Positions 1-64,000 of a DNA stretch of 64,000 bases are shown here, in pieces. Numbering within the stretch: position 1 is the stretch's first letter; each line of letters begins with the position of its first letter. Where the stretch lies: the NCBI GenBank assembly GCA_038087875.1, contig CM075979.1:86366001-86430000 (forward strand), given 5' to 3'. The notes beneath the pieces are model-generated. The model ran no database searches. It saw nothing but the letters and a program-made list of their open reading frames with translations, and had not been told where the DNA came from. The translations under genes were made by a program, and so were the position numbers. The stretch comes from Malacoraja senta (lineage: Eukaryota).

Positions 1-557
1 GTGCAGGTGAATTTGACACAGAAGGTTGCAAACAACTAGACATAATTGTGTGTGCATGCCTAGGTCAGTATACGCATCATTCAAACTCCTTAGATAGCAC
101 ATTTATGTTCACTTGAGGCCTGCAGAAAATTTAATCATAAGATATATGTATACCCATTGATTGTAAAATGATTGTAAAACCTTGGATTTGGAGGCATTTT
201 GCAAAGTTGAAGGTACTTCTGAAGGAAGAAGTCTTGTCTTGTGACCTAGGGTCCAAGATGATTTGTTTTCTTTTGTTCATCTCTGCGTTTTTTTTCCCCT
301 TCCCCAACTCCAAAGCCTCTAACATCCAATCCTATTGCTTGTCACTGCCCTTTTGATACCAAATAATGTGAAATGTGCAAGTCCCAATCAGTAGCATCTG
401 ATGCCTTGCTCCTCGGGCACAGCACTGAGTTCTGCACATTTACCCATTTACCCTAGTACCTTCCCTGGTACTAAAATGTTTGAGCCATTAAGTTTGTCTC
501 TGTTGGTATTTTAACCAATGTTAATATGTAAAGATGCTTTGCTGAATTATATTTCAG

Positions 558-581
558 GCAGAGTCTTTAGTATGGCTGCTT
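558..581 (+). CDS. WNK1: Candidate WNK1 alternative microexon (24 nt, phase 1-1; xRVFSMAA+T)
   Basis: tatatttcag|GCAGAGTCTTTAGTATGGCTGCTT|gtgagt. It is a multiple of 3, stop-free in the phase-1 frame of the downstream WNK1 exons, and has UGC motifs just upstream of the acceptor. Confidence 0.4.
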
Positions 582-2843
582 GTGAGTTGACATTGAATCT
601 TGTGACACAATGCCATTTTCACAATACTCGGCGAAACAGATCATTGTAAGGCATTGCTGGGCATCTACAGCCATGCGGAAAAAGACTGAATCAGAACATT
701 AACGTGAAAAGGCAGATACAGAACTCCTTAGTTGCATCCGTTTTGACGGAGTATTTTGCTGCAAAGTAACTCTAGCTTTTGTGAGTATTTTGAAACTATG
801 CTTTTTCTTAAAGAGAAAAGTTAATTGGTCAAAATTACCTTTTTTTTTAATGGATACCCGGTTTTAGCTCTTTGGATATTTTGTCCAAAGTTTAATGATG
901 TTTTACTATTGAGTGTACCTCAACAGCTACTGCATCGTTTGAGTTCACACAAAAACTAGCAGCATGGTTTGTTGCTGAGAGCTTGCAATTTAGCAAGCTT
1001 AAATTCTGCAATAACCAACTTAAAATCCCTGTGTTTCAGATGAGCTATAGATAATTAATGCAATTTTCCATGACATTGATTTATTAAAATTCAATGCTGT
1101 AGTACACTAACATCTGCTTTTGTAATCATTATAACTGTTGGTGGCCCTTTGGGGGTTGAGATAAAAACAACACTAACTCAGAGAAAGGTGTTGGTCGTTT
1201 GAATCATAACAGCTACATTAACACGGGAAAAATGACAGAATTTTCTTTAAAATACAATTGAAATTTTTGGTTGGGGGAACAAATTCCCATTTGGAATCTG
1301 GTCTTGGTGTGCAAAACTAAAGCATCTTTTCTTCTCCCAAGTTATAAACCTTTCTTTAGGCTACTGTAGAATCCTTGCATTATTGCAGTATTCTCATTTC
1401 AGAACCTTCCTGTGATAGTAGTAGGTCACCTTTGGACATTGGTAGGTCAGTATTCCAATTCTTGTCCTGAAACTTTTAATAGGAAAGGCTAGCAATGTTT
1501 TAAAATTTCCATGCATTGCATGGCAACTCTTTCTTTCAATAAGTTTTTGACCATTTTGTTTTTTGTTGCTGTTGTTGACTAGAAACATCATTAGAAAAAG
1601 CCCCCTTGTCCTTTATTCATGCCAGGTTTCTGTTTTAAAATTAACAAAATCTGAACTTTAACAAAAAACTTAAAATATGCTTTTGTTAATCTAATTGTAA
1701 TAAAATCTTTAATGTGTTTTTAATAAAACATTTGTGTTTGGGCATTCCATCTGCCAGTGGTCAATTTGTTTCAAAACTAAATTTAAGCCTAGATACTAGA
1801 TATTTGTACCATAGTTCCGATTTCAGCAACAATGGTGTAATACAATGAATGATTTGTCTTCTCTCATATCATAGTTGCATATAAATATGGAATAGTTTAG
1901 CTTAATTAAAACACCAAGATACTGTAATCAATCAAGTGTAAGCTTACATCCTTTAACCATATGGTTTTACCATACATTAGTCAAAAGAGTTCACACTAGT
2001 TCCCCTGAATTAATTTGTCTGTCCTCCCTCCTTCAAAGTACATTTTCAAGTGGTTTGCTAACATAATTGTACAGTTCAATTAATGAAAAGGCAAGAAATT
2101 TGTCTGGATAGGCTTTACAAAAGAAGCTTGATCTGTAATTTTACATGAATCACCCTGCCTCACTCTTCCATCTTCTCTGGCACTCTTCACTTGTTCACAT
2201 TTAGTCAGGAACTTACTGTTTACTTAGTTGTTGCACAATTATACAAGTGTGATATATGGATATATTGCAGAAGTAAAGCAGGCTTGTGGTGAGAGAGAGA
2301 GAAAGAGATAGGGAAGGGGAAAGTCAGATCAAGATTAGATGACAATGGTTGAGTTCTCTGGCTAATTTGCTGTCCTGAAAAACAGATCTGGGTGTTTTAA
2401 TTTAAGACTTCCTGTTAAATCCTTACATCAATTCCATGGGGGTATTTGGAATCATTGTAATTCAGTACAAAAAATGCAAAGAATGATACTTGTTACTGAA
2501 ATAATGCCGTGCCATATGTTCCACAAGTTCACTAAATTTCAATATTTCTGCATAAATTGAAAATATGGGTAACATACACTAGATGAGAATTGACTTTACT
2601 ACTTGACTTGGTGTGTGGTGGAATGCTCCAGTCATTTTCCTGATTTGCGAAAACACTTTGAATCCCACAGGCTGGTATGGATGCAGGTCCAGTGGACTTT
2701 TATCTCTGCTAATCCTAGTGCATGTCAGTTTAAATGTTCAACAAAGCAGCATGGCTTCCTACGAGTTTACATCTCATGGAAGTTGTTTGATTACAGCTTT
2801 CTTACCGTCTTGGTCTCAATTTTCTGATCTTTCCACTATCTAG

Positions 2844-2852
2844 CAGCTCTGT
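2844..2852 (+). CDS. WNK1: Candidate WNK1 microexon, 9 nt (2844-2852) or 6 nt (2847-2852) via a NAGNAG acceptor
   Basis: ttttctgatctttccactatctagcag|CTCTGT|gtaagt: pyrimidine tract, tandem tag/cag acceptors and a consensus donor. In phase 1 it gives (x)A-L-W or (x)L-W joined to KMVKK, resembling the ...ALWKMVKK junction I recall from long mammalian WNK1 isoforms. Confidence 0.5.
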
Positions 2853-3204
2853 GTAAGTAACTTCATATTACAAGCAAGCATTGTGGTTATTGAAGCTTAA
2901 AGAGGGAATAAATATATTGGATGGTAACTTTAACATATGGTGCATAAAAGACTGTCTTTACCTTTTCCTTAAGACATTTGGAAATGGTCAAGGCAAATTT
3001 ATTTTGCAGCACTTTCTGATAATAAACTCAGCATTTTTAGTTTACTGATTATATGAGAGAAGAATTTTTGCAAATTACATTAATGAAAAACTAATTTAAA
3101 ATACACGTCTTAAATTTTACTTCCAAGCTAAAGTGTTGTTTGGCACAGCAAACTATTATTTTCACACTGATATACTAAAATGATACCCATGAATTGATAG
3201 ACAC

Positions 3205-3537
3205 AGTTATAGAAAGATACACTATGGAAACAGACCCTTCAGCCCACCGTGTACACTACTACTGTGATTTAGATAAATGCTGCATTATTCCATTTTTAAA
3301 TTCTCCCTAATTCTTGTCAACTCCTTGCAGATTTTATCATTTACCTGCACACTAGGGGCAATTTACAATGGGATTTAGCCTACTCGCTAATTGGGATGTG
3401 GGAGGAAACCAAAGCACAGAGAAGAAACTTGGGTCAGAGGCGGAACATGCAGATTCCAGACATAGCACCCATGGTCAGAGTTAACTGGGGTCTAACACTG
3501 AGGCAGTGGCTCTATCAGCTGTACTTCTGCAATGCCC
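3205..3537 (-). mobile_element. Degenerate HE1-type V-SINE
   Basis: The reverse complement resembles the SINE at 49208-49517 (gggca.. tRNA-like head, ttcctcccacatccc V-domain, gaagggtctgtttcc LINE-derived tail). Confidence 0.6.
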
Positions 3538-4356
3538 ATAGGATGCTGATAACACCTTTTTAGAATCTGGTATGAAATTAATCTGATTGCTAAATGACTC
3601 TTCCCTACAACGCATTTATTTTCTGTCGTCCCCTCATTTTGACCCTCCTGGTTTTCATTAGAGAATTGGGTGCATTGGACTTGATGATATTATTGTTCTA
3701 TAAACAGATTCAGATTCTGCCTGAATTAGCTAACAATACACAACTTGCATTATATATGGCATAGAGAGACACACAAACGATGGCCGTTTAAAATTATTTG
3801 TCTGTGATCTTGAACGGAATGTGTTCCTTCTTGACCACAGCCTACCCAAAGTATGTTTGCTGTTTCCAGTTTGCTGGTTTATTACAACACTAAGGCAGCA
3901 ATTGAGAGAAAAATAATTTTCTTTGGTATATGCGACCTGACCATTGTATCGTGCTGCAGAGCAGTTGCGTTGTATAGAGTACAGATAATGAAATAAAGAT
4001 CAATAGGGAAACTGTAAGTTTTATGTTCTGAAAACTAGGAGGCAATTTTTTGTTTAATTGAATAATTGGTTTTCTATTGCTCCAAATTTGTAATTGTCAA
4101 GCTGTTAAAGGTTGCATGACTAATAAAATGTTGTAATGGGTTCGAAGAAGTATACTTGCTTTTTACTAAAATTACTGTTTAATGAGGCTCTCACTTCCTG
4201 GATTTTGCACATATGCACTGAATGATAACCATTTGCTTCCTCTTTGATTTTACTGTGACAGAATCCCATATCACACAAATCAATTCAATTGATATTAATG
4301 TACTTTTTCCCATTCTGTATGTTTCTCTTCTCCAAGCACTTTTCTTTATTCTTTAG

Positions 4357-4398
4357 GGAAGATGGTGAAAAAAGTCTGCCCATGCAACCAATTGTGTA
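4357..4398 (+). CDS. WNK1: WNK1 alternative small exon (42 nt; xKMVKKVCPCNQLC), exon-26b-like
   Basis: tttctttattctttag|GGAAGATGGTGAAAAAAGTCTGCCCATGCAACCAATTGTGTA|gtaatt. The peptide matches the KMVKKVCPCNQLC insert I recall from neural mammalian WNK1 isoforms, and phase 1-1 joins the next exon in frame. Confidence 0.85.
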
Positions 4399-4907
4399 GT
4401 AATTATCCTTTTCTCATGTTTTACTTCGCATGTGACACTTTGATATTATAATCCTTGCAACTGACTTTAGCAGTTCAGCTCATGCGATTTATTTTGAGGT
4501 TTCTACAACATTAAGTGTATGGGAGGGCAAATTTGCTTCTTTCTGTTGCTTGATGTAAAGCAATGTTAGAATAGATTTTTCCGATTGGCTTTATGGCTTA
4601 TTTTGAAAGAATATGTAGACTTAAAATTTATAATACATTTATTTTTATAGATTAGCAAATTGAAATGTAATCTGAAATAAAAATTAAAAACATTTCCCAA
4701 CCTTTCATTTGAAAGTAATCCTTGTCCATGACAAAATTTTAAGTGAAATAATAAATAAATTGATAAATAGTATCACTAGTAGTGTTTCCTCCCCCACCTC
4801 TACCCCAAAAACCTCATCCCTTGCTCACATGCTGAACTTAGCTGGCCAATTATCAGATACGACAAAACCTATAATGCTGAAGTCAAGTGTAAAGATAGCT
4901 TTGGTCT

Positions 4908-5142
4908 TGCATGTGCTAAGAGCTGATTAAGTTGTGAATGTGGATTAATTTAATGTTTTGTTATCTGGGTGCATTGCATGCTCAATGCAACTTGGCTTTA
5001 ATACATCCTTGAGTCACCTGCAAGCAGTAGAGAAAGATTGCATGAAGCCTTTATTAAAAAATGGCTTAACTAATAAACTTGTACATACAGTTCCTCTATT
5101 CTAACACAAACGTAGACCATACAGTCCGAAGTGGGATGCATG
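4908..5142 (+). promoter_or_regulatory. Cluster of four RBFOX motifs (TGCATG), putative intronic splicing enhancer
   Basis: TGCATG at 4908, 4975, 5039 and 5137; also GCATG at 4428 and TGCATG at 4113. The cluster lies downstream of the 42-nt exon. Confidence 0.6.
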
Positions 5143-5560
5143 ATATGAATGTAAGAATTACAGGCAAATTCTTTAGCTTTGTTCAGGGTCTCTGCACAAT
5201 AGTCTGGATCCATTAACGGATCACCTTCAGAAGATATTAGTCAAACTTGTCACCTTTCTTTAACTGATTCAATTCAACAACAACAAAAAAACACTTAAAT
5301 TACATCCTTTATGAAGAGAAACACACGAGTTGCTTAAAACCATCATTAACCTTTGTTGCGGAGTGACAAGAAAATAGCATTCATCTTTATTGTTTGTGAT
5401 AAATTCTAGTAATGTTTGGTATGTATCAAGAACAAGTATAGGAAGCCATCAAACAAAGTTATCGTCTAGTATTAAAATATCAGCAAGTTATTTTTCTTTT
5501 ATTTGAGAACTCTGATCATAATTTCGAAAAATTAATTTGATCAACTTTCTATTTTGCCAG

Positions 5561-5751
5561 GGACAACTAGCACAAATGCAGTAAGTGGGGTTGGGCAAAT
5601 GCCCCAACAACCAGCAATGACAAGCAGAAAAGGCACCTTCACAGATGATTTGCATAAGTTGGTAGATAATTGGGCTCGAGATGCGATGAACCTTTCACAG
5701 AACAAGCGTGGTATAAAGCAGCAGGGTCAACCAGGCCAGCATTATTCTGAA
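5561..5751 (+). CDS. WNK1: WNK1 penultimate coding exon
   Basis: ttttgccag acceptor and GAA|gtaagt donor. Encodes GTTSTN...RKGTFTDDLHKLVDNWARDAMNLS, the conserved WNK C-terminal motif. Confidence 0.95.
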
Positions 5752-5984
5752 GTAAGTAAGCCTGCCGTTCATGCTTAGAAATAGTTTTAAAAGGTGTGTC
5801 ATTGGCCTCGCTGAGAGTGCTGATATTGAGTTAAATGACCAGTTGATTTGTTTTCCAGAATGTGTATCTTGAGGTGGGAATGTTAATTGGGATAACAGGA
5901 AGGATTTGGGTCTTGAAAAGCTGCCATATAGCTTTCCACTTTTTTAAAACTTGGGTGGAATTGGAGACAGGGCCTGCAAGGATG

Positions 5985-6420
5985 CATTCTCAGCCCCATA
6001 GTATGTTCCCCATTCACTCATGACTGATGCCAAATTCTGCTCTATCTTCATTTACAAATTTGTAGATGACACCATTGTAGTTGGCCTTATTGAGACAGAG
6101 TACAAGAAGGAGATAGCGTTTAGTAACATGGTGTTCGGACAACGCCCACTACCTCAGTGTCAGCAAGATAGAATGAATTATGGACTTGGGGAAGCAAGGT
6201 GGTGTACACTTCCAAGCCAGGATCAATGATGCTGTAGTGGAGGTGGTTGAGAGCATAGAATTCCTCGGCGTATATAAAGCACAAATTTGTCCTGAACATT
6301 GAAGCCACAGCCAAGAAAACACACCGATAGCTTTACTTCCTCGGAAGACCACGGAAGTCCTGCGTGCATCCATCTTACACTTGCCAACTTCTACAGGATG
6401 CAGCGAAGTATCCGATTGGA
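5985..6420 (+). mobile_element. Decayed non-LTR retrotransposon RT fragment (Rex1/Babar-like)
   Basis: Translates to YKFVDDTIVVGLI..ETEYKKEI (KFADDT-like RT motif), with frameshifts. Confidence 0.6.
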
Positions 6421-6740
6421 ATGCAAAAAATTGAAGTATGCTCTGTCCAGCACGCAAAAAAGAGCTATTCATTATATCTCCTTATACTTGCCAAAAATAT
6501 ACTAATACTAATACCAATACAGATACTGAAGTTTCTTTTGTAGATTCTGTGGCAAACTGCAGGATTCGTATGTTAGATTGAAAACTCATCAGGACATTCC
6601 TAATTTACTAGAAGCAGCTCTAAACCTTGCCCTTTGAACCACCAATTAAAACCATTTCAGAATTATTATTTTTAGAGGTGTCATTAGTTTTTTCATAGGT
6701 AGCTATTCTATTAATGCTGTTTGTTTATAACGTTTTACAG

Positions 6741-7061
6741 ACAATGCCGAGGAAGTATTCAGCACCAGGTCAACTTTGCGTCTCCATGACCAATTCTGTG
6801 GGAGGACCTTCTATTTCTGCTTCCTCAGTGGGTTCACTGGGTCCTTTCAGCAAGACTCCTCTCTGCCAGTATGGTTATCCTGGAGCGCCATATGGAGCTC
6901 AGTGGACTGGAGCACCTCCCCAACAGCAACCAGGCATTATAGCACCAACGGCTGGCCTCCAGTTTCAAGGAGTTGGTGCCACATCACTACAGAGCTTTCC
7001 CTTGGGTACTTTGCAGAAATCTGTCAGCAGCCCTACCGGATCCAATCTTAGGACAACGTAG
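6741..7061 (+). CDS. WNK1: WNK1 last coding exon
   Basis: cgttttacag acceptor. Encodes TMPRKYSAPGQLCVSMTNS...LQKSVSSPTGSNLRTT*, matching the WNK1 C-terminus (RKFSAPGQLC...SNLRTT). Confidence 0.96.
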   Translation, partial: TMPRKYSAPGQLCVSMTNSVGGPSISASSVGSLGPFSKTPLCQYGYPGAPYGAQWTGAPPQQQPGIIAPTAGLQFQGVGATSLQSFPLGTLQKSVSSPTGSNLRTT

Positions 7062-10000
7062 ATTCTAGTTCTGGATAAGTGTGATCAATAGACTGAGTGG
7101 AATTCAAGGTTAAATGCCTCTGCTGATGTTGCCAGGGCTAGGTCATAGAGCTTCAAAGCATACAAATGGCTGACACTGCTTTTATATACACAGCATCATT
7201 GAGAGCTATTTTACTAGTTCTGTTTCAAACAGCGTTCTGTGCGGACATGTATTTACCCATCAGTTTTTGATGTTCAAACACTGTGATATATAAATGTTGT
7301 TGGACAACAGTAGTTTAAAGTGGATTTAGAGGGTTGAAAGTTTTAAAGAAAAACATAAAAAAAACTAAAGCTAGCTATAATCCATACTTATCAGAGACAC
7401 TTTAACTTCCTTTGTTACTTCATTGTATTAGATAAATAAATGTGAATGTAAAATTGTATAAATGTACTTGAATACCTGTTTTCCCAGTATGCTTGCTGGA
7501 TTCATAGTGCCTTGTATTGTGCTTCTGACTTGTCTGCAGGAAAGCACTTAGTGTCCCCAACAGAGAAAATAAAGAGGAAGAGAGCAAGTGAAGATGGAGT
7601 TGTGGTAATGTGAATAGTTACACTTGTTCTTTAACAGAGCTATTGTCACAGGCAGTGACTGAAATGCCATCCATTCCCCTTAATCTGTTCTTGTCTTCAT
7701 CCTTCCCTCCCCGGTGATAGCCTTTTAATTACTGAAAATGTGGAGCACTTAAGGCCAAGGTAATAATGGTTTAAGTTTTCTCATGTAGTTTAAGGGTCTG
7801 CATTTTCCAGAATTTTCGTCAAGTGCCGTTGCTTCCAAAAATGCATTGGAAAAATCATTTACATTTGATTCTATTAAAGTTCCCAAGTCAAATTTATTAT
7901 TTAATAGTTATCACTATGAATACTGCTGAAATATAATAAAAGCAGCAGTCCTTTTACATACCAGAACATTTCGGGTTCCTTCAAGTGGTATTAAATTGAT
8001 GGAGGAAAATTAGGTTCTGCAAAAAATCCACCATTAATCTTTTAGTGTAATTCATCATTGCAGTTTATTGATCTGTTCGTTTACAGATGACCATGGCAAC
8101 GTTTACTCTGTGGTTGTAGGCTATCACCATTAAAATAACCTTTGAAGCAACACAGAACAATGTTATTCATCTGGATGTATGGGAAGTGTGAAGAGTGTCA
8201 TGGAGAACTTGCAATCACTTCAGGAAGGCCTTTCTGATGCTAACCCTTGGTTTTTCCTAGAATGTAAATCCTGATTTCCAAATGTAATCCTATATTGGTC
8301 ATAATCTATTCAGCTGTGGTGACCAGATTTGGGCCAAGTGCTTTAATTTAAACATCACAAAATTAAAAAGACCGAGCTGATGTAGAGCCATTGATTTCCC
8401 CATTGATATATGTATAAAATAAACAGAGATTTAATTCCTGTAAGAACAGTTACTTGAAAATTTGCGACTTTTTCCATTTCCCCAATCCAGAAAATATTTT
8501 TCCTTCCTCATTTCACATTTCAATGCAAACTACACATTTAGTTTTGTTTTGCCAGGTATTTGCAAAAAAGTGACTCGTAAAGAACTGGTTGAGAGTTATG
8601 TTGCAGTTTATAGTGATATGAAAATAAAAGGACAAATACACAAAATTTGGATGCAAAGGTTGTTTCAGAGAGTTTGTTCTCTGACTTTTATCAAAGAACT
8701 GTTAAAATCCTGCATTTGTACTTGTTACAAACTGCAGTTGAGCACTTTATTTTGATTTTTTTTTCAAGTAAAATTGAGGAAGGTTGCACCATTTATTAAA
8801 ATATTTTTTCAATATGAATGAATGGTTAGTTCTGCTGTAACTGTTACAACAATTCATGGAACTGAAGAATTTTTACTGCAGCACTTGTTGCAGACTATTG
8901 CTGAAAAGTGAGCCTTAAACAATATTGAATAGAGTTGGGAAGCTTAAACTGAAGTTGTAGAAGTAGACATACTATAGCAAATTATTCCATTAGCTCTTGT
9001 TTGAAATACCCAAACTCTAAAAAAAAGCATGCTTTGAAATTAGAGTTCTCTTGTAAAAAGTACCTGTTATGAAGAACACACTTTTCTCTCTAAAGGCTTT
9101 TAATACAAAAAGCTTAGAATTATCGTGTAATTTTATTGTTAGTTGGAAATGTAATGGTATTCTGTACACCTGCTTTGGGGAAGGAGGGGTGGGATTTCTT
9201 TTATTTTAGGCAGATAGGCATGATAATGAGAACTTTTTATTTCTTTGTCTTTGCTTCCCTTTTAATAAAATTTGACGGTATGGGGGAGTTTCAGCAGGTG
9301 CTTTTGTATCTTCTACCCCATGCTTCATCATATTTCTTATTTCTGTATGTGGATTAATTTCTTTAAATCAAAGCAAATAAAGGCAAGTACTACAACCAGT
9401 ATTACTCCTTAGACTGCAATAAACTGTGAAAAGTCCACACAAATACGTTGCTTTTTAAAAAAAGTTGAAAGTATAATTTTTCGATGAGTTATCTGACCTC
9501 TAAAACCCTAGATCTTCTGTGAAATTTGTACTATTTGCATGGGGTTGAGGAGGTGGCTCAAGTTTCTAAATAGTCTTTTTTTCCCTTTGCCCAACTATTC
9601 ACCCCTCCCCGTGAAAAAAACTCCAGTTGATGTAGAATAATATGCAATAAATAATCCTGGGACTGCTATTGAGGATGTTGGTTACTTGGTATTTGTTTTT
9701 GGTTCCTGTTTAAGTACAGGCAGAGAGTTACGAGTTTCAGTACATGTATGCTATTCCTGTGCATATTTTTTATGCAGTTAATATATTCTGTATTATGTTG
9801 CTCTAATTAAGAATTATTCTCATACAACAACTAGAGCAAATAGCAGCTGGTCTTCATTTTATTTTTAATTTGGGTGCAGAGCACATTTCTTTCTCTCCAT
9901 CTCTCCTTGTCTTGGGCTTTTTTAATATTGTGCAAAAAGCTTGATCCATTTGCCATTTCCCTTATGGAAAACAATTGAAAAAATGTACAAATGTTATAAA

Positions 10001-10310
10001 TGCTACTGACTGGTGTTAAATTATTTTCTGTAATACCTTTCTCCCCACCCTCCCCCTCCCATCAAATTGCAGTCTTGAATCTCTTCTGTTGCTCTGGAGT
10101 TCAGTGTCTGTCCAAGAGATCTCCTTTCATTATTTAACATTATACACTGTAAAGAAATATGGGGATCATTTGCAACATGAATTGTATGTTTGCACTAAAT
10201 AAAGGTGTTGAGCTACATGCAAGATTGCGCTTTGCGCTGAAATTTGTTACTTTCTTTGTAGATTATTAACTGAAATCATTCAAATAAAAATGATCAAAAT
10301 CTCAGTACAT
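7062..10310 (+). other. WNK1: WNK1 long 3'UTR with candidate poly(A) signals
   Basis: AU-rich region with no recognisable repeats after the stop codon. AATAAA at 7435-7440 (proximal), 10198-10203 and 10283-10288 (distal), with others between. The end point is inferred. Confidence 0.55.
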
Positions 10311-11668
10311 CTGTTTGCATATTTCTCACATTAATAACCTTGCCTTCTTTTTCATGATTAGTTTTAGTAGTTTGCTTATTTGGAAGGTTCAGTGTTAGTG
10401 ATTAGAGAACCAATGAGCTACATGTAAAAGTCAACCAAACCGCTGTTGCTACATTTGATGTTGTTTCTTATGGAGTTCAATAGGGTAAAATTGCTCTAAA
10501 AGAAAAGTGCTGCCCATAGAAGTCCCAGTTCACAAAATTACTATGAATGACAAAGACTTCCATTCACTTAATTAATCCAGGAAATTCCTAAAATACGTAT
10601 TAAACCCGACTGTTTCTTAAATATAGCTAGAGTTTCCATCTCCACAGCTTCATGTTAGATTGCTGTGATTGTTTTATGTTTTTCCTTTAACTTTCACTGG
10701 TTTGGAGTTGCCTCGCTTTCTTCCCACCTTGATTGATATTTCTTCAGCATTTTTCAATTGCCTTTAAAATGCTGTAGAATGCTTTTCTCAACCGGAACCT
10801 TTTTCCATGTTTAAAAAATCTTGATTTAAGTTGTAACAAACTACCAATGCAATGCTTTTGTTTTTCTGCATTGGGAACAGAATGTTACAAAGTAGGATAC
10901 AAGGACAGGGGAAGGGGGTGTGGGAGATGTGCTTATCGGTTTCACTTCAGTTAATCAAATAGTAGCCACAGAATACGGGGAAAGAGTGGACTTTTGGAAT
11001 TAGGAGGAACAGGCAGAAAAAGCAAGGTCACAAGTTTTTAATCATGATAATATCAAGAGTGCACAAATGTACAATTATAAAGATATTAGAATTCTGTGGA
11101 AGGGGTAAAATAATACAACACAGTTTAAAAAAAAAAAACATGTCACTCAGTCTTTCTCCAGCTCAGTCTCTTGTTTTAATGGAACTTGCATTATTTTGCC
11201 GGCATGGACAGTTTATAAAGATGGCAACTAAGTGTATTAAGACCAAACACTGATGTTTTGTGCCCGTAGGCATATAAATTAATGAATTTTGCAGTTAATA
11301 GACAGCGTATCTACTAATTGTACCTTTTTGCATAATTTACGTCAAGTTGCAAGATGCATTCGAGTCTGGAGGATGAAAATATTGCTGATCTTTGAAATAA
11401 TGTACAGATTATCTTTGCATTTTGAACTTATAAGTCTACAATTATTTTGGTAATAAATAAAAAATCTCTGGATGCTTAGACAATTATGATGACCAAGAAT
11501 CGGAAGATCAACAATACAAAATTAGACTACAATCACATTACTTGATAATATCACCTGTCCTCCATTTCTCCCACCCATTTCAGTGCAATGGTGCATTCGA
11601 AATTTGACAAGCTTGGACAACTTTTGTTGCTTTCTACACAAATTCCCTTAATATTGATTTAAAAAATG

Positions 11669-11674
11669 TTTATT
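11669..11674 (-). terminator. RAD52: Candidate RAD52 poly(A) signal
   Basis: TTTATT on + (AATAAA on -), about 335 nt past the RAD52 stop. Confidence 0.4.
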
Positions 11675-12008
11675 TTTCAATATTTCCCCACACGTACTCA
11701 TAGCAAACTATCTACACCTAATGGAAGAGTCTCTATACATCAGTAGAATTGCTAGCAGTTGTTTCTGTTGTGATGCTGTATATTCAAAATAGCAGCATAA
11801 AATGTTCCTGGGAAATATCATTGTTACACATGATGTAGATTTGAAATGAACTTAGACGGGCAAATCCTATAAAGGAATTCAATGAACATGAAAATTAGCA
11901 CTATCCTTAAAGGCTGTTTTTGAGTGACACTGGACATTCCTCACAAACAAAAACACAAAGGTAAAAACGAAGACAATAAAAAAGTAATATTTTGGCAAAT
12001 TGATGTTT

Positions 12009-12070
12009 TCAGGCAGGTTCCAATCTGCGTTTCTTCATGAATTGCCCCATTCGGCAAGGACTGGATTCTA
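12009..12070 (-). CDS. RAD52: RAD52 last coding exon ([21 protein letters not shown]-terminal NLS)
   Basis: ttttatttccag acceptor, phase 1. The MKKRR NLS parallels human MKKRKYDPS*. Confidence 0.9.
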
Positions 12071-15000
12071 CTGGAAATAAAATACAAGGTTACTTTTCAA
12101 ATCTGTTGCACTGAACAGGGAACTTTGTCTCTGGTAACAAATAATCAATTACTAAATATACTTAGTTGCAGAGTTCTGCTGTAAATGTAGAATTAATCAC
12201 AACTCTGAAAGAACAATACTGTCACAGTTGATTATGCTGACTTTTGTCTGCAGCTCTGCTGTTGTGACAAGAGTCAGACTGAGGAGAATGCAGCATCTGC
12301 AATTTCTTGTATCTAGAATACAAGGTCTGATTGATTTCAGAGGTTTATTTGGATAAAGATTTAGAAGACAAATCAAAATATGGCAAATCATTTTAGTTTA
12401 AAATTCAGTTATCTTTTTCCATTGAACTCCAATTTTAACATCTCTGAACATAAGATATTTCAAAACTTAACATTAATGACAAGTTTCACAGCTGGATATA
12501 TGTTCACAGTTTTGGTATTTTCTCAGGACAGTTCACCATGTCCAGTGGACTCCACTGCAGAGTGTCAGTGGGCGAGATGCTCTATCTGGCCAGGAAACAA
12601 GCCAGCACAAACCAGCTGAGTAATTTTTAAAGAATTATACTGCACAATAAATGGAACATTTAAAAACTATTTTCAGTAGCCTTGGACTTCACCCTGGGCA
12701 GAAAAAAAATTTATTGTGGGCATGATGCCTACTCTGGGCAAAGTGTTAGTATAAGACAAAAAATAACCAGCATCAATTTTAATTCTCAGTCCACAGATAG
12801 TTGCTGTTATCGAGATATTTACAAAATGCAAAATGTATTAAGATCCTGGATTAATGGATAGGACAGATTTGGAAGGATATGAACCAAACGCTGGCAAGTG
12901 GGGACTAGTGTAGCTGGGACATATTGGCCAGTGTGAGCAAGTTGGGCCGAAGGGCCTGTTTCCACACTGTTTCACTCTATGCTAATACTGGTTTGCTATC
13001 CTTGTCATGACATATAAAATTTGATCTGCGCAAATAGTTCAGCAATCAATTGAAAGATCATACGCAAATTAGGAATACACTTCCAACTGCTTTCTTGCAG
13101 AATGATTTATTTCATGTTGAACCACTTTTAATCTAACTATTGTAGTCCTAAGTTTTGCCGCTAAAGAGCTAAAACGCTATGATTTGCTAGTTTTGGCAAT
13201 ACAAGTTCAGGCAATACAAGTTAATCTTACCTGTTTGGTTTTGATAGGCATTGTGTGGTTGTTTTGAGGGAATTATCTTGTGTGGAGTTCTGCTCCTTGT
13301 CATCATCTGATGTTGGTCTCTAACAGATGTAGATGGAGTTTGTTCCTGCCGAGGGGCATTTGGATTACTCTCAAAACTGGTACCATCCAGAGGAATATCC
13401 CAGAGTTCAGGATCTGTTGATTCATAAACAATGTTACACTAGATTTGTACAAGTAGGGTCCTCCCCAGCTTAAGACGCCCTGCTTATGTAATAATCCTTA
13501 CATAGGAATGGGCACCCGGGATGGATTTTCTGGCTGCTGCAGCATTGCAGGCATCTGCCATGTGGGATTCTGGTTTGCAGCTGTACTTCCGATTCATGAA
13601 CTGTTTAGGTTATGAACAGTTTTCAAGAATAGAACCCTGCCAAAACCTACAGAGGACCTGCAAGTGGAAAATCAAAAATCGGCAGCTGTTTAAAGTCTAA
13701 AAAACAAAAAGCTTTAAATATGCAGTAGATCGGGCTACATCTATGGAAAGAAACAGACAAGGCTTCAGGCTGAAGACCCTAGATGGAATCTTTGACTCTA
13801 AACATTAGGCGTTTCTTTTCCCTTAGATGTAGCCTGGCCTGCTTCACCATTTCTGCTTTTATTTCAGTAGATTCCCACTTTCAGTAACTTACTGTGGATC
13901 TTATGTCCAATCGTAACTAAGGAACAGAAGAGTTAAACTGTCTTGTAATTTTTAATTTCATTATTGGAATGAAAGACAATTCTCTTTTTGCCTTGTCCAC
14001 TTTTTCATCTGAGCTATCCCTCCTATAATTAACCCTTGCATCAATGAAGTAGCAGTAATACGGTACAGATGACGGGAATGTTTTCAGATCACAATCTCTT
14101 CCACCTATGTGCCTCTCAAAATGATGAGTGCAGTAACAAAAAATATATCTACATTGACAACGGAGCAGATGTGTCAAAATTTAAAGTTCACAGCAGTTTC
14201 TGGGCAACTGGGTAAAATCTCAAGACATAGGTTCACTGCTAATACACATTATTGTATATATTTAAAATGCTTCTTGTAGATGCCTCAAATTTGACAAATA
14301 AAAATTTCAACTGATGGTTAATTTATCCGATTTAAAAGTTTATTATAGATGCCTTATATTCTATGTCTCCAATTTATTAAATAGTCCATTGTAGGGTCAA
14401 CGTGCTGAGCATTGACCAATGTTTAAAACTGTATTGTCAAGTTTGTCACCTGCACATTTAATAGCTAGCATGTTTAATTTTTTTTGTCCAAGTAACATAT
14501 ATATCAAACATCTACCAGATGTATCAGTGACCACTGTGGACACATGGAGGCTGAGAGAATATGCAAACTCCAGTCAGCACTATAGATCGGGATCACAGCT
14601 GGACCACTGTGCTGCCCACACCTGAATATATTGGTTTGATGCCCAAAGACACATTTTATAGCTGTACAAGGCACGTTGTTGCTCAACAAATTTCATGGTC
14701 CTATATACAATTCCTGTATATTGGATACAATTTTGTCAGGATAAAGTACAACATTTTTGACAGTGTTCACTTTTGTCACATGTTTTGATATTTCTTGATC
14801 TGTAAAGTATTTTAAATAAAGGTTTTTTCAAAGTATCTTTAGAAACATGGCATTATCCCACGGAGATAATAATTGTGATCAGTCAATTCAATGAAATACT
14901 ATTGCTGAACAAATACCTGCTAGTTAGTGCTGCAGATCACCATTTAGGCAGTTTTTTTTCAGGTCAGCAGAAAATCCATGGCTTCACCGGCGATGTCAAA

Positions 15001-18000
15001 ATATATGGTAATAAAAATATCACTGCATCACAACTTATCCACTCAATTAACTTCCCCCCATCAGCCTTCTGGTTCTGACTGCTTTTGGATTTAACATGAG
15101 CATGATATACATTGATCAATGTTCTGCGTAGAAAGTCTTCAGTCAGCTGCCAATAACTGCTTTCAACTCACGATGCATAATAAAAACCACAAACTTTTCA
15201 AAATGTCTGAAATGATAACTTTCCCTTTAATTTTTATTGAGAAAGGATGGAAAACCTACCAGCCAAGAGCTTATCCTGTAAAAAATCAGCTTTGTGGTTG
15301 ACTGGTGTGCTGTGATTAACCTTTGGTGCCAATTTTGACTGTACAGTTGTCACTACAAGCAGAAAGGAAAAATGATTCCAATCAACACACACAAGTAAAT
15401 AAATAAGTCATTTGCAAAGATGCACTATGAAATGATCAGTGTCTGGGAAAGTAATTTACAGGTGTGATAAATTCTACACAAAAGCATTGGAGATAGGCAA
15501 AACAACAATAACCAAAAACATTCCCTTTATGGATCACGGTTAAGGTTAATTATCATGTGAACTAGGCTGAAGAACAAACGGTGTTAAAGATTGGAAGCTG
15601 GATTTTGTCATGATCTTCCTATTTAAAAAAAACTTTAATTGGGTAGCAATAACAACAACAACAAAATATTGTTTGCATTATGGTGAAGTAGAATTTTAAT
15701 CTTTGGAACATTTAGTGAAAAAGTCATGAATAACAATAGATGCAGGCCATATGGCCCTTCGAGCCAGCACCGCCATTCAATGTGATCATGGCTGATCATC
15801 CACAATCAGTACCCCGTTCCTGCCTTCTCCCCATATCCCCTGACTCCGCTATCTTCAAGAGCTCTATCCAGCTCTCTTGAAAGTTTCCAGAGAACCAGCC
15901 TCCACCGCCCTCTGAGGCAGAGAATTCCATAGACTCACAACTGTGTAAAAAAGCGTTTTCTCATTTCCGTTCTAAACGGCTTATCCCTTATTTTCTCTCT
16001 CCCGCCTTTCTTAAAAAGTGGTACAACATTAGCTACCCTCCAATCCACAGGAACTGATCCTGAATCTATAGAACATTGGAAAATGATCACCAATGCGTCC
16101 ACAATTTCTAGAGCCACTTCCTTAAGTACCCTGGGATGCAGACCATCAAGCCCTGGGGATTTATCAGTCTTCAGTCCCATCAGTCTACCCAACACCATTT
16201 CCTGCCTAATGTGGATCTCCTTTACTGACATTTATTGAAATATATTGTTGAGCCTGATTGCATGTCCCAGATCGAAGAAGAGTCCACATCAGGCAGAAAT
16301 ATGGTTTTCTTCCCTTTAGGACATTAATAAACCATGTATCCTTTTTGAAGCTATTCAGCAGCTTTTATATTCAAATGTTCTGGCACCAGCCCATTAGTGA
16401 TATGAAATTTAGGTTACCTATTCCCTTCTCTCAGTATCAGATTTTCACAGTAATTTCTTCACTTCAGCATTTTTAGTTTAACACCCATCTCTGCCTTCAA
16501 CAGCTTTACAGAACCACCCCCTTGACACATCCTGGCTCCTTCATATTTTAACTATTTCCCAGTGAACTGCACCAAATAAAACTTTGCATCCGTTGTACTT
16601 CCTTGTGATCTAAATTGTTGCATTGTGTGAACAACAACTTCACATTAAAAGCAGATTATGATTAACAACACCAAAGTTTTTCCTTGCTAGATAATTAGGC
16701 TACTTAATAATTTTTGCATTCATTTTAAAAGATCAATTTTATTTAAAATTAGAATAATTGAAAATGTAAAACCTATAAATTAAATTTTAGGTAGTTACAA
16801 TATGTATTAACATGGAGGTTTTGATGGCCTTTATGGAAAAAAATAAAAGCAGCTTTGACAATTCAGACACTTCTCTTTTTGCATGGGCAATCTCCTGTAC
16901 CTGGGCAATTGGTTGCTTGTGCTCCACTACAACTACCAGTTTCGTGTGGCTGTGGTTGTAGTTTCTTTGCCATCTGTTCTTTGAACTGTTGTTGGAGTTG
17001 CTTCTGTCGAAGTTTCCGTTGGTGTGTGGGATCCAGATCAGTGCTGCAATCTGTGTTGCTATGTAAACAGAGAGCCATGCAATGCAATTAATTTCTTCAT
17101 GCACTGCTCCTTTTTACCATCAATTCAGCCACAACCCATCCATCTAACTGACCTGCCTTGTGAAACAAGACGAGCAACTCTGTTTATGATAGCGTTACCA
17201 TTATCTTATTACCAGTTTAGTATATTACCACATGCAGATATCAGAAAAACTCCAGGTATTATTCACTTAGCAAGGAAACTACAAGGATCTGACATGCAAG
17301 AATCTGTAAATATTACTTCTTCTGATAACCAAATTGAAATGTAGCCAAGGACTACAAACAGAATTAAATAAACATTAAGGTTGTGAATGAGCTCTTTTGA
17401 CTCATTTATGCATGTCAGCTAGAGTTGTTCAGATTATTTCCACTTCCTAGCTCCTGATTTGTGATGGCAATAATGCTATTATTAATCTGTATTGATCTCT
17501 CTTACCCCTCAGAATTTACTTCAATAATATTTCTGCCACCACTAACTGATCTATAAATTACTTGGCCAATAACTTATTTTCACTTTTTAAATCAATGGTA
17601 TTTTAATGTCAATCCTGTTGTTTCAATGCAAGTAAGACTTTCATTGTTCTATCTGGGACATATGACAATAAAACAGTCTTGACTCTCTTGACTAAAGATT
17701 GACAAGACAAATCCATTATATTTACGCCCTTGCTTCTCAACAACCAAGGAAAGATCTGGGCTTATAATATTGGATTGATAATTTATGACTGGTTCCATCA
17801 GTAAATGATATAGCACCAAAAAAATCAAAATTCAGCAGGACTGCCACAAAAAGCTTGTTGTTTCCTACAGGAAGGAAGTTTATTATAATAAATATAAATG
17901 TAATTTATTATAATAAATGGTTTATTATAATAAATGTATTGGTAAATAGTTATTGTTTAATATGAGCAAACGGGAAATATATAGTTAAGTAATAATAATA

Positions 18001-21000
18001 GCCTGTGGAATGTATGGATTGTTAATATGTGGAAGGCTATACAACTTAGAACGAACAAACAGCTCAGAGTATTCTAAAAGTCAAAAGAAGTGACACAAAA
18101 TTCCTATTAATCACTGTGAGTAAATTTCCATGTCTCCAGAGACACTGATCTCTCAATCATAACCGAGCCACTACTGGGGGCAACTCAAAAATGACTTCAG
18201 CATGCAAATTTTCAACACGGTAATGTACTTTAATTCAGATAATTAATAGAGCCTTAATGCCAACTTGAGACTCAAGTGCTTGAAATTTCCACAAATACCA
18301 ACCGGGAAAGGCTGCAATTTTCTCTTGCCACTTCATCTTTCCTGTCTGTAATTTCTCCTTCATTGTCTTCGTTCGGAGGACATGAATCAGGAGTAGGCAG
18401 AGGTTGGAGCTGAACCTGTAATAAGCTGCTATATCTGGCTTTCCGAACCATGGGTTCATCATTCTTTCTTTTAGCATCAGCCAAATGAAAATCTGTTTGC
18501 TTAAAAATATAAAATGACAATGCTGGTATGAAACGCATGCAAGGTAAATGAATCAGATCTGTTGACTACTGAATGGTAAAATAATTTCTTGAGATGCCAA
18601 GATATTTATCACCATTGTATATCGGTTGAAAGACAACATAAGACAAATAGAACATCAATAAAATGGCAGATCCTGAAAATCTAATGCAGAAACAGATGGC
18701 CGTAAATTGTTCAACTGTACTCCCTCATAACAGTTAAACCCATGTTGTGGAGCATTGGACCAAGAAAATCCTATGTGGTGGTTTGTGCTCAGATAGCTGA
18801 ATGCATGTAGAGTAGCAGTGAATCAAGAATGACTGCTTTGATTTCATTGCAATGACCCTTTTGTCAATGTCCACATGTACAGATTTGTGGAATGGACCAG
18901 GTATACCTTTAGTTAGATCAACAGCTTATAATACATTGCACATATTTACTGTGAAGTCACATGAAGATTTGCGGAGATTGAGGGCAGTTGTTTTTCAGGT
19001 ATCTGTACATCACCATGAACAAATGGCTCTATACACATCTGGTGTTAAGGAAGGCTGCATCATCACCCTGTGTTCACCTCAATGTAGCACCTCACCTTCA
19101 CCAATCTACAGGATTTAAACAATATTGCCTCAACTCCAGAAACAAGGTCATCCCTTCCACCATCATTCAGCTGTAACATGTAGATAACACTTGCATTTAT
19201 GCATCGAGAAGCAAGACTCCAAGTCATAGTCAACCTGTCCAATGAAGCATGAGAACTTACGTCTTATACTTATTGCCACAAAACAAACGTTTATCAACAT
19301 GTCCCCACTGTACAACACTGCTGTCCACAGAAAGACTCAAACTTCATACTTCGGGAGCCATCTTGCAGCTGAAGGATTTTACCATTAAGTGAAAAAGAAA
19401 GGAAAACGATAAGGAAACAAAAGTAGTTTGTTAGTTACAGCGAGGATGGAAGAGAGAAACCATGTTTCTCTTACCACAGATAACGACTGACCTGCTGGTA
19501 CTTCCAGCATTTTCAGAATTTATCATTTCACCTTTAGTGCATCAGCGCCCCCTTTGGGAGGTTGAAGAAAATAGCATTTTCAAACCCAACACAAAATTCA
19601 GTTCATTTGGCAGCTCTCCAAATGTGTTTGAGGCTTAGATTGGATTAGGGGCACATCATTATCTACAGGTTCCTCTCCAAGTGCATGTACCATTCTGACT
19701 TGGAATTGCATTGCCAGTCCATCCTACTCAGCAGTTCTGTTGGGAGCACCTTTACCAGACTGCAGTAGTTTAAGTTAGTGCACTACCATTTTCTCAAAGA
19801 CATTTAGGGATGCACAATGTTGACTCTAGTTGATGATATCCAGATCCTGAAAATGAAATAAATTTAGATCTGAAGAAAATCTAGGCAGTAATCCCAGTCT
19901 TGGATAAGAACCAATATTTCACAGCTAAGAGGGATGTCAAATAAAAACATGATAGACACAAAATGCTGGAGTAACTCAGCGGGACAGGCAGCATCTCTGG
20001 AGAGAAGGAATGGGTGACGTTTTAGGTCGAGCCCCTTCTTCGAAACAATCTGGTATAAGGTCATAAGGAATAGGAGTAGAATTCGGCCAATCAAGTCTAC
20101 TCCACCATTCAATCATGGCTCATCTATCTCTCCCTCCTAACCCCATTCTCCTGGCTTCTCCCCAGAGCCTCTGACGCCCGTTCTAATCATGAATCTATCT
20201 ATTTCTGCCTTAAAAATATCCACTGACTTGGCCTCCACAGCCTTCTGTGACAAAGAATTCCACAGATTCACTACCCTCTGGTTAAAATACATTTCTCCTC
20301 ATCTCCTTCCTAATCGAACGCCCTTTAATTCTGAGGCTATGACCTCTAGTCCTGGACTCTCCCACTAGTGGAAACATCCTCTCCACATCCACTCTATCCA
20401 AGCCTTTCACTATTCTGTATGTTTCAATGAGGTTAATTCTTCTAAACTCCAGCGAGTACAGGCCCAGTGCCGACAAACGCTCATCATAGGTTAACCTACT
20501 CATTCCTGGGATCATTCTTGTAAACCTCCTCTGGACCCTCTCCAGTGCCAGCACATCCTTCCTCAGATATGGTGCCCAAAATTGCTCACAATATTCCACC
20601 TTATAGAGCCTCAACAGTACATGTTTCAGAAGAGGAAAGTAAATATCATTATAAACAGGCTGCAGTTACAAAAACTGATTCTTAAGTTTAAAAAAAATGA
20701 ATGAAGAGAAAGAATGAAATAATATCACTCAAAATTCAACCAAAGACGACTTGTAACAGCAGCTTTTTTAATAAAAAGAACCGATAACCTGCTAAATACA
20801 TGGGATAGCAAACAAGAATGATTACATATGCACCTCAACTATTTAATTAGTTCAAGATACAATATTAAATGGAAAAGATAGCACCTTTGATGTGATTACT
20901 TGATTCATCAGGAAAATCAAGCTGTCCATGATGCAGGAGAAGAAAACCAGCTCATAATTTAATCTTAAATGTTTATATTTTCTTTGATTTCAGCCTAAAA

Positions 21001-24000
21001 TGTCTTCATTCTGCTTGGGGGAATGAAACTCAGATAGTTTACAATGAAACTGAAATATGGAGGCTTAACCAGTTATGGTTTCATGAATCACCATTTAAAG
21101 CAGCAAAGAATATTGGCTAGCACTTGCTGGCAAATGCTAATGGTTCTATATGCAATTAAACATTCCTCAGCCTAAATGATTCCTGGATGATACCAAATAA
21201 TTAATACCGAATGATTAATGATTCCTGGATGATACCGAAGGCCAAACCTTGCTGTCAAGTTTCGCTGGCAAGTCCCTGACTACCATTTGACTTTGGAATC
21301 CAGTAGTAGAATACCTGCTGATCCGCTTCCTTGAACATTTTGCGTTTTACTCGATTCTGGCTTCTGCAGTATTTTTGTGTCTCCCTATCACAGTTCTGTA
21401 TTTTCACACAATTATTTTAAACGGGTGCTGCAAATAAATCCTCACCTGCCTTGGTAGTTTATTAACCATTCGCAGGTACTCCTTATCCAGAATACAATTA
21501 CCCAAGGCATTGCCAAAAGATCTGAAATGAAAAACTCAATTAATGTGAGGATTCTAAGTTACACTGCTACTAACTGAAAGGTACAAAAGCATCGCCAATT
21601 TTCTATCGATGTGCATATTTGTGCATATTAACTGTGCATATTTTCTAACTGACCATTATTTCATTCATTATTCTGTGGTCAATTATTCAGACAGTAGAGA
21701 TGAATAATAAAGTAACCCAGATAAGGTAACAAATGGAACAATGAGCTCCAAGTAGAGCAATTATGTTCCGAAATTATATTTTAATGGAGTGTTAAATGTA
21801 AGCTGCTGAACATCTATCCTTGTCTCTCACTTTCCCCCCTTCAATACATCAATCATTAAATTTTAACCAAGCTATTATCTCCAGAGTTACAACAGTTTAT
21901 TATTTATTAAATATTTTAATTAACATGCAGACAATTAAAACATTTCCCTAAGGATATATATAATCTCATTAACTAGGCTGGGAGCCGAGCATTGAAAATG
22001 TGTCTAGAATTTAACTTTCGTGACCCATGTCTGGGAACTACTTGAAATTTTGCAAAGATTTAGATAAAATATAATTGAGAAGGAAGTCATAACTCGTCAG
22101 TGCCAAAAGTTGCACATTAATTAATTAAGCTAATTAGAAAATGAGATCAAAGTAAACGCCATCTAGTGTTCAATGCTCATATTACTCCATGGGGAGCCTA
22201 ATTCCATGCTGCTGTCTATTTAAACCAGTTATTTGAGACTGAAGGTAGACAAAAATGCTGGAGAAACTCAGCTGGTGAGGCAACATCTATGGAGCAAAGG
22301 AATTAGGCAATGTTTCGGGCCGAAACCCTTCTTCAGACTGATGTGAGGGTGGGGGGCGGGAAGAAGAAAGGAAGAGGAGGAGCCAGAGGGCTAGAGGGAG
22401 AGCTGAGAAGGGGAGGAGACAGTAAGGACTACCTGAAATTAGAGAAGTCAATGTTCATACCGCTGGGGTACAAACTGCCCAAGCGAAATATGAGGTGCTG
22501 CTCCTCCAATTTCCTGTGGTCCTCACACTGACCATAGAGGAGGCCCAGGACAGAAAGGTCAGATATGGAATGGGAGGGGGAATTGAAGTGCTGAGCCACC
22601 GGGAGATCAGGTTGGTTATTGCGAACCGAGCGGAGGTGTTCGGCGAAGCCATTGCCAAGCCGATGCTTGGTCTCACCGATGTAGATCAGCTGACATCTAG
22701 AGGCGCGGATGCAATAGATGAGGTTGGAGGAGATGCAGGTGAACCTCTGCCACACCTGGAAAGACTGCTTGGGTCCTTGAATGAAGTCAAGGGGGGAGGT
22801 AAAGCAACAAGTGTAGCATTTCTTGCGGTTGCAAGGGAAAATGCCCGGAGAGGGAGTGGTTCGGGTGGGAAGGGGCGAATGGACCAGGGAGTTACGGAGG
22901 GAGCGGTCTCTGCGGAAAGCGGAGGAGGTGGGAAGATGTGGCAAGTAGTGGGGTCACGTTGGAGGTGGCGAAAATGACGGAGGATTATTTGTTGTATGTG
23001 ACAGCTGGTAGGGTGGAAGTTGAGGACTAGGGGGACTCTGTCCTTGTTACGAGTGGGGGGATGGGGAGAGAGAGAGCAGTGTCACGGGGTATCGAAGAAA
23101 CCCTGGTGAGAGCCTCATCTATGGTAGAAGAGAGGAACCCCCGTTCCCTGAAGAATGAGGACATCTCCGATGCCCTGGTGTGGAACACCTCATCCTGGGA
23201 GCAGATGTCGGAAATGGTCCAGGTGTATTTGAGTGCCGGATGGAAGTTAGTGGTGAAATGGATGAAGTCAGTGAGTTGTGTGTGGGTGCAGGAGGTAGCA
23301 CCAATGCAGTCGTCGATGTAGCGGTGGTAGAGTTCGGAGAAGGGGCCCTGGTACGTCTCGAACTAGGATTGTTCGACGTACCCTACAAAGAGGCAGGCAT
23401 AGCTAGGGCCCATGCACGTGCCCTTAGCTACACCTTTTATTTGGAGGAAATGGGAGGAGTCAAACAAAAAGTTATTAAGGGTAAGGACCAGCTCCGCTAG
23501 GCGGAGGAGAGTATCAGTAGACAGGGATTGGTTAGTTCTCCGGTCGAGGAAGAAACAGAGGGCTTTGAGACCCTCCTGGTGGGGGATGAAGGTGTAGAGT
23601 GACTGGATGTCCATGGTGAAGATGAGGGGATGGGGGCCTGGAGACGACGGAGAGCGTGTGAGGCGTCTTGAACATAGGTAGGGAGGGATTTGACCAGGGG
23701 GGATAGGATGGAGTCGAGGTATGTGGAAATAAGTTTGGTTGGGCACGAACAGGCAGAAACAAAGGACAGTCAGGTTTGTGGATTTTGGGGAGAAGGTAAA
23801 ATCGGACTGTGCGGGGCTGGGGAACGATGAGGTTGGAGGCTTGGGGGGGCAGGGAGCCGGAGTTGATGAAGTCAGTGATGGTGCTAGAGATAGTGGCCTG
23901 GTGCTCGTCTGTGGGGTCATGGTCCAAGGATGGTCCGGCTCCTGAACCAGCCTAATTAATGGGTGAGGGCAGTTCCTGTGGGTTCCCCCTTTTACTGAAC

Positions 24001-27000
24001 CCCACAGACTGCCAGTGGGCAGAATGGGGGTCATGGCAGTAGTGGGACTGGAGCAGTGCCAGGCTGGGGGAAGGCTAAGGCATCTTCCATGAGATAAAAA
24101 TGCCTAATCCTAACTCGCCCCCCTTCCAGAACTGCCCATGGCTGGAGCTGGAGCTGCTTTGGGGTCGGCTGCGGGCTCCGTGCATGTGGCTGCTCAGCGC
24201 GTCCGCCTCGGCCAGCATGCCCTTCAGGATCATCACGGTGATGGTGGGGAGCACGCCGCCCGGGCCGCCTTCAGCACCCCAATAGCGCCGGCTCCATCAG
24301 TCCGCCCGCTCGTTCGCTGCAACACTGGCCTACCGACAGCCCGACCGATCCTTCGCAGCACTCACCGACCTACCGACAGATCCTTCGCAGCATCCACCGG
24401 CTTACCGACAGCCCGACCGATCCTTCACAGCGTCCACGGACCCGCCCGACAGACCCCTTGCAGCACTGACTGGCGGCTGGACAGCCCGACCGATCCTTCA
24501 CAGCATCCACCGGTGGCCCGACAGCCCGACCAACTCACTGACCGACTGACTGACTGACCGACTTCTGACTAACTGACCGACCGATTAACTCTAATCCTAG
24601 CTCTACATTTTTATTTAACAGTTCACGTCATAACTTTACAAAGATAAATCAATTGTAAAACAAAATTATCAGCAAGGTTAGCATTACCTTTATTCCTTCG
24701 AAACCTTGCTATTGTTTTGATGTAATTAGGAGGCAGCCAGAATGCTCGCTGCCTCGCTACCATGAATCAAAGCGCGTGATTGGTCAATTGGTGTCCGACG
24801 CAATGTCAAACGTGCATTGATTGGACAATTACTATTCGGAAAATTGGAGGTTTGTCTCATATTTAAAAAATATTTGCAGGTATTGTTCTTGACGAGTTTC
24901 AGGTATGATTTCTATAATATTTTTACACAATATGTTAAAAATTCAGGTAGTTACGTGATTCGGTCACAAACTTAAACAAAAAAGCACCTCGGCCCACAGC
25001 CTAAATATGATTCAACAGTTTTAGATCAAATAATTGTTCATTACCTCAAAGATCGCTTCAGTCCATCAGTAACCGCCTCCTTCCTGGCCTTCTCCAGGGA
25101 CATTGCCTTGGATTTCAGTCCTTCACTCACTCCATAACCAACATCTTCATGGAAACACCCATCCTGATTGTCACCAAAGTGTCATACTATTAAAATGCAT
25201 GCAACATTTACAGTATTACACACAATATAATTAAAACCAAAATCAGTACATTGTTCATTTTCTTGCTTTTTGCCAGATAGACAGACCAACATTTAACAAG
25301 CCACTTATACCTTGAGTTGGACCTTTATAAACGCACTGACGCCCACATAAAATTTTCCATTAATGAGATCCACAAAATCTGAAATAAATCAAATAACTAA
25401 ATTAATTCTAAAACAAATATAGATTTATGGTTACACCCAACAGTGTAGTTCCTAATCGTTATGTTACGATGATTGAAATGTTTACTGGATACCATATTTC
25501 TTGGTAAGGTTGGAACAAAATGTCTGAGCTAACAAACATGAAAATAGTTTAGAAACTTAGCAACCCATTTCCACAATTCTGGTATGAACACAAAATCAAT
25601 AATGCTTCAACTCCCAAATATCCATTTAAACTAAACTAGTCTTACTTACCAACATTTTGTTGTGTGATGGAATGGGACCAACCATTATATCCAAAGAGTT
25701 CATTAGCGAGGTTGACAACCCTATGACCCTCGATGTAGCAGACCTGATAATATAGCAATGAGAGGAAACAAATTATTGTCGTCGTAAATTATTTACGCAA
25801 AAGTGGGAAAGATCACATATAAATGAGGGACTTTAAAAAAATAATCTTTTAGAACTTTAGAATAACTGATGAGTTATTCTATATATATTGGTTGATCTAT
25901 TATGCCTGCAAAGCTACAGCGGCGAGAATTGCATTGTTCTAGTTAATATACGGTGAGTATAGAATAAACACCTGACTAATGGAAAAGTATTATTTATGGG
26001 CCGATGTCAACGTAAGTGAAAAGTATTGTGCAACTAATCACTAATGACAGTAAACACTGAAATGAAAATGATTTGACAGGAAAGTAGAGCCGAGAAATGC
26101 AAAAAACACCAAATTCTGAAGCATGAATAGGAAAAAAATGTTTCAACAGGGAAATTAAGTGGGGGACAAAGAAGCAAACAAAATAAGGTCATAAGTGATA
26201 TGAGCAGAATTAGACCATTCGGCCTATCAAGTCTACTCCGCCATTCAATCATGGCTGATCTATAGTATCTCTCCCTCCTCTCCCCATTCTCTTGTCTTCT
26301 CCCCACAACCCCTGACACCTGTAATAATCACAAGAATCTATCTCTGCCTTAAAAATGTCTATTGACGGCCTCCACAGCCTTCTGTGGCAAAGAATTCCTC
26401 AGATTCACCATCCTCGGACGAAATAAATTCTTTCTCATCTCCTTCCTAAAGGAACGTCCTTTAATTCTGAAGCTATAACCTCTAGTCTTAGATTCTCCCA
26501 CTAATGGAAACATCTTCTCCATATCCACTCTGTCCGTGACTTTCACTATTCGGTATGTTATGAGATCCCCCCTCATTATTCTAAACTGCAGCTAGTACAG
26601 GCCCAGTGCCCTCAAACACTGCCGTTAAAATCACCAAAAGCATGTTAGAAATCAGTCACTCATGGTTCTACAAAGTACTGATTCTGTTTGTGCCTTCAAA
26701 TATGCACTTTCATAGAGATGATAATAAAAAGTACACCGGCATATTGAAGAGAAACAGAAAATGCCAGAAATTCTCAATCTGCGAGAAGTTTCAGATCATG
26801 GATGTTGCAAGCAAATACTGACATGGGTTAGCAGTGCAAGTTTAACATTCCTGTTTAGGAATGATCCAATTTCTAAGTACAGGTATTTGGATTCCAGGAA
26901 TTTAGATTCTCAAGCACAAGAATATACTCGGCCTGTAATATTTTTGTAAGAGCATAGAAAACAGGCCCAGACACGTAGAATTTAAGCAAATATGCCAAAT

Positions 27001-30000
27001 GGAGCAAAACAGAAAGCAAGCCTGGCAATCAAACAGAACAGCAACAGTAAATAGTGCAATGAAAATGATTTGGCAAGAAATTAGAGGCCATAAGTACAAA
27101 CAAAAATAATTAAAAATAATTCCATGAATATGAAAAAATAGCTGAGGGAAATAATGTAAAAATTGGGGCGAAAGTGCCAAACAAATAAAAGAAAAACATC
27201 AACAATATTAAAATCATTCCTCCATAATTCTAGTTTTTCTGTGAAAGCTGCCAATTGTTATAAGCGACATCTGGTGGCAAGTGCAAAAGACGACAAATAC
27301 AATTTTTTTAAAGGAACAATTCGACCTGATTGTACCCAGATTCTTGAACACCAGTATATTGTGTACCAGAATGTAAATGTCCCAAATCAAATAACTACAC
27401 CTAAAAGTGGATCACAACTAAATACTTGAATTCAGTTTGAACTAGTGTAGACAACATTTTCAATCATCAATGCAAAAACAAATATATATATATATATATA
27501 TTTGAGCGCACAAGGTTTTGTGTTCCTTGAGAATCCATGGGAAAAAGATGGGCAGATGGAGTATAATATATGAGATGCAAGATTATCCATTTGGTAGGAA
27601 AAAAGAGGAATGTTGTTTAAATTGAGACCACAATGGGATTGTAGTGTTCCCTTATGAAACTTAGTTAACAGACACTTGTCTAATTAATAAGGCAAACGTA
27701 ATGTTGACCTTCTATCACAGGGTATTGAAGTAGGGAAGTCTTGATACAACTATAGAGAATTTGTAACAACAACATATCTGGAGTAAATGCTTACCATTTT
27801 GGACTCTATTTAAGAAGGTAAATTCTTGCTTTGTGGATCCTTGCACTCACCCATGGGAAACATTACAGGATACCAATGCCCATTCTGAAAAACAACCATT
27901 TTATCCTTGCTTGCCAATCTCTTTCCTTAAACTTGTTATTTATCCAAGCTGAGACCAACTCTTCTATTCTACAAAGGTTTAATTTTAATAAACGGTCTCT
28001 AATGTGCTATTTTAAAAATCCACTTGAGCAATATGCACTCCATTCTATTGATCAACCATCTGTTCCTTCTTCGAAAACTTCAATTACATTGTTAAACACA
28101 ATTTTCCTTTTATAATTCCAGACTAGTTCTCAATAATTAGTCTAAACATCTCTAAATGCATATTATATTTTCCCCTGATTATTGCCTAACCATACCCATC
28201 ACTAATATTAAGCTGTTAATAGCTACTAAGCATTGTTACAAAAAAAATCTTATGTGCCATCTTCAATTTACCAGTTCTAATTGTCTTATGCCCCTGTCCC
28301 ACTTAGGAAACCTGAATGGAAACCTCTGGTGACCTTGCCTGCCATCCAAAAATAAATCAAGGTCGAGGTGATCTGCAACCTCCTACCACCACCCACGCAT
28401 ATGTTGAAATCCTTCCTCGACTATGAAGAAAACCTCCTTCGACCTACAGCAACCTCCTTCGACTAATTTGAAAACTGGCTTCGTTAAATTGGTCCACGAT
28501 TGAACAACACCCCCTTCGACCTCATACAACCAAACTGAAAACCAACAACGACCAGCGTCGACTGGTTACAGCTGTTGATCACGTGATGAAATGATGTCAT
28601 GATTGTTTATTTTTTCTTACAATAAAAGCCTCACAGGTTGTTTTAAAAAATCAGTCTGAACCATAAGAGCAGGGAAGGAACAAGTTAGGTGGATGTTACT
28701 AAAAGTGCATCTACTGCTGTCAGCAGCAGCCCTTTTCCTTCATCAGCCTTTCAAGAAAGGCAGAAGGAAAAGCACAAGGGTGAAGAGGAAGCAGAAGAAG
28801 AGGTGTCAGTGGGTGAAGCCCTTCTTGCAAAGAAGATTGATGCTTGGACAGTATGATAACCTGATGAATGTGCTGCAAGAGGATTTGTCTGCATTTAAAA
28901 ACTTTCTACGAATCACCCCTGAGCTGTTTAATGAGCTGAAGGAAACTGTGGGTCCCCTGCTGAAAAAAATGGAGACCTATATGAGGAAGCCACTGGAACC
29001 AGGACTGCGACTAGCCATCACACTCCGCTATTTGGCATCAGGGGACTCTTACAAGAGCCTCAGCTACAACTTTCTTGTAGCCCACAACACCATCAGTAAG
29101 ATTGTACGAGAGACCTGTGAGGCAATCATTAAGGTATATGGGGATAATGTGATTGTCTCCAGCCCTCCCTCACAACCAATTGGGCATCTGCCTCTGATGC
29201 AGTTTCAGAGACTGGTGAGAGGGCTCTATTGCTGCCTTCACATGTGGCAGTGAAGGATGCGATGTTGGTGGGGACATTGACTACCTGCCTGTTCTCCTCT
29301 GCCAGGGGTCTATCATGCAGGGCTACCTCCTCCTGTGGCATGTCCTTCTGCCACTCCTCCTGGGTGTATGGCAGGCCTTTTGGAGGGTTGTGCCCTACCC
29401 CTGCGAGTCTGCCTTATGGGAGCCATCACTTCTACAACTTTCCTCTACTAAAAAGAACTCTGCAACTATGATTGAGCATGACCAGGAGTGACAGAGGTCA
29501 CATGCTTATGTTAATATTAACCTTTTTTTCACCCAGTTTTATTCCACCCGGGAGGTCTTACCTTCGACCTCCCGTGACCACTAGCATCGCAACCGGCTGC
29601 GACTAAAAAATTACCGATTTTTAAAACGGCAACCTATTTTTGTCGAGACTGGTTTTGATTTTGTTGAAATAATCGAAGGAACATAGAAGAAGCCTCAACC
29701 ACGCGGAAACCACTTTCGACCATTAGGGAGAGTGACCAAAACGTCTGGGAACCTCATGGAATCCTTGGGTGCCGGGCAAGGTCACCAGAGGTTTCAGTTC
29801 AGGTTTCCTAAGTTGGACAGGGTCATTACACTACCACATATCTAGGGAACATTAGATGATTATGGCAAGCCATCTCACTATTTCCCTGAACAACTTGGAA
29901 TAAAAACTACCCAATCCTAGACACTTACCTGCAAAAGTACGGCCAACCTTTTCAATACCAATTCTCATACCGATATCATTATTCATTGACTAAGATTTTG

Positions 30001-33000
30001 GTGGCATCCGCTCTACCATGCCAAATACCACACAAATTACCCATTAAATTTGCGTTTAGACGAGCATTAAAAAAAAAAATTGTCCCAATTACCGTGCTCT
30101 ATTAGCTCATTATTCAAATGTAAGTAAAATATGTAAGTTAAGTGCCTTTCTATTTTCATATTTTCCCTTTGCCAGAATTATCCTCTTCCCTCCTCCTCTC
30201 AACTTGACAAATTTACTTTGCATGTTATCTTGTTTTCTTCGTCATATTCTCTTCTTTCTGCCTGTGACGAATAAATTTGACTTTGACTGACTTTGTGTCC
30301 AAAATCTATCTTTAAAGCACATGATACAATCCATTTCCTATTATTCTCTCATTCTATTTTAGCCTTGCTTCATTGAAATGATAAGTATGTAGGAAATCCT
30401 TTTCCATGTTCCATTATTTCTTGCCTTTGCCATCACTAACCTGAAACTTGTACCCAAGTGTCATCCCACTGACTCTTGGTCATTTTCCCACACCAGATCC
30501 AGCAAATATGCTTCGCAGTTGAGTTGAGAACATGCTGATCAAGGAAGCTTTGAAAATATGAAGCTGATTTTCTGTGGAGGGTTGCTTGTTCACGACTTAA
30601 GAGGGTAATATCAGAAGTTATAGTGCAAACGAAGCAAAGGGTGACTGTGTAAGGGGAGAAGGGTGGGATGGGGTGACGATGAAATCAGAGGAAAATGATG
30701 AGAAAAATCCTTCTTCATTTGTATCATTTTTAAACTTCATCTGCATAACAATTTAATTTCAGAAAATATTTTAATTTACCTTTTGCCCTCCACCTGCTGG
30801 ACGTTGACTGATGAATTCTGGGCCTAATCGCCTCTGCAATGCACTCTGGATTGCTTGATATTCTTCAGCTGTATATTGGAACTATAATGAAGAAAACAAA
30901 TGGAATTAATTTGGTAGAGTTCAGATACTTTATGCATGCTGTGGTTGTTTGAAAGAAGCAAGCTTCATTTCACTTAATTTTTTTTAATCTAATGCCTTAG
31001 AAAACACAGTATAATGTACTGCACAAATGAATTAGAGGACTGTGGTCATATATTTAATCCGAAATTCACCACAAATTCAATGACCTTAATAATTGGTCTT
31101 TAGATTGATTCATCGGATCTTGTGATGCTTGTTAGAGACTGGTTTCTATAGAGTAAAATTTGAATCAAGTAATTGCTGCTTGGTTACCTTCGAAAAAAGG
31201 ATGAGCTTCACGATTAAATAATTTACAAATATCCACCTTCTACCTCCAGCACCTAGCTGAACAACTGGTGAGAAAAAAACACTAACCATGGAATCAAACT
31301 TCACTGCCATCAGAAGTGTATTCTGAGAGAAAGGTACAGGAAGCTATGGAAGTAAAACATTTTATTGAAATTAAAACATTGTCCGGAATGAATATTGCTA
31401 TCAGAAACATTGGGTTTGTTCGCACCAGCATTCAAAATAATTAATGTCTCTCCAGATTCATCTAGATTTTAAGCTGAAATTATACCTTTTATCACATCTA
31501 AGTAGTTTATTAAACTGCATTTCCTTGAATAAAATGGAATGTTTCTGCTGCCAAGCAACTTTCCATGGGCTAAAACAGATGACTTGGTGGGAGGTTTCAC
31601 TGACCAGCATCATTGCCAACAGAAACACATGCTGCATCAGCCTGCAGGGTTTACAAGTGAGGAAATGGAAAAAGTATGATTTGTTGGATTTTTAAAAAAC
31701 ACTTTAAAGTAATTTATACCTAAAGCATACTGATGATTTGACATGGATGGAGGCTAAAATAAAATGTTGATCTAAATAGATTTCCTTTAGAAAGCCATAT
31801 TATTACTTCTGGACAATTATTGCAGGGTTATCTAGAAATATTGCATCAACACACTGGCTGGGTATAAAAGCTTCATAATTCAAGGAAACAGTCCTTTGAA
31901 AGCAGTCTTGAAGAGGGTCCTGGTCCAAAACATCATCTGTCTATTTCTTTCACAGATGCTGCCTGACCCGCTGACTACTACAGCAATTTATTTTTTCACA
32001 ATGAAAGTTTTGTACATGTTCAGAAAGGAAATCACCTAAACTCGATTAAGTTGTAATTTCATTTTTGTGACCAATGGTGGCGCTGGAGCACAGCAGTCAC
32101 AAAATCTGCCATTAAAATGGGAACATAAATGTTGCCACTGTAATAGATAAAACTATTCTCTACTCCATAACTACACTTCAGGTGAAGAAGAGATTTGGGT
32201 TGTGGCACAAGAATCTGCAAATGCTGGAATCTGGTGGGTATTAGGGAACAGGGGGCAGTAAAAGGAAAATGGGGAACCCAGAGTAGGGAGGGATAAGTGA
32301 AGAGCAGACGGAGGTGGGGAAAGGAAATGGGTGACACTGGCAGGCAGAGTTGAAAAAAAATGTGCAGGAGGGTAGGGGCAGCTGGATAGATGTGAAGGAT
32401 GGGGGTTTGGGGGAATAAAGATTTTTATTTTGATACCTCTCACTTTCTTCGAATCAAAGGTGAAGCCATGGGCACTCACATGGGGCTAAGTTATGCCTAT
32501 CCTTTCATTGGCAATGTTGAATATTCTCCAAATGGCTCCTGCACCACTCCCCAACTCGTTCTCTACCACATCGAAAACTGCATTGGGGCTGCCTCCTGCA
32601 CCCGTGCAGATCTCGTCAATTTAATCAACTTTGCAACTTTTCCACCCTGCCCTCAAATTCATGGACCATCTCTGATATCCCCCTCATCTATCCATGCACA
32701 CCTACTACAAACTACATCTACTAGATCCCATAGCTACCTTGACTGAAACTCCTCACTCTTTTGTAAGGACACATACCTTTCTCAGTTTTTCCATCTGTGA
32801 AACATCTGCTCTCAAGATGAGGCTCAAGGACATTGGAGATGTTTTGGAAAGAACTGCAAATGCTGGTTTAATTCGAAGGTAGACACAAAATGCTGGAGTA
32901 ACAGCGTGACAGGCAGGATCTCTGGAGAGAAGGAATGGGTGATGTTTTGGGTCGAGACCCTTCTTCAGACTGATGTCAGAGGAGTGGGCGGGACAGAGAC

Positions 33001-36000
33001 AGAATGTAGTTGGAGATTGTAAGACTGGCGGGAGAACTGGGAAGGGGAGGGAATGGAGAGGGAAAGAAAAGGCTATTTGAAGTTAGAGAAGTACCATGCG
33101 AGTACCCATGGATACACCTTGGATTCGAAGAAAGAGAAGAATGAAAATCATCCAAGAGTTTGTCAGGCTATCTTTGTGTTGTGTCTACGTGGCAAGTTGG
33201 CCTCCATGGGATACATAGACCGACTACGGACTTTCGACAAGAACCGTGAAACTTTTACCTCGTACTGTGAGCGAATGGAAATGTTTTTTATTGCAAATTA
33301 CATTATTGAAGCTGAAGAAACAGAGGATGCTGATCAAGTGCAGGTCAGAGCACAAAACAAGGCCATCCAGGAATGAAAGAAAGCCATTAGGGTTAGTATT
33401 GTACATCACATCAGATGCATATGCTCAGTTAAATATTGATCGTAAGAGCCAACAGTACCTCACGATAAACACACATGGAGCTTTATTTATACACAAAACC
33501 GCCCTATGGTGTGAAGTCAGCACCAAAAATCTTCCAAGCTATAACAGTCAAGATTATGCAAGGAATATCACATTGTTTGAGCAATCTGCTCAACTGTCAA
33601 TTGCTCAATTGTTGATTGCAACTACTACTGAGGAGAATCTGGAGATACTCAGTGAAGTGTTGAAACGGCTTGATGATCCACTTTCAAACCAATAGTGTAT
33701 ATTGGTTTGAAAGTGGATCAACATGGACTACAACCAGTGAAGGAAAAGATTGAAGCTATAGCAAACGCACCAACACCACAGAATGTGTCTCAACTTCGCT
33801 CCTTCCTGTGTATGGCACAGTATTACTCAAGTTTCTTATCCGAGTTATCCACAAAACTAGCTCCACTTCACAAGTTGTTGAACAAGGATAAAACATGGGA
33901 ATGGTCCAAAGAGCAACAAAATGCTTGCATGTAAGAAGAGTTTGACCAGTGATGCATTACTTGTTCACTACGATACAAATGGCAAGCTGAAGTTGGCTTG
34001 TGATGCATCTAGTTGTGAGGTAGGAGCTGTGATTTCACATGTAATGGGACAAGAAAAGCCTATAGCATTTGCATCACGCACACTTACCAAGAGTGAGTGT
34101 AATTGTCCAGAAATCGAGAAAGAAGCCCTTGATATCGTCTTTGGGATCAAGAAATTCCAACAGTATATGTTGGGTAGGAAATTCACCTGGTCACAGATCA
34201 TAAGCCACTTCTTGCTATTCTTGGTCCTCGGTCAGCAATACCTACAATGGCAGCCTCGAGGATGCAGTTCTCCTGTCACAGTATGACTACAGCATTGAGT
34301 ATCACAGCTCAAAAGAAAATGCTATTGCTGATGCATTGTCTTATTTGCCTCATAAAGAATCAGATGTGGGCACTGAAGGTGCTATCTATGTCGCAGAAGC
34401 AGTGGACAATGACTTTCCAGTCACAGAAGATGAAATTACTGCTGAAACTCAAAATGATAACAGTGCTAAAACAAGTGTACGAACAAACTTTGTGTGGATG
34501 GTCAGAAATAAAACTATGTACTAATGAACTAAAACCTTATTACAATAGACAACATGAACTGTCATGTGAGCAAGGGTGCATTAAACGGGGGTCAGAGTAG
34601 TAGTACCCAATTGTTTAAGACAAAGATTACTTATAGAACTCCATAGTGAACACAGGTCTTGTACGAATTAAGTCTACAGTCAGAGGTTGCATGTATTGGC
34701 CAGGATTGGACAATGACATAGAAGCAATGGCAAGCAAATGTAGCACCTGTCAGAGTTGCGGAAGTAGGCCTACCCAAACCCCTTTGCAAACATGGTCTTG
34801 GCCTACTAGACCTTTTCAGAGGGTTCATGTGGATTTTTGTAAACAAGGCAATAATAATGTTCTTGTTTTGGTAGATAGCCACTCAAAGTGGATTGAGGTG
34901 GTACATACGAGTACAAACACAACAACAGAAAGAACAATAGACGCATTGCGGTCTTTGTGTGTCATTGGATTACCTGAAGGGCTTGTCTCTGACAACGGCC
35001 CCTAATTTCGTGCTGCACCCTTCCAAACTTTCATGAAGCTAAATGGTATCAAGCATACCTTAGTGCCAACTTACCATCTGACATCTAATGGCGCAGCCGA
35101 AAGGTCAGTCAGGATAATCAAAGAAACTCTCAAGAAACAAGTTCTTGAAGGTAATTCAAATTTCAGTATGTCACAGCGGCTAGCTAGTTTCTTACTGAAA
35201 TATCGTACCATGCCACAATCTACCACAGGGTATACGCTACCTGAACTTCTCATGAAAAGAAGGTTCAGAACTAGACTGAGTTTGATTCTCTCCTAAGGTT
35301 GAACGCATACAATCTGATCAGAAACGTCATTATGGTGGAAGTCAAAAAGAACGTAGGTTCAATACACATGATCAGGTTTGTGTTAAGACCAAGCGCAGGC
35401 TCGGTGATCATTTCACTGAACCAAGCGCAGGCTCGGCAATCGTTTCAGTGAAAACGAAGCGCAGGCTCGGCAATCGTTTCAGTGAAAACCAAGCGCAGGC
35501 TCGGCGATCGTTTCATTGAAAACCAAATGCAGGCTTGGCAATCGTTTCACTGAAACCAAGCGCAGTCTCGGCGATCGTTTCACTAAAACCAAGCGCAGGC
35601 TCGCCGATTGTTTCACTGAACACCTCCGCTCAGCACTTCAACTCCCCCTCCCATTCCCAATCTGACCTTTCTGTCCTGGGCCTCCTCCATTGCCAGAGTG
35701 AGGCCCAGCGCAAATTGGAGGAACTGCACCTCATATTTCGCTTGGGCAGTGTACACCCCAGCGGTATGAACATTGACTTCTCTAACTTCAGATAGCCCTT
35801 GCTTTCTCTCTCCATCCCCTTCCCCTTCCCAGTTCTCCCACTAGTCTTACTGTCTGACTACATTCTATCTTTGTCCTGCCCCCTCCCCTGACATCAGTCT
35901 GAAGAAGGGTTTTGACCCAAAACGTCACCTATTCCTTCTCTCCAGACATGCTGCCTCACCTGCTGAGTTACTCCAGCATTTTGTGTCTACCTTCGATTTA

Positions 36001-37976
36001 AACCAGCATCTGCAGTTCTTTCTTACACATCAGGTTTGTGTTCTCAGCCCCCCTTACAAACTTCTTCTTGCATATGGCGTGCACAGCCTCAAGTTTTAGG
36101 TCAACTTGTTCTACTTGATCTATTTGTTTGTCAGGTTGATTGCATTTGTCGAAAACAGGGTGGACCACGTGAAGGTTGCAATCCCCCACCCCAGTAAACA
36201 AATGGGAGGTGGGAACAGTTGAAGTATGTGATATCAGGAGGTACTTGGTAGAATTTGGAGGACGTGTTAGAAGTGTGCACACAAACCATGCGATCCCAGC
36301 AAGGGATGAACCGGTACAAGAGCAGAGCATACACAAAGAAGCAGATCTGTCAGACTTTGGAATTATTCCAAGTTCAGATGTAAGATCAGAATCTCCAAAG
36401 AAAGGTAAATGATCTTGAACTTGATGTTCCTTCAGAACCACCTCACACTTCCCCTAAACCACTCAGGAGATTTTATAGATTTAATCTGACGACTGGTTTA
36501 CGCACCGTGTAAACCAGTCGTCAGATTAAATCTATAAAATATTCTTGTTTGTCTAATTTACAAGTTATTTTACTTTCTAAGGGGAGATCAGTGTAGTGCA
36601 CATAATAGTGTATATAATGGTACCTGTAACTTTAAGAACTGAGTACCAGAATGGTATGATTTGTGTCATGTGATATATTTATTATCTTATCAGTCTTCAT
36701 GAATATGTGCGAGCTTGCGCTGTGTACTTTTGTAAAATAAAGAAGACCCACAATGGCTACTGCGTGCACTGAATGAATACCTGTGCTTTGTTTCTATCTA
36801 CATGCTAAAGCTGTAATATCTTACAGGGGTGGAGTTGAATTCACTGGAGATAGTCTTTGAGCGGAGGATGCTCCTCAAACTGCAGAGGATCTTGAACAAT
36901 ACAGCTCCATGACACACTGGTCAACCTGAGGAGCATCTTCAGCAACAGACTGGTTCCAAGATGCAGCACAGAACGCCACAGGAGATCATTTTTCCCTGTG
37001 ACTATCAAACTACAATTGCTCTACCTTCTGTCGTGGGCTGGACTGACTCCCCTTCCCCCTACCTCCCCAATCTTTGCACATCCCCAATCCTGGACTTTCC
37101 ACTCGTCACTTTAATTTCATGTTTCATGTATCTTGTTGCGTTTTATGACTGTTGGCAGACCAAATTCCCTCCTAGGATAAATAAAATTCTATCGTATCGT
37201 ATCTCAATAAAGAGCAAGCGTCAGTTTAAGTAGATTGATAAAGCAAGTGACTGTCGGTGTTGTGAAGTAACACCGATGCCATCTCATTCAGCAACGAACA
37301 CAAACTACATTCACAAGCAGCTGCAACCACGGGAGTCACGAACTGGATGAGTGAGTAAACGTAAACACAAAGATAGACACAAAATGTGTGGGAAGGTACT
37401 GCAGATGCTGGTTTACACCGAAGATAGACACAACATGCTGGAGTAACTCAGCGCATCAGGCAGCATCTATGGAGAGAAGTAATAGGTGTGAAGAAGGGTC
37501 TCGACCCGAAACGTCAACCATTTCTTCTCTCCAGAGATACATAGAGGTACAGGAGTAGGTTATTCGGCCCTTCGAGCCAGCACCGCCATTTGATTCAATG
37601 TGATCATGGCTGATCATCCACAATCAAGTACCCCGTTCCTGCCTTCTCCCCATACCCCTTGATTCCGCTTGCCCTGAGAACTCTATCTAACTCTTTTAAA
37701 TGCATCCAGTGAATCCGACCTCCACTGCCTGACCCGTTTACTCCGGCATTGTGTGTTTAAGAAGGAACTGCAGATGCTGAAAAATCGAAGGTAGACAAAA
37801 GTGCTGGAGAAACTCAGCGAGTGCAGCAGCATCTATGGAGCGAAGGAAATAGGCAACGTTTCGGGCCGAAACCCTTCTTCAGACTGAGGGAGCCACGTTT
37901 GAACCACAGTGTCACTCACCTGCCCGAAACATATGGTGGGGTTGTGGACAGCGGACTGATCTTTCCCTTCAGACAT
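12009..37976 (-). CDS. RAD52: RAD52 DNA repair protein, complete gene: 11 coding exons, 1209 nt, 402 aa
   Basis: Exons: 37976-37920, 30881-30780, 25743-25650, 25378-25311, 25163-25045, 21521-21446, 18499-18303, 17058-16901, 15352-15260, 13413-13231, 12070-12009. All are GT-AG, phases are consistent, and there are no internal stops. Confidence 0.93.
13231..13413 (-). CDS. RAD52: RAD52 coding exon 10 ([11 protein letters not shown]...[12 protein letters not shown]...)
   Basis: caacag acceptor, CAG|gtaaga donor, 183 nt, phase 1-1. QMxTxxRTPH resembles human QMVTQNRTPH. Confidence 0.85.
15260..15352 (-). CDS. RAD52: RAD52 coding exon 9 ([31 protein letters not shown])
   Basis: tttctgcttgtag acceptor, G|gtaggt donor, 93 nt. 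HSTPV motif as in human RAD52. Confidence 0.85.
15734..16222 (-). mobile_element. CR1 (HER1-like) LINE fragment with internal deletion
   Basis: [38 protein letters not shown] is fused directly to the 3'-end segment PFRTEMRK. Near-identical to parts of the copy at 58241-59985. Confidence 0.85.
16901..17058 (-). CDS. RAD52: RAD52 coding exon 8 (contains [15 protein letters not shown])
   Basis: Conserved RAD52 [14 protein letters not shown] motif; tttacatag acceptor and CCAG|gtacag donor. Confidence 0.92.
18303..18499 (-). CDS. RAD52: RAD52 coding exon 7 ([25 protein letters not shown]...)
   Basis: AKR..EP.V..ARY matches human AKRQDLEPSVEEARYNS; atttttaag acceptor and CG|gttggt donor. Boundaries were chosen by phase. 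Confidence 0.8.
20060..20615 (-). mobile_element. CR1 (HER1-like) LINE 3' fragment
   Basis: [46 protein letters not shown], a typical CR1 ORF2 C-terminus plus 3'UTR. Confidence 0.9.
21446..21521 (-). CDS. RAD52: RAD52 coding exon 6 ([25 protein letters not shown])
   Basis: Near-identical to the human peptide; 76 nt; CAG|gtgagg donor. Confidence 0.95.
22240..23935 (-). mobile_element. Penelope-like retroelement, 5'-truncated, frameshifted (RT + GIY-YIG endonuclease + pLTR)
   Basis: RT motifs [31 protein letters not shown] and RYIDD; GIY-YIG region [21 protein letters not shown]; stop at 22429; then a pyrimidine tract and a hammerhead-like pLTR. Confidence 0.9.
24331..24585. repeat. CpG-rich minisatellite (CCGACAGCCCGACCGATCCTTCGCAGCA-like units) grading into (GACT/GACC)n
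   Basis: About six imperfect 30-42 bp units are visible directly, followed by tetranucleotide repeats. Confidence 0.8.
25045..25163 (-). CDS. RAD52: RAD52 coding exon 5 ([39 protein letters not shown])
   Basis: Hallmark Rad52 domain motif; 119 nt; GT-AG. Confidence 0.97.
25311..25378 (-). CDS. RAD52: RAD52 coding exon 4 ([23 protein letters not shown])
   Basis: 68 nt; near-identical to the human peptide. Confidence 0.96.
25650..25743 (-). CDS. RAD52: RAD52 coding exon 3 ([31 protein letters not shown])
   Basis: 94 nt; YIEG and FGYNGW motifs; gtaagt donor. Confidence 0.97.
26185..26605 (-). mobile_element. CR1 (HER1-like) LINE 3' fragment
   Basis: [20 protein letters not shown]..; same subfamily as 20060-20615. 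Confidence 0.85.
28289..29825 (+). mobile_element. PIF/Harbinger DNA transposon, internally deleted, with TIRs and TTA target-site duplication
   Basis: About 55-bp TIRs (TGCCCCTGTCCCACTTAGGAAACCTGAA... / ...TTCAGGTTTCCTAAGTTGGACAGGGTCA), with TTA at 28286-28288 and 29826-29828. ORF 28693-29150 encodes a Harbinger transposase N-terminus ([48 protein letters not shown]); the DDE core is missing. Confidence 0.9.
30780..30881 (-). CDS. RAD52: RAD52 coding exon 2 ([34 protein letters not shown])
   Basis: 102 nt; matches human [32 protein letters not shown]. Confidence 0.96.
32205..33145. mobile_element. Two Penelope-like fragments (older + strand RT piece about 32400-32830; younger - strand pLTR/3' end about 32845-33145)
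   Basis: [23 protein letters not shown] on +; on -, the pLTR/hammerhead-like sequence and endonuclease stop region, then a short RT piece. Confidence 0.75.
35385..36028 (+). mobile_element. Penelope-like 3' fragment inserted into the Gypsy integrase, with 14-bp TSD
   Basis: ATCAGGTTTGTGTT at 35371-35384 and 36029-36042; contains the GIY-YIG C-terminus ([24 protein letters not shown]) and a pLTR. Confidence 0.9.
36470..36540. repeat. Perfect 32-bp inverted repeat with 7-nt spacer
   Basis: ATTTTATAGATTTAATCTGACGACTGGTTTAC-gcaccgt-GTAAACCAGTCGTCAGATTAAATCTATAAAAT. Confidence 0.95.
36826..37204 (+). mobile_element. Rex1/Babar-like LINE 3' end
   Basis: [18 protein letters not shown]-like C-terminus, AATAAA, and a (TATCG)n-like tail at about 37190-37204. 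Confidence 0.6.
37372..37886. mobile_element. Nested Penelope pLTR-derived short elements with an inserted CR1 3' end (about 37540-37728)
   Basis: Repeated aaggaactgcagatgctg..gacacaaaatgctggagtaactcagc units. A CR1 3'UTR (ggcccttcgagccagcaccgccattc) splits one unit. Confidence 0.8.
37855..37882 (-). ncRNA. Minimal hammerhead ribozyme motif (Penelope-associated type)
   Basis: Minus strand CUGAAGA-A-GGGU(UUCG)GCCC-GAAAC-GUU: conserved core boxes, 4-bp stem II with UUCG loop and palindromic AACGUU stem III. Stem I is only about 2 bp. Confidence 0.6.
37920..37976 (-). CDS. RAD52: RAD52 first coding exon ([19 protein letters not shown])
   Basis: aagATGT start; ends CFGQ like human LCFGQ; CAG|gtgagt donor. 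Confidence 0.92.
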
Positions 37977-38630
37977 CTTCGCGCTTTCAAAAACTCAGTC
38001 AACCGCCAAGCCATGGAAGCGCGAGACCCCCTCGCGGCCGGGGACCAATCAGGAAAGCCCTTCTCTCGCAATGGATGCCGGGCGGAAGGACCGGGTGACG
38101 GAGACATCTTGCTTCGTGAGGGAGGCCGGCCGGCCACCGCGAGGGACGCTGGGAGTGAGGTCGAGCGGCCCCAGTCTCTTTGCTCGCGGATTGTGGAGGA
38201 GCGAGGCAGTCTGGGAGAAAAAGTCGGCGAAAAAAAAAATTGACGTGGTGTCTGGAGGAGGGTTTACGTCAGGAGAAGCGCCCCTGTGTGTAAAAAAAAA
38301 CTGGTACTTAAAGAGGGACTGAGGAAGAAGGAGTCCGAAATATCTTAAATAGCATCGAGCGAAGCGCTTTGTTATTTGGCGGAGGCGATTCCAGCGACAG
38401 GTGAGTACGTGCCGTGGAGAACAACAGTGGGCGTCGCGTTTAACTGTCACCAAGGTGGAGGGTCGGTGTCTGCGGCTCCATGCCACGGGCAGTGGAGGGC
38501 TGAGGGCTTTGGCATCAAGTGGGGGATGTCTTCAAGTGTCAGCTCTTCCCTCATCGACGTGGACATTGCCTGCACGCCATTCCGATAGCCACATAAGGGA
38601 AGTTTTGCCGTGGAAGAGGCAATCGCGTGT
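37977..38630. promoter_or_regulatory. CpG island / bidirectional RAD52-ERC1 promoter
   Basis: Sharp GC and CpG enrichment between the divergent genes. CCAAT at 38045-38049, ETS-like CGGAAG at 38083-38088, and CRE-like TGACGT (38241) and TTACGTCA (about 38264). Confidence 0.8.
38140..38400 (+). other. ERC1: Probable non-coding first exon of ERC1 (start approximate)
   Basis: Strong donor CAG|gtgagt at 38400/38401 inside the CpG island. ERC1 coding begins in a later exon that has its own acceptor. Confidence 0.6.
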
Positions 38631-41600
38631 CGTTTTTCTGACTAATATTAATGTGCCTCACTTTTTCGGATTCCCGCTCCCCTCCCTGGTTTGTTTCTGA
38701 TGGGAAAATGTCATTAATGATATGAGTTGTCTTCAATAGGATGGAGATCGCACAATGGTTGTTCTGTTAGGTTGATGATCGAGGTAGGTGAGGTGGGTGA
38801 TGTCATTAACCACAAGAGTGAAAATTAAGTGATTTGTCTGAACCCCGTCATGAAGCTACTTCTGTTTATATAGCTTTCTAAACACCCACTGGCATTTAAC
38901 TAGAAAAGTAACAGGATTCTGGGAAAGATACTCGAAATATTTAGGTGGATTTTGCTTTTAAGAGATGGATGTGTAAAGGGAGATAGAACGGTTAGATTTC
39001 AAGAGGAAAGTTTAGTACTTTCGAAGCTGAAATGACAGATGGACAGGACGATGTTACATAGGTAATATTAGTGGTAGTAATAATGTTGGTGAATAATCAA
39101 AATCCAGAATTGAATGTAGTGGTCTTGTGAAAAGTTAGGTCTGGACAAGATGACAGAAATGGGAAAGGGTATGGCTATATTTGACGAGAAAACAAGAATT
39201 AGATTTTAAATTTGATTCGTTTTTTCATAAGGTTAGGATGTGATATATTTGAATACCATTTGAGTTTATGGAATTAGAAAAGGGAGGCGGGTCTGGCTTG
39301 TATTGGAATTGTGAACAATAGAGGTAAATGAGTGGATTAGGAGTGACATAAGGGGCCGGTTAATTTTGGAGGTCAAATTAGGGAATTGTGATGATTAAAT
39401 CTAAACCTTGTATAGTGGTCAAATTTAACACCAATGTTGTGAAAAATCTGGTTCATTGCAGTTAAGTGGATGAAATTGCTGTGAGCAGAATTTACTTTGG
39501 AAACAAAGGCATTGCTCTGGATCTTAATATTTTAGTGGAGGAAATTTCCAAGCATTGAATTCTTAAAATCAGATAAATAATAATAAGATGAATTAGTGGA
39601 GGGTTGAATGGATACAAAATTTTAACTTGCATAAGATTTAGAATCAGATTAGTTTAGTGTCATCTACATCAGGGTGCAGTGAAATTCCTTGTTTGTGTAA
39701 AGTTCAGAGGGAAAACAATATACATACTGTTGATACAACGATAAATACATGTGGAAATTGACATTATTAAAATATTATGCAGATGGAAAAAAATAGAAGG
39801 CAATTGAAGTTAGATAGTGAACATCAATGGTAACTGATTTAAAACACACATGGTAACTGGATGAAGTATTGAAGAAATTGAAAGGGTTTGGACAAAAAGG
39901 GGACCTGATGGAAAAGTGAATATGTTTGAGGATCAGATGTGATCTTATCAAATGACAGCAGACACAAAGGGCAATATTATTGAATCCTACTTTCTGTTTC
40001 TAATTTTAATAAGAATAGAATCAGGCAAGTGACATACAGCTTTGCTGGACAATTTTGTCAATGATAAGGAGAGTCACTTTATCATTGTCAACTTTGAGAT
40101 GGATTGTAATTTGATTTGTTATTGAAGTGAACATGGTGTGCTTGAGTGTTTTGAAGGTGTGTAATTTTTAAATATTCATGCAACTAATTTCTGTTGGGAT
40201 AATGGTGTGAATGGTAGCTATTAGTCACAGTAGTATGCCATTTACAATAATAATTACATCAAATCTATTCTGAAAGAAGACTAGAAATTGTCATCTGTGC
40301 AATTTATTAATACAACTTGAACAATTTTAATTGTCTGCTGGCTGATTAAAAAAAAAAAAAATCAATGTTAACGTTCCTTGGCCTTGTTCTCTATTGACTT
40401 GCAGTCTGACAGTATATAAATGTTAGTCAAAGACTAATTGGCTAACATCTGGGATTCTCCCTTTTTAAGATATCAACACTCGTGATTTCACCAAAGTATT
40501 TGTAGATTTCCACACAGTTCGTAAAACTCATGATGGCTGGTGATTGACAAATATTTGCTTCTGTTTCGTAGCAACAATTTTTTTTTTTTAAAGTGAATTT
40601 TAACTTTTAAGTCAAAGGTCACCAAATGCATTGAGTCTATCTTGCTCAGAACTGCTGAGTGGTGCCCATTGTAAAATCATGCACAGTTCATTAAGAAATA
40701 CAAATAAACCATATTCTTTGGGACACTTCTGAATATTCTTTAATTTTCTTTTTCTTTCTAATACTTTCATCTCCACTCCATTCCTTTCCGATGTATAATT
40801 CTATGACTAGCTATTGCATCAATGCCATATGAATGATTGTTGTTTGTCTTAAGTGCTGAACTGTATATTGAAAGATAATTTTATTACAGACAGTTACAAT
40901 TTAGCCACATCCTCAATGTCAATAGATCTGTTTCCAGCAACAATTACTGCATAGGAGTTTGAAATGGAAAACCTACACCAATTTCCATCTGTAATACTTT
41001 GATTGTTTAGCTACTTTAATTTGGCAAATGTTACTGGAAAAAGTCTGATGTTTTGCTTTAATTTTGCTTGAATATTTATAGGATGATCTTGCTTAGCCTA
41101 AAGTATTTTAAAGAAAAAAATCACGCTAAATTGACCAAGTTGTCCTGAATATATTGTCAATAGCCACATAATTTTAAAGCTTCATACAAAGATGACAGTT
41201 TAACTGTGGTTGTGATAAAACTTGAATAAAATAATGTAACTGCATTTTTTAGCTATTGAGGTTCTATTTCTATTAAAAAAAACAGAAAATGCAGGAAATA
41301 CCCAGAAGGTTTGTGGAAAGAGAAATAATGTTTCCAGTCAAAGACCATTTGTCAGAACTGTTCTAATGAAGGGTCTTCGACCTGAAATGTTAACTCTGTT
41401 TCTCTTCCCAGAGATGTGGCTTGATCTGAGCATTTCTGGTACTCTCTATTTTATTTTTCTGGCATCGCCAATTTTTATGATTTTCTGTTTCAAAAGGAGT
41501 GTGAAATATTGAAAAATGCTAAATAGCATTGGAGGTGTGCTTTGTTGATGAGAAATTGAGTTTTCTCTTTGTAATGTAGATTATTTTGTTTTTGCACAGA

Positions 41601-43509
41601 TTTGACTGAAATCAGATTATTGCATGCTTTGCACTTTAGGTAAAATTGAATTGCAAAGTTTCTGCTATGATGTGTTCTAACACCTAACATGCATAAGAAA
41701 TCAGATCTGAACCATGGCAGAACCTCCACGTAAGGGCATCGATACTTGTTGGTTTGGCTATTAAGTTAGTGGGGAAAATTACTGTGTTGCAGTTATGAGA
41801 ACTGCAGAGGTTTTCTCCGTTAAAGATAGTTATTTATATATAATGAGAATATCTGTTTGACAGAGATCTAGTGGGAACAATCCTTCTATCTCGATAAGAC
41901 TGAGGCAATATATCAGAAAATTAAGATTTTCAAAGCCTGTGGCCACTTGTTGATAGCTGAGCATCAGCCATGGACTCTTCCCAAGATCATTGTGATTGTG
42001 GAGGTGGTGTTCACAGTGATGCTTTTGCTTGGATTTTTTTGTATAGTGACAAGCTAATACATGCCATATTTTGCAATAGATCTGTTTCTTCTCAAATAGA
42101 GAGCAGTGGTCAGATAAGGCATAGATTTACCCTGGTATTAATTCTGAAAGGCACAGGCAGGAATAGGTTGCTCATGTGCTGGGCCTTATCTTCCCATTGT
42201 TTACAAAATTCACATCTGCAGTACTGAAAAAAATATCCCAATGTACTTCCTGGTTGCAACTGAAAATGCATTGCTTTGGTGCTTTTTTGTTTGGGACACG
42301 TACTTGATTGCTGTCATCTGTATATAATTGACTCTGGGCAAATAGTCGGCAATATCTGCAGTGTGGTGGGAATAACATCCTTGGCGGCACACAGAAAAGG
42401 TGTGAGTTTGTGTAAATACTGACAGGAAGGAATTGTTGGATTATGGTAATAGTCCATGTTGTTCACCGATATCTGCTTCCTTTACTTGGTCTCGCCGTAT
42501 CAATTTTATTGACTCTTCAATGCCCTCTAAAATGGCCAACAAGCCAATCAACTATATCAAACTACCTTGTAGAAATACAATAAGAATACTTGAATGAGCA
42601 CTTGACACCACCCAGGAATGGATTTGGAAGGGGAAAAGTCACCATGATCTCGATTGATCTTGCAAACGTTTGAAGGGTTATTTAAACTGAGAGCTATACT
42701 GCTGACTAGATCGGTAACGTTCCTGCATAATTGTATTTGCAGATTCATACCTTGCATCCAACATCACAGCATCCTCCATCACAAGATCTGGTACACACAG
42801 TCCTGCCAGATACTATGGCACAGTGGTGTCCGGGAACATTGTTGTGGGAATCCTCAGCATTGATACCAGCCACAGTCTTATGACAAAGAAAATTTCCTTC
42901 TGTAACTCAGCGGGACAGGCAACATCTCTGGAGAGTAGGAATGGGTGATGTCTCGACCCGAAATGTCACCCATTCCTTCTCCAGCATTTTGTGTCTACCT
43001 TTGATTTAAACCAGCATCTGCAGTTCTTTCCTACACAAATTTCCTTCTGCCTTCCTTTCTATTAAATATGCCCTTAATGAACAGCACTTAGAAAAAGCAC
43101 CAAGAGTAAGAAGAGCACAGAATGTAGTTTGGATTGGGATTTTTATTGTTTATCATTGCAAATGACCTGCAGCTCTATTAATTAATGGAATTGGCTAAAT
43201 TCTGAGTGACATAGCTGTCTTGGGCAGGTGGTGTAAGAGCCAAAACCTGGAATAGGCTTGCCCTTGTCTATCAACTTCTTATAAACTCGCCGTCCATGAT
43301 ATATGGAACAATGATTGTGACATATAATCATGGGGACCAATTGGACTATAGTGACTATTGAACCATAGGAAACCTAGTACTGGCCTTGCCTCTTGTCAAA
43401 ATGATTTTGTCCAGCTAATTGTAGAATTATGCTAATTGTAGAATTATGTCCTAATCCATGTTTTTCATCAGTATCAGTCCTAGCTACTGAATTTTTACCC
43501 CATGCAGTT

Positions 43510-44052
43510 TGGCCTACTTGCTCCTCCAACCTCATCTACTGTATCCGCTGTTCCAGGTGTCAACTTTTGTGCATCGGCGAGACCAAGCGCAGGCTCGGCG
43601 ATCGTTTTGCTGAACACCTCCACTCAGTCTGCCTTAACCTACCTGATCTCCTGGTTGCTCAGCATTTTAACTCCCCCTCCCATTCCAAATCTGACCTGTC
43701 TGTCCTGGGCCTCCTGCATTGTCAGAGTGAGGCCCAGCGCAACTTGGAGGAACAGCACCTCATATTTCGCTTGGGTAGCCTACACCCCAGTGGTATGAAC
43801 ATTAATTTCTTTAACTTCAAATAGCCCTTGCTTTCCCTCTCTCCCTCCTTCCCCTCCCATTCCCAGTCTTACTATCTCCAACTACATTCTGTCTTTGTCC
43901 CACCCACTCCCCTGACATCAGTCTGAAGAAGGGTCTCAACCCGAAATGTCGCCATTCCTTCTTGCCAGAGATGCTGCCTGTCCCGCTGAGTTACTCCAGC
44001 ATTTTGTGTCCACCTTCGATTAAAACCAGCATCAGCAGTTCTTTCCTACACT
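43510..44052 (+). mobile_element. Penelope-like 3' fragment (GIY-YIG + pLTR with hammerhead-like core at 43923-43950)
   Basis: [34 protein letters not shown]...GMNINF; CTGAAGAAGGGTCTCAACCCGAAATGTC. Confidence 0.88.
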
Positions 44053-45325
44053 ACTTGCTCAAACTGCTTTTCAGTTCTGGTTGCCCTGACTCGGACAGGT
44101 TTCTATTTTTTCCAATATTAATAAATTTGACCTGCTATTTCTTTTTGCAGATATTTCCCCATCCTCTTATCCATCTGTCTTTATTAATTTGCCGGATCTT
44201 GTCCCAACACATCATTCTTGATTAAATTTAAAACCAAACTGATTAGAAAGTGGTTTAGGACATATTGGAGATACTTGGCCTCTGACACATCATTTCTTAT
44301 ACAGCTGTTTATCTTTAAACCAATTCATTCACTTTAAATGCTTTGCTTATTCATGCTCCAAAAATTGAGCTTTTACTTTGAATTTTACACTGTTGCTTCC
44401 GAGGCCACTATGTAATTTATCCAAGTGACATCTAATTTCGAAATACAACTTATGCTAGAATTTATACTACTAGTATACCAAGAAAAATATATTCCCAGCA
44501 TCATGGAAAGAATGCCTGATTATAAATTGCATCTACTTAGTAGGTCTGGAGACTTTGAGACATTCATTGATTTAAGTACAGTTCTGGCCCATTTATCATC
44601 TTCAACAAGCAGGGCATACAACTCCTTTGTCTAAAATTTGTCATGATGGTTCCAATTCATGCATCAGTGGCTTTGGTTGATTGATCACGCATTCCAGTGT
44701 GGGTTTTGTATTAATTGTTGTTTGAAGGTTCTCTGAGATTTGCAGAAGGCACTTCTGTAATAATTTTCATGGCAAGGGTTAATCACAGTTTGAGGAGCTG
44801 CTTGATAGAAATAGGTGCCAATGAAAGAGATTTGGAGTAATTCTGTAGGTACAAGGGAGACTGCAGATTCTGGAATTAGAGTAAAAGGCAAACTGCTGGA
44901 GGAACTCAGCGAGTCGAGCAACATCTGTGGGAGAAATGAACAGTCAATATTTCGGTATGTGACCCTACAAGTGCAGTCCTGATGCAGATTCACAAGCCAA
45001 AAATGTTGATCAACCCCAAGACTCCTCCCCAGTTGCTGCTTGACCTGCTGAATTTTTCCAGCGATTTTTATTTGCAGGAGTAATTCCATACACGTAAAGC
45101 AGATATGTGTAACATGGGTTATGCTGTCCTGTGTACAGGGGCAGCTGCAAACCCATTTTTCTTCAATACAACTGAAATAGAGATGCTTTTTTGACAGGTC
45201 ATCATGTTGGCTCTCTCCACACTGCATGACTGAGTAGTTCCAGCACTTTCTTTTTACATTGTAAAAAGTTCAAATATTTATTTTCCTCCATGTGCCATTC
45301 TTATATAGCCAGCTTCTGCCTAATA

Positions 45326-45692
45326 CAGTGCCCTCCATAATGTTTGGAACAAAGACCCATCATTTATTTATTTGCCTCTGTACTCCACAATTTGAGATTT
45401 GTAATAGAAAAAAAATCACACGTGGTTAAAGTGCACATTGTCAGATTTTATTCAGTGCACATTGTCAGATTTTATTCAAGGCCATTTTTGTACATTTTGG
45501 TTTCACCATGTAGAAATTACAGCTGTATTTATACATAGTCCCCCCATTTCAGGGCACCGTAATGTTTGGGACATGTGGCTTCACAGGCGTTTGTAATTGC
45601 TCAGGTGTGTTTAATTGCCTCCTTAATGCAGGTATAAGAGAGGCAAATAAACAAATGATGGGTCTTTGTTCCAAACATTATGGAGGGCACTG
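45326..45692. mobile_element. Tc1/mariner-like non-autonomous element (54-bp TIRs, TA TSD)
   Basis: TA|CAGTGCCCTCCATAATGTTTGGAACAAAGACCCATCATT... and its reverse complement ending ...GGAGGGCACTG|TA, with one mismatch. Inner direct repeat at about 45551-45573. Confidence 0.9.
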
Positions 45693-46939
45693 TATATGAA
45701 ACTCTAACTTGTCATTAACATTGACAGTACTTTCTAAAGTTTTAGCTTGCTGGATTTTCTAATGCAGAAATTGCCAGAAATCTAGCACTTATCAGTGAAA
45801 TTGCCCAGCTGGTTAAGTAGCTAATTGATGTTTTGTTCTGCAATACAATACTTTAATTACTGGAGTGATTGTTGCTTGTTTTAATTGGTACAAAGTCCCA
45901 ATATTTTAATCTTTCGTTAATTGAAAAAGGGCATGCCAGAATAAATTGTCAACTATTTGTTTCACATCAGTTTTTCCAATTCAGTTTATAATTAATGCAC
46001 TAGTTTCAATGTAATATACCTTTAAGAATATAAAAGTATGATCTAAAAAAGGACGCAGATATTACTGGTAAGGCTATCCCCATCTTGGTTTATTAGAGTC
46101 TTTCTCATAAAGGTAATAGCATATTGCTATATGGTTTGAAGTTCCAGGATTTGGATCCAGTGATTATGAAGAAATATCAATATGTTGCATACTAAAGATG
46201 GTGTGTGAGTTGATGTAGTAGGGGGGACAGTGTGGGGGGGGGGGGGGGGAGATGGGAAGAAACCTAAACAGAATTGAATATTCTTGAAACACAAAGAAAG
46301 TCCTCAAGCAACTGAAAATGTTTGAGATTAAGTACTGCAGCAAATCCTGCGGCATTGTGGAAGGGGCTGGCTTCCAACAACCATTACAATCTTTTTGTGC
46401 TAATGTGATATAAACCATCGGAATCTTTTTGCTATGATGCCCAGTGATTCTAGGTTTATCAGGGCACCATGAAATCACTTGCTGAAGTAGGCCTTGATGG
46501 CAAGAACATCAATCACTTCTATTTGGGGCATCATAAATCTTAAGTGCTACTGTTAAGGTGTTGCCATGTTACAAAGTCTTAGTTTTCAGTGTGCTTGCGC
46601 ATTACGTGGTTTCAAGTAGTCTTGAGATGGGCTCCTGTGACAGTGGTAATCTCGGGAGGAAGCAGAGATGAATCAGCCACTTAATATTTGCAAATGCTTC
46701 AGCCTTGTCTTTGGCACGCACACTTTTCTCTGCTGTAATTGACGATGGGGATGGTCCTCCCCCTCCTGTTGGCTGTTTAATTGATTTGGTGTTCGCTGTC
46801 AACAGTAGCATTTTATTCCATGGCAGCCTGCAACATGACCTGGCATATTCTTAACTCTGTTACTAGCATGTCAGGATATCAAGTCTGGTTCAGTGAAGAG
46901 TGCAGAAAGAAGAGTGCAGTGAAGAGTGTTTGGAAATAA

Positions 46940-47213
46940 AGGGGCTGTCCCACTGCACGAGTTAATTCAAGAGCTCTCCCGAGTTTAAAAAAAAAAATTT
47001 GAACTCGTGGTAAGCACGTGGAATGTACGTTACGGGTACGTCGGAGCTCGTGACGTCTCTTAGCGGCTCGTGACGCTAACGGCAGGTACTTTGGAAACGC
47101 GGTAAGCTCGGGAAGACTCGTGAAGATTTTTCAACATGTTGAAAAATGTCCACGAGAGCCCCGAGTACCTACGAGCAGCTATTACCGTAAATCTCCGAGT
47201 TCGAATCAGGGGA
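46940..47213 (+). mobile_element. Harbinger-type MITE fragment (left TIR only)
   Basis: TAA|AGGGGCTGTCCCACT start shares the TIR core with 28289-29825; CpG-rich interior. Confidence 0.6.
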
Positions 47214-48317
47214 AATGAGGAAATGAGGAGGAAGAAGCTTCAAGAGTCGCCTTATGCACAATGATGGCACAAACCAATATGCAAATGCTAAGTTAAAGGC
47301 TGGATCATTTTTAATCCTCTTCAGTCAAAAAATGTAAATAATCATCTTGGCTACTTCTTGAGATCCCCATCAGAGAAACTACTCCAGTCAATTTGATTCA
47401 CAACACCAGCATCTATCTGCCATTTTCTTTAAAATCCTACCAAAGTAATCTAAAATCACTTGAAAGGGTGGAGGATCCTCTCAGATCTGATTGCCTGTTG
47501 AAATTTATCTCTGTTTTCTTTGGGGTGGCATGCAAATCGAGATTCTTTCCATTGAGTCCACATAGACTTAAAGATGCAGGTTATGAAATCCTGTGTGTTT
47601 GTTTCTGTACTTTAAATCTTTCTTGCTGAAACTTTGCAGCTTGCCTCAACCAGCCTAATCCACAAAACAGTCGAAGCTACGTTGCCTCCAGTTCTAGGGT
47701 TACATAAATCCTGGTTATCAAGTTGCTGTATGCATGTATGTGTGCACATTAAGAGAGCAATCTCCTAGCTAAAATAGAGCTGCCTCTTAGCAAAGACCCA
47801 CATTGATGATGAAATTCCCTGTCGTTTTGCATTTTGGTCATCTGAGAATGTTTGGAAATAAGACTTCTAATAGAGCTCCAGATCTACCCCTCGCATGTAT
47901 GCTTTAAGGACATGTGCTACCCACAGTAGATGCCTCAAAGCACTAGAAAGATAGTTTGCCAGACATTGCACGTTATTAAATCCCACAATCCCATGGCAGG
48001 ATAAGCAAATCAGTGTCACTATAGTTTCCCTTGATAACATGCTCAATCATCAAGACTTTAATTACACTCAACTAGCTCTGGTGATAGCCCACATTATTTG
48101 CATGACCAACACGAGGTTCGCATAACAAAAGTATCTAACATCAACAGTAGGATGCAAATAAATCTCTCTGACCAATAGCACTTTGGGAGTACTGTCACCA
48201 GATGGATTTGGGATCTTTTTAAATTCATTGTTGTTTCACGTTGGACATTCTGTGATCACCTGACCAACAGGGACAATTCTAACTTAATTCCTTATATGAG
48301 CTATAAATTTGCACTAA

Positions 48318-48700
48318 AGGGCCTGTCCCACTTGGATCATTTGAGCGTCATTTACGCGACATCCTAAAAATTGGTTGGAGCGTCGTGATGCGCGCGTGGT
48401 GGCGTATGCAGTAACGAGGTTCGCCCCAGGATTTTGGGATGCTCGAAATCCTCGCGCGCCACCTGCGTGACGTATCCCTTGCGCATGCTGACGTACTGAC
48501 GGCGTACGTGTAGTGCATGGCGACGCATGGTTACGCACGGTGACACATGAACATTGCCTATGATAATTTATTATGCGTCACCGTGCTTCAACGTCCCTAA
48601 CCATGCGCCGCCCGTACGGCGTCGGCGCGTCATTTGAGCACCACACCATGTGACCACCCGGATATAAAGCGCACGTAGTTTTGAAAAATGTTCACTACTC
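48318..48700 (+). mobile_element. Harbinger-type MITE fragment (left TIR only)
   Basis: TAA|AGGGCCTGTCCCACTT start; very CpG-rich interior unlike the flanks. Confidence 0.6.
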
Positions 48701-49207
48701 TAGATGAGGTTATGTTAGACGTGTGAAGATTACTTTTATAAAAACAATCATAAAGGATGATGACATATAATATTTAAAAGTTAGCCAATCGAATATTTTA
48801 TTATGAACTTGGGAAACTATGTAACATTTATTTCTTTAAAGCTGCTTTTAACATTTGTACTGATCTTTCCATTGTTCCATTGGAAGTAGAATGATTTGGC
48901 GGAGCCAATAAATGTTTGATGCCATTGCATGTGTGAAACTCAAATATAAAGTGCACTGTCCATTTATCAGATGGTAATTCCTGCCAAGTTCCAAGATTAG
49001 CAAAAATCTATTTGTTCAATTATACATTCCGCTATTGTATCGACACCTGCAGATCTTGACTTCACTCCTTTTTGAATATGTTTATGAGTATAAGGAACTG
49101 TTCATACCTCTTTTAACATACATTGGAATGGGCATGATGAATGATCAAATTGACCTGTTCCATTGACATAATGGTGACTTGGATGGTATTGCTTTTCATT
49201 ACTTATA

Positions 49208-49517
49208 GGGCAGCACGGTAGCGCAGTGGTAGAGTTGATGCCTTACAGCGCCGGAGACCTGGGTTAGATCCCGACTACGGGTGCTGTCTGTAGGCAGTTT
49301 GTACATTCTCCTCGTGACAGCGTGGGTTTTCTTAGATCTTTAGTTTTCTCCCACACTCCAAAGACGTACAGCTATCTAGGTTAATTGGCTTGGTGTATGT
49401 GTAAATTGTCCCTTGTGTGTGTAGGATAGTGTTAATGTGAGGGGATCGCTGGTCTGTGTTGACTCGGTGGACTGAAGGGCCTGTTGCCACACTGTATCTC
49501 TAAACTAACCAAAACTA
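49208..49517 (+). mobile_element. tRNA-derived V-SINE (HE1-like), near full length
   Basis: A box TAGCGCAGTGG, B box GGTTAGATCCC, V-domain gtttgtacattctcc..ttctcccacactccaaagacgt, and LINE-derived tail gaagggcctgt..ctaaactaa. Confidence 0.85.
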
Positions 49518-50210
49518 ATTACCTGATAACTGTAATGGACTGGTAAATGGCATGGTTATTTCAGCCTCATAATTAACATTGGCCGCTGCAGCCATGCAAA
49601 GCATATGGCAGTGGCCTTCATATTGACAATTCCAATGTGTTCGGCATATAGCTTGTTTGCAAAGTTTTTTCTTCATAATAATTGGAATAGCTACCAGTTA
49701 GCCTGTTGGTGCTGAGCTGCCTCTTCTCCCTTGCTGAAATTGTGTGGCAGTCCTTTAGCCTCCTGTGCACTTGCACTCTTATTCGTAGTTTGTTCCACTA
49801 TTTAGAGGCATAAGCACTCAATCTTGTTTAAATTTTCTTCCCCCAAAAAATGTATGTGATATAGATTTAATAACAAGTTAACAAAATTATTTTGCTTTTG
49901 GTATTTTTCCTTTTTTAATCTGGTCTGAGGGACCTTCGCAAAATACACTTTCTAAGTCTATGGTTGGCCTCCAGTTTGTTCATGCTGGAGAGAATAAAGT
50001 CTTATTCCACTGAAGAGAAACTCGTAAAGGAGCATTCAGACTGTTATAAATTATCTGACCATATGTCCTGCTTATGTAACTCAAATTAAATACGCCATAC
50101 ATCCTTTCCATTATCATTAGCTTTTTGACACATACTTTGATTTATTTTCAATCTCCAGATTTTGGTAATCTTGTGAACATGCTTCTGTAATAGCAATTAC
50201 TTCCAAGCCA

Positions 50211-50341
50211 TCACTCTACTCATTATATTTGTGCTTTGTGCATTCAAACAAGTATTAATTCTGATTTTATTATTTTTCACTCTACTCATTATATTTGTGC
50301 TTTGTGCATTCAAACAAGTATTAATTCTGATTTTATTATTT
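50211..50341. repeat. 66-bp tandem duplication
   Basis: Unit TCACTCTACTCATTATATTTGTGC...TTTTATTATTT starts at 50211 and again at 50277. Confidence 0.95.
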
Positions 50342-51381
50342 GCCTTTAATATGACATTTTTATTTGTTGCTTTGGCACATAGTTTTACACTCTTTATCAT
50401 TATACTGCACTATTACTTTGTCTTTTCACTTCAGATTTCTAAATTTTCCTTCCCTCAGGGCAATTTAGTTTAAAGCAATGAGTGTTTTCTTCTAAATCAG
50501 CCCAGATTTTGCAGGATAGGAATTGTTATTGGTATTATCCTTGGGGATATCAATTAACTTGAGCTGTCAAATTTATTTTTTCTAGTTTCAAAATGAATTG
50601 CAGGTGTAATCACATTAATCATTGGAAAAGGCTTTGACTTATTTTCAATGGATTTTCCAAGGTACTTCAAACACACCAATGAAATCAGTTAACTATTTTT
50701 CAGCAGTCCAGTGAAAAGATGTTTTTTTGTGGGGTTGCCAAGAATTTTCTCTCTTGCTTGGCTACAGAAACATGACAGACCAAATTTGGTACGTTGGAGA
50801 TATCGTTTTTTTAAAAATTTTTGTTTCCTTTTCTGAAAGCTCCATATTTCAACCCTGGTTAAGGTGCCCAGAATCAGGGATGTCTAATTTTATAAATAAT
50901 TAAATGTTGGGTTTTTAGGACTTTAACTGTCGGCTCATACATCACCGTATTGTTTTGATGCTCTTTGATTCCACAAAGAATTCCAGTAACTGCATGTATG
51001 ATATTCTAATGTTGGGAGATTCATCTGGCAATTAAAAAAAAAATAGCAGGTGTTCACATTTATCCCAATTTCCTTTCTTGATGTGATTTGTTTGGAATAT
51101 GCTTGGTATTTCTGCAGCAGTGGTAAAAAAATGAGCACTTGTTTTATGGTTGCTTAAAGTAACCAACTTGTAAGCTTTTACAGCCTGTGAAAGTGTATGT
51201 AAACTTTATTAATTCTTAAACTTTTGTTTTAAAATAGATTAAATTTCAATGGCCTGGCATGGACGTCATATCATATTTCAATAGAATGTGCTGAATCTGA
51301 CAAACTTGTAAAACTGAAGTCAAGCGGAGAGGATCTAGTTTTGTTTAATTGGTCAAGAACATATTTGAATTCTGTTCAGCT

Positions 51382-52050
51382 ATGCATGGAAGCTCGCGGT
51401 CGGTGTGTAAAGTGGAGCAAAGTAACCAGAGTCCTGGACGCTCACCAAGATTACCAAGGTCACCACGACTGGGCCACCGGCGAACAAACAGCAGTGGAGG
51501 CAATTCTGGTGCTAATGCTGGTAGCGGTGGTGGGAAAACTTTGTCCATGGAGAATATCCAGTCACTGAATGCTGCATATGCTACATCCAGCCCCATGTAT
51601 TTAAGCGATCATGACTATGTTGGTGTAGATTCGCCCAAGACGACCATGACATTGGGTAGAGCTTCTGGACGCTTACCATTCGGTGTTAGGATGAATACCA
51701 TGGGAAGCAGTCCAAACATTGCCACAACTGGTGTGGCTAGTGATGCCATAGCTTTTGGAGAACACCACCTACCGCCAACAAGCTTAGCCTCTACTGTACC
51801 ACATTCATTGCGGCAGGCAAGGGATAATACAATTATGGATCTGCAGTCACAATTGAAAGAAGTCCTTCGTGAGAACGATCTGCTTCGAAAAGAAGTTGAC
51901 ATGAAAGAGGGAAAGCTCAGCTCTTCCATGAACAGTATCAAAACTTTTTGGAGTCCAGAGCTGAAGAAGGAGCGAGCACTTCGTAAAGATGAGGTGGCAA
52001 AGATGACTATTTGGAAAGAGCAATTTCGAGTTCAGCAGGATGAAAATCAG
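51382..52050 (+). CDS. ERC1: ERC1 (ELKS/RAB6IP2/CAST2) first coding exon, 223 codons; exon begins about 51238
   Basis: MHGSSRSVCKVEQSNQSPGRSPRLPRSPRLGHRRTNS..KTLSMENIQSLNAAYATS..SIKTFWSPELKKER..ENQ; CAG|gtggga donor; synteny with WNK1 and RAD52. Confidence 0.96.
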
Positions 52051-55000
52051 GTGGGATTCCGTTTTTTAGCTATTTGAGATGTAAAACCACAACAGTAAAT
52101 TTGAAATGTCTACAACTAATATAATTTTGTAAACTATAAATGGGAAGCAAAAACTAATACTAGTGGCTATCCATTAGCATTCAGCTTCTATGTGGAGAAT
52201 GGGTAAATTAATATTTTGTGTGCGGTTTCTTGAAATTGATAACAAATTACAAAATAAATACAGAATGCGAGAAATACTTGGCAGATCAGGCCACATCTTT
52301 GTGAAGAAGGAACCAACAATGTGAAAATCAGGTTAAAAATGTAATTAAATCCGTAATTTTTACTAATTGATATTTTGATGTGTTGCCTATGTGCAATGAA
52401 GCTGAGAGGTTGGAGAAAATACCAAATGATTACTTCCGTGTAGTTTTCCAGTCCCTTCATGTATGCATATGTACAATTCGATGACTATCTTGTAGTAATG
52501 GCCTCTATGTTTGACCCATACATTGGAAATATTTTCTCTTCGCTCCACTGTTTCAGTTTTGTAATTTTAAGGACCTCTTTTAGATTACATCTCAGCCTGA
52601 AAGACGGAGTCATGAGAAATAGAAGTAGGAGTCATAATTCTATTTTTTTATTTTTTATGACTGAGTCATTCTCAGTCATTGGTCTAGAAAGTAGGACTCA
52701 ACCATTTGACTCCTTGGGCCTGCTCCATAATTCAGCAAGATCATGGCTGATCTTTTATTTTGGTGCCAGTTTAATGTGTTGTCATAACCTGAATTTCTCA
52801 ATATACAAAAATTCCCATGCATTCAACAACTGTCTTGGGATTAGTTGGCCAATTGGGTGCAAAATTGATTTGTTGGAAGGATTTAAAGAGTGGTAGTGGA
52901 GTGTTGTCTTACTCCTTGTGGGGGTGTGGGGGGGGGGGGGGGGCTGTGAATAGTAGTGTGGCACAGGGATTGGTACTTGGTTCCCTGTTTGTTCAGCATT
53001 TTGTGTCTACTTTTTACAACCATCAGATTCTCGAGCCGACTCATGCAACCCTAATACTACCTTGGCAACAGTACACTTCTGACTTTCACTTGCATTACTA
53101 TGAACTTCTTTTTCTAATTATATATCTTCCACTAATGTCTTGATTTTTGGCACAAACGTTTTCTTCTCTTTTTGTGAAATTTGTTTTTGTGTGTTGTCAG
53201 AGTCAAAGCTGGCAGGATTTTCATTGTGCCTGCACCTCATCGTATTTGTGCATATGACAATAAACTTGACTTTTCTTGATTGACTGTGGTCATAGCTTGT
53301 CCTTGGTGTGTGAAAACAGTTTTTAGGACTAATTATATACAGAAATAGTGCTTGGCCTATACACTTGGTGCAATCTAAACTGCTTCCAAAGGCACACCAA
53401 AACTGCATTAAATTTTAACCAGGGCAGGTATTTTTAGCTGCATTTAAATGTATAAATATCCTGGTTTTGCTGCTCAGCATTCCTTGCAATCTTCAGTGTA
53501 TTTTTTTTAGTCTTTAGTCTATCTTGCCAAAGATTCGTCATCTCCCATCCTTCTTCTGATTGGTGCGAGTAAGGGATTTTTATTTGAATGGTTGATTTGA
53601 AAATAAACAGCAGCTATGCTTCTTTGGAGTCCATTTGACAGGACAGGTGCTGTACACCAACTTCAAAAAACCGTAGTCTCCTCCTGTTTAGCTGAAGAAC
53701 AGTTAAAATAGTGTAATTAAATTTGGAAAGTCAACATCACAGTATTAAAGCATGGGTCAGTGAAAAGCACTTGGCTTATGACAGCCAGTGTGGCCAGCTT
53801 AGTGCGCAAGGACTTTGAAGTTGTCAGGGTGGTATACAGCCTGGTAAGTGATCAGTAGATACAGTCGAGGAGGAGATGGGGTGTGTCATTGACACTTGTA
53901 GCAGGACACTTGGTCTCTCACATTTGTTCAGACAAAGTGGGATTGGAGTGGGTAAGGGGAATGGAGAATTCAAAATGGTTTGTATGGCAGCAGTTGGAAA
54001 TGAAAATGTCCAGAAATGGTTGATCAGCGGAGGGGTCTGTGCGAAGGAGGAGATGTTGATGTGAGAAAGAAATAGTGCTGCACCTTTCGTCTCCTTCATA
54101 TATTTACCTCACATCACCAAGTACCCAATTTCCCTATTATCCCTTTCTTTCTCTTTTATCCCTCTTTTCCCTCTTTCCCCACTCGCACCCACTTAAACCC
54201 ATCTTCCTCCCTCTGCTTTATATCTGCCCTTCAAACCCCACCCCACACCCACCTATATCCACGTATCGCTTGCCAGACTTTGTCCCACACCCAGCTCTAT
54301 TTTCCAACTACTCCCCTCTTCACTAAACAGGGTCCTGACCTGAAACAGCATCTGTCCATTCCAGATGCTGGCTGACCTGCTGAGTTCCTCCAGAACTTTG
54401 TTTATTGCAAAATATTCCATCATACTCCAGACTTTATTCCGTGATGATGGAGAAAAGGCTTTGATGTGTCTGAGATGAGACTTGTTGCAGGGATTAGATG
54501 TCGCATTTGTAGCCACAGTATTTTAGTCAGTTTAAGCTTTTAGTCATTGGCGTGTCTGGGAAGTTCATGTTGGACACACTGTAGTTATGCCAATGAATAT
54601 TAAGTACAGGTGGTTGAAGTTTTCCGTCTTGATTTGGGCTTTCACTGGCATTTGTACAGCACATGTTACTTGGTACTTATCTTTCAAGTTTAATGTTGCA
54701 AATATAGTTTCCTTTATTTTTCGAGGAATTGTGAATCAACATGAAGAAGGGTTCCAACCCAAAATGTAATCTTTCCACTTTCTTGCACAAATGCTACCTG
54801 ATTTGCTGAATTCCTCCAACAGTTTGTTTATTGCTCACGTCTTGACAGTATGCTGGATTGAATTTATCTTGCTTTTTATAGATGGTATAATTTTGGACAA
54901 TGTTCCATATTTGTTTGATAGACATGGTGGGGGGGAGGGGGGAGAAATGGAGTGAAGCTAAATGTTTTCTACTTTTTCAGTATCTTGCCATGCCCTCGCC

Positions 55001-55917
55001 CTCCTCTCCCCCACAAAAAATGATAAATCAGTACACAGTCCACCAGGGAGGCAAACATATCAAATATGTATTTTTTCTATTCTTTAAAGATTTCAATATT
55101 GTTTCAGTGATTGGACAGTTTACTTATCATTATGCATGTTTCTCCATCTGTCCTGTGTATTAACTAGTTGTTTAGTTTGTAAGGACGTTTACTTTATCTG
55201 TTACATCTCTATGATCCAAAAATTTTTAGGAATTTGCTTTCAGAAGAGTGGATATGATGGTGTATATTCTCAGATATGCAATTTCCCTTTGTACAGCTGC
55301 TTAATTTTTTTTCTTCTTCCTCCCCCCCCCCCCCCCACTTAAAAATATAAAGGGGTTCCTACAGGTGGATAGTGCATCTTCATGTCCAATATGCACACAA
55401 TGGCTTTTGCAAACACAGCTGATTTTCTGGGATCAACTTTGCTGTGAATAATTTTTTTTGTAAAAGATGTATTAAACATAAAAATTGAGCATATTTTGCA
55501 TGAGCAACATCGCGATTTACAAATTAGAGAATCTAAATTGTGAACTTGAAACCTCATACCCTGTTACCAAGACTATCTAATTGCATGCAACATAATCTTT
55601 CTCTCGAACCATCTGCTGCTGAAATCCTCACAGAATGACGATCAAGTCTTGAGCTCAAACAATGTAAAAGCAAATGCAGGAATTCAGATGCCAGCTCTCA
55701 GATGCAATATGTAAATCAAGTTTTGTCTGTTGCATTAGGTTGATATTATGTTCCATTCAGGGGAAGAGCAAGATAGTTGCTTCTGTCCCAATGTATTTCT
55801 TTTACTTTTTTTTTCACCCACATTGTAAACTTGCTCCATGTTAATTGGGCCATTAGTTTCTCAATTGAAGGGATATTGGTTCTAAAGATGAATAAATGTG
55901 TGTCTTTTTCCTTCCTT

Positions 55918-56830
55918 TCAAGTCAAGTCAAGTTTTATTCGGCACTTGCACATAAAGTGCAAGTGAAATGAATTTGCCAGCAGCGGTACAATAAAAAACC
56001 CCACACAAAACACAATAAAAATTTAACACAAAAATCCACCACAGCATTCATCACTGTGGTGGAAGGCACAAAAATTGGCCAGTGCTCCTCCATTTCCCCC
56101 CGTGGTCGGGACCTCAACCCTCCGCAGTCGCCGCAGGCCATCCAGATGTTCAGACAAGGTAAGTCCAGGTGAGTCCTGAATCGGTGCCTCCCCACTGGAG
56201 ACCGCAGCTTCAAGTTGGTGCAGGCCAGCGGCCGAAGATCTAAAGTCCCCGCCGCGCCGCAGCAAGAAGCACCGCAGACTGCAGGGCCAGCGGACGGAGC
56301 TCCTCTCCAGGGATCCCTGGCGAGGGATCCCAGGCTCCGGATGGTAAGTCCCTGCTGCGCCTGCGGTAGAAGTTGGCCGCGGGCCGGCGGTCGGAGCTCT
56401 TCTTCTCCCGGGTCACCAGCGAGGGATCCCAGGCTCCGGACGCAGCGGCAGCTGGAGCTCTGCAGACCGCGGCTTCAGGCTGCCGCGGGCCAGCGAACGG
56501 AGCGCTCCCCTCCGGCGACCCCCGGCGAGGGCTCGCTCGCTCTGCGACGAAAGCGTCCTCGCTGCACCCGCGGCTGAAGCCCCGGGCACGTCTCCGGGAA
56601 AGGCCACACCAATCCTCGATGTTAGGCCACGAGGGGAGGCGACATGGAAAAAGTCGCCTCTCCGTGGAGGAGGCGACCGAAACGGTTTCCCCCTTACCCC
56701 TCACACCACCCCCCACACAAGACACACAGAGAGACATTAAAAACACATATTAAGACACACTAAAAAAACAAAAAAAGTAGAAAAAACTAACACGCTGCTG
56801 GCAGGGCTGCCGGCTCACAGCGCCCCCACC
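55918..56830 (-). mobile_element. GC/CpG-rich non-coding retroposon-like element (about 0.9 kb)
   Basis: Minus strand ends AATAAAA(CTTGA)n (simple-repeat LINE-type tail) and starts GGTGGGGGCGCTG. Internal 22-bp direct repeat GCGAGGGATCCCAGGCTCCGGA. No recognisable protein. Confidence 0.55.
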
Positions 56831-58240
56831 TCCACCCTCTCTGCAAACAAATCTTCTGACCTTGATGTCATTCATGGTTGAGTTAGTGATAATTTCTCCA
56901 TTTAATTTGAATATTATTCAAGTCGGACTTCAGGAATTATTTCCCAATTCCAATGGAAGGTCATCGATCTGCAATATTAACTCTTTTTCTGTAGGCAGTT
57001 ACTGCATAACTGCTAAATATTTTCAGCATTTGCTGCTTTTTAAAATTTTGGATTTACAGGATCTGCATTTGTTTTTTCGCGATTTAAATGAACCATTAAA
57101 GCTAAAATAAAGATCTGGAAATGAAAATGTGATTAAGATTTAGAAATATGCAAGGTTTAGTTAAAAATTAGTGTTTCATTTGCACAGCCTTGGTGAGGTG
57201 CCATCTAAAAACCTATTCTGTACTGGTATTGCATCTGCAGAAAATTTCATATATTTTAGCTGCATTTATACCAGCACTTGAAACTTAAATCATGAGACAG
57301 ATGAGTGAAGAAGCGTTCATCAATTCCCCCCCCCCCCCCCCCCCCCCCCCCCTCCCCGCCACAAAAAAAAGAGGCTGATGTTTAAAAATGATAAAAAAGA
57401 TAAATCCAGTGAAATTGCTGATCCAGATTCTGATCCAGAAATTTGAGACTGTCTCAAAAACCAGGAAACACTTTGAATACTTGTGGAATTCTCTCCCAAA
57501 AGGCAATGAATATGGACCAGCAGATTTTTTTTTTTTCAATTTGAATGTCAACATTTTATTTGGACATATGTACAAAGTGAGAGTGCAGATGAGCTATAAA
57601 TTGGGCATCACATAATTGAATGGTGGAATAGGCTTGAGGGTCTGAATGGCCTATTTCTGTTTTGGATACAAATTCTATTTCAGTTCTTTAACTTGTGTAA
57701 ATAATTAATTTGATTTGAAGGCGACATGGTATATAGTTTGTTTTGTAATCTATTAGTTTATTATCCTTTTTAGAGGGTAATGGATGGTTATTTGAAAGGA
57801 AATCGATCTTGCATTTTGTGAGATCAATCATTAATGCATAATAGAGGATTGAAACATTGAGCAATGATGTCCTGCACAGCTGAATTGTTTGAATCATGAT
57901 GAACAGTAGTGAGTAATCATAGTTGGAAAAACTGAACAAAACATTTCAGCTGTGCAGATCTTATGTAAATAATCAAATAAAATGTGCAGGCAGAATATAA
58001 AGACAAATAAAATAGAAAAGCAAAGCACAGGAACAGGCCCTTCAACCCACAATGTCCATGCCAAACATGACACCAAGTTAAACTAATCTCTGCCTGCACG
58101 TGAACCATTCCTTGCATATTTGTGCGCGTATCATCTAAAAGCCTCTTAAATATCACTCTCATTCCTGCCTCCTCCACCACCTTTCCTGGCAGCTATCACC
58201 TACTGTGTGGATAGGAAAACAAAATTTGCCTGGCATATCT

Positions 58241-59985
58241 CAATAGACAATAGGTGCAGGAGTAGGCCATTCGGCCCTTCGTGCCAGCACGCCATTCACT
58301 GTAATCATGGCTGATCATCCACAATCAGTACCCTGTTCCTGCCTTCTCCCCATATCCCTTGACTCCGCTATCTTTAAGAGCTCAACCTAACTCACTCTGG
58401 AAAGAATCCAGAGAATTGGCGTCCACTGCCTTCTGAGACAGAGAATTCCACATTCACAACTCTCTGGGTGAAAACATTTTTCCTCATCTCCGTTCTAAAC
58501 GGCCTACCCCTTATTCTTAAACTGTGGCCCCTGGTTCTGGACTCCCCCAACGTCAGGAACATGTTTCCTGGCTCCAGCATGTCCAATCCCTTAATAATCT
58601 TATATGTTTTTCCTGTCATCCTTCTAAGTTCCAGTGTATACAAGCACAGTCGCTCCATTCTTTCAACATATGACAGTCCCGCCATCCCGGGAATTAATCT
58701 CATGAACCGCTGCACTCCCTCAATAGCAAGAATGTCCTTCCTCAAATTTGGAGACCAAAACTGTACACAATGCAGGTGTGATCTCACTAGGGCCTTGTAC
58801 AACTGTAGAAGGACCTCTGCTCCAATAATCAACTACTCTTATTATGAAGGCCAACATGCCATTAGCTTTCTTCACTGCCTGCTGTATCTGCATGCTTACT
58901 TTCAGTGTCTGATGAACATGTACACCAGATCTCTTTGTACTTCCCCTTTTCCTAACTTGATACCATTCAGATAATAATCTACCTTCCTGTGCTTGCCACC
59001 AAAGAGGATAACCTCACATTTATCCACATTAAACTGCATCTGCCCACTCACCCAACCTGTCCAAGTCACTCGGCATCCTCCTAGCATCCTCCTCACAGTT
59101 CACACTTCACCCAGCTTTGCGTCATCTGCAAATTTGCTAATGTTACTCTTAATCCCTTCATCTAAATCATTAATGTATATTGTAAATAGCTGCGGTCCCA
59201 GCACCGAGCCTTGCGGTACCCCACTAGTCACTGCCTGCCATTCTGAAAGGGACCTGTTAATTCCTACTCTTTGTTTCCTGTCTGCCAACCAATTTTCTAT
59301 CCATATCAGTACCCTACCCCCAATAACATGTGCCCTAATTTTGCCCATTAATCTCCTATGTGGGACTTTATCGAAGGCTTTCTGAAAGTCCAGGTACACT
59401 ACATCCACTGGCTCTCCCTTGACCATTTTCCTAGTTACATCCTCAAAAAAGTCCAGAAGATTAGTCAAGCATGATTTCCCCTTCGTAAATCCATGCTGAA
59501 TCATGTTACTGGTATCCAAATGTCATCTTTTATAATTGACTCCAGCATCTTGCCACCACCGATGTCAGGCTAACTGGTCTATAATTTCCTGTTTTCTCTC
59601 TCCCTCCTTTCTAAAAAAAAAAGTGGGATAACATTAGCTACCCTCCAATCAACAGTAACTGATCCTGAATCTATAGAACATTGGAAAATGATCACCAATG
59701 CATCCACGATTTCTAGAGCCACTTCCTTAAGTATCCTGGGATGCAGACCATCAGGCCCTGGGGATTTATCAGCCTTCAGTCCCATCAGTCTACCCAACAC
59801 CATTTCCTGCCTAATGTGAATTTCCTTCAGTTCCTCTGTCACCCTAGGTCTTCTGCCCACTAGTACATCTGGGAGATTGTTTGTGTCTTCCTTAGCGAAG
59901 AAAGATCCAAAGTACCTGTTCAACTCGTCTGCCATTTCCTTGTTCCCCATAATAAATTCCCCTGTTTCTGTCTTCAAGGGACCCA
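58241..59985 (-). mobile_element. CR1 (HER1-like) LINE, 5'-truncated ORF2 with RT domain
   Basis: [57 protein letters not shown]; 3'UTR and (CTATTGT)n tail; frameshifted. Confidence 0.93.
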
Positions 59986-60144
59986 AATGTCCGTTAAAAC
60001 TTTGTCCCTATCACCTTAACACTATGCCTTCCACTATAATGTGTATAATGTTTGCAGATTAATAATTTCTGACTCAACCTTGACGAGCTGAACCTTAATG
60101 TCTATGTTTTGGTATAGTTGGGTTGATAAAAATACATCTATTGA

Positions 60145-60570
60145 TGTTCCTGAACACATCATCTTCGCGTCTTTCAACATCAGACACCCTCACCCAGGTG
60201 ACCCAGCCGTGGTTGATCAGACCACGACGTGTTCAGGTTGCATTCGCTCCTCCCCATGGACCTCCTCTCCTGATCCAGAGTCATCTCGAGGCTTTCTCCT
60301 CTGCCTCTGTGGTGTTCTTGATGGCTCTTCTCCTCTCCATTCCGTTGATGCCCAGTGCACTCGAGGCTTTGTAGAGCGATTGCCCTGCAAAACGTCTGCA
60401 GCCATCCTCGATGGGCATCCACCTTGCCTTCCAGCCCTGCTTACGGCAGTCTATGACCAGCTCTTCGTACTTGGTCTTCCTCTCGTGGGCCTCCTCCAGA
60501 CGGTCCTCCCACGGCACTGTCAGTTCCAACAAGACAATGTTTTTGGTCGCCTTTGAGATTATGGTGATGT
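60145..60570 (-). mobile_element. RLE-type non-LTR retrotransposon 3' fragment (HERO-like)
   Basis: IVLLELTVPWEDRLEEAHERKTKYEELV..GWKAR..IE.GCR.FAGQSL, a restriction-like endonuclease C-terminus typical of HERO/R2-group elements. Confidence 0.75.
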
Positions 60571-61170
60571 TACAAATAGAAAATAAGAGGATAATTGATA
60601 TCTTCAATAATTACTTTGTCGGCCATTGACTCTGTATTGAAGCTGCAGTGCCAGTGTGGTGAAATTGCTTATAATACAAATTGATTGTCATTTTGTAAAG
60701 TAATCTTGAATTCACAAACGGGAATGTATTTTCCAATATTATATCAGTGATTATCTGTTAGAAATACTTGCCTGGAATGAGTGAGACTGTTCCAATAAAT
60801 GTAATTCAAGCTTTTATTCAACTATAGCTGTCCAAATGCAGTATCTGACTGTCCTGCTGTCACATTAGCGGAGACAGGCGACTTGGAGTGGAGTCATCTT
60901 TTTTTAAGTAATCAAAAAGTATTTCACTTAATTTCATCCCATTATGCCAGTTTGAGTTGTAGCCGAACCAGATTCCAGTGTTTCGGAAATGCGTGCTTAG
61001 ACTAATCAGCTAGCCATGATTTTGCTCTCTATGAATCATTATTTTGGTGAGTTATTTTAGGCAAAAATTGTTTTTGTTTTTTTAATTGAAAATTAAGCAT
61101 ATAATTTGTGTGGTAAGATATTGGACATTTTGCAGACATTTTTATGTAATTATTTCTTTCTGGATTACAG

Positions 61171-61587
61171 CACCTTCAGATGACTATTCAAGCATTGCAG
61201 GATGAACTCCGAATCCAGCGGGATCTGAACCAACTCCTTCAGCAGGACAACAGCATCCGAACCAGTGAACCATTTGTCATTGAGTTGACTGAGGAAAATT
61301 TCCATCATCTTCACACTGAACATGAACGTCAGGCGAAGGAGCTATTCCTATTGCGCAAGACTTTGGAGGAAATGGAGTTGCGCATTGAGACTCAGAAACA
61401 AACCCTTAGTGCCCGCGATGAGTCAATTAAAAAACTCCTGGAAATGTTACAGAGCAAAGGACTTTCCTCTAAGGTGACAGAAGAGGACCACGAGCGAATA
61501 AGGCGACTAGCTGAAGCCGAGATGCTTGTGAACCAGTTAGAAAACATCCTTGATCAAAAAGATAAAGAAAATCATCAGCTAAGAGAA
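61171..61587 (+). CDS. ERC1: ERC1 second coding exon (139 codons)
   Basis: ttacag acceptor; HLQMTIQALQDELRIQRDLNQL...ERQAKELFLLRKTLEEMELRIETQKQTL...QLRE; GAA|gtaaaa donor. Confidence 0.96.
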
Positions 61588-62055
61588 GTAAAAGTTATTT
61601 TGTACTATTTGATATATAATGAACTTAATATTGAAAATTCCTTTAAGCCGTGTTAAATATACATTGTCTTCACATTTAATGTGCGTGCACATTTAATATG
61701 TTGTATTGGAAGGAAAAGTTTCCAAATCTAGTTCCTGACACTTAATAAATTTGAGTCATTGTCAGCTGAGATGTAAATCCAACTAAGATTTTCAATTTGA
61801 AAGCTATCTGAAACCTTAGTTGACAAATTGTCCATAGCTGTCATCCACTACAGTATTACTCTGATATTTGTCGTCATATGTTGCTAATATTGTTAAGTTT
61901 ATGAAATAAATGATTTAAATTATGGAACATCATGAAGTACTATCCAAGGGTATAAAAGCCATTGGTTGTCAACTTTACATGAATAATGACCTACTTGCCT
62001 CTAGATCACTATATTTTGGATTCAAATTGCAAATAAGTTGCCTCTAATACTTAGT

Positions 62056-62217
62056 GTGTAGGAAGGAACTGCAGATGCTGGTTAAACCAAAGATAGACAC
62101 AAAATGCTGGAGTAACTCAGCAGACAGGCAGCATCTCTGGAGAGAAGGAATGGGTGATGTTTTGGGTTGAGAAGGGTCTGTCCTGTTGAGTTACTCCAGC
62201 ATTTTGTGCCTATCTTT
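62056..62217. mobile_element. Palindromic Penelope pLTR-derived short element
   Basis: aaagatagacacaaaatgctggagtaactcagc...gttgagttactccagcattttgtgcctatcttt inverted arms. Confidence 0.75.
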
Positions 62218-63912
62218 GCCTCTAATACCTGTTAGATTGTTTTAGAGATTCTGGAAATGCCACCCATTTGGGTGATATATTAGGCAGATATTTTGCTTAC
62301 CTATTCCAATGATTTCTTGGGACTTTTTACAAAAGGACAATAGTTTCTGTTTCTAATTTCAGTACATAGATCAAGTTAAGTTTGCCCATTTCTCAAAACA
62401 TTTTGCTCGCGTTGATTTCTCTTGGATAAGTGTGCTTTTATGGACTCAAAAATCAATATAGAATACATTGGTAATTTCAAATTAGGAAGGCAACCACTAT
62501 TTTGACTTGTATAAAGATTTTAGTGAGAGTAAAGAATCTTCCTGCAATTACACAGGGCCCTGTGTTGCAACAGGAACTAATATACTGTGAGCCTATCGGG
62601 CCACCTTACCAAAAATAAACATTTACAATAGACTAGTTGGAACATAGATTAATCGGGCTGGGCTCGGGCTCAGGAATATGGAAGAATAATAAATGATCTC
62701 ATTTGAAACATATGGGGCTTAACAGGGGAGATATAAAGTTGTTTCCCCTGGCTTGGGTGCTTGGAATGAGAGGTCGAAGTCTCAAAATAAGTGGTCAGCT
62801 ATTTAGGGCAAAAATGTTTGTTTTAAATCATCCAGAAGATAGTGAATCTTTGAAATTCCCTACTCACGAGAGCTGTGAACATTTGGTAGCTGATTCTTTT
62901 AAGGAGACCAAGAGATTTTAGGATATTAAGGGATTTGATGGATTGGGGTAATGCAGGAGAGTGAGGCAATAAAAGATGAACCACGATCGTATTAAATGAC
63001 AGTATAGATAGGAGGGGCCAAAAGGGCTCTGTTTCCATTTCCTACATTCTTCTGTCTGGAAAAAGTGGGAAGGTGATACAGTAAATCCCTATTATTCTGT
63101 TATCTGGCTAGTCACAAAACTGAGTGGTTCAGCATTCGGCTCGGGGTTCCATTTATTATATTTAAGGTTAACTGGCTCACTTGGAAATCTATCACCCTAT
63201 GGTGTATTTTTTTATAAAGTAGTAAGTTTAAAAAATAAAATATAGAAAACAAAGTCTGGCAGCATAAGACCCAATCATGCTTGATTATTGGTGCTTTTCT
63301 GTAATTTGGTTGTCATCCTCAAATGCTTTATCCATACTTAATCCACTTTGATATCTTAATCTTTTTTACACACTTCTCATTTCTGATTTGCAAACAGTTT
63401 GAACTTGGCAGAGGTCCATGTTCTCTACTAGTTGCCAGATCCCATTAAATTGTTGGTCAAAACATTAATTGTATAAATAAATGACTTGCTGCTACACAAA
63501 AGCAGCAGTATTCAGTCCCATGACATAATTAACTGTGCTAAAGAAGAGAGTCAAGAATGTTTTTATTGACATATGCACCAGAAACAGAACAATGATATTC
63601 TTTCATGCGGCATCTTTACTGGCACATTGGTACAACAACACAACAGAGAAATAAAGAACGAGTGAATCATGAGGATGCATTGTTAAACCTATGATTTGTC
63701 AGTAACATTTTAGACATCATGATTTTGGACACTGAAGAAGTCTTGAAATACAATGTATCAGGCATATAATTATCAATCTGAAACTTGTGCAGGTAGAGAT
63801 AGAGTATCTTAAATTTGAAAGAATATCCCAAGGGAACTAAAACTATGAAAGGGGCATCTTTTTGGGAGGTTTGCTTTATTGATTTGATTGCACCCTGAAT
63901 TGATTTTCACAG

Positions 63913-63987
63913 GATATTCAGCGGAGATGCGAAGTGGGTCCAGACTCTGCCAAGACAAAGGCCTTACAAACTGTTGTTGAAATGAAG
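63913..63987 (+). CDS. ERC1: ERC1 third coding exon (DIQRRCEVGPDSAKTKALQTVVEMK); gene continues beyond the window
   Basis: ttttcacag acceptor, AAG|gtaaat donor, 75 nt; PDSAKTKALQTV.EMK as in human. Confidence 0.93.
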
Positions 63988-64000
63988 GTAAATTAGATTT

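What the first reader, a model, noticed from the sequence alone, without database searches (positions are those of the whole stretch)
558..4398. Combinatorial WNK1 microexon cassette (24 + 6/9 + 42 nt) building a Trp/basic/Cys-rich insert
Seen: three short GT-AG segments upstream of the penultimate WNK1 exon. All are multiples of 3, phase 1-1 and stop-free, so any combination keeps frame. Both upstream ones end in T, turning the first codon of the 42-nt exon into TGG (Trp), giving ...W-K-M-V-K-K-V-C-P-C-N-Q-L-C-R. Knowledge (recalled): the KMVKKVCPCNQLC insert is a neural WNK1 splice form in mammals. Inference: a switchable module retained since the gnathostome ancestor, possibly an S-palmitoylated or amphipathic membrane anchor tuned by microexons too small for gene finders.
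Basis: partly seen in the sequence, partly recalled or inferred. Interest (0 to 1): 0.75.

Follow-up and report, generated by a model that had tools for sequence, protein, structure and literature searches.

The report
Known WNK1 exon 26b plus candidate microexon
In this skate's WNK1 gene, the 42-base segment is the already known nerve-and-muscle exon 26b; of the two smaller proposed exons, one looks like chance and the other sits in deeply conserved intron DNA but has no transcript evidence.

Summary
The window opens inside the WNK1 intron between exon 26a and the penultimate exon, in a skate close to Amblyraja and Leucoraja. All three segments exist as described: AG/GT flanked, multiples of 3, phase 1-1 and stop-free.

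- **4357-4398 (42 nt)** is WNK1 exon 26b, described in 2012 and annotated from chimaera to mammals. A skate RNA contig joins exon 26 directly to it.
- **The Trp in documented isoforms** comes from neither microexon. It comes from a 21-nt extension of exon 26a (alternative donor, 72 to 93 nt, adding STPCLAL plus a final T). This lies about 220 nt upstream of the window. The insert ...RRTRFLSTPCLALWKMVKKVCPCNQLCR is annotated with the same STPCLALW in cartilaginous fishes, bichirs, birds and mammals.
- **558-581 (24 nt)** shows only background conservation. Its acceptor is mutated in other skates, it has no chimaera counterpart, and no annotated isoform contains it. It is most likely chance.
- **2844-2852 (9 nt)** lies in a 300-nt island that is 99-100% identical to Leucoraja and 76% identical to elephant shark. 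The acceptor, the 9-nt length, the final T and the GTAAGTAA donor are all kept. The 6-nt variant is confined to skates. I found no transcript or protein evidence for inclusion.

The cassette idea is therefore only partly supported, and palmitoylation remains untested.

The parts
558..581 (+).
   Evidence: The sequence is present. Its polypyrimidine tract is weak and it fails the strict filter. The acceptor region changes in Leucoraja (TTTCAG to TTAGAG), and local identity is 93%, which is background. In a third skate the acceptor AG is lost (554 T>G, 555 C>G, 556 A>C) and there are 3 changes inside the 24 nt. No Callorhinchus match exists. No annotated isoform contains RVFSMAA.
1415..1923 (+). 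Conserved intronic island 1, with 100%-identical blocks and a conserved UGCAUG
   Evidence: 66% identity over 558 nt to the orthologous Callorhinchus intron, E 7e-49. The alignment shows a 33-nt invariant block and a conserved TGCATTGCATGG.
2584..2903 (+). Conserved intronic island 2, which contains the 9-nt candidate microexon
   Evidence: 99-100% identical to Leucoraja over 2601-2900, against about 94% background. 76% identical over 326 nt to Callorhinchus, E 3e-59, which is stronger than the island around exon 26b. An RNA-run contig of another skate covering 2694-2908 has 0 differences. Two GCATG motifs (2720, 2749) are conserved in Callorhinchus. No Rfam family matches.
2844..2852 (+). Candidate 9-nt microexon (CAGCTCTGT). 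The 6-nt alternative 2847-2852 would use the second AG of tagcag
   Evidence: It has a strong acceptor tract and a perfect GTAAGT donor. Callorhinchus has tctag|CTACTCTAT|gtaagtaa, which keeps the acceptor, the 9-nt length, the final T and the donor. Two of the 3 changes fall at third-codon positions in phase 1. The second AG is absent there. No junction was seen in 4 runs of assembled contigs and no protein fragment includes it.
4357..4398 (+). WNK1 exon 26b (42 nt, KMVKKVCPCNQLC)
   Evidence: 42 nt, as in human and mouse (PMC3365125). The peptide is identical to annotated isoforms from chimaera to mammals. An RNA contig carries the last 25 nt of exon 26 joined at 4357 (exon 26 end verified). 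The exon and its gtaattatc donor are conserved in Callorhinchus and the teleost Albula.
5561..5751 (+). Penultimate WNK1 coding exon (human exon 27 equivalent), phase 1 in and phase 0 out
   Evidence: Translation. 166 of 168 residues (exons 27 and 28 together) match Amblyraja radiata WNK1. Exon 26-to-27 junction contigs occur in two RNA runs.
6741..7058 (+). Last WNK1 coding exon, including the stop codon
   Evidence: Translation ends ...GSNLRTT*. phmmer finds full-length WNK1 proteins.

Best explanation
The first 7 kb of the window is the 3' end of WNK1 in a skate.

**The shown module.** Between constitutive exons 26 and 27 lies a block of alternative, frame-preserving (phase 1-1) exons:
- exon 26a, used as 72 nt or, through a second donor 21 nt further on, as 93 nt; it lies about 220-310 nt upstream of the window;
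- exon 26b, 42 nt, at window 4357-4398.

Every junction splits a codon after its first base. The residue before KMVKK is therefore set by the last base of whichever exon is joined upstream. Exon 26 ends in G and gives Gly. Exon 26a-short ends in A and gives Arg. Exon 26a-long ends in T and gives Trp. These forms are all annotated, and the longest insert (...RRTRFLSTPCLALWKMVKKVCPCNQLCR) is invariant from STPCLALW onward, from chimaera to mammals.

The 24-nt segment is a chance splice-site pair. The 9-nt segment sits in a 300-nt intronic element conserved for roughly 400 million years between skates and chimaera. It is either a real but unannotated microexon that adds (Thr/Ala/Ser)-Ala-Leu-Trp before 26b, or a splice-site-like core of an intronic regulatory element.

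**Inferred only.** Tissue control of this module may come from Rbfox-type GCAUG sites, which are enriched in the intron and conserved within both islands. The protein function of the basic, Cys-rich insert is unknown.
For: - Exon 26b: 42 nt, neural plus skeletal muscle, in frame (PMC3365125). Identical peptide in annotated isoforms. Exon 26-to-26b and 26-to-27 junction contigs in skate RNA runs (checked against Leucoraja exon 26).
- Exon 26a and its 21-nt extension read straight through in Leucoraja, Callorhinchus and Albula genomic DNA. No 26a homologue lies inside the window.
- Five isoform classes are annotated in cartilaginous fishes. The STPCLALW form also occurs in bichirs, platypus, birds and mammals.
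- The 24-nt segment is not conserved.
- The 9-nt segment lies in a conserved island and its splice sites are preserved.
- GCATG occurs 11 times against about 3 expected. The copies inside both islands are conserved.
Against: - No read or contig shows the 9-nt segment spliced into mRNA. However, assembled contigs drop rare forms and aligners cannot place 9 nt.
- The tissue of the RNA runs is unknown, so neural specificity in skates is not shown.
- The island was not found in the one bony fish I could examine, the teleost Albula. Conservation beyond cartilaginous fishes is therefore unknown.
- Preservation of AG-9 nt-GTAAGTAA inside an island that is already 76% identical is only mildly beyond expectation. 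My estimate is about 0.05, from 0.76 to the power of 11.
Confidence: 0.8

Rival explanations
1. One reading: three independent microexons (24 + 6/9 + 42 nt) are combined freely, and the two upstream ones create the Trp before KMVKK.
For: All three are frame-compatible and the upstream two end in T. The 9-nt segment is well conserved.
Against: The 24-nt segment loses its acceptor in a related skate and has no chimaera counterpart. No annotated isoform or protein fragment contains RVFSMAA, or an ALW that does not derive from 26a-long. The documented Trp is fully explained by the 26a alternative donor.
Confidence: 0.06
2. The 9-nt segment is a genuine, very short, tissue-restricted microexon of cartilaginous fishes, and possibly of older origin. 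It lets 26b carry an Ala/Thr-Leu-Trp prefix with or without exon 26a. Annotation pipelines miss it because of its size.
For: It is the only strict splice-site pair in the intron. Acceptor, length, phase, final T and GTAAGTAA donor are kept in Callorhinchus, and 2 of 3 substitutions are synonymous in phase 1. About 250 nt of highly conserved upstream intron is typical of neural microexons (my knowledge of the microexon literature, e.g. Irimia et al. 2014; not checked here).
Against: There is no transcript evidence, and no protein in the 5.8-billion-sequence collection shows it. No UGC motif lies within 60 nt upstream of the acceptor. The two conserved GCATG motifs lie upstream, a position usually linked to repression (my knowledge). 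The substitution pattern is not statistically significant (my estimate, p about 0.26).
Confidence: 0.4
3. The 300-nt island is an intronic splicing-regulatory element that controls neural and muscle inclusion of 26a and 26b. Its AG..GTAAGT core is a decoy or pseudo-exon that binds U1/U2 components without being included.
For: The flanks are more conserved than the 9 nt themselves: 3 of 9 changed in the segment, against about 17% in the flanks. Both islands contain conserved GCAUG motifs. Exons 26a and 26b are expressed in neural tissue and skeletal muscle, which matches Rbfox expression (my knowledge). No inclusion evidence exists.
Against: A regulatory element does not need to keep an exact 9-nt spacing, the reading frame and a terminal T. 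Conservation of a perfect donor argues for spliceosome use.
Confidence: 0.45
4. The 9-nt region is an old local duplicate of the 3' end of exon 26a-long (TTTCTGA ... CTGTCT.GCT.CT.T|GT..GTAA). This would explain why it also reads (C)LA(x)LW.
For: A local alignment of the Callorhinchus 26a-long end against its 9-nt region matches 30 of 41 positions; about 3% of shuffled sequences score as well.
Against: The skate comparison alone is not significant, with 11-17% of shuffles scoring as well. The sequences are short and of low complexity. This origin is compatible with either functional reading above.
Confidence: 0.3

Closest known systems
WNK1 exon 26b (Vidal-Petiot et al. 2012, PLoS One 7:e37751; GenBank JQ358908)
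   Same: 42 nt, located between exons 26 and 27, in frame with no stop. The peptide KMVKKVCPCNQLC is identical. It can be joined directly to exon 26, as reported for the mammalian central nervous system.
   Different: Only the species differs (a skate). Tissue specificity could not be checked here.
WNK1 exon 26a and its 93-nt long form (annotated in NCBI models as ...RRTRFLSTPCLALWKMVKK...)
   Same: This is the documented source of the Trp before KMVKK.
   Different: It lies outside the window, about 220 nt upstream. It is an alternative donor of a 72-nt exon, not a separate microexon. The 2012 paper describes only the 72-nt form.
Neural microexons (3-27 nt) with highly conserved flanking introns
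   Same: The 9-nt segment has the right size, preserves the frame, has canonical splice sites and has strongly conserved upstream intron.
   Different: Inclusion is not shown. The usual UGC enhancer motif near the acceptor is absent. It was not found in the one teleost examined.
NAGNAG tandem acceptors
   Same: The tagcag acceptor at 2841-2846 would give 9-nt and 6-nt versions that differ by one codon.
   Different: The second AG is absent in Callorhinchus (tagcta), so the 6-nt form is at best specific to skates. Its usage is unknown.

Membership tests
WNK1 exon 26b | 42-nt exon within the intron between exons 26 and 27, preserving the frame | tested here: met
   4357-4398 is 42 nt, phase 1-1 and has no stop. 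The paper gives 42 nt.
WNK1 exon 26b | Encodes KMVKKVCPCNQLC | tested here: met
   Identical to annotated mammalian, bird, reptile, shark and chimaera isoforms.
WNK1 exon 26b | Spliced into mRNA | tested here: met
   An RNA-run contig carries exon 26 sequence abutting 4357. The 25 loose letters exactly match the end of Leucoraja exon 26.
WNK1 exon 26b | Expression restricted to neural tissue and skeletal muscle | not testable with these tools
   Run identities and tissues are coded. Two runs of the same study as the run with the exon 26-to-26b junction hold none of the exon's sampled words, which fits tissue restriction but does not prove it.
Neural microexon (9-nt segment 2844-2852) | Length of 27 nt or less, a multiple of 3, canonical AG/GT | tested here: met
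Neural microexon (9-nt segment 2844-2852) | Splice sites and flanking intron conserved across distant species | tested here: met
   Conserved in Leucoraja and Callorhinchus. Not found in Albula.
Neural microexon (9-nt segment 2844-2852) | Inclusion in transcripts | tested here: inconclusive
   No joint or loose end at 2844 or 2852 appears among the rows shown for 4 runs of assembled contigs (24 further loose-end rows were not shown). No protein fragment includes it. Contigs and aligners are poorly suited to a 9-nt exon.
Neural microexon (9-nt segment 2844-2852) | UGC-type enhancer close to the acceptor (SRRM4-dependent class) | tested here: not met
   No TGC lies within 60 nt upstream of 2844. 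The motif definition comes from my own knowledge.
Neural microexon (24-nt segment 558-581) | Conserved splice sites | tested here: not met
   The acceptor AG is lost in one skate and the tract is degraded in Leucoraja. There is no Callorhinchus counterpart.
S-palmitoylated or amphipathic membrane anchor | Cysteines acylated, and membrane association dependent on them | not testable with these tools
   Only the composition can be read: three Cys next to Lys-rich and hydrophobic residues.

The most novel reading that the evidence does not exclude
The 9-nt segment at 2844-2852 is a real, unannotated microexon that has been conserved since the common ancestor of skates and chimaeras, and perhaps of all jawed vertebrates. 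It would give exon 26b its Leu-Trp prefix independently of exon 26a. It may have arisen by duplication of the 3' end of exon 26a-long.
Probability: 0.35. Interest if true: 0.45.

Novelty: already known. Interest (0 to 1): 0.25.

Why it matters
WNK1 isoforms matter for hereditary sensory neuropathy and for ion-transport regulation. The function of the 26a/26b insert is still unknown, although the STPCLALWKMVKKVCPCNQLC stretch is identical from chimaera to mammals in every annotated isoform examined.

This work has three outcomes:
- It corrects the exon map for a cartilaginous fish.
- It shows that the residue before KMVKK (Gly, Arg or Trp) is set by which exon is joined upstream.
- It flags two deeply conserved intronic islands, one with a testable 9-nt exon candidate, as likely controllers of this tissue-specific module.

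The main element was already published and annotated, so the gain is modest.

Tried and rejected
- **Exon 26a inside the window.** I searched for a 26a homologue with tblastn and motif scans and found none. It lies upstream.
- **STPCL as a separate 15-nt exon.** I considered that the annotated STPCLALW might be a 15-nt exon plus the 6-nt segment, and searched the window for STPCL. This was rejected once Leucoraja DNA showed a continuous read-through of 26a.
- **Structured RNA.** The Rfam scan of 1-7300 gave no credible family. The fold of the island has a z-score of 0.13. A predicted long-range helix that would mask the 9-nt segment is no better than many other intronic partners: rank 20 in the skate and rank 181 in Callorhinchus.
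- **Protein fragments.** A search for fragments spanning the junction returned only genomic read-through ORFs and known forms.
- **Metagenome scans.** Two scans, for the island core and for the 9-nt core, gave 0 hits.
- **More genomes.** Amblyraja, Rhinoraja, Chiloscyllium, Pristis, Narcine and Polypterus loci could not be fetched because the gene exceeds 100 kb.
- **Rbfox site near 26b.** The GCATG 30 nt downstream of 26b is not conserved in Callorhinchus or Albula. I do not claim it as a regulator.
Full report
**What is in the sequence.** The three segments exist as described.
- 558-581: 24 nt, cag|..|gtgagt.
- 2844-2852: 9 nt behind a tandem tagcag acceptor, which also allows a 6-nt form at 2847-2852; the donor is gtaagt.
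- 4357-4398: 42 nt, tag|..|gtaatt.

Each is a multiple of three and stop-free when one base of a codon is carried in from upstream. The first two end in T, so joining them to GG.. at 4357 makes TGG. The next exon is 5561-5751 and the last coding exon is 6741-7058, ending ...GSNLRTT*. This is the 3' end of WNK1. The exon 27 plus 28 peptide matches Amblyraja radiata at 166 of 168 residues and Leucoraja erinacea at 165 of 168, so the animal is a skate.

These properties are cheap. The 5.5 kb holds 217 AG..GT, in-frame, stop-free segments of 60 nt or less, and 82 of them end in T. With a strict filter (pyrimidine-rich acceptor and consensus donor), only the 9-nt and 6-nt pair survives. The rest of the window gives 0.35 such candidates per 5.5 kb.

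**The 42-nt segment is exon 26b.** Vidal-Petiot et al. 2012 (PMC3365125) described two exons in intron 26 of human and mouse WNK1: 26a (72 nt) and 26b (42 nt). Both are frame-preserving and expressed only in neural tissue and skeletal muscle. Exon 26b can occur alone, whereas 26a occurs only together with 26b.

Annotated WNK1 isoforms carry G-KMVKKVCPCNQLC-R between exons 26 and 27 in sharks, rays, skates, chimaera, reptiles, birds and mammals. In one RNA run, an assembled contig carries 25 letters that exactly match the end of Leucoraja exon 26, followed by the sequence from 4357 onward. Two runs also hold direct 26-to-27 junctions. The exon and its gtaattatc donor are conserved in Callorhinchus and in the teleost Albula.

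**Where the Trp really comes from.** Annotated cartilaginous-fish isoforms fall into five classes between exons 26 and 27:
- no insert;
- 26b alone (Gly before KMVKK);
- 26a alone;
- 26a plus 26b (...GGRRTRFL-R-KMVKK...);
- ...GGRRTRFL-STPCLAL-W-KMVKK....

The Leucoraja locus (L001) shows otherwise. Exon 26a is L001 86154-86225. The 21 nt that follow its donor read straight on as S-TPCLAL and end in T before a second donor, gtgtgt. STPCLAL-W is therefore an alternative 5' splice site of exon 26a, taking it from 72 to 93 nt.

Window position 1 corresponds to L001 86467. This module therefore lies about 220 nt upstream of the window, and no 26a homologue is inside it. The extension and its donor are identical at the nucleotide level in Leucoraja and Callorhinchus, and the extension is also present in Albula. 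The full insert ...RRTRFLSTPCLALWKMVKKVCPCNQLCR is annotated in bichirs, birds of prey, ruminants, rhinoceros, primates, rodents and carnivores, and a platypus isoform joins the STPCLALW form directly to exon 27.

Because each junction splits a codon after its first base, the residue before KMVKK depends on the upstream partner:
- exon 26 ends in G, giving Gly;
- 26a-short ends in A, giving Arg;
- 26a-long ends in T, giving Trp.

**The 24-nt segment.** Several results argue against it.
- Against Leucoraja, its neighbourhood is 93% identical, which is the intronic background. The acceptor tract changes from TTTCAG to TTAGAG.
- In a third skate, whose genomic-like contigs are about 5% diverged, the acceptor AG itself is lost (556 A>C, with 554 and 555 also changed). 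Three of the 24 bases differ.
- Nothing in window 1-1414 aligns to the Callorhinchus intron.
- No annotated isoform contains RVFSMAA.

I conclude that it is a chance pair of splice-like sites.

**The 9-nt segment.** This one is different. Between the window and Leucoraja, positions 2601-2900 are 100%, 100% and 99% identical per 100 nt, against about 94% elsewhere. That equals the island around exon 26b. A contig from another skate covering 2694-2908 has no differences.

The orthologous Callorhinchus intron aligns over window 2584-2903 at 76% identity (E 3e-59). This is better than the 26b island, at 72% and E 3e-34. In Callorhinchus the core reads tctag|CTACTCTAT|gtaagtaa.
- The first acceptor AG, the 9-nt length, the terminal T and the extended donor are all kept.
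- The second AG is not kept, so the 6-nt form is at best specific to skates.
- Two of the three substitutions fall on third codon positions in phase 1. The first codon stays Thr, Ala or Ser whichever upstream exon supplies its first base.

If used, the segment would insert (T/A/S)-A-L-W in skates and (T/A/S)-T-L-W in chimaera before KMVKK.

Against this, four points weigh:
- There is no inclusion evidence. The rows shown for four runs of assembled contigs hold no joint or loose end at these positions. No protein in the large collection shows it.
- The flanks are more conserved than the 9 nt themselves.
- No UGC motif lies near the acceptor.
- The island was not found in Albula.

Preservation of AG plus GTAAGTAA plus the terminal T inside a 76% identical island is only mildly unexpected. 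My estimate is about 0.05.

I therefore leave two readings nearly level: a genuine unannotated microexon (about 0.40), or a splice-site-like core of a regulatory element (about 0.45).

A second island, 1415-1923, is also conserved with Callorhinchus. GCATG is enriched in the intron, with 11 copies against about 3 expected. The copies inside both islands are conserved. This fits Rbfox-type control of exons that are expressed in neurons and muscle. That link is an inference.

**Other tests.**
- Rfam gave nothing credible, and the island is not unusually structured.
- A predicted helix pairing the 9-nt segment with an upstream conserved stretch is not exceptional among intronic partners.
- The 9-nt region weakly resembles the 3' end of 26a-long, at 30 of 41 positions in Callorhinchus; about 3% of shuffled sequences score as well. 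This could reflect an old duplication and would explain the shared LA(x)LW reading. The evidence for it is thin.

**Function of the insert.** Nothing here tests palmitoylation or membrane binding. Only the composition can be read: Lys-rich, hydrophobic, and three Cys in 26b, with further Cys and His in 26a. The extreme conservation shows strong constraint but does not reveal the function.

**Verdict.** The core element is already published and widely annotated. The combinatorial three-microexon cassette is not supported as stated. The one open and mildly novel item is the conserved 9-nt candidate and its island.

Noticed in passing
window 1415-1923: A second intronic island is conserved with the orthologous Callorhinchus intron (66% over 558 nt). 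It includes a 33-nt invariant block and a conserved TGCATTGCATGG. It is probably a splicing-regulatory element for the 26a/26b module.
   Followed up: partly
L001 86226-86262 and L002 90999-91035 (upstream of the window): The 21-nt extension of exon 26a and the 16 nt after its distal donor are identical at the nucleotide level between a skate and a chimaera, synonymous sites included. This implies a constraint beyond protein coding.
   Followed up: partly
window 1-5560: GCATG (the Rbfox core) occurs 11 times against about 3 expected from base composition. The copy 30 nt downstream of exon 26b (4428) is specific to skates.
   Followed up: partly
window 3212-3428: Very high contig depth (up to about 536, against 15-22 in the flanks), with many loose ends and skips in all four runs. 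This indicates an interspersed repeat copy inside the intron.
   Followed up: no
window 51349-52074 and 61180-61653 (+): ORFs match the N-terminal part of the Cast/ELKS family (Pfam PF10174; E 5e-32 and 8e-52). The neighbouring gene is therefore ERC1-like, as it is next to WNK1 in mammals (synteny from my own knowledge).
   Followed up: partly
window 28693-29250 (+): An ORF has a weak match to the helix-turn-helix of DDE (Harbinger-type) transposases (PF13613, E 0.006, below the curated cutoff). It is probably a transposon remnant.
   Followed up: no
window 22400-24600, both strands: A GC-richer stretch carries several overlapping long ORFs on both strands and a proline-rich, repeat-like translation. 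One ORF tested against Pfam had no match.
   Followed up: no
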